A DNA stretch of 64,000 nucleotides from Heterodontus francisci (lineage: Eukaryota): positions 744,001 through 808,000 of the forward strand of contig NW_027141511.1 of NCBI RefSeq assembly GCF_036365525.1, given 5' to 3'. The translations under genes and the position numbers were made by a program. Of the stretch, positions 1-64,000 are shown piece after piece. The notes under the pieces were generated by a model. It saw only the letters and a program-made list of their open reading frames with translations. It did not search any database and was not told where the DNA came from. Within the stretch, counting starts at the first letter, position 1. Each line of letters starts with the position of its first letter.

Positions 1-111
1 TACTCTCAGAAAAGTGATGTAAGGTTTCGTTGACAGTGCTATAAAGTGGTACTTGTTCAGCAAGAGCCTGCTCCCTGAGGCTCTTTTTGGATTTCGTCAA
101 GTCCACTCAGA

Positions 112-3100
112 GTTTTTATTTATTCATTCATGGGATGTGGGCGTCACTATTGATGTAAGCATTTATTGCCCATCCCTAATTGTCCTTGTGAAGGTGGTGC
201 TGAGCTTCCTTCTTGAACCGCTGAAGTCCATGTGAGGTAGGTACACCCACAGTGCTGTTAGGAAGGGAGTTCCAGGATTTTGACCCAGCGACACCGAAGG
301 AATGGTGATCCAGTTCCAAGTCAGGATGGTGTGTGACTTGGACGGGAACTTGCAGGTGGTGGTGTTCCCATGCATCTGCTGCGCTTGTCCTTCGAGGTGG
401 TAGAGGTCGTGGGTTTGGAAGGTGCTGTTTAAGGAGGCTTGGTGCATTCCTGCAGTACATCTCGTAGATGGTACACACTGTTGCCACTGTGCGTCGGTGG
501 TGGAGGGAGTGAATGTTTGTGGATGGTGGGCCAATCAAGCGGGCTGCTTTGTCCTGGATGGTGTCGAGCTTCTTGAGTGTTGTTGGAGCTGCACCCATCC
601 AGGCAAGTGGATAGCATTCCATCACACTCCTGACTTGTGCCTTGCAGACGGTGAGCATGATTTGGGGAGTCAGGAGGTGAGTTACTCGCCGCAGGACTTC
701 TAGCCTCTGACCTGCTGTTGCAGCCACGGTGTTTATATGGCTACTCCAGTTCAGTTTCTAGTCAATGGTAGCCCCTAGGATGTTGATATTAGGGTATTGA
801 GCGATCGTCTTGCCATTGAACGTCAAGGGGAGATGGTTAGATTCTCTCTTGTTGTAGATGGTCATTGCCTGGCACTTGTGTGGCACAAATGTTACTTGCC
901 ACTTATCAGCCGAAGCCTGGATATTGTCCAGGTCTTGCTCCATTTATACAGGGACTGCTTCAGTATCTGAGGAGTCACGGATGGTGCTGAACATTGTGCA
1001 ATCATCAGCGAACATCCCCACTTCTGACCTTATGATTGAAGGAAGGTCATTGATGAAGCAGCTGAAGATGGTTGTGCTAAGGGCACTACCCTGAGGAACT
1101 CCTGCAGTGATGTCCTGGAGCTCAGATGATTGACCTCCAATAACCTTTGCACTAGGTATGAATCCAACCAACAGAGATTTTTCCCGCTGATTCCGATTGA
1201 CTCCGGCTTTGCTAGGGCTCCTTGATGCCATACTCGGTCAGCTGCTGCCTTGATGTCAAGGGCAGTCACTCTCACCTCACTTCTTGAGTTCAGCTCATTT
1301 TTTCCATGTTTGAACCAAGGGTGCAATGAGGTCAGGAGCTGAGTGGCCCTGACGGAACCCAAACGGAGCGTCACTGAGCAGTTATTGCTAAGCAAGTACT
1401 GCTTGATGGCACTGTTGATGACGCTTTCCATCACATTACTGATGATTGAGAGTTGACTGATGGGGCGGTAATTGGCCGGGTTGAACTTGTCCTGCTTTTT
1501 GTGTACAGGACATACCTGGGCAATTTTCGAACTTGCCGGTTAGATGCCACAAATGTTAGGTAAATGTTGCAGCTATATTGGAACAGCTTGGCTAGGGGTG
1601 CAGCAAGTTCTGGAGCACAGGTCTTCAGTACTATTGCCAGAATGTTGTCAGGACCCATAGCAATTGCACTATCCAGTGCCTTAAGTCGTTTCTTGATATC
1701 ATGCAAAGTGAATCAAATTGCCTGAAGTCTGGTATCTGTGATGTTGGGGACTTCAGGAGGGGGCCGAAATTGATCATCAACACGGCACTTCTGGCTGAAC
1801 ATTGTTGAAAGTACTTCTGCCTTATCTTTTGCATGAAGTGCTGGGCTTCCCCAACAGTGAGGATGGGGATATTTGTGGAGCCGCCTCCTCCAGTTAGTTA
1901 ATAAAAGCAAAATACTGCGGATGCTGGAAATCTGAAATAAAAACAAGAAATGCTGGAACCACTCAGCAGGTCTGGTAGCATCTGTGGAAAGAGAAGCAGA
2001 GTTAACATTTCGGGTCAGTGACCCTTCTTCCGAACTCCAGTTAGTTGTTTAACTGTCCACTACCATTGACGACTGGATGTGGCAGGACTGCAGAGTTTAG
2101 ATCTAATCTGTTGGTTATGGGATCGCTTAGCACCATAGCATGCTGCTTATTCAGTTTGGCATGCAAGTAGTCCTGTGTTGTAGCTTCAACAGGTTGACAC
2201 CTCATTTTGAGGTGTGCCTGGTGCTGCTCCTGGCAGCCCTCCTGCACTCTTCATTGAACCAGGGTTGGTCTCTTGGCTTGATGGTAATGGAATAGTGGGG
2301 GATATGCCGGGCCATGAGGTTACAGATTGTGGTAGAGTGCAATTCTGCTGCTGCTGATGGCCCACAACGCCTCATGGATACCCAGGTTTGCATTGCTGGA
2401 TCTGTTCGAAATCTATCCCATTTAGTACGGTGATAGTGCCACACAACTCGATGGACGGTATCCTCAACGTGAAGGTGGGACTTCGATCCACAAGGACTGT
2501 GTGGTGGTCAATCCTAGCAATACTGTCATGGACAGAAGCATCTGTGGCTAGCAGTTTGGTGAGGACGAGATCAGGTTTGTTTTTCCCTCGTGTTGATTCC
2601 CTCACCACCTGCCGCAGACCCAGTCCTCCAGCTATGTCCTTTAGCACTCGGCCTGCTTGGTCAGTCGTGGTGCTACCGAGCTACTCTTGGTGATGGACAT
2701 TGAATGCCCCCACCCAGAGTACATTTTGTACTCTTGCCACCCTCAGTGCTTACTCCAAGTGGTGTTCAGCATGGCGGAGTACTGAGTCATCAGCTGTCGG
2801 AGTGCGGTAGGTGGTAATCAGCGGGAGGTTACCTTGTCCATGTTTCACCTGATGCCATGAAACTTCATGGGGTCCAGAGTCGATGTTGAAGACTCCCAGG
2901 GCAACTCCCTACCTACTGTAGACCATTGTCCCGCCACCTCTTCTGGGTCTGTCCTTCCGGTGGAACAGGACAAACCCAGGGATAGTGATTGCAGTGTCTG
3001 GGACATTGTCTGTAAGGTGTAATTCTGTGAGTATGACTATGTCAGGCTGTTGCTTGGCTAGTCTGTGGGACAGCACTCCCAACTTTGGCACAAGCCCCCA

Positions 3101-3550
3101 AATTGGTAAGGAGGACTTGACAGGGTCGACAGTGCTGGGTTTGCCATTGTCATTTCCGGTGCCTAGGTCGATGCCGGTTGGTCCGTCCTGTTTCATTCCT
3201 TTTTATTGACTTCATAGTGGTTAGTACAACTGAGTGTCTTGCTAGGCCATTTCAGAGGGTATGTAAGTGTTAACCACATTGCTGTGGGTCTGGAGTCACA
3301 TGTCGGCAAACCCAGGTCAGGACAGCAGATTTCCTTCCCTAAAGGACATTAGTGAACCAGATCGGTTTTCCCAACAATTGGCAATAGTTTCATGGCCATC
3401 ATTAGACCAGCTTTTTTAAAATTCCAGATTTATTAATTAAGTTCAAATTACACCTTCTGCTGTGCTGGGATTCGAACCCATGTCTCCAGATCGATACCCT
3501 GGGTCTCTGGGTTACCAGTCCAGTGATAATACCGCTAAGCCACCTACTCC
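112..3550 (-). mobile_element. Near full-length, degenerate single-ORF LINE (CR1/L2-related group; APE endonuclease + RT) with a tRNA-derived 5' head; copy A
   Basis: Frameshifted minus-strand ORFs run from endonuclease (QQPDIVILTE 2909-3196; DLVLT..DHHTV 2372-2647) through RT (ALDIKAAADRVWH; GVPQGSALS; MFADDC) to the C-terminus (176-727). The 3' tail is near 112-190. At the 5' end, minus-strand A box TGGCTTAGCGG (3532-3542) and B box GGTTCGAATCC (3468-3478). Confidence 0.9.
1900..2034 (-). mobile_element. Penelope-like terminal-repeat fragment inserted in LINE copy A
   Basis: Exact 12-bp TSD CTCCAGTTAGTT at 1888-1899 and 2035-2046. Same sequence family as 9066-9671, 25906-26153 and 35941-36078. 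Carries a degenerate hammerhead core on the minus strand. Confidence 0.75.
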
Positions 3551-4690
3551 TCTGTTGACCTCAATGCAGCTTTAACCCATGGGAAAAAAGAGCTGAAATC
3601 AAGAGGTGAGGTGAGAGTGATTGCTCTTGAATTCAAGACAGCATTTGACCGAGTGTGGCATCCAGGAACCCTGGCCAAATTGAAGTCAATGAGTATCAGT
3701 GGTGGAGGGGATGGGGGCGGGGGGGGGGGGGAGGCATGGGGGTGTACTCGCAACTGGTTGGAGCCATACTTACAAAGATCGTTGTGGTTGTTGGAGTCAA
3801 TCATCTCATTTCCCGGACGTCACTGCAGGAGTCCCTCAGGGTATTGTCCAAGCCCCACCTTTCTCAGCTGCTTCCTCAATGACCTTCCCACCATCACATT
3901 GTCAGAAGTCAGGAGGTTCGCTGATTGCACAATGTTCAGCACCATTCGCAACTCCTCAGATACTGAAGCAATCGGTGTCCATATGCAGCAAGGCTTGGAT
4001 AGTAGTCCGGCTTGGGCTGATGAGTGGCCAGTAAACTTCGAGCCATGCAAGTGCCAGTCAATGACCAACACCAGCAAGAGAGAATCCGATCATCTCCTTT
4101 GACATTAATGGGCATTACTATTGCTGAATATTCTTTCCGAACATCCTCGGGTTACCATTGAGCAGAAACAGAAATGGACCAGGCATGTACGTATTCTGGC
4201 TACAAGAGCTAATCAGAGGCTGGGAATTCTGCGGCGAGTAACTCATCTTCTGACTCCCTAAATCCTGTCCACCATCTACAAGGCACATGGTTGGACTTTG
4301 ATGGAATACTTTCCAGTTGCTTGGACAAATGCAGGTCCAATAACACCAGAAGTTGAACACCATCCAGGACAAAGCAGCTGGTTTGACTGAAATCCTATCT
4401 ACCATCAACATTCATTCCCTTTGCCACCGATGCACAAAGGCAGCAGTGGAAATAACACCACCTGCAAGTTCCACTCGAAGACACAAACCACTCTGACTTA
4501 GAACTATGTCACTGTTCCTTCGCTGTCGCTGGGTCAAAATCCTGGAACTCCCTTCCTAGCAGCACTGTAGCTTTACCTACACCACATGGACAGGAGCTGT
4601 TCAAGAAGGTGGCTCACCACCAATGGCAATTAGGGATGGGCAGTAAATATTTGCCTAGCCAGCGACACCCACATCCCGTGAAAGAATAAG
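3551..4690 (+). mobile_element. 5'-truncated 3' part of the same LINE family, back-to-back with copy A
   Basis: RT motif fragments (ALEFKTAFDRVWH; GVPQG; FADC) and the family 3' tail GGCAATTAGGGATGGGCAGTAAAT...CCCACATCCCGTGAAAGAATAA near 4625-4690. Confidence 0.85.
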
Positions 4691-5039
4691 AAAACTGTGC
4701 AACGCTGCACCACGTTGTCTGCGATTAGCAAGCTCAGCACAGGACAGATGGAATGTAATCCCTTCCTGCTCTGTGCCGAGCTCCCTGCTATACTGGGTGA
4801 GGTCAAACATCACGTCACAGACCATGGGCATATTTTGGCCCTTTTCTGTGGAGGTTGGAGCTTGTTATGTGCCTCGTTATCAGTCCAGCTAAGAAGAACT
4901 AGCACGACAGGGCAGGGATGGATACTGGGCATTTTCTTCGAAGTGTGTGTGGCCCAGTCGCAAATGCGACTGGAATGAAGCTGAGGTCGTTGCTGTTCCG
5001 TGTGAAGCTAAAAACCACAACGCAGATGATAGGAGTGCT

Positions 5040-7690
5040 TTCTGAGGGAATGAGATGGTTCAACAGGGTCAAGTGTCAGTAGGGAAATATTTAGGAGAAA
5101 GTGATCATAGTATCATCAGGTTCAGGTTCGCTATGGAAAAGGGCAGGGAGCAACCCAGCGTAAAAATGAGCCGGAGGACCAGTTTTAATGCGGTGAGAAT
5201 GCACCTGGCCCAGATAAATTGGAATAAAAGATTGGTAGCAAAATCGTAATGGAAGAATGAGCTGTCTATAAAAAGGAGATGGTTCCCATCCATGAGGTGG
5301 AATGGGAGGACCAACAAAGCCAGAGCTCTCTGGATGATGAAAGGGATAGAGGTTCAGATAAGGCATTTGAAGTGTAGGTCTGGTGCGTATGATAGATGCC
5401 AGGGGGATAATACAAGTGAGATGTAGGCTGAATATAGGAAGTTCAGTGAGGAGTTGAGAAAAGTCATAAGAGAAACAAAGAGAGAGTATGAGAAGTGTCT
5501 GGAAGCTGACATAAAAGGAAATCAAAGGTTTTCTATAGGCATATAAGTCGTAATGTGGTAATAAAAAGAGGAGTAGGAATGATTAGGCACCAAAAAGGGA
5601 TTTGTGCATGGAGGTAGAGGGCATGCCTGAGGTACTGAACCAGTACCTTGTATTCGTCTTTACCAAGGTAGACGATGCTGCCAAAGTCATAGTGAAGTAG
5701 AAGATTATTGAGACACTGGATGGGCTAAAATTTGATGAAAAGGACGTATCAGAAAGATTGACTACACTTGAAGTAGATATGTCATCAAGCCCAGATGAGA
5801 TGCATTCGAAGATACTTACAGAAGTCAGGGTGGAAATTATGGAGGCACTGACCAACAATCCACTTTGGATACAGGAGCACTGTCAGTGGAATGGAGAATT
5901 GTAAATTCCACACCCTAGTTCAGAACAGGCTGCAATGGTAAGCTCAGCAACTACAGGTCAGCCAGTTTAACATCAGTGATGGGATATCTTTTAGAAACGA
6001 TGATCTGGGTCAAGATTAACAGCAACTTGGACAAATTTGGATTAATTAAGGAAACCAACATGGATTCCGTATGGGCACATCACATTTAACTGACTTGATT
6101 GAGTTTCTCGATTAGGTAACAGAGAGTATCCAGGAGGATTATTGTGGTTAATGTAGTTTACGTGAACTTCCAAAAAAGGCTTTGATAAATGTCCACTTAA
6201 CAGGGTTGTCAGCAAAGTTAAAGCTCATGGAATAAAAGGTAGCATGGTTATGAAGCTGGCTGAGTGACAGGAAACAGAGAGTAATGGTGAACATTGCTCC
6301 TTGTACAGAAGGAAGGTATACAGTGGGATTCCCCAGGGATCAGTATTAGGGCCACTGCTCTTTGTATTCACTAAAAATGACCGAGACTCGGTGTGCAGGG
6401 TACACTTTCAAAACTTACAGACAACACAAAACTTGAAAGTGTTGTGAACTGTGTGGAGGATAGTCACAGACTTCAACAGGACATAGTTGAAGGAATGGGC
6501 AGATGGAATGTACTGCAGAGAAATGTGAATGGATACATTTTTGTGAAAGAATGTTGAAAGGCAATATAAAATAAAGGATATAATTCTAAAGGATGCGGAG
6601 AAGCATAGGGTCCTGGGGGAAAATGCACACATCCTTGACGGTGGCAGGGCAGAATGAGAATGTGACTAAGAAGGCATGCGGTATCCTGTGCAGTATAAAT
6701 AGAGGCATGGTGTACAAAAGCAAGGAAATTACGGTAAAGATTTGCCAAGCACTGATTTGGCCTCACCTTGAATATTGTGTACAATTTTGGGCACCACACT
6801 TCAGGATGGTTGAGAAGTTATTGGAGTGAATGCAGAAAAGTTTCACCAGAATGGTTCCAGGGATGAGTTACATGGATACATTGGAGAAGCTGGGGCTGTT
6901 CTCCTTAGAAAATATAAGGTTGAGTGTAGATTTGATGGAGGTGTTCAAAATCATGAGAGGTCTGGACAGAATAGATAGGGAGAAACTGCTTCAGGTGACA
7001 GAAGGGTCAAGAACGATAGGCACCAATTTATGCAATGGCAAAAGAACCAAAGGTGACATGGTTTTGTTTTCTAAAGGTGGAAATGGAATATAGTGTAAAG
7101 AAATATGAAAATATCCTCTTCAATGGGAAGAATCAAAACGCAGGATATTATTTAAATGTTAAAATTAACAAACATTGATATTCAGAGGGATTCGGTGTTC
7201 TTCTATACAAATCCCAGGAAAATAACATGCGGGAACAGCAAACAATTAGGAAAGCAAATGGTTTTTTGGCATTTATTGTAACATATTTGTAGGATAAGAG
7301 CCTGAAAGTCTTGGTACAATTATACATGGCTTTGATGAGATCACATCTGGGGTACTGTCTCCAGTTTTGGCCTCCGTAGTTAAGGATGTACTTGCCTCAG
7401 CTATGGTGGAATAAAGATTCACTGGATTGCTGCCTGGGATAAGACAGCTGCACTAACAGGAGGGATTGACTGGAACATCCCATTTGTTCTGTGCTTGAGA
7501 ATGGATGCTTAGTTGTTGAGTATATTCAAGACCGAGATCGATATGTTTTGGGGGCACGAACAGAATAAAGGAATACTGTGATCAGGCATGACAATGGAGT
7601 TGAGAAAAATGATCTGTCATGGACTTATTGAATGGTGGAGCATATTCGATTGTTCACAAGACCTAATCCTGCTTCTTTTGTTCTTAAGTT
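5040..7690 (+). mobile_element. Degenerate CR1 LINE ORF2 fragments (at least two pieces)
   Basis: LGESDHSIIRF, GIPQGSVLGP-type DNA at about 6325-6360, PHLEYCVQFWAPH (6593-6829), LGLFSLE; many stops and frameshifts. Confidence 0.85.
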
Positions 7691-7727
7691 CAAAATTAAA
7701 TTGTTATTTTAGCAAGTCCTTCTTTCC

Positions 7728-8635
7728 TCAGCAAAACATAAATGCTGAGCGAATCTGATTGATTGGATATGTCACCATTTTCTTTAATTCTTCTCTGAAT
7801 TTTGCCTGGGTCACTGCATAAATAAAGGTGTTCGTGCAGCAACTCAAAAGTAAGAGCATATATCCGGTCTCTTGAAAGATATAAACAGGATCTTCATAAC
7901 CTGTGTGTGAATACCTGTTAGTAATTCGGTAATACATATAATGTGTCGTGTGCGTCAGCCACAACAGTATAAAATTGGTGGATATACTGAAGAGTAAAAT
8001 TACAGATTTCTTCCTGTTCTCCATCTCAGGATCAGCATTATTTGCAGAGCTGGTGTTGCCTCGCAGTGCCCTCCGGGCTCTGTTGGCCACTAAAATATAC
8101 CTTACTGTCAAAATATTGAGAAGCAAAATAATGGCAAATGGTAGAAAAGGAACCGTTATGGAGCTGAAATAAGAAAATGATTGCCATAGGGGTGAGGTAT
8201 AAAAGACAGACCTGATCCGACAATACCAGGGCAATCCATTATTTATGTACAGAGGCTCATATACAAAGTATCAGGGGATGTTATCTAAACAGCTCAGAAC
8301 AAGCACCATGCCTATAATTGCAGCTGCAGTTTCCTTAGTGCAATATTTTATTTTGAGTTTCTGGAAACAAATGGCTATAAAGCGGTCAAAGGTGAATGCG
8401 ACAGTGAACCAGACGGAAATATCTCTGGTTATGTAAACTAGGACGGTCTTTGCCCGACATACTGGTGTAAGCAACAGATAATTTCCAGCAAAGGAAATGG
8501 CAATGATCCGATTTAGTATGACACTTGTGATAGCTACCAGCAGATCCGCCGCTGCCATAGCCACCAGGTAGTAGATGGTACAGTTGGAGAGACCGCACTT
8601 TCCCCGGACCAGGATCACAATTGCCACGAGATTAA
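7728..8635 (-). pseudogene. GPR139/GPR142-like class A GPCR paralogue 1, coding exon 2 (end of TM1 to C-terminus), with one premature TGA
   Basis: Acceptor AG at 8636-8637. The exon is 908 nt, the same length as in paralogue 2. Motifs MAAADLLV, FTFDRFIAIC, SCCTNTFIY. ORFs 8271-8705 and 7728-8234 share a frame and are separated only by TGA at 8271-8273, where paralogue 2 has TGG (NIPW). Confidence 0.88.
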
Positions 8636-9065
8636 CTGAATGGAACAGTAGAAAAGAAAATGTGTTATTGGCGTACATTAATGCAAAGAACCAGAGTTTG
8701 TCCACATCAGAAATCCAGCTAGACCTTCAATTTCCACTCATGTAAAATGGTGATAGGGAGTTACCAGTTTTTTTAAAATATATATTTCTCTCTACATTAT
8801 AGACAAGAGGAATAAACATCAGAAGCGGTGTAAAACCATTGACGTCTCATTATCCCTCATTGTTCACTATCACACAATTTCTACATCTGTCCTGTGCTAC
8901 TTCATCCCGCAAGGAAGCACTTTTTTGAGTATATCATATGGAATACATATTTCAAATTATGACTTTTAGAACTCAAATACAAATTTAGAGTGTCTGGGTT
9001 TAAGTAGCATGATATTTCGAAGTCATAACAGGAAGCCATTCGAACCAGGCAATGACATATGGGTT

Positions 9066-9671
9066 ACAAGAAATGCTGGAAATACTCAGCAGGTCTGGAA
9101 GCATCTGAGGACGGAGAAACAGAGTTAACGTTTCAGGTCAGTGACCCTTCATCATAACTGGCAAAGGTTAGAAATGTAATAAGGTTTTAGCAAATAAAGG
9201 GGGTGGGGTGGGCCAAAAGATAACAAAAGGCAAGGTGTTGATAGGACAGCGTCACAGAGAGTAACTGACCAGTAGGTCATGGAGCAAAGGCAAACGGTAT
9301 GTTAATGGTGTGTTGAAAGACGAACCTTAGTGCAGTTTTCTGTCCATTAACACCCTCTCTGCACTAATGCTTTGTCTTTCAACACAGCAATAACCTACCG
9401 TTTGTCTTTGCTGCATGACCTTCTGGTCAGTTATTCTCTGTGACAGTGTCTTATCAAAACCCTGCCTTCTGTTATCTCTTACCCCACCTCCGCTTTACTT
9501 GCTGAAACCATATTACATTTCTAACATTTGCCAGTTCGGATGAAAGGTCACTGACATGAAATATTAACTTTGCTTCTCCCCCCACAGATGCTGCCAGACC
9601 TGCTGCGTATTTCCAGCATTTCTTATTTTGATTTCAGATATCCGGAATCGGCAGTATTTTGCTTTTATTTT
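9066..9671. mobile_element. Penelope-like inverted terminal-repeat pair (about 600-bp hairpin) in the GPCR paralogue 1 intron
   Basis: Arm 9066-9335 is the reverse complement of most of arm 9359-9671, with a loop of about 23 nt. Absent at the paralogous intron site (about 21245-21265). Hammerhead-like cores in both arms. Confidence 0.8.
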
Positions 9672-9887
9672 AATGACAATTGCATATTGCAAATGGACTA
9701 GATTAATTTTAAAACAAAATAAAAACAAGTAATGAATTTTAAATTGAATGGCACAAATTTAGTTAGAAAAAATAATTTTTAATTAAGGAATAATTTCAAC
9801 AACAATTAAGAATCAAGCATTTAATTCAATCAAGTATAAAACTCAACTCAGTAGAAAGCGAGCTTCAGATTAACACTTAAAATAATA

Positions 9888-11166
9888 AGAACAAACAAAG
9901 AACAAAGAACAGTGCAGCACAGGAAAAGGCCATTCGGCCCTCCAAGCCTGCGCTGATCTTGATGCCTGCCGAAACGAACACCTTCTGCACTTCCGGGGCC
10001 CATATCCGTCTATTCCCTTCCTATTCATATATTTGTTAAGATGTCTCTTAAACGTCGCTATCGTATCTGCTTCCACCACCATCCCTGGCAGCAAGTTCCA
10101 GGCACACACCACCCTCTGTGCAAAAAACTTGCCTCGCACATCCCCTCTAAACTTTGCCCCTCTCAGCTTAAACCTATGTCCCCTAGTAACTGACTCTTCC
10201 TCCCTGGGAAAAAGCTCCTGACTATCCACTCTGTGCATGCCGCTCATAACTTTGTAAACCTCTATCATGTCGCCCCTCCACCTCTGTCGTTCCAGTGAAA
10301 ACATCCGAGTTTTCCCAACCTCTCCTTATAGCTAATGCCCTCCAGACCAGGCAACATCCTTGTAAACCTCCTCTGTACCCTCTCCACGTCCTTCTGGTAG
10401 TGTGGCGACCAGAATTGCACGCAATATTCTAAGTGTGGCTTAACTAAGGTTCTGTGCAGCTGCAACATGACTTGCCAATTTTTATACTCTATGCCCCGAC
10501 CGATGTAGGCAAGCATGCCGTATGCCTTCTTGACTACCTTATCCAACTGCGTTGCCACTTTCAGTGGCCTGTGGACCTGTACGCCCAGATCTCTCTGTCT
10601 GTCAATGCTCCTATTGGTTCTGCCATTTGCTGTATACCTCCCACCTGCATTAGACCTTCCAAAATGCATTACCTCACATTTGTCTGGATTAAACTCCATC
10701 TGCCATTTCTCCGCCCATGTCTCCAACCGATCTATATCCTGCTGTATCCTCTGACAATCCTCATCATTAACCGCAACTCCACCAACCTTTGTGTCATCCT
10801 CAAACTTACTAATCAGACCAGCTACATTTGCCTCCAAATCATTTATCCATACTACAAACAGCAAAGGTCCCAGCACTGATCCCTGCGGAACACCACCAGT
10901 CACATCCCTCCATTCATAAAAACACACATCCACTGTTACCCTCTGTCTTCTGTGACTCAGCCAGTTCTGTATCCATCTTGCCAGCTCACCTCTGATCCCA
11001 TGTGACTTCACCTTTTGCACCAGTCTGCCATGTGGGACCTTGTCAAAAGCTTTACTAAAGTCCATATAGACAACATTCACCGCCCTTCCCTCATCAATCA
11101 TCTTCTTCACTTCCTCAAATTAGTAAGACACGACCTCCCCTTCACAAAAACATGCTGTCTCTCACT
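9888..11166 (-). mobile_element. 5'-truncated, relatively young CR1 (HER1-like) LINE
   Basis: 281-aa ORF with YMDFSKAFDKVPH, GVPQGSVLGPLLF, KFEDDTK, PHLEYCVQFWSP. The 3' tail reads GAACAAA repeats on the plus strand. Absent at the paralogous site near 21460. Confidence 0.93.
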
Positions 11167-11359
11167 AATAAATATTGAAACTGGAACTGTCCAGTAAAAG
11201 CATGAAATGTCATGCAGAACAGACAATTGGCTTCCCCACTAAAGCATGGGACCCTTCGTGTGGCAGAATGCAAAAAACGATTGAGTTCGTATTGTTCATT
11301 CAGAAAGGTTATAGAAACATCAGATAAGGCATAAATACATTGTTGGAAGGAGGAAAGTT

Positions 11360-11620
11360 GACACCCCGTCCACAAGCCTCTAATTTTGAATTCTAATCTC
11401 CGTGTTCAGAGCTCTTCATGTCTACTCCCATCTCGAACTCAGCAATCTACTCCAGTCCAACACGACTTTGAGGAACTTACCTTCGACCAATTCTGACCCC
11501 TTGTCCATCAGCACATCATTAGTAGCAGTGCATTTCAGGCACTTAGGCCCTGGGCCATGGAACCCTCTACCGATACATTTCCGTTTTTCCCTGAAACATA
11601 TTGATGGTTCTCAAAAGATA
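11360..11620 (+). mobile_element. Old L2 LINE 3' fragment, duplicated with 22070-22600
   Basis: Aligns by eye to 22470-22600 (CCCCGTCCAC...CTCAGCAATCTACT...GAGGAA). Confidence 0.55.
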
Positions 11621-11984
11621 TCATGTGTTTTGTTCCTCACCTATTTTTCCTTCTTTTCTTCATTGTCTACATTTCTCTGTATCTTTGAAGAAGGTGAATA
11701 CATTTTCCGAGTTAAAGTTGTATAATTGCATGTCGCTTTGTTGATTGTGTTAGATATTAATCTCTACCGACTTTGATCACTATTTTACTGGAAGAACAAA
11801 ACGTGTAATAGAACATTTGCTCATGGTTTCTCTAACATATCAGATAAAGGAACTTAAGAACAACGTATTTAATTTTGGTAATCTACTATGTTACAGCTCA
11901 ATGTTAAAATCCCTTGCTTAACAATAACTGCATATCTATTTAATTCAGGTGATATTCATTTCATTATTAAGTGAAATAATCAAG

Positions 11985-12220
11985 TTAACTGTGTGATGAA
12001 TTCTCTGGAATCCTCTGCCTCAGAGTGTAGTGGAGGCTAGTTCACTAAATGTATTTAAGGAGGAGATAGATAGATTTCTGAAATCGTGCAATGTTGAGGG
12101 TTTTGCGGAGCAGGCCCAAAAGAGGAGTTGAGCCCTGGGACAGATCAGCCATGATCTTATTGAATGGCGGGGCAGGCTTGAGGGGCTGAATGGTCTATTC
12201 CTGCTCCTATTTCTTATGAA
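11985..12220 (+). mobile_element. CR1 3'-end fragment
   Basis: TGGAATCCTCTGCCTCAGAGTGTAGTGGAGGC...GATCAGCCATGATCTTATTGAATGGCGG...CCTGCTCCTATTTCTTATG, a typical CR1 3' end. Absent at the paralogous site. Confidence 0.8.
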
Positions 12221-13346
12221 ATTGCACTTCACGAAAATGCCACTGAAAATATCAGTCAGATTATAAATCCAAATATTAGTTGTTTAAATATTTATGCTAT
12301 AAATTGAATTCACTGGGTACCTGCCTTAAATCAACACAGATGCCATTAGGGCTATGTTTCAATGTTTAACCATCACTTATCTTTTGAAAAAAATCACTTT
12401 CACCAATACAAAAAACCGAGTTTACTCAATGCGCTGATGCATACTCAAACTCTAATAACACAACGTTGCTCATTCTCATAATACAGCTATTATTACTATT
12501 TTTGGAGGATGTCATGCAACAGCTTTAAAACTTCACATGCGCTGCAAATCATTGCTTCATTACAAATGATGAGCAGAACTTATGTGTTGTATAATGCCCT
12601 CAAGATAGATTGAATTGTCAGTAAGCTTAATGCTCCTGAGCTGTATTGGTGTGATCGTGGACAAGTATAATGTCTTGTTTCATACTAAGCTACATGAACA
12701 GGGAAATCGAGGCTACTTCCTCGTCTCATCAGTCCGTTGATCTCAGAGGTTGTGATGTCGGTAATGCAACCAGACTCAGGAGTGCTGGTACAGGAAGTAA
12801 TACATCCAATGTTCTTCATTACGAGTAGAACGCTTGTAAGTGAATGTTTTAGTGAGGGACTGTCTAATCAGTGAAATCATCTCTGTCTTTAAAAGTCTGT
12901 TAAATCTCCCTATCATGTGAAATAAGAAGAAGAGGTCAGTCATACAAAGGCTAACAGAGCTTAGAGAAACTGAGCAGGAGAAGATAAGTGAAAACAATAA
13001 TTTCTTCACAAATTTCAATATTGCTCGATTTGGAATTTGGATATCGATCTACAACCAATGGAAGCTTCAGCGAAATGGAACACCTTTCAAGTCAAGTTTA
13101 TAATTTGATGAATGCTTCATTTTGGTCGCGGGATAATAGGTTATTTGAAGAAAATGCTTGACAAAATCCAGTCTGTGCCAGAGATGTGATTGCCATAACT
13201 TTATTATTATAAACATAGGTTAACTTAGTCCTTGAGTGGTTGCATCAGAATATGTGACTATTTAGAAAGCACATCCACCAGATGCACAGCAAGATTATTG
13301 AAACAGTTAAAGATAGGTTTGCACGGCTGGCAAGGTCACAGCTTAC

Positions 13347-13416
13347 CTGGCACGCCAACAGCAGCAAGAATCGGATAGTAAATTGTATATACTAGACCAG
13401 TTGCTGGCTCATGCAT
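13347..13416 (-). pseudogene. GPR139/GPR142-like paralogue 1, coding exon 1 (MHEPATGLVYTIYYPILAAVGVP)
   Basis: ATG at 13414-13416 with an in-frame TGA just upstream. Donor GTAAGC at 13346-13341. The exon is 70 nt, phase 1, matching exon 2 (G|TT AAT = V-N). Confidence 0.88.
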
Positions 13417-15342
13417 TTTCTTTCAGAAGTGACTATGTCTCAACTGTTTCAACACATGGTTTGTGGCAGTCAATATATAGATCATGGAATCCACCAGTGA
13501 GCCAATTAGGTAATGTTTTACTGATGTTAGTTCCATGCATTTGCACAAACTGATTGAGTTGTTTTTATTCCAATGTTTTTGACTGAACGTTGTGAAAGGT
13601 TATTACACGATGCTTCTGGGAAACACCCAAAGGACCAATTGCTCTTTTAGTTGCATTATTTCTAAAAATAGAATTGAAAGGTGATGCAAGCAATGTTTCA
13701 CAATAGTTCTGAAGGCCAGATTCGATCTCTGGAGCGTGTTGATTTAGTTGAGTTATCCATGGAGCGATAGCAGGACTGTTGAAATTGTTAGCCAGTCCAC
13801 AAGCTGGACAGATTGAAAGTAGGCCCAAGTAATTCTTCCAAATTAATATCCATTGATCGCTCCAGGGTTGTGTCATTGTGATAAATGTGCGAAGGTACTG
13901 AAGGTAAGCACATTGCTTCGGAATTGCATTACCCAAGGCTTAGCATGTGCTCTCCCATATTTGCTACGAATAAAGTACAGTTAAGAAACATAATTTTCCA
14001 TAATAGGCTCATTCCTAGACTAAAAACTTTAATGCTCCCAGTAAACATCAGAAAAGGGACATCGATTGCTGCTGGAGAAGTCCAGAAAAAGCTTTATTTT
14101 CTAAAATGCAATCTCTTTGAGGTGCACATGGAATATTAAAATGGTTATTTTTAAATGAGGGGCAAAATTGTTCAGACAAAGTCATCATCTACCGAGAATA
14201 CTTTACTGATTAAGGAATACGTTAAAACATTTTGGCCCTTCATTGCACCTTCGGAAGCTATTTGACCCACCACTTCTTTACTGCTCTCAACAAGTCTTAC
14301 ACTCATAACCTCGTCATTTTTCCTACGTTTTTTTTGGGTCCTGACATATGTATCCACTTCCTTTTGCTGCCCTCCTCGTGGGGCAGGGGTACAAAATGGC
14401 GCAAGTTATATTACAGTGGCAGAGAGCCCTCGCTTGAGGCCATTAAAACTAATGTGTTCCGTTCTGGGCACTGCAACTCAGGGAGGATATAATTAACTTT
14501 GAGGGTTTTACAGGGCAGACTTACTAGAATGATACCAGTCGAAAAGGAGGAGAACATGTTGTACAAATTAGGGTAGCAGTCCACTAAGTTTGGCAGTTTG
14601 AGTGCTGATGCAAATATGTTTTCTAGATCATTACAGGAGCTAATAATGTATATAGAGAAACAATTTCATCTAGTGTGGGATTCCAGAATATTGGAACCTT
14701 AACTTGAAGCTCAGATTAGGAAGGGATGATATCAGTGTGGACTTCTGTACACAAACGGTAGTGAAAAAGAAGAGATGATAGGTCTACTGTTGTTGATGTG
14801 TTACTAAGTTTGAGAGCAGATAACTGAGAGCAGACCTTGGATGGAACCTGGGAAGGCCGTTATTGCTTTCTGTAGCAAAGTACCACACAAGGTGAGATCA
14901 GCTACGTCAGCACAGGCCATGGTTGCAATATTTGCCCTCTTACTCTGTTAGTGTCTGAGTGCCTTGCCAGATATATTGAGCTGACATCACAAGGTGGGGA
15001 TGAAGCCTGTGCTCTTTGCTCTCTCTATGCACCTCATTAACACAGTGGATGAAATCAGCTATCACAGGCCACCCGTGCCGTTTCTGTTCAGTGTGGATCA
15101 ATCCCACTCTGCTTTGGAACAGCTATCTCAACATAGTCCAGTGTTAGAAACTAGGGCTTCCCAGCGCTCAATGGGTGGAATCAAGGGATATTGTGATAGT
15201 GCATGAAAGCGGAGTTGTCATTGAAAGTCCACCATGATCTTATTGAATGGTGGACTGTTCATATGGCCTAGTCCTTTCCCTTTTCTTCTGTTCTGAAGTG
15301 CAAAATTAAATTGTAGTTATAGCACATCCTGAGTTGCTCTGC

Positions 15343-16250
15343 TTATTGAAATAAAATTGCTGAGCAAATCTGATTCACTGGATATGTCACCATTTTCTTT
15401 AACTCTTCTCTGAATTTAGCCTGGGTCACTGCATAAATAAATGTGTTCATGCAGCAACTCAAAAGTAGAAGCATATATCCGGTCTCTTGAAAGATATAAA
15501 CAGGATCATCATAGCCTGTGTAAGAATATGTTTTGGTACTCCGATAATACACGTAATGGATTGTGAACGTCAGCCATAACAGTATAAAATTGGCGGATAT
15601 GCTGAAAAGTAAAGTTATGGATTTCTTTCTGTTCTGCATCTCAGGATCAGGATTATTTGCAGAGCTGGTGTTGCCTCTCAGTGCCCTGCGGACTCTGCTG
15701 GCCACTAATATATATCTTACCGTCAGAGCATTGAGGAACAAAATAATAAAAAATGGCAGAAAAGGTGTTGTGATGGAGTCGAAATAAGAAAACGCTATCC
15801 AGAGGGGTGAGGTATAAAAAATGGACCTAAATCTGCAATACCAGGGCAATCCGTTACTTATGTACAGAGGTTCATATGCAAAGTACCATGGAATGTTTTG
15901 TAAACAGCTCAGAACAAGCACCATGCCTATGATTGCAGCTGCCATTTCCTTGGTGCAATATTTACTTTTCAACTTCTGGCAACAAATGGCTATAAACCGG
16001 TCAAATGTGAATGTGACGGTAAACCAGACAGAAAGATCATTGGATAAATATGCCAGAGCGGTTTTTGTCTGACATACCGGAGTAAGCAACAGATAATTTC
16101 CGGGAAAGTAAATGTCAATGATCCGATTGAGTATAACGGCAGTGATAACAACCAGCAGATCCGCCGCTGCCATGGACACCAGGTAGTAGGTGATGCATTT
16201 GGAGAGACCGCATTTACCCCGGGCCAGGATCACAATTGCAACGAGATTAA
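15343..16250 (-). CDS. GPR139/GPR142-like class A GPCR paralogue 2, coding exon 2 (intact)
   Basis: Open 908-nt exon after acceptor CTGCAG (AG at 16251-16252). TM2 MAAADLLV, TM3 FTFDRFIAIC, TM5 PFLPFFIILFLNALTVR, TM7 SCCMNTFIY; stop at 15343-15345. With exon 1 it gives 325 aa. Confidence 0.93.
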
Positions 16251-16636
16251 CTGCAGGTAAGTATGGAAAACAAAATATGTTATTGGCATGCATTAATGCA
16301 AAGAACCAGAGTGTGTCCACATTAGAAATTGGGATAGAGCTTGACTTTGCATGATAATGCAAAATGGTGATAGAGATTGCCAGCTGGTTTTACAGCAATC
16401 TGTATTAAAGATAATGAGAACAAAAATCAGAGGTGATGTAAAACCACGACTGCCTCATTATCCCCCGTTATACAATATCGCACAATTTCAAACTCTGCCC
16501 CTTCCTACTACATCCCACAAGATAACAAAGTTTTGAGCATTAATATGTATTCTATAGTTTCTACATGACAATTTATAACAATTGGAAAATAAATAAAAAT
16601 GGTCTGTGTTAATGTAACATGCTATGTGCAAGCGTT

Positions 16637-19600
16637 AGAGGCGGTGGTGGTGGAGCGGTATTGTCACTGGGCTCGCAATCCAGAAACTCAGGATATTGCT
16701 CTCTGGACGTGGGCTCGAAATGAATTCAATAAATAAATCTGGAATTAAAACCTAGCCTAATGATGGCGATGAAACCATTGTCGATTGTTATAAATACTCA
16801 TCTAATTCACTCATGTACTTCAGAGAAGGAAATCTGTCATGCTTGTCTGGCCAACGTGTGACGCCAGAGCCACAATAATGTGGTTGAGACTGAAATGCCC
16901 CAGCAATCCATCTTTGGCCTCCTTATCGCGAGAGACAATGGGAAAGCGCCTGGAGGTGGTCAGTGGTGTGTGGAGCTGCGCCTGGAGTGGCTCTAAAGGC
17001 CAATTCTAGAGTAACAGGCTCTTCCACAGGTGCTGCAGAAAAATTTGCTTGTCGGGGCTGTTACACAGTTGGCTCTTCCCTTGCGCCTCTGTCTTTTTTC
17101 CTGCCAACTGCTAAGTCTCTTCGATTCGCCACACTTTAGCCCCGCCTTTATGGCTGTCCGCCAGCTCTGGTGAACGCTGGCAACTGACTCCCATGACTTG
17201 TGATCAATGTCGCAGGATTTCATGTCGCATTTGCAGACGTCTTCAAAGCAGAGACATGGACGGCCGATGGGTCTGATACCACTGGCGAGCTCGCTGTACA
17301 ATGTGTCTTTGGGGATCCTGCCATCTTCCATGCGGCTCACATGGCCAAGCCATCTCAAGCGCCGCTGACTCAGTAGTGTGTATAAATTGGGGATGCTGGC
17401 CGCCTCGAGGACGTCTGTGTTGGAGATACGGTCCTGCCTGCTGATGCCAAGTATTCTCCGGAGGCAGCGAAGATGGAATGAATTGAGACATCGCTCTTGG
17501 CTGATGTACATTGTCCAGGCCTCGCTGCCATAGAGCAAGGTACTGAGGGCACAGGCGTGATACACACGGACTTTTGTGTTCTGTTTCAGTGCGCCATTTT
17601 CCCACACTCTCTTGGCCAGTGTGGACATAGCAGTGGAAGCCTTTCCCATGCGCTTGTTGATTTCTGCATCTAGAGACAGGTTACTGGTGATAGTTGAGCC
17701 TAGGTAGGTGAACTCTTAAACCACTTCCAGAGCGTGGTCGCCAATATTGATGGATGGAGCATTTCTGACGTCCTGCCCCATGATGTTCATTTTCTTGAGG
17801 CTGATGGTTAGGCCAAATTCATTGCAGGCAGCTGCAAACCTGTCGATGAGACTCTGCAGGCACTCTTCAGTGTGAGATGTTAAAGCAGCATAGTCAGCAA
17901 AGAGGAGTTCCCTGATGAGGACTTTCCATACTTTGGACTTCGCTCTTGATGGGCAAGGTTGAACAACCTGCCCCCTGATCTTGTGTGGATTAAAATTCCT
18001 TCTTCTGAGGCCTTGAACGCATGTGAGAGCAGCAGGGAGAAGAAAATCCCAAAAAGTGTGGGTGCGAGAACACAGCCCTGTTTCACCCCACTCAGGATGG
18101 GAAAGGGGTCTGATGAGGAGCCACCATGTTCAATTGTGCCTTTCTTATTGTCATGGAATGAGGTGATGATACTTAGTAGCTTTGGTGGACATCCAATCTT
18201 TTCCAGTAATCTGAAGCGACCACGTCTGCTGACGAGGTCAAAGGCTTTGGTGAGATCAATGAAAGCAATGTAGAGGGGCATTTGTTGTTCGTGGCATTTG
18301 TCCTGTATCTGACGAAGGGAGAACAGCAACTGAAATGCCCTAGCAAACCACTCAGGTGTATTTAACCACAGAAAAGCCAGTAAGGAATGAAACTGATAGA
18401 CCTTCAGACTGGAAGCTAAAGCGATAAACAACAGGCCTTCGACACTGCAAAGTCCTCCTTACAAACCTCTGGGGCTTGTGCTTTGCCAGCGCATCACGCA
18501 ACAGCCTGATATTGTCATAATCATGGAATCATACCTGAAAGAACGTGTCCCCGGGTATGGCCTGTCCCAATGGAAGGACAGACGCAGCACAGGTGGTGGC
18601 AAAGAGGTAGACAGTGGGGAGGAGTTGCCCTGGAGTCCTCAACATCGACTCCAGACCCAATGAAGTCTCATGGCATCAGGTCAAACATAGGCAAGGAAAC
18701 CTCCAGCTGATTTCCACCTACTGCCCTCCCTTGGCTGATGAATAAGTATTCCTCCATGCTGAAAAGCACTTAGCAGAAGCACTGTGGATGGCAAGGCCAC
18801 AGAATGTACTTTAGGTGGGGGACTTAAATGCTCATCACCAACAGTGGCGAAGTAGCACCACTACTCACAGATCTGGCTGAGTGCTAAAGGACATAGCTGC
18901 TGGACTGTGTCTGCGGAGGATGGTGAGGGAACCAACAAAAGGTAAAAGCATACTTGACCTTATCCTCACCAATCTGCCTGCCGCAGATGCATCTGTCCCT
19001 AACAGTATTGGGAGGAGTGACCACTGCACAGTGCTAGTGGAGACAAATTCCTATCTTCAAATTAAAGATGCACCGCTTTGTGTTCGTTGGTGCAATCGCA
19101 CTGCTAATTCGGATAAATTTTCAACAGATCTAGCAATGCAAACTGGGCATCTATAAGGTGTTGTCGGCCATGAACAGCAGCAGAATTGTATTGAAACGCA
19201 ATCTGCAAACTCATGGCTTGGCATATGTCCCACTCTACCATTGCCATCATGCTGGAGTACTAACCCTGTTTCAATGAAGAGTGCAGGAGGGCATGCCAGG
19301 AGCGGCACCAGGCATACCTGAAAATGAGGTGCCAACCTGATGAAGCCACAACCCAGGACTACTTGCATGCTAAACAGCGTAAGCAGCATGCGGTAAACAT
19401 AGCTAAACGATCCCATAACCAACGGATCACATCTAAGCTCTGCAGTCCTGCCACATCCAGTTCTAAATGGTGGTGGACAATTAAATAATTCACTGGAGAA
19501 GGTGGCTCCACAAATATCCCGATCCTCAATGATGGGGGAACACAGCACATAAGTGTGGAAGATACGGGTGAAGCATTTGCAGCCAGCTTCAGACAGAAGT

Positions 19601-21222
19601 GCCAAGTGGATGATCCATCGCAGTCTTCTCCTGAAGTTCCCAGGATCATCGGCGACAGTCTTCAGCAAATTGACTCACTCCACATGATATCAAAAAAAGA
19701 CTGAAGGCATTGGATACTGCAAAGGCTCTGGGCCTTGTCATCATTCCGGCAACAATACTGAAGACTTGTGTTCCAGAACATTCTGCGCCCCGAGACAAGC
19801 TGTCCTCGTACAGCTACAACACTGACACCTACCCGGCAATTTGGATAATTGCACAGCTATGTCCTGTACACAATATGCAGAACAAGTGCAATCCTGCCAA
19901 TTGCTATCCCATCAGTCTACTATCAATCATCAGTAAAGTGATGGAAGGAGTCACCGACAGTTCTATCAAGCAGCAACTGCTGAGGAATAACCTACACAAT
20001 GATGCTCAGTTTAGGTTCCGCCAAGGCCACTCAGCTTCTTACCTCTTTGTAGCCTTGGTTCAAACATGGATAAAAGGGCTGAAATCAAGAAGTCAGGTAA
20101 AAGTGGCTGCCCTTTACATCATGGCAGTATTTGACTGCGTATGGTATCAAAATTGGAGTCAATGGGAATCAGGGGGAAACTCTCCACTGCTTGGCGTCGT
20201 ACTGGCACAAAGGAAGCTGATTGTGGTTGTTGGAGGTCAATCATCTCAGTTGCAGGAGATCACTGCAGGAGTTTCTCAGTGTTGTGTCCTCGACCCAGCC
20301 ATCTTTAGTTGATTCATCAATGACCTTCCAACAAACATAACGCTAGAAGTGGGGATGTTTTGCTAATGATTGCGCGATGTTCAGCACCATTCGTGACTCC
20401 TCAGATACTGGAGCAGTCCGTGTAGAAATGCAACAAGACCTCGACAATATTCAGGCTTTGGCTGATAAGTGGCAAGCAACGTCAACACCACACTAGTGCC
20501 AGGCTATCATAATCTCCAACAGGAGAGAATCTTATCATGCCCACACGACATTCAAAGGCATTAGAATCGCGGAATCACCTACTATCAACACCCTGGAGAT
20601 TACCAGAAACTGAACTGGAGTAGCCAAATAAATACTGTGGCTACAAGAACATGTCAGAGGCAGGGAATCCTGCGGCGAGTAACTCGCCTCCTAACTCCCC
20701 AAAGGCATAAAGTCAGGAGTGTGATGGAATACTCCCCACTTGCCTGGATGAGAGCAGCTACAGAAACACTCAAGAAACACGACACAATCCAGACAAAGCA
20801 ACCCACTTTGTTGGTACCCCAGAAACAAACATTCACTGCCTCCACGCACAGTAGCAGCAGTGTGTACCATCTACAAGATGTACTGCAGCAACACAACAAG
20901 GCTTCTTCGACAGCACCTTCTATCCCAGCTACCTCTGCCACCTAGAAGGACAGGGGCACCAGATGCATGGAACACCACCCTCAACAAATTCCCCTCCAAG
21001 CCACACTGCATCCTGACTTGGAATTACATTGCTGTTCCTTCACTGACGCTGGGTCAAAATCCTGGAACTCCCTTCCAAAATGCACTGTTGGTGTACCTAC
21101 CCCACATGAACTGCCGCGATTCAAGAAGGTGGCTCACCATCACCTTCTCAAGGGTAATTAGGAATGAACAATAAATGCTGGCCTATTCAGCGACGCCCAC
21201 ATCTCATGAACGAATAAAACAA
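16637..21222 (+). mobile_element. Full-length tRNA-headed single-ORF LINE, copy B, in the GPCR paralogue 2 intron, interrupted by an RTE
   Basis: tRNA-like head at 16637-16720, then the 5' UTR, endonuclease (QQPDIVIIMESYL 18478; DLILTN..SDHCTV 18881), RT (19710-20400) and 3' tail (21140-21222). The whole block is absent from the paralogous intron at about 9025-9030. Confidence 0.9.
16911..18328 (-). mobile_element. 5'-truncated RTE-clade LINE nested in the 5' UTR of LINE copy B
   Basis: RTE-type RT (FIDLTKAFDLVSR, GVKQGCVLAPTLF) and C-terminus (LLYGSEAW, RLRWLGHV, CSTCGRAC). 22-bp TSD with 2 mismatches: ACTGAAATGCCCCAGCAATCCA (16889-16910) and ACTGAAATGCCCTAGCAAACCA (18329-18350). Confidence 0.93.
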
Positions 21223-22069
21223 AAGAAGAAGCCAATATAACCAGGAAATGAGACATTCGAATTTCAAATGAACTGGAATTATATTTTAAACAAAGATGAA
21301 AACAAGGAATGAATTCTAACTTGAATGCCATAACTTTAGCTAGAATATATAATTGTCAACTAAGTAACAATAGCAAAAACAATCAACAATACATCACTTA
21401 ATTGAATAAAATACAAAAGACATCAATGTAGAAAGCGAGTTTCAGATTAACAGTACAAATAATGCTTCTTCAAACTGGAACTGCAAAATAAAAGCAGGAA
21501 TTGTCATAAAGAGCAGACACCTAAATGCCACAAGAAAGCATGCAATCTGTAACGTGGCAGAATTAATAAACCGATTGAGTTCGGATTGTTGCTTCGCAAA
21601 AGCTATTGAAACATCAGATAAGGCAAAAAAAAAATTCTTGGAATGAGGAAATGGCCACGAACTGACCAACACTTCTCTCCAGAATCGAAGGATTTTTAGA
21701 AGCAGCAAAGACTCGCTCTTGTGGTTTTGTGGCCAGAAGACCTGGTTCGTCCAACTTATAAAACAGGGAATAGCAAGGGTAATAATAGAGGAGCAAGCAT
21801 TAGTGACAGCATTAGCGAAGCATAGCTGATGTGAAATAACAATATGATGCTTTGAGAAAATGCCTGGGAATCCAAATGATTGAACTTCCTTAAAGAATAA
21901 CAAATTCATGACTGGCATAGTAAGGATGAGCCTGTGACTTTTCTGGAGAATAGGTAAGTCATTAAATCAATGAAATATATTATTGGTCATGTAATATTGG
22001 TTGACTGTATTGGCAGACGTTTTGCCAGATATCAAGTCAACTTTGCGCTAAAGCAACATTTGGAAGATT

Positions 22070-22600
22070 GAAGCCGTTGATTTCATCCTGGCACAAACTC
22101 TGTTGCTCAGAAATTGATTTTATCCGTTTCACTTGCCACTGCCACAGCGTGATACAGACTTTTTATGACCTCTGTTGGCACTTTGACAATATGTTGAGCT
22201 TCTCAGATGATCTCCTTTTACATTATCAAGATCCATTACATCCCATTTCCGTTATATTACCTATTTCTGCCCCACCTGAATTTATTTGCTACTGAAATCC
22301 TCCATCGTGCTTTTGTTAATTCCACTCCAGACTATTTCAATGGTATACTGGATGATTTCCCATCTTATACCCTCCATAAGGAAACGTTGATTTAAAATAC
22401 TGCTACCGATGTCCTAATTCGAATCAAGCCCATTCACCCGAGACACCTGTATTCGCTGGCCTACGCTGACTCCCCGTCCACCAACTTCTATTTTAGAACC
22501 CTAATCCTCGTGACAGGAGCTCTCCTTGGCTTCTCCCCTCTCCAACTCAGCAATCTACTTCAGTCCGACAAGTCGTTGAGGAATTTACCTTCTACCAATT
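22070..22600 (+). mobile_element. Old L2 LINE ORF2 3' fragment
   Basis: Degenerate translation ATEILHRAFVNSTPDYFNGILDDFP resembles the L2 motif ETLIHAFVTSRLDYCN, followed by a PITPVL/LHWLPV-like stretch. Confidence 0.65.
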
Positions 22601-23876
22601 CAAAAGGTGTGATGGAACATTTGCCAATGATTTCCCTACCATATTAAGCAAAGGAATGTAGGAACAACATAGTTAGTTTATCTGATCTACAATGTTACAT
22701 ATTATCATTTTAAATCAGGTGGTACTAATTACAGTATTAAGCAAACTAACCAATTTAGTTTATGTTGAGATTGAACATTCCGAAAATAAATGCAAACAGT
22801 AGTTTAAAAAAATATATTAATGTTGCAAATTAAATTCACGGGGTGTCTGACTTAAATCAATACAGTCGGCATTAGAAGAATGTGTCAAATTGGAACCATC
22901 GCCTTATCTATTGGAAAACGTCACAAGCATCAATAAAAACAATTGAGTTTGTTCAATGCTCTATCGTTTACTCTAATACTCAGAGAACACATTGTTGCTT
23001 ATTCCTATAATACAACTATTATTATTTATGGAGATGTCATGCAACAACTTTAAAACTTTTCATGCGCTGCATTTCACTGACCCCTTTACAATTAATAAGC
23101 AGAACTTTTATGTCGCAGTATGTCCTCAAGATAGATTGCTTTGCACGCAAGATTAATGCACCTGGGCTGTATTGATGGGTTCATGGGCCAGTACAATGTA
23201 TTGTTTCATACTGAGCTGCACAAACAATGAAATTTAGGATACTTCCTCGTCTCATTTTCCCGTTGATCTCATAAATGTTGATGTAGGTAACGCAGCCAGA
23301 CTCAGGAATGCCAGTGGAGGAAGTAACACAGCCAATGTTCTCCATCACAAGTCGAAAGTGTGTAAGTGGATGTTCTATTGAGGACCTGTTCAATGAGTGA
23401 AATCACTTCCGTGCTTAGAAGTCTGTCAAATATCCCTATCACGTGGCATATGAAGAAGAGGACGAGAATTAGCTCACGAAGCTTATGGAATCTTGAGCAG
23501 GATAAGAGAAAGGAAAACAATAATTTATTCTCGAAGTTCAATATTGCTATATTTGGACTTTGAGCTGTTGATCTACATGTAATTGAATTTTAAGCAAAAT
23601 GTAGCAGCAATCAACATAGGTTTATAATGTGATGAACAGTTCATTTTGGACGTCGGATAACAGGTTAGTTGTAAAATGCAGTCTGCACCAGAGATGAAAT
23701 AACCATACTTTCATTCAATATTATATTGAAGATATAATATGAACAGAGGGTAACTTAGACCTTGAGCGTTTACCTCAGAATATGTGACAATTTAGAAAAC
23801 ACATACACCAGATACACAACAAGATTATTAATACACTTTAAGACAAGTTTGCACGGCTAACAAAGTCGCAACTTAC

Positions 23877-23946
23877 CTGGGACACCAACAGCGGCAAGAG
23901 TTGGATAGAAAATTGCATACACTAGACCAGTTGCTGGCTCATGCAT
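23877..23946 (-). CDS. GPR139/GPR142-like paralogue 2, coding exon 1 (MHEPATGLVYAIFYPTLAAVGVP)
   Basis: ATG at 23944-23946, donor GTAAGT at 23876-23871, 70 nt, phase 1. Near-identical to 13347-13416. Confidence 0.92.
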
Positions 23947-25905
23947 TTTGTGGCCGAAAAGATTATGTCTCAACTGGATCAACAAATGGTTTGTGGTACA
24001 GTCAATATATAGATCATGGAAGCCTCCAGAGAGACAATTAGGTATCTTCATTACTGATATTAATTCCAGGCATTTGCACAAACAAACTGAGCGAGGTTTT
24101 TTTAAAATTCTAATCTTTACAACTGAAATGATTAAAGGTTATTATGGAAAACGCCAAAAGGATCCATTACTATTTTGGTTACTTTGCTTATGAACGTACA
24201 ATTGAAAGGTGATACAAACAATGATTCAGAATGGTTCTCAATCCCAGATTCTATCTTTGGAGTGTGTTGATTTAGCTGAGTTATCCACAAATAGATGGCG
24301 GGGCTGATGAAATTGCTTGACTGTCCACATAATGCTTTCAAATTAACATCCATTGATCCCTCCCGGGTATTGTTCATTTGATATTATGATCAACAGGCGA
24401 AGGGACTGAATGTCAGCACATTGGAATTTCCTTAACCAAGGCCTGTGTTCTTCTGCATGCACGATTAATAACATATAGTTCAGAAGCATAACCTTCCACA
24501 ATCTCCGATTACTGGACTATATTTTGACAGTCTCAGTAAACATCATCAAAAAGTCGTGGATTGTGATTGGAAAAATCCAGGGAAATCTTTATTTTGGAAA
24601 ATACAATCTGCTTTAGGTGCACATGGAATAGTCAAATAGATATTTCTAAGTGAGAGGCAAAATCCTTTGAACAGTATCATCATATGCTTAGAGTACCTTC
24701 CTGAACAAGAACTTCATTTAATAATTGTGGCCCTTTACAGCACCATAGGAAGTTATTCGACCCACCATGCCTCTACTGCTCTCTGAAAGTCTTACTCTCA
24801 AAACCCTGACTTTTTGCCTGCGTTTTGTTTCCTTCTTCCTGAAATATGCATCCACCTCCTTTTGCTGTCCTACCTCCTCATGGGGCTGGGATACAAAATG
24901 GTGGCAGTTATATTACAGTGATAGAAATCTCTCATGAGATGTTATTTGTAGTATTGTGTTCAGTTTTGGCCACTGCACCTCAGGAAGGACAGAACTGTCT
25001 TGGAGGGGAGCACAGCATAGATTTACCAGAATAATCCCAGACAAAGAGGGTCTAATGGAGAGAACTGGTTGCACAGCTTTGGTTTGCATTCCTTTGAATC
25101 CCACAAACACTCTTGAGGCTATGCCAACTGAAAATGTTAAAACTGAGATTGAAAGATTTTTGTCAGGCATGGGTATTACAGGTGACAGAAGAAAGGTGAC
25201 AAAACTGAGTCATCTAAAAGAGATGGATGGTCCACTTTCGTTGTCAGGTTGCTAAATTTGTGATCATTAACTGAAAACAGGCTTCGGATGGAACCTGGAC
25301 CCTTGCTGCTATCTGCAGCACATTATCACACAAGGTGATATCAGTTAACTCAGCACAGGTCTTGGTTGCAATATTTGCCTTTTGACTCTGTTGCTGTCCA
25401 TGTTCCATGCCAGATACAATTAGCTAACAGCGCAGGGTAGAGAGGGAGCCTGTGTGTGTTAGTTTTCTATTTGTATCACATTAACACGGTGGGTGAAATC
25501 AGCTATCACAGGCTTCCTGTGTCTTTTCTGTCCAGTGCAGTTCAGCACCACTCTGGTTTGGAGCAGCTAACTGAACATAGTCCGGCCTTAGAACCTAGAG
25601 CTTTCCAGCTCTCTATTGCTGGAAGATTACCACCTTTGCATACATTCTTGCACTGACGGAGGGTGAGTTCCTGAGGCTGCAGGCTGAATCTGATTGCCTG
25701 CAGATTTGGAAAGCCGGCAGGCAGGTATGGGTGTGGCTTCCAGTCACTGCACCACACAAACTTTATAAACCATGTGCGTCATTGAAACGATATTGGAGCA
25801 ACGGATTATCTCCGATTTCTTTGGAAGTAATCATTTCACAAAATTTTAAAAATATATATATTTTAAGAACTGCAATAATTGTGACCAGAATATTATTGAT
25901 GCATG

Positions 25906-26153
25906 AAATAAAAACAAGAAATGCTGGAATCACTCAGCAGGTCTGGCAGCATCTGTGGAAAGAGAAGCAGAGTTAACGTTTCATGTCAGTGACCCTTCTT
26001 CGGAACTTCTTCCCTTCTTCTGAAGAATAGTCACTGAACCGAAACGTTAACTCTGCTTCTCATTCCACAGATGCTGCCAGACCTGCTGAGTGGTTCCAGC
26101 ATTTCTTGTTTTTATTTCAGATTTCCAGCATCCGCGGTATTTTGCTTTTATTT
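25906..26153. mobile_element. Penelope-like inverted terminal-repeat pair with hammerhead core
   Basis: Exact 15-bp TSD TATTATTGATGCATG at 25891-25905 and 26154-26168. Arms are inverted. The right arm contains CTGAAGA-atagtcactgaacc-GAAACGTTAAC (26020-26051). Confidence 0.82.
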
Positions 26154-26634
26154 TATTATTGATGCATGCTTTGAAAAAGCCAATTAAATCTTGTGTAAAA
26201 AGTGATATACACTGAAGCATTGAAAAAGTCCAATAAATCATCCTAAAATGTAGTAGATTTTTTTAACAAGGTTTATCTGACTTTGATATAAATGACTTGT
26301 TAAACGAGATTTACCAGTGCTTTTAAATGTCTTCATGTTGAACTTTTTACAAGATTTATCGGATTGGTTTAAAAAGTCATCTACATTAAAATAATGAAAA
26401 GTCTGAAAAATCTGGTTTTTAATAATTACTGACATTAAAACAATGAAAATGTTTTTTTTCAATCCTTCTAAATTACTTCAACAGTCAGACCAACCTTCTG
26501 AAATAAATATCACTTATTTGAATCCATTTTTGTCTTTAAAAATTCCTTCAGGTATGGGCTTCCCCATTAAGTATTCACGAAATGAAAGGACGCCCCTTAC
26601 AACCTGGAAATATTGTTTAAAATTCCAATATAAC

Positions 26635-27209
26635 TGTTGGAGAAAATCCAGATTGTGCCCAATTGTTGAACAAATTCTCCGGACTCAGAAGTTGAGAATC
26701 AAACACTTTATTGCATCATATCATGGGGACCACACCTTACCTAAAGGCGGTCCAGTGCTACTCCCAAGAGCTACAGATCGCCGTGGACTTATATAGTATA
26801 AAAGAGGCAGAGCTATCAATTTCATAATTTGATAAACGCCCACAAGATTATCACAACACCGCCTACGTGACTGTGCACCATGCAGAGTCCGAGGTCAGTA
26901 GAGCGTTAGTTCCAGCATAACAAGCTATTGTTCCCTATTTAGCATACACACTCCAGGTACTATATTTGGCCGTTACTTCTGGCTAGGTTGCACAAACATG
27001 ATAAAAGCAGAAGAGTCAGCAACGAACAGTCTGCGTTCACTTCCCCAAAATCCATCATGAGCTCTGTCAATTCTTAAGCCAGTTGATTGTGGTCAGTTGC
27101 TCTGCCTACATTTCCTGACCATTGGTTAGGCTAGCTACAAGCTGCATCCTGTTTTTCTATTTCTACAAAGTTAAGTAATAATTAGCAAAGCTCAGAAAAT
27201 TCTCCAACA
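26635..27209 (-). mobile_element. Solo LTR (575 bp) of an LTR retroelement
   Basis: Ends TGTTGGAGAA...TTCTCCAACA (perfect 10-bp inverted termini, TG..CA) with 5-bp TSD ATAAC at 26630-26634 and 27210-27214. On the minus strand, CCAAT (27125-27121), TATATAA (26795-26789) and AATAAA (26712-26707) occur in U3-R order. Confidence 0.8.
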
Positions 27210-28030
27210 ATAACAATTAACTGTCATGTTGAAACCTGTGTATGAGGTATTACACCCAAGTTAACAATCGTATATTTGGAAATCACCTTGTGTATTGGTT
27301 ATCAAATTCAATTTTAAAATTTACAGTAACTTTATTCTACTGTGTATTGGTTATCAAACTTAATTTATTAAATCACTGTAACTTTATGCCCTGTGAATTG
27401 GTTATCAGCATCAAATTACCTCTTAATAATAACCAAACACCACCAGGCATTGGTTATTAAGTGGAGACAATAAACTATAACATTATTCCTTTATCTATGT
27501 GATATTATGTCAAAATAACAGTTAGTTGTAAATTTTTATCCAGTGCAGACGTTATCAAGACCAATTTAGCAATTAATAATTTCATGACTCAGTGCATTCG
27601 CTGTATGAAATTGAACATTAACTACAACTTTAATCACCTGTATATTGGTTAGCATTTTCCAATTCAGCAAATAACTGCAAAGTTGTGCGCAGTGTCCTGG
27701 TTATCAAACCCAATTTAGCAATTAACTGTAATGATAGTCCACTATGCATTGGAAAGGAAGCCTAATTTCACAATTAATTGGAACTTTATTCCCCTGTGCA
27801 TGGTTTTTGAGCTCGAATTAAGAATTGCATAGAATCTTATACGCCCTTGTACAATCAAGACCAATACAGCAATTAATTACAACTTCCAGTGCAGATACGA
27901 TGGGCTGAATCTGCGGATACGATGGGCTGAACCTTCTGCGCTGTAACAATACTGTGATTCGGTGATTATAACCTGTGGTCGTTTTCGTATCCAACTTAAC
28001 AGGTAATTGCAATCATTTTACCCTGATAAT
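27210..28030. repeat. Degenerate AT-rich minisatellite, period about 51 bp
   Basis: Recurrent core TG(T/A)ATTGGTTATCA at 27291, 27343 and 27394, with diverged copies further on. Approximate unit: CTGTGTATTGGTTATCAAACCCAATTTAGCAATTAACTGTAACTTTA. Confidence 0.7.
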
Positions 28031-28134
28031 TATCTTTCAACGTCTATTTAAACATTGTGGGGAGATGGAGTTGAGCGAGAAGATCAGCCATGATCTTATT
28101 GAACGGCGGCGCAGGCTTGAAGTGACAATTTATA

Positions 28135-28460
28135 ATCGTTCTTGCGACGAGCACGTCACTGGTGAGGCCCGGTTTTATTGCACATGCCGAATTGTCCTTG
28201 AGAACATTGTGGTGAGCCACCTTCTTAAACTGCTGCATTCCATATGGGGTAGGCATTGCCAGAGTGCTGTGGGGAAGGGAGTTCCAGGATTTTGACCCAG
28301 CGACAGTGAAGTCATGGTGCTCTGGTTCCAGTCAGGATGGTGTGTGACTTTAAAGTGAACTTGCATGTGGTGATGTTCCCATGTGCCTGCTGCCCGTGTC
28401 CTTCTAGGAAGTAGAGATCGTGGGTTTTGAAGGTGCTGTATAGGGAGCCTTGGTGAGTTG
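28135..28460 (-). mobile_element. 3' fragment of the tRNA-headed LINE family
   Basis: Matches 150-450 (GGGAGTTCCAGGATTTTGACCCAGCGAC...; LPRRTRAAGTWEHHH). Confidence 0.8.
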
Positions 28461-28669
28461 ATGATGAAATACACACCTACAGACTGCAGCAACCAAGAAA
28501 TGTGCAATTACGGTCTCCAACATTCATCTCATACCAGTTGCCCAAAATCAGCAGAGGCGATTGTATCTCCAGAGCAGATCAAATGCTCAGCGCCCAGTAT
28601 TCTCATGTGGAGACCATCAAAACAACATGACTGCGAAAAATGTAACTGTTTCAGTAAGATGCTTAGTGA

Positions 28670-28772
28670 CACAAAACGAGAACATGCTGGAAATACTCAG
28701 CAAGTCAGACAGCATCCGTGTAGAAGCAATGAGGATAAGCTTTTCAGAACGATGGCCTTTCATCAGAACCGT
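28670..28772 (-). mobile_element. Degenerate Penelope-like terminal fragment
   Basis: ATGCTGGAAATACTCAGCAAGTCAGACAGCATC...; the minus strand reads GTTCTGATGAAAGGCCATCGTTCTGAAA. Confidence 0.6.
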
Positions 28773-29534
28773 CAGTTGTTAATGGTTCAGTTTAAGTCGT
28801 CAATATTGCTACCGTGATGCTTACATTACATTAGGTCCAAATGTTAGTCAAAAGATCAAAGCTAGCTTATCATTAAGAAGGAATGAGCTACTTTCGAGGA
28901 TGGATGCTGACTGCAGGGACAAACTGCAGCGAGCTTTCTTCTGATTGGTTTCCTGAACAGAATAAATAAGACCCAGATGCAATGTTCATGATGCATTTAC
29001 ACTGTTTGTACATACAGCGACTAGAGGGATTTCACAAGAATAGATAGGCATTTGTGAGTGTACAAACACGTACGTTTTGCAACCAGTTCAGCAGAAACAT
29101 CCAAATCCTGAGCAAACAATAACAACACATCAGCTTAGATTTAAATCTCTGCCCTGTATTTTATTGAATTCCGATCAATTTCAAGCCACCTGGCATTTCG
29201 TGATAAAACCAGTTGAAAAAAGCGCGGAAGAGCCTGAACCAGTATAAAACATCCTGCCCTATGTTTCGTTCTGTTGAATAAAATTAATTCATCAACTAAA
29301 GACTAACTCCGTTTAATTATTTTCCAATATCCTATACTTTTATCCGCAATTGGAAGAAATGTTTCGGGCTTGAGCCCACGTTAATTTAATTCCTCGTAAT
29401 TCCAGTTGAATGGTTGAGAAGTGCAATATATTCAAGATTTCACCACATTGATCAGTTTGGCGGGACTTGCTCTTTCAATCAATTTTATTTTTTCAGCTGT
29501 ATTTAATACAAAAACTTCAAGCTTACTTGGTACG

Positions 29535-32500
29535 TTTTTTACTTCGTTCCTGGGATGTGAGCGTCGCTGGGAAGGCAAAAGTATTTATTTCCCATCCCTA
29601 ATTGTCCTTGACAAGGTGGTGGTGAACGGCCTTCTTCAAACGCTGTAGTAAATGTGATGTAGGTACACCCACAGTGCTGTTAGCAAGGATTTTGACCCAG
29701 TGATGGTCATGAACGACGATTTCGTTCTCCGTCAGGATAGTATGCGAATTGGAGGAGGACATGCAGGTGGTGGTGTGTCCATGTGACTGCTGTCCTTGTC
29801 CTTCTAGATGGTTGAGGTCGCGTGTTTGGAAGGTGCTGTCTGAGGAATCTTGGTGAGTTGCTGCAGTGCATCTTGTCGATGTTCTACACTGCTGCCAGTG
29901 TTCATCGGTGGTGGAGGGAGTGAATGTTGATGGTGGTGGATGGGGTGACATTCAAGCATGCTCCTTTCTCCTTGTTGGTGTCAACTTTTTGCAGTGTTGT
30001 TGGAGCTGCACCAATCCAGACAAGTGGAGAGTATTCCATCAAACTCCTGACTTGTGCCTTGCAAATGGTGGACAAGCTGTGGGAGCCAGGCTGTGAGTTA
30101 CTCACCACATGATTCCCAATCGCTGAGCAGCTTTTGTATTCACAATATTTCTATGGCTGGTCCAGTTAAGTTTCTGGTTAATAGTAACCCCAAGGATGTT
30201 GACGGTGGGGGATTCAGCGATGGTAACGCCATTGAAAGTTAAGGAGCGATGGTTAACAATGAACAAAGAACAAAGAACAGTACAGCACAGGAACAGGCCA
30301 TTCGGCCCTCCAAGCCTGCGCAGATCTTGATGCCTGCCTAAACTAACAACTTGTGCACTTCCAGGGCCCATATCCCTCTATTCCCTTCCTATTCATATAT
30401 TTGTCAAGATGTCTCTTAAACGTCGCTATCGTATCTGCTTCCACCACCTCCCCTGGCAGCAAGTACCAGACACTCAACACCCTCTGTGTAAAAAACTTGC
30501 CTCGCACATCCCCTCTAAACTTTGCCCCTCGCACCTTAAACCTATGTTCCCTCGTAACTGACTCTTCCACCCTGGGAAAAAGCTTCTGACTATCCACTCT
30601 GTCCATGCTGCTCATAACTTTGTAAACCTCTACCATGTCGCCCCTCCACCTCCGTCGTTCCAGTGAAAACAATCCGAGATTTTCCAACCTCTCCTCATAG
30701 CTAATGCCCTCCAGACCAGGCAGCATCCTGGTAAACATCCTCTCTACCCTCTCCAAAGCCTCCAATTCCTTCTGGTAGTGTGGCGACCAGAATTGCATGA
30801 AATATTCGAAGTGTGGCCTAACTAATTGATTCTCCCTTGTTGGAAATGGCCATTACCTGGCACTTGTGATGTGTGAATGTTATTGCCACATATCATCCCA
30901 AGCTTCAATGTTGTCCAGGTCCTTCAGTATCTGAGGAGTAACGAATGTTGCTGAACATTGTACAATCATCAGCGAACATCCCCATTTCTGACCTTATGAT
31001 TGAAGGAAAGTTATTGATGAAGCAGTTGGAAATGGTTAGGCTGAGGGCACTACCCTGCGAAACTCCTGCAGTGATATCCTGCGACTAAGATGATTGGCCC
31101 CCAACAACCACAATCATCTTTCTTTGCATGACCTATGCCTCCAACCAGTGGAGTCATCCACCCATCCAACTCCCCAATTCCCATTAACTTCAATTTTGCT
31201 CAAGCTCCTTGAGGCCACATTCAAGGAAATGCTGCCTTGATGTCAAGGACAGTCACGCTCAGTGCACCTCTTAAATTCAGCTCTTCTGTTCATGTTTGGA
31301 GCAATCCTGTAACGTTGTATGGAGCTGAGTGACCCTGGCTTAACCAAACTGAGCACACGTGAGCCGGTTATTGCTGTTTAAGTGCCGGCAGGCAGCACTT
31401 TTGACGACACCTTCAATCACTTTGCTGGTGATTGTAAGTAGACTGATGGGGCTGTAATTGACCGGAGTGAATTTGTCCTGCTTTTATAGGCAGGACATAC
31501 TTGGGCAATTTTCCACACTATCGTGTCATGCCATTGTTGTAACTGTACTGGGATAGCTTGGCTAGGGACTCAGGTAGTTCTGCAGCATACATTTTCCATA
31601 CTACAATCGGGATGTGGTCAGGGCCCACAGCCTTTGCAGTATTCAGTGCCTCCAGTCGTTTCTTGATATCACGTGGAGTGAATCGACTTGGGTGACGACT
31701 GGCATTTGTGATGCTGGGAACTTCAGGAAGAGGCCGAGGTACACTTGACGCTTCTGGCTGCTGATGGTTGCAAATGTATCAGTGTTGCCTTTTGCACTGG
31801 CGTGCTGGGCCTCTCCACCGTTCAGGATGGGGGTGTTTGTGATGTCTCATCCTCCCTTTAGTTGTGAATATGTCCACCACAATTCATGAATGGATGTGGC
31901 AGGACTGCAGAGCTTTAATCTGTTGGTTGTGGGATCGCTTAGCCCTGTCTATCACATGTTACTTCGTAGCTTCACCAGTTTGGCAACTCATTCTTAGGTA
32001 TGCCCGGTCCTGCTCCTGGCATTCCCTCTTGCACTCTTCATTGAACCAGTGTTGGTCCACCGGTTAGATGGTAATGATGGGCCATAAGGTTGTAGATTGT
32101 GGTGGAATACAATTCTGCTGCTGATGGCCCACGGCACATTGTGGATACTCAGTTTTGAGGTACCTGATCTGTTCTGAATCTATCCAATTTAGCACAGTGG
32201 TAGTGACACGCAACAAGATGGAGGGTATCCGCAATGTGAAGACTGGACTTCTCCTCCACAAGGACTGTGCAGTTGTCACTCCTACTAATACTGTCATGGA
32301 CAGATGCATCTGCCGCAGGTAGATTGGTGAGGGCGAAGTCAAGTAGTTCTTTCCCTCTTCTTGATGTTCTCATCACCTTCCGCAGACCAGTCAAGCAGAT
32401 ACAGCCTTCAGGACTCGGCGTTACTGAGTCACTTTGATCATGGGCTTCGAAGTTCCCCAAGCAGGTACATTCTGTGCCCTTACTACAGTCAGTGCTTCTT

Positions 32501-33335
32501 CAAAGTGATGTTCCACCTGGAGGAGTACTAATTCATCAGTCAGGGCGGGCGAGGGGGTGGCGGGGAGTGGGAGGGGCGGGTTGGGCGAGTGGTGGCGGTG
32601 GGTGGTAGGTGCAAATCAGCTGGAGGTTTCCTTGTCCATGTTTAGCTTGAAACGATGAGTCGTCATGAAATCCAGAGACCATGTTGAGAACTCACAACTG
32701 CCTCCCAACTTTGGTGGATCTGTCATGCTGCTGGGACAAAACATTCTCAGGGAAGATGATGGTGGTATCTTGGAGATTGCCTGTAAGGTATGATTCAGAG
32801 AGCGTGATTATGTTCGGAGGTTGATCGACTAATCCGTGTCACAGCTCTCCCAAGTTTGGCACAAGTCACCAGATGTAAATAAGAAGGACTTTGCAGTGTC
32901 GACTGGGCAGGGAGCGGATTTGTCATTTCCAGTGTTTAGGTCGATGCCAGGTGGTCCGTCCGTTTTTATTCTGCTTCGACTTTTCTGTAACGATTTGGTA
33001 CAGCTGAGTGGCTTGCTAGGCCATTTCAGAAGGCAGGTAAGAGTCAACCAGATTACTGTGGGTCTGGTGTCACATGTAGGCCAGAGCTGTTCAGGACGCC
33101 ATATATTCTTCCCAAAAGGACATTCGTGAACTAGAAGGGTTCCTATGACAATCCATTAGTTTTCTGGTCACTATTACTCAGGCGAGTTTTATTTTGATTA
33201 CATTCTTTATTAGTTCATTCAATTCAAATTCCACCAGCTACAGTGTTGGAATTTGAACTCGTTTTTCCGCATCTTACGTCCGAGTCTCTGGATTATAAGG
33301 TCATTGACATTACCATGAAGTCACTTGTCTCTCAC
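29535..33335 (-). mobile_element. Full-length tRNA-headed single-ORF LINE, copy C (older), with a nested CR1
   Basis: Collinear with copy A from the 3' tail (29540-29610) through RT and endonuclease (LLDFALTNLP, 32149-32460) to the 5' UTR and a degenerate tRNA head (33240-33335, B box GAGTTCAAATT). Confidence 0.87.
30256..30825 (-). mobile_element. CR1 (HER1-like) 3' fragment nested in LINE copy C
   Basis: Highly similar to 9890-10445. ORF MQFWSPHYQKELEALERVER; GAACAAA-repeat tail. The host LINE sequence resumes at 30826. Confidence 0.9.
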
Positions 33336-33624
33336 ATACCCGACCTCATACCAAAATTTTGAAAAATTGATAAAATGTTGGCTAACTTTAGAACAAGAAA
33401 ACAGAGTGTTTTTGAGTGTGAATGTAAAGAGTTAACTCAATTAGAAAAAAAACCTGTTATACTACAGGGTCGATCTCTGACGTGAACAATGCATATTGCA
33501 AGACTAATTAACGAAGGTGTGATCATCAACCATGTACAGATTGCAGAACCTAAACTAAGTGCAGTTTCGATTCTCTAAGATACAGCTCGTATGAGCTGCC
33601 AGAAAGCTAAATATGCGTGGAATG

Positions 33625-33653
33625 TGAGTCAGAGGCATCCACACGCGTGGGCG
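33625..33653 (+). promoter_or_regulatory. AP-1 + EGR motif module, copy 1, upstream of the decayed leader exon
   Basis: TGAGTCA (33625-33631), 13-nt spacer, GCGTGGGCG (33645-33653). Function is inferred. Confidence 0.5.
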
Positions 33654-34171
33654 ATGCTGCTCTGTCTCAGATTCCGTGCAGTGGTAATACAACTGATAGC
33701 ACCATTCTTTACTGGGCATTTGCAGCGTGGAGCTGGAGTGATGTTATCAAGATGTCCAAGCAATTGAATTGCTACAGGCTGGTGGGATTACTATCGATAG
33801 GCATCATGGTCGGCATGGATGTGCTGGGCCGAATGGCCTGTTTCTATGCAGACTCTATGACTCTATAAGTAGGCAACCATATGAAAAGGTTTTCACAAAA
33901 AGGGAAAAAAAGTGTAAAATATAATCACCTGCAGTGAACTCCTGAAGGACAGGCCCCAACATCAGGGCCTCTGGCTGATCTGTGCATGCAGTACATTCAG
34001 AAGTTGCAGTCAGTTTCAGAGGAGTAATGATGGGACAGTTCACTGTTTAACATTCCACCCCCACCCTTCCCTCACAAAATCCGAGCCAGTAAAGTAATTC
34101 AAGATGTGACTGCCCAGAAAATGCAGAAAGCAGAATGGCCTTAATTATGAAGTGGTTCATCATTTTGATAG

Positions 34172-34237
34172 TGAATTTGGCAGCAGTGTCCAGCCACATG
34201 GAGTTGCATGTTTGTTTCTCTCAGCACACTGACAGGA
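34172..34237 (+). pseudogene. Decayed duplicate of the Siglec-like leader exon
   Basis: TTTTGATAG|TGAATTTGGCAGCAGTGTCCAGCCACATGGAGTTGCATGTTTGTTTCTCTC...ACAGGA|GTAAGC aligns to 38482-38560. The start codon ATG is changed to ACA and one nucleotide is lost before the donor. Flanking intron sequence is also homologous. Confidence 0.75.
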
Positions 34238-34336
34238 GTAAGCCAGCTATGCTTTTTACAATCTTTGCAACAGTGGGAGTGGGGGGAAACAGGAAGTACC
34301 GAATATAAATGATTTGATTATTGATTTTTAAGCTAA

Positions 34337-35422
34337 TGGGAGGCAGTGGCGGAGTGGTCATGTCACTAAACTAGTAATCTAGATGCCTAGGCTAATGCTC
34401 TGCGGACGGCGCCAGGGCAGATGGTGAAATTTAATTTTTGTTAATAAATCTGGAATTAAAAGCTGGTGCAATGATGGCCATGAAACCATTGTCGATTGTT
34501 GTGAAAGTCTATCTGGGTCACTAATGTCATTTAGAGAAGAAAATTTGCATTCCTTATCTGGTCTGGCCGACATGTGACTCCAGACCCACAGCCATGTGGT
34601 TGACCCTTAACTGCCCTCTGAAATGGCCTAGCTAGCCACTCAGGTGCATTAAACTGCTGCAAAGTGTAACAAAAGGAATGAAACAAGATGGACTATTCAG
34701 CATCAACCCCGGCACCAGCAGGACAGGCCCATCGGCGGTGGCAACACAGTGGTATACAATAGGGAAAGAGTGACTCTGGGACACCATGAAGTTTCATGAC
34801 ATCAGGTGTAACATGGGAAATGAAGCCTCCTGCTGATCACCACCCACCACTTCCGCCCTCTGACCCCATGAATCAGTGCTTCTCCATGTTGAATACCGAC
34901 TAGAAGGAGCATTGAGTGTGGCAAGGGCACAGAATGTTCTCTACGTGGGGGACCTTCATGTCCATCACCAATAGTGGCTCGGTAGCACCACTACTAACCG
35001 AGCTGGCCAGTCCTAAAGGCCATAGATGCTAGATAGGGTCTTTGGCAGGTGGTAAGGGAACCAATAAGAAGGAAAAACCTACTTGACCTCATCCTCACCA
35101 ATCTGTCACAGATGCATCTGTCCCTGACACTATTGGTAGGAGTGAGCACTGCACAATCCTTGTGGAGATGAAGTCTTGTCTTCACATTGAGGATATTTCC
35201 ATCGTGTTGTGTGGCACCACTATTGTGTTAAATGGGATAGATTTCAATCACATCCAGTAACTTAAAATGGGGCATCCATGATGCGCTATGGGCCATCAGC
35301 AGCAGCAGAACTGTACTCAACCACAATCTGTGATCTCATGGCCCAGCATATCTCTCATTCTACCATTACCATCAAGCCAGGGGACCAACTCTGGTTCAAT
35401 GAATAGTGCAGGAGGGCATGCA
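34337..35422 (+). mobile_element. 5' part of the tRNA-headed LINE, copy D (3'-truncated)
   Basis: Head GGGAGGCAGTGGCGGAGTGGTCATGTCACT, then the family 5' UTR and endonuclease-coding sequence with internal deletions. Confidence 0.85.
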
Positions 35423-35940
35423 GCAATTGACTCATAACAGAAATGAGGGGTCCTCCTGGTTAATAAATGGGGTCATGTTATTGGTAATTTGTTTAGTTTA
35501 GACCAATTCCTATGACGCCACCATCGGCTTAAAGCTTTGGATGATAATTAACCTTCCCATTTATGAGTGGCTGAACCGTGACTTTTCATGCTGCCGTCAC
35601 AGAGGCAGTAATGTTATTCACGCTGGGATTCACCTTAACATTTCAGTGTTTCAGAAGTTTTCATTTGAGGTACAGTTGAAGAAAATGATGGAATTCAGCA
35701 GGGGAAAGTAGATGAGCCAGTGGCGTTGCCATGCCAACATTATTTATTCACCTGCCCTTGTGCATTGATGAAATTATTCCACAGGAATCTCCATTGTTTC
35801 GTACAGACAGAATGCCAACGTTCATTTAAGATAACATCAATGCTGTAAATCTATACTATCCTACGTTATGTGTGATTCTCCCAATTTTACGCTGCCCACT
35901 TGTTCAATATCGATTTAAACAGATTAGATGAGTTTATTTG

Positions 35941-36078
35941 AGTTCTGATGAATGTTCGCTGAACTGAAACGTTAACTCTGCTTCTCTCTGCACAGATGCT
36001 GCCAGACCTGCTGATTACTTCCAGCACTTTTTGTTGTTATTTCACATTCCCAGCATCTTCAGTATTTTGCTTTTATAT
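35941..36078 (+). mobile_element. Penelope-like terminal fragment with the best-preserved minimal hammerhead ribozyme core
   Basis: AGTT-CTGATGA-AT-GTTC-GCT-GAAC-T-GAAACGTT-AACT (35941-35977), followed by the family body CAGATGCTGCCAGACCTGCTGA...GTATTTTGCTTTT. Confidence 0.72.
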
Positions 36079-36163
36079 TAGACTAGTTTTTTGACAGCAT
36101 CAGTGATGACAATGTTTAGTGTAGACAGTGTGCATATATTGGAGAGATTTGGTGTGAGTCATG

Positions 36164-36527
36164 AGGGGAGACGGTGGCATAGTGCTAATGTCACTGAGCT
36201 AGTAATCCCGAGATCTGAACGAATGTTGTTGACATGGGTTCAAAACACTACAGCTGGCAGAATATAAATGTAATTAATAAGTTCAAATAATCGATATGGA
36301 ATTGAAAGCTAGTCTCACTAATTATGCCATGAAACTATCACCGTTTGTTGTACAAACCCATCTGGTTCACTAATGTCCTTGATGGAAGGACATCTGCAAT
36401 GTGCTTGGTCCTTAACTGGCCTCTGAAATGGCCTAGCAAGTCAAACAGTTCTCAAGGGTAATTGGGAATGGGCAACAAATGCTGACCCTGTCAGCGAAGC
36501 CCACATCGCATGAAATAATTTGAAAAA
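36164..36527 (+). mobile_element. tRNA-derived SINE: LINE head and 5' UTR joined directly to the LINE 3' tail
   Basis: A box TGGCATAGTG and B box GGTTCAAAA. The shared 5' UTR runs to ...GGCCTAGCAAGTCAAACAGTT, then CTCAAGGGTAATTGGGAATGGGCAACAAATGCTG...CCCACATC (LINE 3' end). Confidence 0.85.
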
Positions 36528-38128
36528 GTGAGGGTGCCAATATGAATAAAATGGAAATATTTCCTCGAGTCTCGATGTGCTGGGGACTGCAAATATTTCG
36601 AAGTTTTTTTCTAATCTATTTACGGTCGAAGCACTGTGAAAGGTTTCCCTCTAGCCTCCTTTGGAGAGAGAGTGCAGAAATATTGAGGACATAACTCCTC
36701 ATCCATGCGCGTTAGGGACACTGTAGATTAGTTTGAAGAATCCCTCTGCTATCTATGTGGGTCGATTCTCGCTGCGTGTGTAAATTGTTAAACAGCCTCC
36801 TAAGCAGCCTTAAACTTTGCATAAACTGCTGTTCCAATTGGGGCACGTGACTGCATCTAACTGTAAATTGATCATAGGTGCTATTATTGTGTGCTGCCAT
36901 TTTTCCATGACGCGTTCATCTCTTTCTAACTTACAGTTCTCTTGCACGCAAATAACCATCTCGCTGTTTTTCATTGCATAGCACAGATTGATGTTCTTGG
37001 TACTTAGCGATAAGGGAAAACATTCCTTCGTTTCTTCTCATCATGGAGCAAAATCAAGGACTAGTGAGAAAAGCACCGAAATCAGCTAGAATTTAGCGCC
37101 TCTTTAATCACCTATTTTCAATGATGTTTTCAGTGGAAATATTGTTTTTTCTTTCATGAGGAATCGAATCAGTATCATGCAAAAATTGATATGCATTTGT
37201 TTTTGGTGAAAAAGTGAGTCATCAACATCAAACACACCCGGTTACTTATAGCATCGACTCCAACCAGCAGCTGAATGAACAATCCGAATCATTTGGCATG
37301 ATCCAGAAGACACATGGACTAAAGGCAGACTGGACAATATTTGTGCTTCAGTTTAATAATTCAGTGAACTGTTTGCCATGACCTGTTCTACCAGTGTCAT
37401 CGCTTTCATAAAAAAACCTGTATTCTAAGGCTAAAAATAAATATTCGGAATAATACCAAATTTAATCCGGGGCGGATTTTTACTTTTACACCCGGGTGGG
37501 AAATGGACGGGAGGCCTCGGCTCAGAAGAAAACATCCAGGGAAATGTTCACTTCCATTGAGCTCAGTTAATAAATCCACTGACCCCTAACACTGGCGAAT
37601 TTGGCTTTTGATAAAAATCCGGGCCTATCCCCCACAATTGGAATAAATGGTTTCGACTTGAACCCATGTCAATTTCATTCCAATTCCGCCCAGGTGAATG
37701 GTTCAGAATTGCTATCATCCAGGATCTTCCCACATTGATCAGCTTCTCGGGGCCTATTGATTCAAACACGGTCATCTGTATATTTTCCAGCAGAACTTTC
37801 ATTTACCACAATAACCCAAGATCATTTAACACGTCCCAGAACTTGCATCGAAATTGAAAAAAAAAACACTGCAACATTTGGTAGAATTTTGGATTATTTC
37901 AGCCAAATGACGGCGCTTGTAAAGAGTTAATTCAACTGGGGAAAGAGGCAGCTTAACACAGCGTTAAATGATTCCTAGTTCTGACGATGCAGAGGCACGA
38001 TGTAGCACTAACTAACGAAGATGAGGAAACCACAAGTCTATGCGCTGCAGCAGCCACATTAACTGAAGTGACAGAACTGCAGAATTCAACTCGTATTAGT
38101 ATCCAGATGGCTAAATATGTGCGAAATG

Positions 38129-38157
38129 TGATTCAGAGGTGTCTGCATGCGTGGGCG
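38129..38157 (+). promoter_or_regulatory. AP-1-like + EGR motif module, copy 2; candidate promoter of the Siglec-like gene
   Basis: TGATTCA (38129-38135), 13-nt spacer, GCGTGGGCG (38149-38157), about 360 bp upstream of the ATG. Function is inferred. Confidence 0.55.
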
Positions 38158-38513
38158 GCACCGTTCAGATGCAGCTTCCAATACATTTGTTTCACTTAGT
38201 GCCTGTGTGTTTGAGCTGGGGGAGGGGGGAGAGGAGATATTTGTTTCTGAACCGAACATTCTTTAACAACTGTTAAACGCACCAAAGCATCATACTCAAT
38301 AATAGTGGGGTAAGCTGCCTACCTCGCTAACGAAGCTGAGTAAGTAAGCACAGTTCGGTAAGCTCTGAACACCTGAATTCCCAGACAGTCTGAAGCTGAT
38401 TAGTCAAGAAATACAAAGATGTGACTGGCAAGAGCAATGCAGAAACGTGAATATTCTGAATAGTGAAATAAGTTCTCATTATTTTGACAGTGAAATTGGC
38501 AATTGCTCCAGCC

Positions 38514-38556
38514 ATGAGGAGTTGCGTGTTTGCTTCCCTCATGACCTTGACACAAG
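38514..38556 (+). CDS. Siglec/MAG-like receptor, coding exon 1 (signal peptide MRSCVFASLMTLTQ)
   Basis: GCCATGA start context, upstream acceptor AG at 38489-38490, donor GT at 38557. 43 nt, phase 1, in frame with the V exon. Confidence 0.8.
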
Positions 38557-39158
38557 GTACATTTCTGATGTTTTTATAATTCCTACAGCGGGTTATTTAT
38601 ATTTTATAGGAAAAGAACAGGATTCACACAATATAAATGATTTCTGGTTATTGATTTTTAACCTGGTGGAATGGTAATTTCTTGAATGATTTATTGCTGT
38701 ATTGTTTTTGCCTATTCAATTAACTTTGAGGTCCAGGGCTTTTCAAATTGTATTTAATGAGCATGGCGGTGCACAACTGAAAGCATTTTAATTCATATTT
38801 ATTGATCAATTGAAACAATTTAATGCAGGTTTTGATCAATGCTTCAATTAATATTTAATGAGCATTTTCGGGCATTCACTTCCTCGTTAGTGCGTACGTA
38901 TTCGGTTTTTAGATGAATATTGAATCTGCATATTATTGGTTCATAAATCTTCTATCAAACAGGTATTCCATCGCACAATTTAGTAGGTGTTGTGATTCAT
39001 GTTTTATGAATATTTTGCCTTGATTTGAAAAAGGCCTTAACTGATACTTAACTTGCTGTTGAGATGTGTTTTGTCAATTAGGAAATCTGTTAATGAATGT
39101 TTAAGATGTTGCAATCCATTTTTAATGAAAAATTAAAGGGAGTCTATTTTTTTCTCAG

Positions 39159-39539
39159 TGATTTGTAGTGCTCAATGTTCTGTGACGATTCCAAAGGTTC
39201 TGCCAGCGGTGTTGGGTTCATGTGCAGAGATCCGGTGTACGTTTGAAAATCCAGTCTACAACAACAGACTAAACGGGAGATGGTTAAAGTGGGGCGCTGG
39301 TCCTGGTGAACACGGCGGCTCCATTATTTATGATTCGAAAGATCCACACCATCAGCATTCTAACTATGTCGGGAGAGCTGAGTTCAAGGGCAACCTTGCA
39401 ACAAATCAATGCTCCCTCCTGATAAAGAATATCAAGAAGAGCGATCGCGGCACATATCAATTCATCCTGGAAATGCCTTGGGGCTGGCCTATTAGAAAAT
39501 ATCGCAGGGAGCTGTCCCCTGTTTCTCTTTCTGTTTCAG
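39159..39539 (+). CDS. Siglec/MAG-like receptor, exon 2 (V-set Ig domain)
   Basis: Siglec-type pattern VLGSCAEIRCTF...W...GNLATNQCSLLIKNIKKSDRGTYQF. Acceptor TTTCTCAG, donor G|GTGAAT, 381 nt, phase 1/1. Confidence 0.92.
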
Positions 39540-40751
39540 GTGAATGCTCTCTTTGTTCCTTTTGCACATTTTCTCTCCATTGGATCAATATAAATCAAAT
39601 GACGTGAAAAGTAGGCAAATATTGCAAAGTCTGTGGCCGAGTAAAGAAGATTTTTGAAACACGGGATGACTGGGTAGCGATAACAGTGCAGTGGTGCATA
39701 TCATAAATACATAAATATAGAGAAATGACAGCAGTAAAAATAGCGTTTGAACTTAGCCAGTCCGTGTTGTTGTTTATCCTCCACATGAACAACATTCCTA
39801 ATCGCATGTGCCTGCTCATTTCACATAGAAGTTCCAATTCATTTTTACCATTCCAACCTATTCCTAAATGTTCAATTCCTAATTTATTTGCAACATGGTG
39901 ACTGAACGTGAAACCGGGGTTGTTGGTCGAATGTATAATATAAAAGCCAGCAGGTCATTATTTACATTGAAATCGGGGATTGCTGGAATGGGTGGCTGAT
40001 CGGGACTGCCAGTTTTGACGGCAATTCAAATTCTATCACAGTCTGATTCTATCTCCGTTGATCCAGCTACTTCATAAGTTTAAGCACTTATGTTAAATTA
40101 TCCCAAACTCTATTTTACTCTAATATCTGTCCCAGTTTTAAGGCTTTGTAAACTTCCTCAAAGGAGCCAGACCCACACCAATACGCTCTGTAGCCTTGCT
40201 ATAGATTGGAGCGAGAATGACCAGGTCTAGTTGTCTGGCACAAGACGATGTTACCCGTCGTTTTTTTTCTGGTCTATTCATTTCTTGAGCATCACCTTTG
40301 TATAGTGACTGTTCTTTGCAACAGATTCTTGGATTTGTCTCTATCTGCCGAAGTCACCATCACACTAGGAAGAGCTGGTCAAAAAATAGAAAGGAGGCAA
40401 ATGAGTAGATTAAATATTCGTGATATTAATGGAGGTAATGCTGATTCTAACTGCAGTTTGCAAAGCTGTTCCACTTGTCTCCACCAAATCAGCTCCACCA
40501 CCTGAATAATGCAGTTGATGAAACATGTAATGATTCATTAAGTGGAGCTATATATTGCTGGATGAGGCATTACTACTTCATAACTCAAAGGAATAATTCA
40601 GAACAGCTAACTCGCTCATAAGACATAACTGACAGAAAATAATGAAATGTGACTTTAAAAAGATGCTTTCCGAGATTTACTCGGGGCAGATCACCTCCCA
40701 GTTTTAAGATTGAAATGAACCTGACATGCACCTTATCTCCTGTTCTTATAG

Positions 40752-41069
40752 AAAAGCCAAGGATTTCAGGTTTTGCCGAACTGATTGCTGCACGAACTGC
40801 ACGACTGACCTGTTCAATCACCGACAGCTGCCCGAATAGCAACCTGAACGTGAAGTGGATTCATTACAGTGCGCCCCTTCCTCTTGCATGGGATACTAAT
40901 GATGGTGCAGAAATAATCAACAATTGGTCACATTCTCGGAGAATTTCATCCGTGCTCACCTTCACTCCATCATTTGCTCAACACGGAAACATTCTGGGAT
41001 GCACAATTATAATTGATGGCTTCCAATCTTCTTCTTCTTCAACACAAACCCTGACCTTGCAGGTTAAAT
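40752..41069 (+). CDS. Siglec/MAG-like receptor, exon 3 (C2-set Ig domain)
   Basis: EKPRISG...ARLTCSITDSCP...VKW...SSVLTFTPSFAQHGNILGC, a Siglec domain-2 pattern. AG/GT boundaries, 318 nt. Confidence 0.92.
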
Positions 41070-41589
41070 GTAAGTGTTTGTTCCAAAATTAATAGATATA
41101 ATTTGTCGGCCAACTAGTTCAATATTTGTATTTCCATCACAATTAATTTATTAAGGATTTGGTACCCTATCACAGAATGCATCGAGTTACCATCCGCCCC
41201 TGTACTGTGAGAATTTATGCCGATAATCGATGAAGCGGAATGGCACTCAGTCTCACTCTGCAAGGATGAGTCAGACCCGGAAAACAATTCAGGAGCCTTT
41301 AAGAGTTTGGATTATTTGATTGCTAATTCTTAAACGAAGGCCTTCCAGCGTCGTTGTGAGTTTAGTCAGTCATAAGGTGACACAAATGAAAGGCACTGCC
41401 GAGTAGGAGACAGAAGCTGGTCTCTGATTTGAAGCCCGATTTCAGCTCTCGTTGGCCTTCGGAATGGGCCTGAATAAGGTACCAGTATCACTACAAAAGT
41501 GGAGACAAAAAGGGAGGAGCAACTTCTCAGGGAAAAAAGTCATTCTATAGCTTTAAACTGTGATTCATACTCGTCCTCTTTTTACCTAA

Positions 41590-42020
41590 TGAAATGAAGA
41601 ACGGTTGAGCAGGTTGAGTCGATACCCATTGGAGTTTAGAAGAATGGGAGGTGATCTTATTGAAACACAAAAGATCCTGAGGGGACTTCACAGGGTACAT
41701 GCTGAGAGGGTGTTTCCCCTTGTGAGGGAGTCTAGAACTAGGGAACACGGTTGAAATATTAGGGGCCTCTCGTTTAAGACTAAGATAAGGAGAAATCCTT
41801 TCTCTCAGACGATCGTTAGATTGTGGAATACTCTTCCCCGGAGGGAAGTGGAGGCTACATCATTGAATACATTCAAGGCTAAGTTAGTTCAATGTTTGAT
41901 CCACAAGGGTCATGGGGGGCAGGCAAGGAAGTGGAGTTGAGGCCACAATCAGATCAGTTAGATCTGATCGAATGGTGGAGCAGATCCAGGGGCCGAATGG
42001 CCTACTTCTGCTCCTAATTC
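41590..42020 (+). mobile_element. CR1 3' fragment (intronic)
   Basis: TTGGAGTTTAGAAGAATGGGAGGTGATCTTATTGAAAC...GGCCGAATGGCCTACTTCTGCTCCT. Confidence 0.8.
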
Positions 42021-42571
42021 AACCTTGAGAACTGACATTGCGCACTTTGATGCACAAAAATTATCCAAAATTAAAATCGAACAAAAAAGCTGCTAACTCA
42101 GACTCTGTTCGTTGTACAAATGTTGAGCTAACAACGTCATATTTAAAGAATTAGTCTTTTAAAATGTCGTCATGTTAACTGGGCGTCTGCAGAAGAATAT
42201 TTTAAATATCACAACAAAGGAAGAACATAATACATCCAGTGAAGGAAATAAAAATAAAATGGATGGACATTTTAAAACACTGACATGTCAGTCATATTGT
42301 AGATGAATTATGCACAATAACACCCAAATTCCCTCCATCAGAGGAAGCCCCACAATATTTCCCTGCAAAAGTATGGTTGCACTGAACACTCACTGGATTC
42401 AACATGAAGCTGTAACTAACGTGCTACCCTGTTTTAAATGTAAATGTCATAATCTATCTTAAATTATTTCATGTTAAAATAGTAGCTGCTGGAACCATTA
42501 TGGTCAGTTCAAAAACTGAATGTATTTGTCTTTGGAGACTGTGGTTGTGAAAGTAATCATTTATTTTTCAG

Positions 42572-42859
42572 ATAAACCCACAATAGTGGCAGGCCCGATC
42601 TGCACTAGGTCTGAGAATGGGACAATTTGTAGCTGCCAGATCAGAAGCAATCCACTGGCTAATATTACATGGGACCTCAATGGGAAAATTATCACTGGGA
42701 ACACGTCAGATGTGGAAGTCTTCTCCTGGGCGGTGAATAGTTACCACATGCAGAGCTCCCTGAGACTGATTCACTCAGCTGGAACTGGAAACACGATTTC
42801 ATGTGCTGCAGCAAACAAGCACGGTGATTGTATCAGCACATCCCAGCTCCACTCTGAGG
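42572..42859 (+). CDS. Siglec/MAG-like receptor, exon 4 (membrane-proximal Ig domain)
   Basis: YKPTIVAGPICTRSENGTICSCQIRSNPLANITW...ISCAAANKHG, resembling the membrane-proximal domains of MAG/Siglecs. 288 nt, AG/GT boundaries. Confidence 0.9.
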
Positions 42860-43491
42860 GTACGTGTTTAATTTCTCTGCAATTTGAACACTATACGGGA
42901 GTTGGTCATCACTGGTCAGTCATTAACTGAACGGTGTTAGAGTCAGCAGGTTAAGACTGAATTTGTCCCTAATTAGTGTCAAGAGTTCACTCTATCACTG
43001 TTGAGTCTCATACTGAATGGTCCGGTGGTTAACTGCATTCTAGCTTTTTGTATGTGCATGCTTTCTTTCTGTTGTTCAGATTAAGTTGAGTACAGATAAC
43101 AGATATTTGTTAAACTAAGCGAAATTCCATTATTTTCATATATTATAGACCTTTCGTCTGTAACTGATAGTGTTGGCGGGTCTACATTCTAATTAAAGTA
43201 TGTCCACAGTTTTTCGAAGTGAAAGTTTGTAGACCCTTAATTTGTCAGTTGTGACTTGCACATCATGAACCTTTAATTATTTATTGTAAACCTAAGCCAG
43301 TGAGCAAGTTCGAAATATGGAGTTTTTAAAGAAAAATCAGCAGACAGGGACAAGTGGAGTACCTCAGTCACCATTAGCTTTGCGATCCAAATACAAAGGA
43401 AGCATCCTTCTTTGGACTCAAATATGTTTCCACAGTAGATATTTTGAACCCAATATGCTAATATACATCAGTGTATTTTCCAACATTTTAG

Positions 43492-43585
43492 GTCTGATCT
43501 CTCGGACAAACATCTGCAGAATAGGAGGAGGGGCCTGTGGACTTGTTATTTTAACTGCAATCGTGCTCATGGTGAAGATACAAAA
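43492..43585 (+). CDS. Siglec/MAG-like receptor, exon 5 (transmembrane)
   Basis: GLISRTNICRIGGGACGLVILTAIVLMVKIQK. Acceptor TTTTAG, donor GTATGT, phase 1 to 2. Confidence 0.85.
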
Positions 43586-43639
43586 GTATGTGTGTTTCTA
43601 AATTGCATAAACTGGAGATTTAAAGGGGATTTCCACAAA

Positions 43640-44250
43640 GAGTCATGAGTTATACAGCAGACAAACAGGCCCTTCGGCCCATCGTGTCTGTGCCGGCCAT
43701 CAAACACCTATCCATTCTAATCCCATTTTCCAGTACTTGGCCCGGAACCTTGTATGCTGTGGCGTATCAAGGGCATATCTCAAAAGTTCTTAAATGTTGC
43801 GAGGGTTCCAGCCTTTCCCACAACTTCAGGTAGTGTGTTTCAGATTCCAACTAACTACTGGGTGAAAAAAATCGTCAAATCCCCTGTGAACCTCCTGCAC
43901 CTTAACGTAAATCTATGCCCCTTGGTTATTGATTCCCTCTTTTAAGGGAAAGCGTTTCTTCCTAACTATCCTATCAAAGACGCTAATAATTTTGCATACC
44001 TCAATTAGGTCTCCCCTCAGCCTTCTCTGCTCCAAGGAAAACAACCTTAGCCTATCCAATCTCTCTTCATAGCTAAAATGCTGCAGCCCAGGCAACATCC
44101 TGGTGAATCGCCTCTGCACCTCCTGCAGTGCAATTAGTGTGGCGACTAGAACTGTACACAGTACTCCAGCTGTGGCCTAACTAGCGTCTTATACAGCTCC
44201 ATCATTACCTCCATGCACCTATATTCTATGTCTCAGCTAATAAAGGCCAC
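43640..44250 (-). mobile_element. CR1 3' fragment (intronic)
   Basis: [40 protein letters not shown]. Same subfamily as 61365-63235. Confidence 0.87.
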
Positions 44251-44434
44251 TTAAATAACAACCCCCTGATAAATGTGACCATCTGTGGGAGTTGGAGCAG
44301 TGTTGTGAAAGTAGAAGATGGTGTGCGGGAAGTGGAAGTGTGGCCACTGCACACTACCGATTGTCTCACATCTCCCAGCATCGATTACAGTGTTCTGTTA
44401 ATAAATGCCAGGATCAGACTGTCTTTGCATTCTT

Positions 44435-45215
44435 CCTGAAGGAAAGCTTTCACTGGAAGCACATTGTAAACAGAGTAAACAGTAATTTCAATCAACTTGG
44501 AGCCGGTCACCTTTGTCAAGGTAATTATCAGCCTGATCATTTCAAAGCAGGGAGTCTCTCCAGAGCTTTTAAGAAGATAGCTCGTCAAGCCAAATAGCTG
44601 AAATTGTCGTGAGTTTTTTTTTAATACCTGTTTAAAGAGGCCATTTTTGAACTTGTGATGACAGCGACTTCTGTCCCGGCGAGTGTTTTCACCACCCCTG
44701 CATTCTACAGAAAGTGTGTAGCATTCCCGAAGAACAAGCACAGAATGCTGTTCAGTTTGTTTCAGCTGCTGCTTTTCTCGGGCACCCCCGTGTAAGTCTC
44801 CTTGACATGTTAAGGTCTCAGCATAACAATATACTAGAATGACACTCAACCTCTAACGATCAAGCGATTCCATCAGACAGTGAAATAATAAGAAAATAGT
44901 AGAAATAACGAGAGACAGATGTTTTCCGTAGTTGTTAAGTGTGTTTGACTCCAGGAGCAGAAGATTTTATTTCAAAATTGGGTGCGACAGATCTGCGAAA
45001 GTATGATGAAATAATGAATTCTGTTGGGTTTGCTAACCTATTCTTAAAAGTGAATTAAACTATTTGGCCTGACTAGCTCTCTTTGAATACTCGAGACAGA
45101 CTCCCTGCTTTTAAATTGCCGGACTGAAAATGACCTTCAAAAAAGTGACTGGCTCCAAGTTAATTCAAATTACTCTGTTTGGTTTACAATGTGCTGCCAA
45201 TCAAATGTATCGTTC
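44435..45215. mobile_element. Foldback/MITE-like element with about 170-bp imperfect terminal inverted repeats
   Basis: 44450-44600 (GCACATTGTAAAC...AACTTGGAGCCGGTCAC...AAAGCAGGGAGTCT...GCCAAATAG) is the reverse complement of 45058-45200. No transposase ORF lies between them. Confidence 0.7.
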
Positions 45216-45269
45216 GACAAACCACACTCGATGTTTGCTATTGAAATCAATGACGTGACTCCTCATGTC

Positions 45270-45990
45270 GGCAGTTTTGAGGTTGTGCAAAAACAGAGTG
45301 AACTGGCGGTGTTTGTGCACAGATCTTCTAATGTGGCTGGATAGGTTTACAAAGCCCTTAATGAAGAGGGATCCTGCCTGGGCTTTATAAATAGCGGCAC
45401 AGAGTACAAAATCAAGGATGTTATGCTAAACCCATAGAAAAACTGTGTCGACCCCAACTACAGTATTCTGCCCAATTGCAGAAACCACTCTTGCAGAAGT
45501 ACGGGAATGTTTTGGACACGGTACAAAAAATGATTTACTAGAATGGTTCCTGGGATGAGTGATAACCGTTACAATGATAGTTTGGAAATACTCGGGTTCT
45601 TGTCTTTATAGCACAGTAGCTTGAGAAGACATTTGATTTATTTGTTTCAAATCATGACAGGTTTAGATACAATAAATAAAGATAAACTGTTTCCAATGGT
45701 TGAAACGTCGTTCATGAGAGATTGCAGATTTAAGGTGAGTAGTAAAGTGTCAGAGATAAGACGAGGAAAGAATTGTAAGGTAACCAGTGCTTACAATTTG
45801 GAATGCAATGCCTGAAAGGGTGGTGGATACAGATTCAGTAGTAGCCTTTGAAAAGGATTGGGATAAATTCTTGAAAGAAAAATATGCAGGGATTTGGGTC
45901 AAGTGTTCGGAGTGGGATTCAAGAGAGCTGGTTCATTACGCAGTGGGCCGAATGGCCTCCATCTCTGCTGCTTCTCTATCATTCTATGTA
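45270..45990 (+). mobile_element. Old CR1 3' fragment
   Basis: Degenerate RRHLIYLFQIMTGLD, WNAMPERVV; 3' GGGCCGAATGGCCTCC. Confidence 0.75.
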
Positions 45991-46369
45991 TATATTTCTC
46001 CCATCAACATACCAGCAGAGGGGAATGTGTTTTCCCGCTGAAACGCTTCCACCTGCTATTTAGCAAGATGCTAAATTATTGAATGAGCCTCCTATACCCG
46101 TTCGTTAGCACAATTTATTTCATCTGCAGCAGACAGCACCTCGCCTTTCGCGGGCTTCATAGGAAAAGTAGACAAATCGCTTTTGAAATCTGGACAGGTA
46201 TTCATTGAAAAGAATCCGGTATTGGAGCTGGTCGGTGCTAGTTAGGAAACGTAAAAGGCACAAGTCTGTCCTGATTGACTGATGTCCTTCTTCTTAAGTT
46301 ACAGTATACATTAAATAAATATCCAAGTTAATAATAGGAAGCCCATCATTTTTATGTGTTATTATTTAG

Positions 46370-46457
46370 GAAGAAGCGTACTGACACTGCATGTGTCTCA
46401 GAAAGGGATGGTGATGCGGTGATTTACAGTACAGTGCAGATCGTGTCAAACGCTGGG
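46370..46457 (+). CDS. Siglec/MAG-like receptor, exon 6 (cytoplasmic, ITIM VIYSTV)
   Basis: Acceptor TTATTTAG, donor GTAAGT, phase 2 to 0. Translation KKRTDTACVSERDGDAVIYSTVQIVSNAG. Confidence 0.85.
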
Positions 46458-46879
46458 GTAAGTGATGCAGAGCTGCAATGACAATTATGGGATGTTTGGT
46501 CTCTTTTCAACCAGCAAGTAACACATGCAAAGCAAAACACAACAGATGAATGGGAGTTTCAGAAACGTGGTCGCTGCTATTCTGAAGAGAAGAGTAGTCA
46601 CTAAGTGTGAAGTATTTCTATGGCCTCTGTAGTTAGTGACCTGTTACTCACGTGGGCGATTCTACACTAAACAAACTGGTTCAAACAGAATGTTAGCCAC
46701 AACTCAGTTTAATCCCTTCCCTTTGACATTTTGCCTCAAGGTTAAATGCTCAACGTGGTCTCAGAAGGTTTCAGAGGTCCCAGAAGGGATGCACATTACT
46801 CACAATTATATGCAATTTCCACTGGCATCTTCGTGTCTATATGGCTAAGTTGTCCCTCAACTTACACTCTGCAGAATTT

Positions 46880-47000
46880 GCCTTCAAGCTTCGCTCCAGC
46901 TTTGAAACATAAAATCTAGGCAGAAAATACAATGCAGCATTGATTGAGTGCTGCATTGCTGGAGATCCCGTCCTTTGGATGAGCCTCAAAATGTGCTCCT
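46880..47000 (+). mobile_element. DeuSINE fragment
   Basis: AAAATCTAGGC...GAGTGCTGCATTGCTGGAGATCCCGTCCTTTGGATGAG, similar to 59155-59235. Confidence 0.55.
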
Positions 47001-47024
47001 TTTGCTTCTTGCTTAAACATAAGA

Positions 47025-48302
47025 AAAAAACAATAGAAGCAGTAGTAGACCGTTCGACCCCTCAAACCTGATCCAACATTCAATAAGGTCATGGCGGACC
47101 TGACTGTGACCTTAACCCCACTTTTCTGCCTGCCCCATAACCTTAGATTTCCTTGTGAACCAAAAGTCTGTCCAACTCAGCATTGAATATATTCAATGAC
47201 CCAGCATCCACTGCTCTCTGGGGAAGAGAATTCCAAAGATTAAAAACCCTTTGAGAGAAGAAATTCCTCCTCATTTCCGTCATAAAAGTAAGATACTTGA
47301 AACTGTGCTCCCGAGTTCTAGATTCCCCATGAAGGGAAATATCATCACAGCATCTATCCTGTCATGCCTCCTCAGAATCCTGTATGTTTTAATAAGATCA
47401 CCTCTCATTCTTCTAAACGCCAATGAGTATAGGTCCAATCTGATCAATCTTTCCTCATAAGACAACATCTTATTCCTTGGAATCAGCCTCGTGAACCTTC
47501 CCTGAACAGCTTACTCGTTAGGTAAGAAGACCAAATCTGTCCGCAGTCCTCTAGGTGCAGTCTCACCAATGCCTAAACAGTTGTATCAAAACATTCCTAC
47601 TTTTTTACTCATCACCCTTGCAATAAATGTTAATTAATTCCTATACCTGCATGCTAACATTTTGTCATTCATATACATGGGCACCCAGATCCCTCTGCAA
47701 TGCAGCTTTCTCTCATCACTCTCCATGTAAATAATATGCTGTTTTTCTTTTCTTCCCATCAAAGTGGGCAACGGTACACTTTCCCACACTATCCTCCATC
47801 TGCCAAAGTTTTTCCCACTCACTTAACCGATCTATATCTACTTGCAGGCACTTTTTGTCTTCCTGACAATTGGCCATCCTACCTATCTTTGTATCATCCG
47901 CAAATTTGGCTGCAGTACACTCGGTCCCTTCATCAAAGTCATTGATATAGATCAAAAATAATTGAGGGCCCAGCACAGATCGCTGTGACACCCCACGAGT
48001 TACAGTTGGCCAAACTGAAAATGCCCCATATATCCCTGCTCTCTGTTTCCTGTTACTTCGCCAATCCTCTATCCATGCTAATATATTACCCCCAAACCAT
48101 GATCTTTTATCTTATGTTCTAACCTTTTATACGCCACTTCATCAAATGCTTTTTGGAAATCCAAATACACTACATCTACCAGCTTCCTGTTATCCACCCC
48201 GCTTGTTCTCTTCTCAAAAAACTTTAATAATTTTTCAAGCACGATTTTTCATTCATAAAACCATGTTGACTCTTCCGCATTGCATTATGATTTTCTAACT
48301 GT
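47025..48302 (-). mobile_element. CR1 ORF2 3' half, degenerate
   Basis: SQHGFMNEKSCL, SVLGPQLFLIYIND, KFADDTKIG, RRMRGDLIKTYRIL. Confidence 0.87.
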
Positions 48303-48702
48303 CCTTTTTTTAATTCTTTCATGGGATGGGGTTGTCGCTGGCATGGCCAGCATGTGTTGCCCGTCCCAAATTTCCCTTGACAATTGAATGGCTTGCTTGG
48401 CCATTTCGGAGCGCAGTTAAGAGTCAACAACATTGCTGTGGGAGTGTAGTCCCAAGTAAGCCAGACCAGGTGAGGACGGCAGATTTACTTCCCTATAAGA
48501 CATTAGTGAACCAGATGGGTTTTGCAACAATCGATGATAGATTCGTAGCACCATTACTGAGACTAGCTTTCAATTTCAGATTGATTATGGAATTTAAATT
48601 CCAACAGCATTCACGGTGGGATTAGATCCCGTGTCCCCAGGCATTAACCTGGGCCTCTGGCTTATTAGTGCAGTGTCTTTATCACCCTGCCACCGTCTCC
48701 CC
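48303..48702 (-). mobile_element. tRNA-derived SINE (LINE head joined to LINE tail)
   Basis: Reverse complement of the 36164-36527 structure, with the head at 48610-48702 and the tail at 48303-48385. Confidence 0.83.
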
Positions 48703-49900
48703 TCGGTCCTGGCACCTGGCAGACAACACAGCCTGGGACTCACGATCTTGGCTGCAGAGAACAGTTTCTATCCCCTAAGTAGTTTTCTGCTACAGCTGCT
48801 ACATTCCTTTTTATTCGCCTCACTGGAATGGCCTCCAGCACCACGATGCTGTGGTCAGTTTGCTTATCCTTCCTGCAGTCCCTACTATAGTCCACGCAAG
48901 CTGCAAGAACCTCAACCCTGTTGGACAAGTGCAAGGGCTGAGGCTACTCCATTGCTCCCTTTTGGATACCCATACCTACCGCACTCACAATCACACCCTC
49001 CTATGCCTGACCACGGACCGAATCTTAAGTAACTAACCTAAGGGGTGTGACTGCCTCCTGGAACAAAGTGTCCAGGTAACTTTCTCCCTCCCTGATGTAA
49101 CCCAGTATCCGAAGCACAACTCCAGTTCCTCAACTCTGACCCAAAGTTCCTTGAGCGGGACACTTACTGCAGACGTGGCTGCTGTAGCTCACACAGGTGT
49201 CCACCAGCTCCCACATGCTACAACCGAAACACATCACCTACCTTGCATATTTATTGCGTTGTATTTAATTAGTTAGGTTTCAAGTTCAGAAACATCACTC
49301 AGTGATAATTTGTAGCGAGATTGAGTAGCTTAAAGCGTTAATTTGTAAATTATAATGCAATACTTATATCGCCCCGGTACCAGTTTAAACTACTGTCCCA
49401 GATTCCTGAGTTAAGCACTTCGTCTCGCAGGACTCAGACGGGCTGGAATTCGGGGTACTTCCTTCTTGCATCGGCAAAACCTCTTGTATTTACACTAGTT
49501 GGAATTCTAGAGACCTGAGTCAGCCCCTGCTGACTGGGGAACCAGTTCTCACTAGCTACCATATAACAACTATATACCTGACACCAAAAGGCAGCTTCTT
49601 TATTACAGACTAAAACTGCAAGAAACTACAATTTAACGTTCAAGTTAAGTTAAATTATAAATGCAAACATGACTATATTATAGAAAAAGATCAACCATTG
49701 AAATTCCCAAACTTACCATATTCTCGAGTTAAGCACTCTGTTTCGCAGGACTCAGTCAAGCTGCCCTTCTGGCTATTAACCTCATTGTTCAGTTACGCAG
49801 AGAGAAGCAATTTCTGCCTCTGCCCTTGCAAACATTTATCTCCCAATGAACACGATCTAAAACAGATTTACTCTCCATTCTTCAAATGTACTGCTTGCTG
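48703..49900 (-). mobile_element. CR1 ORF1 remnant (N-terminal Cys cluster/coiled coil, start of esterase domain) plus putative 5' UTR
   Basis: The minus strand of 49070-49240 reads approximately VMCFGCSMWELVDTC..HVCSKC..ELWVRVEELE..IREGESYLD. An imperfect 45-bp direct repeat GAGTTAAGCACT..TCGCAGGACTCAG lies at about 49400 and 49718. Confidence 0.65.
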
Positions 49901-49979
49901 CATTTTTCCAGAATGGTCGGTATACATTAAAAGTTATCCATTGCATTGCAGTGTTGAGTCTCTTTAAAATATAAAATCA

Positions 49980-50370
49980 TACATCACAGACGGAGAGAAT
50001 TCAGTCTATCAAGTCGGTGTTGGATCTTTGACAGTGCAATACAATTAGCCCCAGTGTCCACAACTCTGTTTGAACAACACAGTAAATGTTCTCCATTTCA
50101 AAAGTTTCCCTTATCTGTGTCTGCTCCAAGGACAACCATCGCTGCTTCTCCCAAATCACTGATGGACTGAAGTCCTGTAGCCCTGGTACCATTCGTGTTA
50201 ATCTCCTCTGCACCTCTCACAACACTGCAACTGAGAGCTAATCGCTGAGTTATAAAGGTTGAGCAAAATTTCCTTACTTTTATTTCTCTTATGTTACTCA
50301 TAAAGCCAGCAATCCCATATGCTTTATCATAGCTTTATCAGCTTGTCCTTATATATCGTTGCAAGTTCTT
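49980..50370 (-). mobile_element. Degenerate CR1 3' fragment
   Basis: QRRLTRMVPGLQDFS...LSLEQ. Confidence 0.7.
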
Positions 50371-50532
50371 TGTTTCTTGCATAAAAACGTCACAACCCCC
50401 ATCTCATGGATCAGTGATATTGGAAAGCTGAGCTGAGATTAAATCCTTAGATTTCTTCTGGTGCAAACAACATACTCAAATCGCGTTCCGCTCCCTTTCT
50501 GCAATATCTAACAAAAATACCTTCCGTTACAG

Positions 50533-50694
50533 AGTCACGATCAATATACAGACGCTGGTTCAGGCGCCCCACGCCCGAGAAAAACAGCTCAGAAGAAAGT
50601 GTCCGCAACTATCAATATTTCAGACTTCCATAAAAATCAACGACACATCAAAAATGAGGAGACCTGCGAATATGCTGCAATCTCGTATAAATGA
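50533..50694 (+). CDS. Siglec/MAG-like receptor, exon 7 (last coding exon, distal tyrosine motif)
   Basis: Acceptor CCGTTACAG, phase 0. SHDQYTDAGSGAPRPRKTAQKKVSATINISDFHKNQRHIKNEETCEYAAISYK* resembles Siglec C-termini (TEYSEI-like). Total CDS is 1374 nt = 457 aa. ATTAAA at 50877-50882. Confidence 0.8.
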   Translation, partial: SHDQYTDAGSGAPRPRKTAQKKVSATINISDFHKNQRHIKNEETCEYAAISYK

Positions 50695-52199
50695 AGGCTA
50701 ACATAATTTCTCCGGTAAAGTCCGATGGTCTTGAAATTGGCAATACCTTAATACACGTGATGTTATGAAGTAAAACAGACATTGCATTTGCATTGCAATG
50801 AGGCACATGAAAGTGAACTTCTTGCAAAAAATATATGGAATATACTTTGATTGACATTCACAAATTTAGTTATGCAATTAAAATGCAATTCTTTAACATT
50901 GTTCTTTATTCTGTGATAATAACTGATTTACAAACAAGTTCTAACATGACCTTGTCTGAAAGCCTGCTGCAATGAAATGCCCACAATATGAATCCTCACA
51001 ACTGGGGACGAGGCTGCAAATTTAAAAAAAACTTGCGCTAAAGCACCAAGAAAACAATTGTATTTGCAGCTGCGCCTCAACATGTCGTCCCAATTTAAAG
51101 GAATTATGCGCAGGGACAAATTACACTTCGAGAGTCAGACAAGTTACCAATTATTTGGGCGCAGTTGATTTGAACCCGACTGTGTGTGTGGGCCACAATT
51201 CGAAGGGCGTATTAGTCTTTTTTTGGCTGATTCAGAAGAACATACACTTTTCTGCTTGTTTCTGTAAGTTATAACAGTGATATCTGGGATGAATCGGCCG
51301 CACCGGAGCAAACAATGCTAACATTTTACAACCCATTCAGCTACATCCAGAGTAATGCTTATGTTGTCCGTGATCGTTTAAGCTTGTTCAAGATGTAATT
51401 CGGCCCAATAAGGCTTCATGCAGAAAACTGGCGCAGTCCCCTCCGATATTGCATGATTGCGCATGTTCTGGAGGCTGTTCCGTGTATGTACATTGTGTTC
51501 AGCGTCCAGTAACCAGCAGACGCATTTTAAAAGTTTCTTCATATCAACCAATGTGTAATTTCTACGAAGCAGAATATTGGTGCAGCAATTAAGTTTTAGC
51601 CCTAACCGAAAGCTGAACCCAACCAGCGCAGCTGTCAAGCACAAAGTTCCCTCTTTGGAGGGTATTCGGGAAATTGTGAATGAATACGCTTCATGTTGTA
51701 TTGTTTATGTTAGCGATTTCTATATTTCAGTAATAAATTCATATTTCCGTTTTTTTGTGGAGCTACAGTGCGTCAACATCCGGGAGGGTGGAATTACAGA
51801 CAGTTAACATTGTAAATCAAGGCACAACAATTTATTGTGAAAATGATTGACTGGAATTGCATCAAATGCATATTATACTATTTTCTTATTCAATATTTAT
51901 ATCACACCACGTGTGGTCAGTCAAAGAGCATGACCGCTCTTACCTTTCTCAACAAGCATCCGCTTTCCATTTTGCTCTCTCCATTCATCTTCCACTTCTC
52001 TCTCTCTCTCATTCTTTCGTTCTCTGATCTTTTGTACTTATCACCATTAAGTTTTCCACTTTCATCTAGCCCCTGCTGATTCGCTATATTTTTGTTATTT
52101 TTCTTCTGCTGCTTCAAAGCGCTTTGTATTGTTTGAGTTGATGTGGGAAAACAGTCACCAATCTCTTTATCTTGATCTGAAAATTGTAGTAAAATATCT

Positions 52200-54530
52200 C
52201 CACAGCAGTTCTCGTCCCATCTGTTCCTCAACAGTTAAGCGACCTCAGTCCCCCAATCCAGTCTTATTGCCTATTTCTTCAACTTCCTAATGCCCTCTTC
52301 CTGTCCTATCATTGCTGCACTGCCATAATTCTGCAACCTCTGCCACCTAACACGATCTTCTTAACAATTGTACGCTTGCCTTATTTTCTGCCGAGTCCCA
52401 GGAGGGCTTCAATTCCTCTCATGGGACGTCCTGCCATCAGGACATGAGGGGTAAAACCTGTTGAGTGTTATGTACCAGCATTTAGTTTGATAAGGTTCCC
52501 CATGGTAGCCTCATTCAGAAAATAAGGAGGCATGGGATTCGTGGAAAGTTGGCTGTCTGGATACATAGAAGTCAGAGGGTGGTTGTAGATGGAAAGTATT
52601 CAGCATGGAGCTCGGTGACCAGGGGTGCACCACAAGCATCTGTTCTTGGACCTCTGCTCTTTGTGATTTGTATAAATAACTTGGATGAGGAAGTGGAAGG
52701 CTGGGTTAGCAGGTTCGCTGATGACACAAAGTTTGCTGGAGTTGTGGATAGTGTGGAAGGCTGTTGTCGGTTGCAACGGGACATTGACAGGATGCAGAGC
52801 TGGGCTGAGAAGTGGCAGATGGAGGTCAACCTGAAAAGTGTGAAGTGATTCATTTTGGAAGGTCGAACTTGAATGCAGAATACAGGCTGAAAGACAGGAT
52901 TCCTGGTAGTGTGGAGGAACAGAGGGATCTTGGGGTCCATGTCCATCGATCGCTCAAAGCTGCCACCCAAGTTGATAGGGTTGTTAAGAAGGAGTATGGT
53001 GTGCTGGCTTTCATTAACAGGGGGATTGAGTTTAAGAGCCGCGAGGTTATGATGCAGCTCGATAAAGCCCTGGTTCGACCACACTTGGAATATTGTGTTC
53101 AGTTCTGGTCGCCTCATTATAGGAAGGATGTGGAAACTTTAGAGAGGGTGCAGAGGAGATTTACCAGGATGCTGCCTGGATTGGAGGGCATGTCTTACGA
53201 AGAAAGATTGAGGGAGCTAGGGCTTTTCTCATTGGAGTGAAGAAGGATGAGAGGTGACTTGATAGAGGGGTACAAGATGATGAGAGGCAAAGATAGAGTG
53301 GATAGCCAGGGACTTTTTCCCAGGGTGGAAAGGGCTATCACCAGGGGGTGGAGGAAGGTGATTGGGGGAAGGTTTTGGGGAGATGTCAAAGGTAGGTTAT
53401 TTACACAGAGAGTGTTGGGTGCGTGGAATGCACTGCCAGTGGTGGTTGTAGAAGCAGATACGTTATGGACATTTAAGCGACTCTTGGATAGGTACTTGGA
53501 TGATAGTAGAATGAAGGGTAGGTAGTTAGTTTGATCTTAGAGTAGGTTAAAGGTTCGGCACAACATCGTGGGCCGAAGGGCCAGTACTGTGCTGTACTGT
53601 TCTATGTTCTCTGTTCCATGTTCTGTAAGGACAAAAGGTAGGACCACATTCCATGTCGAATTTTTCTGATGGATGGCCTTCTGGATCATGCCTTTCAGGG
53701 TATTATTCATCCTTTCTACTATACCACTAGATTGCAGATGGTAAGCTATGTGGAATTTCTGATTTATGCCCAATACGGCCATTACATTTTGCATGACCTG
53801 GGCAGTAAAATGGGTACCCTGGTCGGACTTAGTACTGCGCGGGAGTCCCCTTCTGGTAAATACTTGCTGCCCCAGTATGTCGGCCATTATTTTAGCCATA
53901 TTAGTTCTGGTGGGGAAGGCTTTGACCCTCTTACAAAAAGTGTCAATGAAGACCAGGATGTACTTATATCCCCCCTTGCATGATGTCATAGGGCTATATA
54001 ATCTGTTTGTAAGTTTGTCCGGGGTCTATTTACTGGTCTGGTGTGTCTAAGCTGTCCCTTGTTGGCATAATGATCAGTATTATTTTGGGCAAACACCAAA
54101 CAATTGTCCACATCCCTGCCAACGTTAGTCCACGAACACGAGCTTGTAATTCGCTCTGTGGTTGTTTCTATTCCTTGGTGCCCCTGGATATCATGGCATT
54201 GGTATATTACCTGATTGGGGTCTTGGGTTGGTACCACGTACCACCGGTCCTTAAGGAGGAGTACATCCTTAACCTGTATTTGTTCTCTGATGCAGGGAAT
54301 GCTACATCTCGGATTTGTTTTAAATCATTATCCATACATTGGGCCTGCAAAAGGTCCTCAGCCTTACTCTGATTGACAGTGACTGTGTTTACTTGCTCAC
54401 CCATTGGGAGTTTCCATGGCTCCCCATCAAGGATAAAAAAAAGGAGATATTGTGGAGGCAGAGAGCATGGCTGGGATACTAACTGTGTACCATGCATCTG
54501 CTGCCATTGGGGAAGAGGATGCTACGAATA
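52200..54530 (-). mobile_element. LTR-retroelement (Gypsy/retrovirus-type) integrase remnant split by a CR1
   Basis: Zn-binding region (CHDIQGHQG) and rve core (YILVFIDTF...SDQGTHF...SSGIVERMNNTLK...WNVVLPFVL). The continuation HSTGFTPHVLMAGRPMRG lies at about 52410-52468, on the other side of the CR1. Confidence 0.8.
52480..53622 (+). mobile_element. 5'-truncated CR1 inserted in the integrase remnant
   Basis: FDKVPH, SVLGPLLF, RFADDTK, PHLEYCVQFWSPHY; TGTTCTA-like repeat tail at 53598-53622. Confidence 0.92.
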
Positions 54531-54599
54531 TCACAGTGAAGGAGGAGACATCAACAATAGTGGACTGGATAAAAAAGATAAAGGGGACGTTGTTAAAGG

Positions 54600-56470
54600 T
54601 TGTCAGTCTATAAAGTAGATGGATCCTCGGTTTCTGAGGGAAGTAAGGGTGGAAATTGGGGAGGCTCTAGTCACAATTTTATCAATCGTCCTTGTATCTG
54701 GGGCTGATGTCAGAGGACTTGAATACTGCAAATGTTACATAGCTGTTTAAAGTGGGGCGCTAGATAAAGTCAGCAACGACATGCCCGTCAGCCTAACATC
54801 GGTGGTGGGGAAACTTTTAGGGACAATAATCTGGCAAAGTTAATTGGCATTTGGAAAATGAAAGTCAACACGGATTTGTTCAAGCCAAATCGTGTTTGGT
54901 TAACTTGGCAGAGCTCTTTGATGAAGTAAAGGAGAGAGTTTATGAGGGTAGTGTAGCTAATGTTATGCATAAGGACTTCCACAGTGCTTTTTATTCGTTT
55001 TGTGGGATGTGGGCGTCTCTGGCCAAACCCACATTTATTGCCCATTCCTAATTGCCCTTGAACTGAGTGGCTTGCTAGATCATTTCAGAGTCAACTACAT
55101 TGCTGTGAGTCTGGAGTCACATGCAAGCCAGACCCGGTAAGGACAGCAGATGTCCTTCCCAAAAGTACATTGGTGAACCAGATAGGTTTTTAACAGCAAT
55201 CAACAATGGTTACCATTAGACTAGCTTTAAATTCCAGATTTCTTAATTGAATTCAAATTTCACCATCTGTCGTGGTGGGATTCGGACCCATGTTACCAGA
55301 CCATTGACCTGGGCTCCGGATTACTAGTTCAACGGCATTATTACTACACCTGCGTGTTTGACAAAGTACCCACATAATATACGTGTTAGTAAAATTAAAG
55401 GCCATGGGGTTAAAGGGTAAGCGATATTATGGATGCAAAACTGCAGAAAGGACAGAAACAGATGGTGTTAGCGAACATTTGTTTTCGACAGGACGGATGT
55501 ACACAGTGGATTTCACCAGGGTTTGTTATTAGATCCACTGCTGTTATCCATATGTATGTATATTAAATACCTGAAAATTATACAAGGCATATTTTAAAGG
55601 TGTTTGACGAGGATACGAATCTCTGACATACAGTAAACAATGAGACGTCTAGTAACAGACGTAATGAGGATCCAGACAGACTGGTAAAATGAGAGGACAT
55701 GTGGCAGATGACATTTAACACAGGGGAATGTGAAGTGGTCCATTCGGCAAGGAAGAATAAACAGATGTAATTGGAATCATTTGAAAGGGAGTGCAGGAAC
55801 AGAATGACCTAGGGCTTAAGAACACACACGCTTGAAGGTTGCAAGACACGTTGAGAATGCCGTTAAAATGGTTCGGGGATTCTTGGATTTATTAATAGGG
55901 GGATAGAGTACAAAAGCAAGGAAGTTTACCAAACTTTTATAAATCACCGGGCTGGCCTCAGCTGCAATATTGTGTTCAATTCTGACCACACGCTGCAGAA
56001 AGGACCTCAAAACATTAAAGGGTTACAGAATAAAATTGCAATCATTATACCACTGATCAAGAAATTCAGTTTTGTGGAAAGACTCGAGACGTTCGGATTA
56101 TTCTCCTTGGAGCAGGGAAGGTTAAGAATAGTTTTGATACAGTAAACGAGGAACAGCCTTTTCAGTTGCAGAAGGCACGGTAGCTATAGGACTTGGTTAT
56201 TAATTGATTGGCAAAAGAGTTGGAAGTGACAGAAGGAACAATTTTTTAGACAGCAATTTGTTGCAATGTAGAAGGCACTATGCGAAAGGGTGGTGGAAGC
56301 GGATTTATTGCTCGCATTCAAAGCTGACTTGGATGAATACTTAAAGACGAAAATAATTACAGGACTATGGGAAAGGTACAAGAAAGTGGGATTAATTCGA
56401 GATCAACCGAAGCACAGCACAGGCGAGAATGATCGAATGGCCTCCTTCTGTGTTCCATCATTCAACGATT
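54600..56470 (+). mobile_element. Old CR1 ORF2 fragment, interrupted by a SINE
   Basis: ENESQHGFVQAKSCLVNL..., degenerate RT, VVEADLLLAFKADLDEYL; 3' GAATGGCCTCCTTCTGTG. Confidence 0.8.
54988..55350 (-). mobile_element. tRNA-derived SINE (LINE head joined to LINE tail) nested in a CR1
   Basis: Tail at 54988-55060, junction GCCCTTGAACTGAGTGGCTTGCTAG, B box GGTCCGAATCC on the minus strand near 55278-55288. Confidence 0.85.
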
Positions 56471-57814
56471 TAATGGACCATGATAGTTAGTACAGTTTTC
56501 AGCATTTCTCTGCTGTCACTGACCAATCTAGGATAGTTCAAATATGACAATGTATATCAGTGTGTGGCCCACAGTTAAAGGCTAACAGTTATGACTGAAC
56601 ACGCCTGACCAGAGTTATTGCCAGCCCCCTTCACTATTTATATAGTTACAAGACAGACGATGGCATTTTACATTACAATCTCTAAAAATAAACTTCTGCA
56701 CCAACTTTTGACACCTCCACTCACAACTCCCACATATTTATCAACAATTAAACTATGAATGTTTGTGCTGGACAGCTGTGGTTAGTTCAGTAGTCTCTGT
56801 CTGCAGACATGTGGGTTTACCACCTTCAGTAATGAGGGGCACAACACGTATCTGAAATGTCAAAGATAAAAAAAGAATTTGTCAGTTAACATTTGCACGG
56901 GGCTGATCTACCATCTGAAGAAATTGCTTTAAATTTTAATATTTAAACTCCAGCGATATGAGATCTGCTGAAACTAACTCAGTTATAGCTGAGTTGCTAC
57001 AATCACCCGTTTCCGATTTTTCTGATTGCATTGGTGGATCTAGGAGTCATGAACGTGTCTTCGGGTTTTAGATTAGATTGCCAGGAAACAATATGAATAT
57101 TTTATCTGCAAAAGCAAATCCCCTCAAACTGATCAGTGTGCACAAATCCGGGATCTATCCGGGCTCTCAGTCATCATTGCCCACCTTCAATTTGACACAT
57201 TAAGGATGATGTTAAGTGCAGACTTGTTGGAAGATAGGCAGCCTATGTCACTTCTGCCATTCAGCCAAGTTTAACGATCAATCGATACCTTATGATATCG
57301 ATCATATTAAAGCATTACCTTACATTATTCGCCAGAGTGAAGAACCTGAAATGAGCGTCTTCCGGTTTGCAGAACTCTATCTCCCTTTTTCTGTTTCACA
57401 AATCTGCACCTGACTTCCGTTCCACTTTCATGAGGAAATCCATGATTTTATGGCACGTCCTCACGTTACCTTCTTTTGGACAGTCTATTCATACTTGCTG
57501 GGCTTTTCAACACAGCAAACAGAATTCATTGTCCCAATTAACTCCATACGCACAAGAAAAGGAGCATGACAGCTAGGCGGGAGAGATAAAGACTCCTGGA
57601 CATCCCGGGTACCCCAAACCATGAAGAAAACTAAAGAATGCTGCAAAGATAGAACAGCTCAGTCACTTGCTGTGAGGGAAATATATTCAAATACATTACT
57701 AAATATTTTGGCTAAATAGTTCATCAGAATTGAAAACAAACGACAAACAAACAAGAGAAAAGACTTGACAGGACTACAAAGGCGCAAATTACAGGATCAA
57801 TCCCTTATTAACAA

Positions 57815-59040
57815 CAGAAAGAGAGAAAATTGGAACAGGAGTAGGTCATTCGGCCCATCGAGCCTGTTCCGCCATTCATTATGATCATGGCTCATAATTG
57901 AACTCAGTTCCCACTTTCTCCCCATATCCTTTGACCCCTTTTGCCCCAAGAGATATATATAACTCGTTCTTGAGAACATACAATATTTTAGACTCAACTG
58001 CTTTCTGTGGTAAAGAATTCCATAGGTTCACCACTCTCTGGATGAAGAAATTTCTCTGAACTCCGGCGAATATAATCCTAACCGACTCAACCTCTCCTCA
58101 TACGTCAGTCCCGCCATCCCAGGAATCAGTCTGACAAACCTTCGCTGCACTCCCTCCGCAGCAAGAACATCCTTCCTCAGATAAGGAGAAAAAGCAGCAC
58201 ACAATATTCCAGTTGTGGCTTCACCAAGGCCCTGTATAATTGCAACAAGACATACCTGCTTCTGTACTCGAATCCTCTCGTTATGAAGGCCAACATACTA
58301 TTTGCCTTTTTTCCCGCCTGTTGCACCTGCATGCTTACCTTCAGCAATTGGTGTACGAGAACGCTCAGGTCTCGTTGCATATTCCCCTCTCTCAGTTTAT
58401 AGCCATTCGGATAATAATGTGCCTTCCTGCTTTTGCTACCAAAGTGGATAACCTCACATTTATCCACATTGTACTGCATCTGTCATGCATTTGCCCACAC
58501 ACCCAGCTTATCCAAATCACCTTGAAGCCTCTCTGCATTCTTCCTCACAACTCACCCTCCCACTCAGTTTTGTGTCATCTGCAAATTTGGAGATATTACG
58601 TTTAGGTCTCTCATCTAAATCATTCACTCATATTGTGAATAGCTGGGTCCTAGCACCGATCACTGTGGTACCCCACTAGTCACTGCCTACCATTTGGAAA
58701 AAGACACCTTTATTCCTATTCTTTGTTTCCTGTCTGCCAACCAATTTTGTATCCATCGCAATACACTACCCCCAATTCCCATGCGCTTTCACTTTACATG
58801 CTAATCTCTTATGTGGGACTTTGTTGAAAGCCTTTTGAAAGTCCAAATAAAACCATCCACTCGCTCCCCCTCATCAACTCCATTAGTTACATCCACGAAG
58901 AATTCTAGTAGATTTGTCAAGCATGATTTCCCTTTCGTAAATTCATGCTGACTCTGTCCGATTCTACCACTGTTCTCCAAGTGCTTTGCTGTAAAATCTT
59001 TGAGAAGGGACTCTCGAATATTCCCCACTACCGACGTCAG
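57815..59040 (-). mobile_element. CR1 ORF2 3' half
   Basis: GQSQHEFTKGKSCLTNLLEFF; MQYNVDKCEVIHFG; LYRALVKPQLEYCV. Confidence 0.88.
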
Positions 59041-59094
59041 TAACTAACTAGTTACCAGAAAACAATAAGAACATATAATATCATTGCCTTATCA

Positions 59095-59527
59095 ATATCA
59101 TTGTCTTTGAGTCAGAAGGTTGTGAGTACAAGTCCCATTCCAAAGGCTCATGTGTAAAATCTAGTTGGACACTCCCAATGTCGTACTGAGGGTGTGCTGC
59201 ACTGTCAGAGGTGCCATTTAGAAATGAAAGGTTAAACCGAGTCCCTGCCTCCTTTCTCAGGTGGTCTCAAACTATCTCATGGCTGCTATTTAGCAGAAGA
59301 ACAGAGGGTCTCTCGTGAGTGGCCTGGTCAATGTTTGTATCTCCAGCAACATCATTAAAAGTCTGGATATTACCACATTGCTGTTGTGGGAGCTTGCTGT
59401 GCGCATGCTGGCTGCTACCTTTTCTGCATTCCAATAGCGACTCCATTTTAATAAGTACGTGTACGGCTGTGGAACGCCCTAAAGTCGCGAAAAGCACTAA
59501 ATAAATGCAAGTTCCTCCATTCTTTCT
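59095..59527 (+). mobile_element. DeuSINE (SacSINE1/AmnSINE-related) copy
   Basis: GAGTCAGAAGGTTGTGAGTACAAGTCCC...AAAATCTAG..GACACTCC...GTACTGAGGGTGTGCTGCACTGTCAGAGGTGCC...GTTAAACCGAG...GTGGGAGCTTGCTGTGCGCA...ATAAATGCAAG matches my recollection of the Deu-domain SINE consensus; not checked against a database. Confidence 0.75.
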
Positions 59528-60764
59528 TCGGGTTCTCCATGTCGATGCTGCTGTTTGTGAGGATATTAACAAACCTTCAACATTTTATCCCAAATATTCC
59601 CTCTCTCCTATTTAAAACATGATATAAATATATCGAAATAAATGGACCACAAGCTCTTTGTTTACTTTCAAATGTTGCCCGACTGGTCGTGTATTTCAGC
59701 ATTTACAACATTTGTACTGAAATATATATATATATATATGAAACACATATTTTGGAAAAGTATTGCCTATGCAAGGATTGTAATAGCTATTTTCAAACAT
59801 ATGAAAACACATTGGCTTCTTTTGTCAGACTCCAAGCATTGGCAACACTCCCACACACAACATATTCCAGCACCTACCTCCAGCAGTCAACTGCAGCGCA
59901 AAAGACAATGAGATCAGATATTCTAGTGTGCAATGGACTGGGCCTGCAGTATAACCGCTAATGCAGAGTATTTCTGAATAATTCACAATATATTGCAGAA
60001 ATGGGCGTTTGAGCTGCCTTAGTCAGTAAACGATGTTTAACAGATTTCTCTCAACCCTGTATCATTATTACGTTGAATTCAACATTTTTCATATAATCTC
60101 CTTCTCCAGCTCGATCTTCTCACAAGATCTCAAACCAGTGAAGCCCTTCGATACTCCCTTCCCTCAATTCCCTTCCTCTTCTACTCGATAGATATTCAGG
60201 GCCCTAGCCTGCCCTAACCGACCTGTTGATTTCAGTTGCATCCCTATGCGTCCCTTCTTCATTGAGTTTCTCTATGAAAGAATAAAACTTCTGCTTACTG
60301 ACCCTCGTGACATGCTTCGTTTTTGCAAGTTGATGTATTACCAGCGTTTCTTTATCCACTTGTATTTAATCACTTGCTGTTCACTGTGACTTCTATTTAC
60401 TGTCTCTCGTTGCCTTCGCCATTTCTCTCTCTCCCCCCTCTCCAGATCACTCAGTTTTTTAAAGATGTTTACATAAGGCTGCAATCGGCAAAACACACTC
60501 AGCTTGTGTTGGACACTGTGTCAGTTTTCAAGAGCTGAAGGTGCGTTCAGCTTTCAGTTCAAGACTTTTAAAGGCCCGAACGTCAACTCACCCGTAAAAC
60601 AGTGCAACTGAGCAGCCTAATCGATCAAAATCGATTTGTGAGTGGAACAGGGGCATCTGCACAATATCCCAAAAAGAAGTGTTTTGTTTTTCAAGGAAAT
60701 GGGCCACTCTTCCAGTTCTGATTGGTAAGTAAGGGTGACGCGCAACCATACAAATTCACATGAC

Positions 60765-61240
60765 ATAGAAACATAGGATTATAGGGGCTCGGTGGAGGAG
60801 GAGGCCATTCGGCTCCACGAGCCTTTTTCGCCATTCAACTGGACCATGACTGATCTTCTACCTCGATGCCAATTTCCCTCACCATCCCTTGAAGCTTTAA
60901 TATGTGGAAATATATTGATCTCTGCCCTGAAAACACTCAATGACTGACCTTCACAGACCTCTATGGTAGAGAATTCCAAAGATTCATTGCTCTCTCGGTG
61001 AAGAGATTCCTCCTCATCTCAGTCCTAAAAAGACTGCCCCTTATTCTGCGACTGTGTTCCCTTGTTCTGGTCTCCCGAGCCAGGGAAAAGATCCTTGCTG
61101 CATCAACACTGTCAAGCCTGTAAGAATGTTGTATGTTTCAATGAGATTGCCTCTCATTCTTCTAAACTCTGGAGGATATCGGCCCAGCCTCCTCAATTTC
61201 TCCTCATTGGGCAATTCCGCTAACCCAGGAACCAGTCTGG
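60765..61240 (-). mobile_element. CR1 3' fragment
   Basis: FTRLVPGLAELPNEEKLRRLGRYPPEFRRMRGNLIETY. Confidence 0.82.
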
Positions 61241-61364
61241 TGAAGAAATGTGTTAATTTTTTTGAAAGGTGCAGGCACAATCACAAATTGGAGTAAATAA
61301 AAAGAAAAATGTTGTTAAATGGTAACCTTATTGACTGCGTTAACTGTGCACTCCTGTCCCTTTA

Positions 61365-63235
61365 CAGTCATAGAGTTATACAGCACATAAACAGTCCCTT
61401 CGGCCCATCGTGTCTATGCCAGCCATACAGCACCCACCTATTCTAATCCCATATTCCTGCACTTGATCCGTAGCCCTGTATGCTATGGCGTTTCAAAGTG
61501 CTCATCTAAATACTTCTTAAATGTTATGAGGTTTCCCGCCTTCACTGCCTCTTCAGGCAGTGTGTTCCAGAATCCAACCACCCTCTGGGTGAAAAAGTGT
61601 TTCCTCAAATCCCTCCTAAATCTCCTGCCCCTTACCGTAAATCTATGCCCCCTGGTTCTTGTTCCCTCCGCTAAGGGAAAATGTTTCCTCATATATAACT
61701 TGTCAGTGCCCCTCATAATCTTCTACACCTCAATCATGTCCCCCCTCAGCCTTCTTTGCTACAAGGAAAACAACCCTAGCCTTTTCAGTCTCTCTTCATA
61801 GCTGAAATGCTCCAGCCCAGGCAACATCCTGGTGAATCTGGTCTGCACTTTCTCCAGTGCAAATACATCCTTCCTATAATATGGTGACCAGAACTGTACA
61901 CAACCCTCCAGCTGTGGTCTTATAGCTCCATCATAACCGCCCTGCTCTTATATTCTATGCGTCGGCTAATAAAGGCAAGTATCCCAAATGCCTTCCTAAC
62001 CACCTCATCTACCTGTGCTGCTGCCTTCAGTGATCTATGGACAAGTAACCAAAGTCCTAATGACTTTCTGTACTTCCTAGGGTCCTACCATCCATTGTGT
62101 ATTCCCTTGCCATGTTTGTCCTCCCAAAATGCATTACCTCACACTTTTCAGTATTAAATTTCATTTGCCACTGCTCTGCCCATCTGACCAGCCCATCTAT
62201 ATCTCACTGTAATCTAAGGATTTCCTCCTCACTATTTACAACACCACCAATTTTTGTGTCATCTGCGAAGTTACCGATCATACCTGTTATATTCACGTCT
62301 AAATCATTAATGTACGCTACAAACAGCAAGGGTCCCAGCACCGACCCCGGTGGTACACCACTAGTCACAGGCTTCCAATCGCAAAAACAGCCCTCGACCA
62401 TTACACTCTGCCTCCTACCACTAAGCCAATTTTGGATCCAATTTGTCAAATTGTCCTGGATCCCATGGGCTCTTACTGTCTTAACCAATCTCCCATGCAG
62501 GACCTTATCAAAAGCCTTACCGATATCCATGTAGATTACATCTACTCCTTGACCCTCATCGACATAGCTGGTCACCTCCTTGAAAAATTCAGTCAAGTTC
62601 GTTAGACACGATCTCCCCCTGACAAAGCCATGTGGACTATCTTTGATTAATCCCTGCCTCTCCATGTGGAGACTGATCCTGTCCCTCAGATTTTTTTTCC
62701 AATATTTTCCCAACCACAGATGTTCGACTCACCGGCCTGTAATTACCTGGTTTATCCCTACTACCCTTCTTGAATAATGGTACCACATTCGCTGTCTTCC
62801 AGTCCTCTGGTACCTCTCTTGTGGCCAGAGAGGATTTGAAAATTTGTGTCAAAGCCCCTGCTATGTCCTCCCTTGCCTCACATAACAGCCTGGGATACAT
62901 CTCATTTGGGCCTGGGGGTTTATCCACTTTTAGGCCCCCTAAAACACGGAATATTTCATTCCTTTCTTATATGTTCAAGTATATCACAATCCCCCTCCCT
63001 AATCTCTAGACCAACATCGTCCTTCTCCACAGTGTACACCGATGAAATGTAACCATTTAAAACCTCACCTATGTCCTCCAGCTCCACACACAGATTGCCA
63101 CTTTGGTCCCTATGGGGCCCTACTCTTTCCCTGGTTATCCTTATACTTATACTTTATACTTATAAGACGCCTTGGGATTTTCCTTTATCTTGCCCACCAC
63201 TGTTCCTCCTCTTCACTCTCCTAATTACTTGTTTA
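61365..63235 (-). mobile_element. 5'-truncated CR1 LINE
   Basis: DKPPGPNEMYPRLL, WKTANVVPLFKKG..PGNYRPVS, YMDIGKAFDKVLH, GVPPGSVLGPLLF, NFADDTK. Confidence 0.92.
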
Positions 63236-63249
63236 ATGCCCATCTATCT

Positions 63250-63590
63250 ACCTCGGCCTTAAAAATATTTCACTGCCTTTTGAGGAAGAGAGTTCCAAAG
63301 TCTCATGATCCTCTGAGAGATAAACAATTCTTCTCATCTCTGCCTTAAATCAGCGATCCCATATTTTGAAACAGTGACCCCTAGTTCTAGATTCTCCCAC
63401 AAGAGGAAACATCCTTTCCACAACCCAGCCATCAAGATTCCTCATAATCTTTTATGCTTCAATCAAGTTGCCTCTTACTCTTATAAACTCTGGCTAATAA
63501 AGCCCAGCCTGTCCAATCTTTCATCGTAAGACAAGCACCCCCCGCCCCCCCCCCCCACCACCATTCCAGGTGTTAGTCCAGTAAACCATT
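63250..63590 (-). mobile_element. CR1 3' fragment with a C-rich run
   Basis: Similar to 47210-47500 (GAAGAGAGTTCCAAAG...CTAGTTCTAGATTCTCCCAC). Confidence 0.72.
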
Positions 63591-63910
63591 TTACACATGC
63601 TTGACCTCGTACCAAAATTTGACAAAGAAGCCCTGTAGCAAATAGTGTAAAGATTTGGTTAATTTTGCAAAATTTGGCGAGCTCACTTGTGAATATATTG
63701 AGTTATATTAATGAGAAAACAGGCCGTTTACCACAATGACAATGGTTAATGTCAAACAGCTCCTATCTCTGATGTTAAATGGGCACTGGAGCACAAATTA
63801 ACTAAGGTCTCGAAACCGCATGGCTACCAAATGCAGCAAATTAACTGTAATCACAAATCTACAACATTCATCTCGGATTAGCTGTCAACGAGCTGAGTAT
63901 GTGTAACATG

Positions 63911-63939
63911 TGAGTCAGAGTTCTCTGCAAGCGTGGGCG
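63911..63939 (+). promoter_or_regulatory. AP-1 + EGR motif module, copy 3; probable promoter of a further paralogue beyond the window
   Basis: TGAGTCA (63911-63917), 13-nt spacer, GCGTGGGCG (63931-63939). 63600-63960 is homologous to 33340-33680 and 37860-38180. Confidence 0.5.
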
Positions 63940-64000
63940 GTGCCCAACTAATGCAGATTCCAAAATGTGATATTCATGTTTAGCGGCACATTATGTATGT

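Follow-up and report, generated by a model that had tools for sequence, protein, structure and literature searches.

Copies of the element in the window

The window, that is, the whole stretch of 64,000 nucleotides analysed here, contains four copies (A–D) of a LINE that have one tRNA-like head in common. All four lie where the original prediction had placed them, and the measured unit length of 3.29 kb agrees with the ~3.3 kb given there. The copies, the parts of copy A and the other features of the window are as follows.

112..3552, minus strand: copy A, decayed but full-length, with ~90% identity to young copies
3455..3552, minus strand: tRNA-derived head of copy A, tRNA-Thr-like, with a 20-base insertion in the variable region
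3532..3542, minus strand: A box of copy A
3468..3478, minus strand: B box of copy A
3230..3454, minus strand: body/5' UTR of copy A, also found in short forms and without a match in the published Deu, Meta and UCON3 alignments
3242..3250, minus strand: in-frame ATG-GCC-TAG of copy A, directly ahead of the long frame and conserved in each of the five age groups
3182..3196, minus strand: ATG of MKQDG in copy A; out of frame in the family and missing from the oldest group
176..3241, minus strand: single APE-endonuclease and RT frame of copy A, disrupted here and 975 codons long in the family
113..175, minus strand: 3' UTR and A-rich tail of copy A, common to the short forms
1900..2034: unrelated 135-bp repeat inside copy A, containing three of the four TTTT runs of this copy
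16637..21222, plus strand: copy B, older full-length copy
16907..18328, minus strand: RTE LINE fragment of 1.4 kb, inserted into the 5' UTR of copy B between head and ORF, with an 18-bp target duplication (16889–16906/18329–18346)
9022..9026: empty paralogous site matching the insertion of copy B
29535..33335, minus strand: copy C, from the oldest age group, interrupted by a CR1 fragment at 30256–30827
34337..35422, plus strand: copy D, head and part of the endonuclease, with an internal deletion, ending at nt 1320 of the element and lacking RT
48304..48702, minus strand: short form, type I junction (nt 1–322 fused to the tail)
54988..55344, minus strand: short form, type II junction
36165..36528, plus strand: short form, decayed
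3582..4693, plus strand: further copy of this LINE, truncated at its 5' end and arranged head to head with copy A
28130..28463, minus strand: 3' fragment of the same LINE

Copies A–D are all dead, each carrying 9–18 in-frame stops in addition to frameshifts when projected on a young natural copy. The two promoter boxes claimed for copy A were located (reading along the minus strand, at 3542–3532 and 3478–3468), and copy B had been correctly described as a single insertion from head to tail, its two flanks meeting at the empty paralogous site (~9022–9026). The predicted arrangement, in which head and 5' UTR lead directly into an endonuclease and RT frame, is true of the family; it does not extend to every copy in the window, because copy B is split by the RTE fragment and copy D has no RT. 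The window also holds a tandem duplication (7563–15180 versus 15178–25624). Four paralogous segments of the window are present elsewhere in the genome (6.0 Gb in 2,306 contigs), and these were not scored as independent insertions. The repeat content and an 85% protein match to an entry from a sevengill shark both agree with a shark genome.

A constant junction and a defined 5' end

A 35-base pattern across the junction between head and ORF (nt ~295–329 of the element, reaching beyond the breakpoint of the short forms) gave 4,647 exact matches in the genome, and a one-letter variant of it gave 458, as against none for the reversed controls of both patterns. The exact head-to-ORF junction is present at at least 5,100 genomic sites, far above chance. 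Thirty loci were picked on this junction, five of which are the window or its paralogs and were set aside; 18 of the remaining 25 reach the start of the head, two have a head split by a later insertion and five are cut. A sample independent of the head was obtained by searching the genome with a 200-residue segment of the central ORF, scoring the best 150 matches and fetching 20 copies, chosen mostly by long open frames. Thirteen of these 20 copies start at nt 1–2 of the element, and seven are 5'-truncated (at nt 62, 98, 307, 345, 486, 760 and 1137). No two of the 20 have sequence in common adjoining their 5' boundary, and neither an alternative 5' end nor a longer copy with an upstream ORF1 was seen among them, in agreement with the prediction that the element has a single ORF and no ORF1. 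Consistent target-site duplications were absent from the 23 copies inspected for them. Of 145 head matches in all of the DNA fetched, the ORF follows in 110 and the tail in 33; two were unclassified.

The existence of free short forms and the frequency of nested insertions in the window both speak for independent SINE insertions adjoining 5'-truncated LINEs. This explanation is refuted by the recurrence of one junction at >5,100 places, by heads that stand ahead of the ORF without a SINE tail and by the entry of copy B into its empty site as one insertion. No variation of the junction between copies was found, and the claim that the head travels with the LINE is borne out. The element also shows the hallmarks of LINEs, namely an A-rich 3' tail, 5' truncations and dispersed copies. 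We regard it as practically certain that the structure is real and represents an abundant single-ORF LINE lineage with a fixed tRNA-derived head.

Contigs across the head-ORF junction were found in two of four public sequencing runs from four different organisms, and contigs with the short-form joint in three of the four. Because the junction contigs come from runs of different organisms, the family is not limited to Heterodontus francisci. The contigs cover all bins of the element, with depth increasing toward the 3' end; that these runs represent RNA is a guess, and strand and start are not readable from them.

The tRNA-derived head

ARAGORN and Rfam gave no tRNA call for the head. When aligned with genomic tRNAs, however, the head of young copies matches an entire tRNA-Thr(TGT) with a 20-base insertion (score 50.2), whereas shuffled controls reached a mean of 23.6 and a maximum of 39.7. 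The head of old copies is marginal in the same comparison (38.0 versus a shuffled maximum of 37.8). Only Thr-TGT and Lys-TTT are present among the 30 genomic tRNA loci that served as the comparison set, and we tentatively assign the head to tRNA-Thr on the basis of this alignment. The tRNA likeness that had been noted from the sequence is thus supported by the boxes and by the alignment with tRNA-Thr, although not by the two dedicated tools.

The element starts 10 bases ahead of the A box, and both boxes fit their patterns in 38 of the 71 copies that cover the head. Between the majority sequences of the oldest and youngest groups, the boxes differ by one non-CpG change in 21 columns and the spacer by eight in 50, a difference that is not significant (p 0.19). 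The copies show no tRNA-type modification footprint at the anticodon A or the T-loop A, and a cloverleaf is absent from the consensus fold of the head. Ahead of the ORF, no ribozyme or conserved structure was detected by Rfam matching or covariation. Comparison with the features of SINE2 elements showed a tRNA-derived head with A and B boxes; the long form is neither short nor non-coding, as a SINE2 is, and the ~400-bp form is both.

The body that follows the head (nt ~95–322) was compared by eye with the Deu, Meta and UCON3 alignments in the part of the PMC7245038 supplement consulted, and no match was found. A Deu motif scan of the body, run without a positive control, was also negative. An identity of head and body with SacSINE1/Deu had been considered and was dropped after the comparison with the published alignments.

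Short SINE-like forms

In all 22 loci picked on the short junction, nt 1–322 is fused to nt 3218–3294, producing a form of ~400 bp with the same head and tail as the long element. In appearance, the short forms examined are deletion derivatives of the long form, and the evidence favours their repeated origin from it. The element had been called a SINE-LINE chimera, and head and LINE are indeed joined as one unit; the direction that this name implies is one possibility only, given the resemblance of the short forms to deletion products of the long one.

A single frame under purifying selection

The majority sequence of 15 near-complete copies has one frame without a stop over ~975 codons. The endonuclease domain (PF03372/PF14529) occupies residues 47–249 and the RT domain (PF00078) residues 532–780 of a natural 785-aa stretch, and the nearest PDB structure to the ORF protein is that of LINE-1 ORF2p. 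A tree of copies with >1,500 ORF columns is ladder-like. From this tree, 46 copies were assigned by hand to five age groups, in which divergence from the group majority ranges from ~2% in young copies to 7–16% in old copies. Between the majorities of the five head-bearing groups, dN/dS is 0.12–0.20; for old versus young, it is 0.16 in the endonuclease and 0.09 in the rest of the frame. The majority columns of the old group contain one stop codon, which is of the CpG type.

Since dN/dS between head-bearing groups is well below 1, head-bearing templates must long have made their own protein. The LINE lineage was likely autonomous in the past, and this part of the original prediction agrees with the purifying selection on the lineage. 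The intact ORFs that had been looked for did not turn up: no copy with a whole intact frame is present among the best 150 ORF matches or the 20 of those that were fetched. The lack of an intact copy, together with an endonuclease that has no in-frame AUG ahead of it other than one behind which a UAG follows, would suit a long non-autonomous SINE whose ORF is dead and which depends for its movement on an unseen parent LINE of conventional 5' structure. This reading is largely refuted and very improbable in view of the low dN/dS between head-bearing groups, the openness of the majority frame for 975 codons and the absence of any alternative 5' end among the 20 ORF-picked copies. A seemingly young subfamily of identical copies proved to be a single decayed copy amplified within a larger repeat, and all but one of these loci were excluded from the copy tree.

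Translation start

The predicted start MKQDGPTGIDLG does not serve the family, as the ATG at nt 353 sits in the +1 frame and opens a frame of only 46 codons. MKQDG is in frame in copy A solely by virtue of a 2-base deletion, and the nt 353 ATG reads ATA in 13 of 103 copies, which are those of the oldest groups. This ATG was accordingly ruled out as the protein start. Within the long frame, the first in-frame ATG is codon 285, past the endonuclease. The sole in-frame ATG upstream is at nt 298, in the context ATG-GCC-TAG-CAA with G at both –3 and +4. Of 101 copies, 95 retain this ATG and 81 the TAG. The ATG-GCC-TAG motif is present in the short form as well, so that its conservation is no proof of its use. 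Another candidate is UUG at codon 5, a near-cognate codon retained throughout. Because the endonuclease is under selection, the protein would have to begin by read-through, at a non-AUG codon or from a processed RNA.

A subfamily in which UAG has opened to GAG was suggested by the counts of the two junction patterns (458 versus 4,647 matches), but it was discarded since the GAG copies are scattered in the tree. The T in CCTA/CTAG contexts is a mutational hot spot on both strands across the element, and for these two reasons the GAG variant is uninformative on read-through.

Avoidance of T runs

Pol III terminates at runs of four or more T (T4). In the majority columns of all five age groups, T4 is absent, with 6–8 runs of three T (T3) and 13–16 A4 runs; among 74 near-complete copies, 46 have no T4, 20 have one and eight have two. 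In seven young copies, there are 6–9 runs of T3 or longer versus 21–24 expected from base shuffling, and no T4 versus 4.3–5.0 expected (p 0.000–0.023). The TT dinucleotide in these copies is at 0.68–0.73 of expectation. Under a dinucleotide shuffle, T3 is still low in five of the seven (p 0.03 or less), and the absence of T4 is not significant (p 0.07–0.21). Because the T4 signal does not remain significant once TT depletion is allowed for, we interpret the signal as a general avoidance of T runs.

Other LINEs of the same genome differ in this respect: three RTE frames of equal T content have 17–22 T3 and 2–4 T4, and two CR1 frames have 32–33 T3 and 7–9 T4. Interrupted T runs, which are weak Pol III terminators, number zero in all seven young copies as compared with 1–5 in 11 controls. 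In a synonymous-codon shuffle, T3 was depleted in 10 of 11 open stretches of the element and in none of 11 CR1 and 16 'RTE-locus' stretches. T4 was not significant for the element in this shuffle (p 0.08–0.38), and one RTE stretch was low in T4 (p 0.03). A twelfth open stretch (L047), with six T4 runs, was excluded because some three-quarters of its length is sequence past the element's end. As the copies are related by descent, the depletion counts as one observation rather than many. Among relatives from metagenomes, 66 of 67 with long frames carry T4 runs, and no pair of A and B boxes was found upstream of these 67 (of 80 loci), a weak result because many lack their 5' ends. An unrelated locus among the relatives (L119) is likewise free of T4.

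Transcription and propagation of the element

LINEs are held to be Pol II elements, and SINEs to be non-coding elements transcribed by Pol III. This division is broken by a LINE in which one subfamily after another, under purifying selection, has retained a tRNA head. With indirect support from the avoidance of T runs, the conserved boxes and the SINE-like derivatives, Pol III probably makes the template RNA. We lean, with less confidence, towards the combined reading that Pol III would make the whole 3.3-kb RNA from the head promoter and that the protein would be translated from that same RNA.

The mechanism would operate as follows. TFIIIC and Pol III would start near nt 1 from the internal A/B-box promoter, and Pol III would read through the element, whose sense strand contains no T4 terminator, and stop where the flank supplies its first T run. 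Ribosomes would enter the frame by read-through of AUG-GCC-UAG or at a near-cognate codon such as the UUG at codon 5, so that the endonuclease-RT protein would be made from an uncapped Pol III RNA lacking a normal AUG. This protein would copy the RNA by target-primed reverse transcription from the common 3' tail. Internal deletions that retain promoter and tail would yield, more than once, ready-made SINE-like elements. Uncapped RNA is expected to be translated poorly, which counts against this reading. Taken in full, the scenario of an autonomous coding retrotransposon long dependent on a Pol III promoter, with terminators purged over 3 kb of coding sequence, an uncapped RNA translated by UAG read-through or a non-AUG start, and repeated births of SINEs by internal deletion, is tentative, and we hold it a little less probable than its being wrong in some part.

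Alternatively, the head may be the fixed 5' end of an RNA that Pol II transcribes, with the promoter in either head or body. The poverty in T would then serve another purpose, such as preventing premature cleavage at AAUAAA hexamers by removing the U-rich elements on which they depend. AATAAA/ATTAAA hexamers do lie at nt ~115–131, so suppression of U-rich sequence would help a Pol II transcript; a capped RNA is easier to translate, the absence of T4 alone is not significant against the dinucleotide null, and LINEs are normally driven by Pol II (PMC5786205). We nevertheless consider this unlikely, as the 5' end lies 10 bases ahead of the A box in the manner of SINEs, the same head alone drives the abundant short forms, two Pol II-type LINE families of the same genome tolerate T runs, and Pol II leaves the missing AUG unexplained.

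A division of labour, in which the template RNA comes from Pol III and certain copies yield capped Pol II transcripts, by read-through or splicing, whose protein acts in trans, would solve the cap problem, and the short forms show that mobilization in trans works. Also in its favour, the contigs from the runs guessed to be RNA span the whole element. The steady purifying selection on a ladder-like master lineage, however, fits a protein that copies its own RNA, and no recurrent spliced form was found among the aligned copies; we judge this alternative improbable, more so than the previous one.

If the reading in which Pol III makes both template and messenger is true, the element would exemplify in nature a long protein translated from the product of Pol III, a polymerase that does not normally make coding RNA, and new SINEs could arise from it in one step. 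Its three peculiarities, namely the head, the lack of an AUG and the avoidance of T runs, are local, which makes each of them open to direct tests on short natural fragments.

Relationship to known elements

The literature searches turned up no account of a tRNA-headed LINE in sharks and no match to two DNA motifs of the element; Repbase and Dfam lay outside this search, and the family may well be catalogued there. tRNA-headed SINEs on bipartite RTE or Vingi LINEs, such as Bov-tA, CoeSINE4 and SINE2_Gav, resemble the short form in combining a tRNA head with 5' and 3' parts of a LINE (PMC5786205). In these SINEs, however, the head joins an already deleted non-coding derivative and the LINE keeps its Pol II-type end, whereas here the coding element itself has the head. 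The parts of the same source consulted name no sources of such ORF-less derivatives other than RTE, Ingi, Vingi and R2, and a possible Ceph-SINE piece in the 5' UTR of Ingi-3_AC is the sole note of this kind in them.

SacSINE1 and the CmiSINEs, considered with L2-2_CM, are likewise tRNA-derived SINEs of cartilaginous fish that have a 3' tail in common with a LINE (PMC5499810). SacSINE1 differs in having a Deu domain, to whose published alignment the body of the shark element has no match. The CmiSINEs differ in having a CORE domain and an Ala head, and only tail homology to the LINE is reported in the part of that source consulted.

A precedent for a LINE protein from uncapped RNA is provided by R2. 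R2 and other LINEs are translated without cap or AUG after ribozyme cleavage, and R2 is co-transcribed by Pol I. The shark element differs from R2 both in this co-transcription and in having no detected ribozyme. Ribozymes in R2 and other LINEs are cited in PMC5786205.

The proteins nearest to that of the shark element are 35–42% identical to it, mostly 930–1,000 residues long and encoded on 3–4-kb contigs. An RT tree (n = 117, rooted on RTE of the same genome, excluding proteins of <590 residues and two others, and including no labelled Zenon) grouped the element with a protein from the butterfly Colias (clade support 0.88) and separated it from the CR1 of the same genome. Most relatives in this clade with an intact N-terminus have a Met shortly upstream of the endonuclease motif, and they carry T runs, two points in which the shark element differs. 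From its RT and single ORF, the element is probably a CR1-group LINE of the Zenon-like type. Zenon, a CR1-group LINE of Lepidoptera, has a single ORF and a length of ~3.1–3.7 kb, and Persaeus is an internally deleted derivative of it (PMC6740152). The two systems are alike in their single endonuclease-RT ORF, their poly-A tail and their short derivatives of multiple origin composed of the 5' and 3' ends. They differ in that Persaeus is described in that source as having no tRNA homology and no Pol III promoter, whereas the shark element bears a tRNA head. CR1-Zenon-like LINEs are also reported from the whale shark (10.1101/443036).

Mutation pattern and upstream ATG

Across 91 copies of the LINE, the T of CCTA and CTAG contexts is a mutation hot spot throughout the element, changing chiefly to G, and this T>G change is mirrored by A>C on the opposite strand. 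In this genome the hot spot appears to reflect local sequence context acting at the level of the DNA.

The upstream ATG-GCC-TAG, which contains the sole in-frame ATG ahead of the long frame, lies within a predicted hairpin (window 3242-3259, minus strand) with an anticodon-loop-like loop of 7 bases. A search for covariation supporting this hairpin found none.

Other loci of the LINE and its relatives

The loci L133-L142, L146 and L148-L150 represent a single decayed LINE copy with common flanks, which has been multiplied within a larger repeat unit present on many small contigs. One distant metagenome LINE frame (L119), whose sequence lacks its 5' end and thus does not cover the head region, contains no runs of four or more T, against 5.5 expected.

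Hits of RTE, a comparison LINE family of the same genome, are 96-97% identical among themselves, which marks the family as young in this genome. In one RTE copy (L191) the reading frame stays open for 1,017 codons.

Other features of the window

The window contains a tandem duplication with units at 7563-15180 and 15178-25624, each carrying a receptor-like frame. The receptor-like and Siglec/MAG-like names below are suggested only by the look of the translations.

7728-8726, minus: putative G-protein-coupled-receptor-like frame, first unit
15343-16389, minus: putative G-protein-coupled-receptor-like frame, second unit
39137-43601, plus: exon-sized, apparently immunoglobulin-domain-like frames of a putative Siglec/MAG-like gene
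53537-54521, minus: decayed frames resembling an LTR-retroelement integrase region
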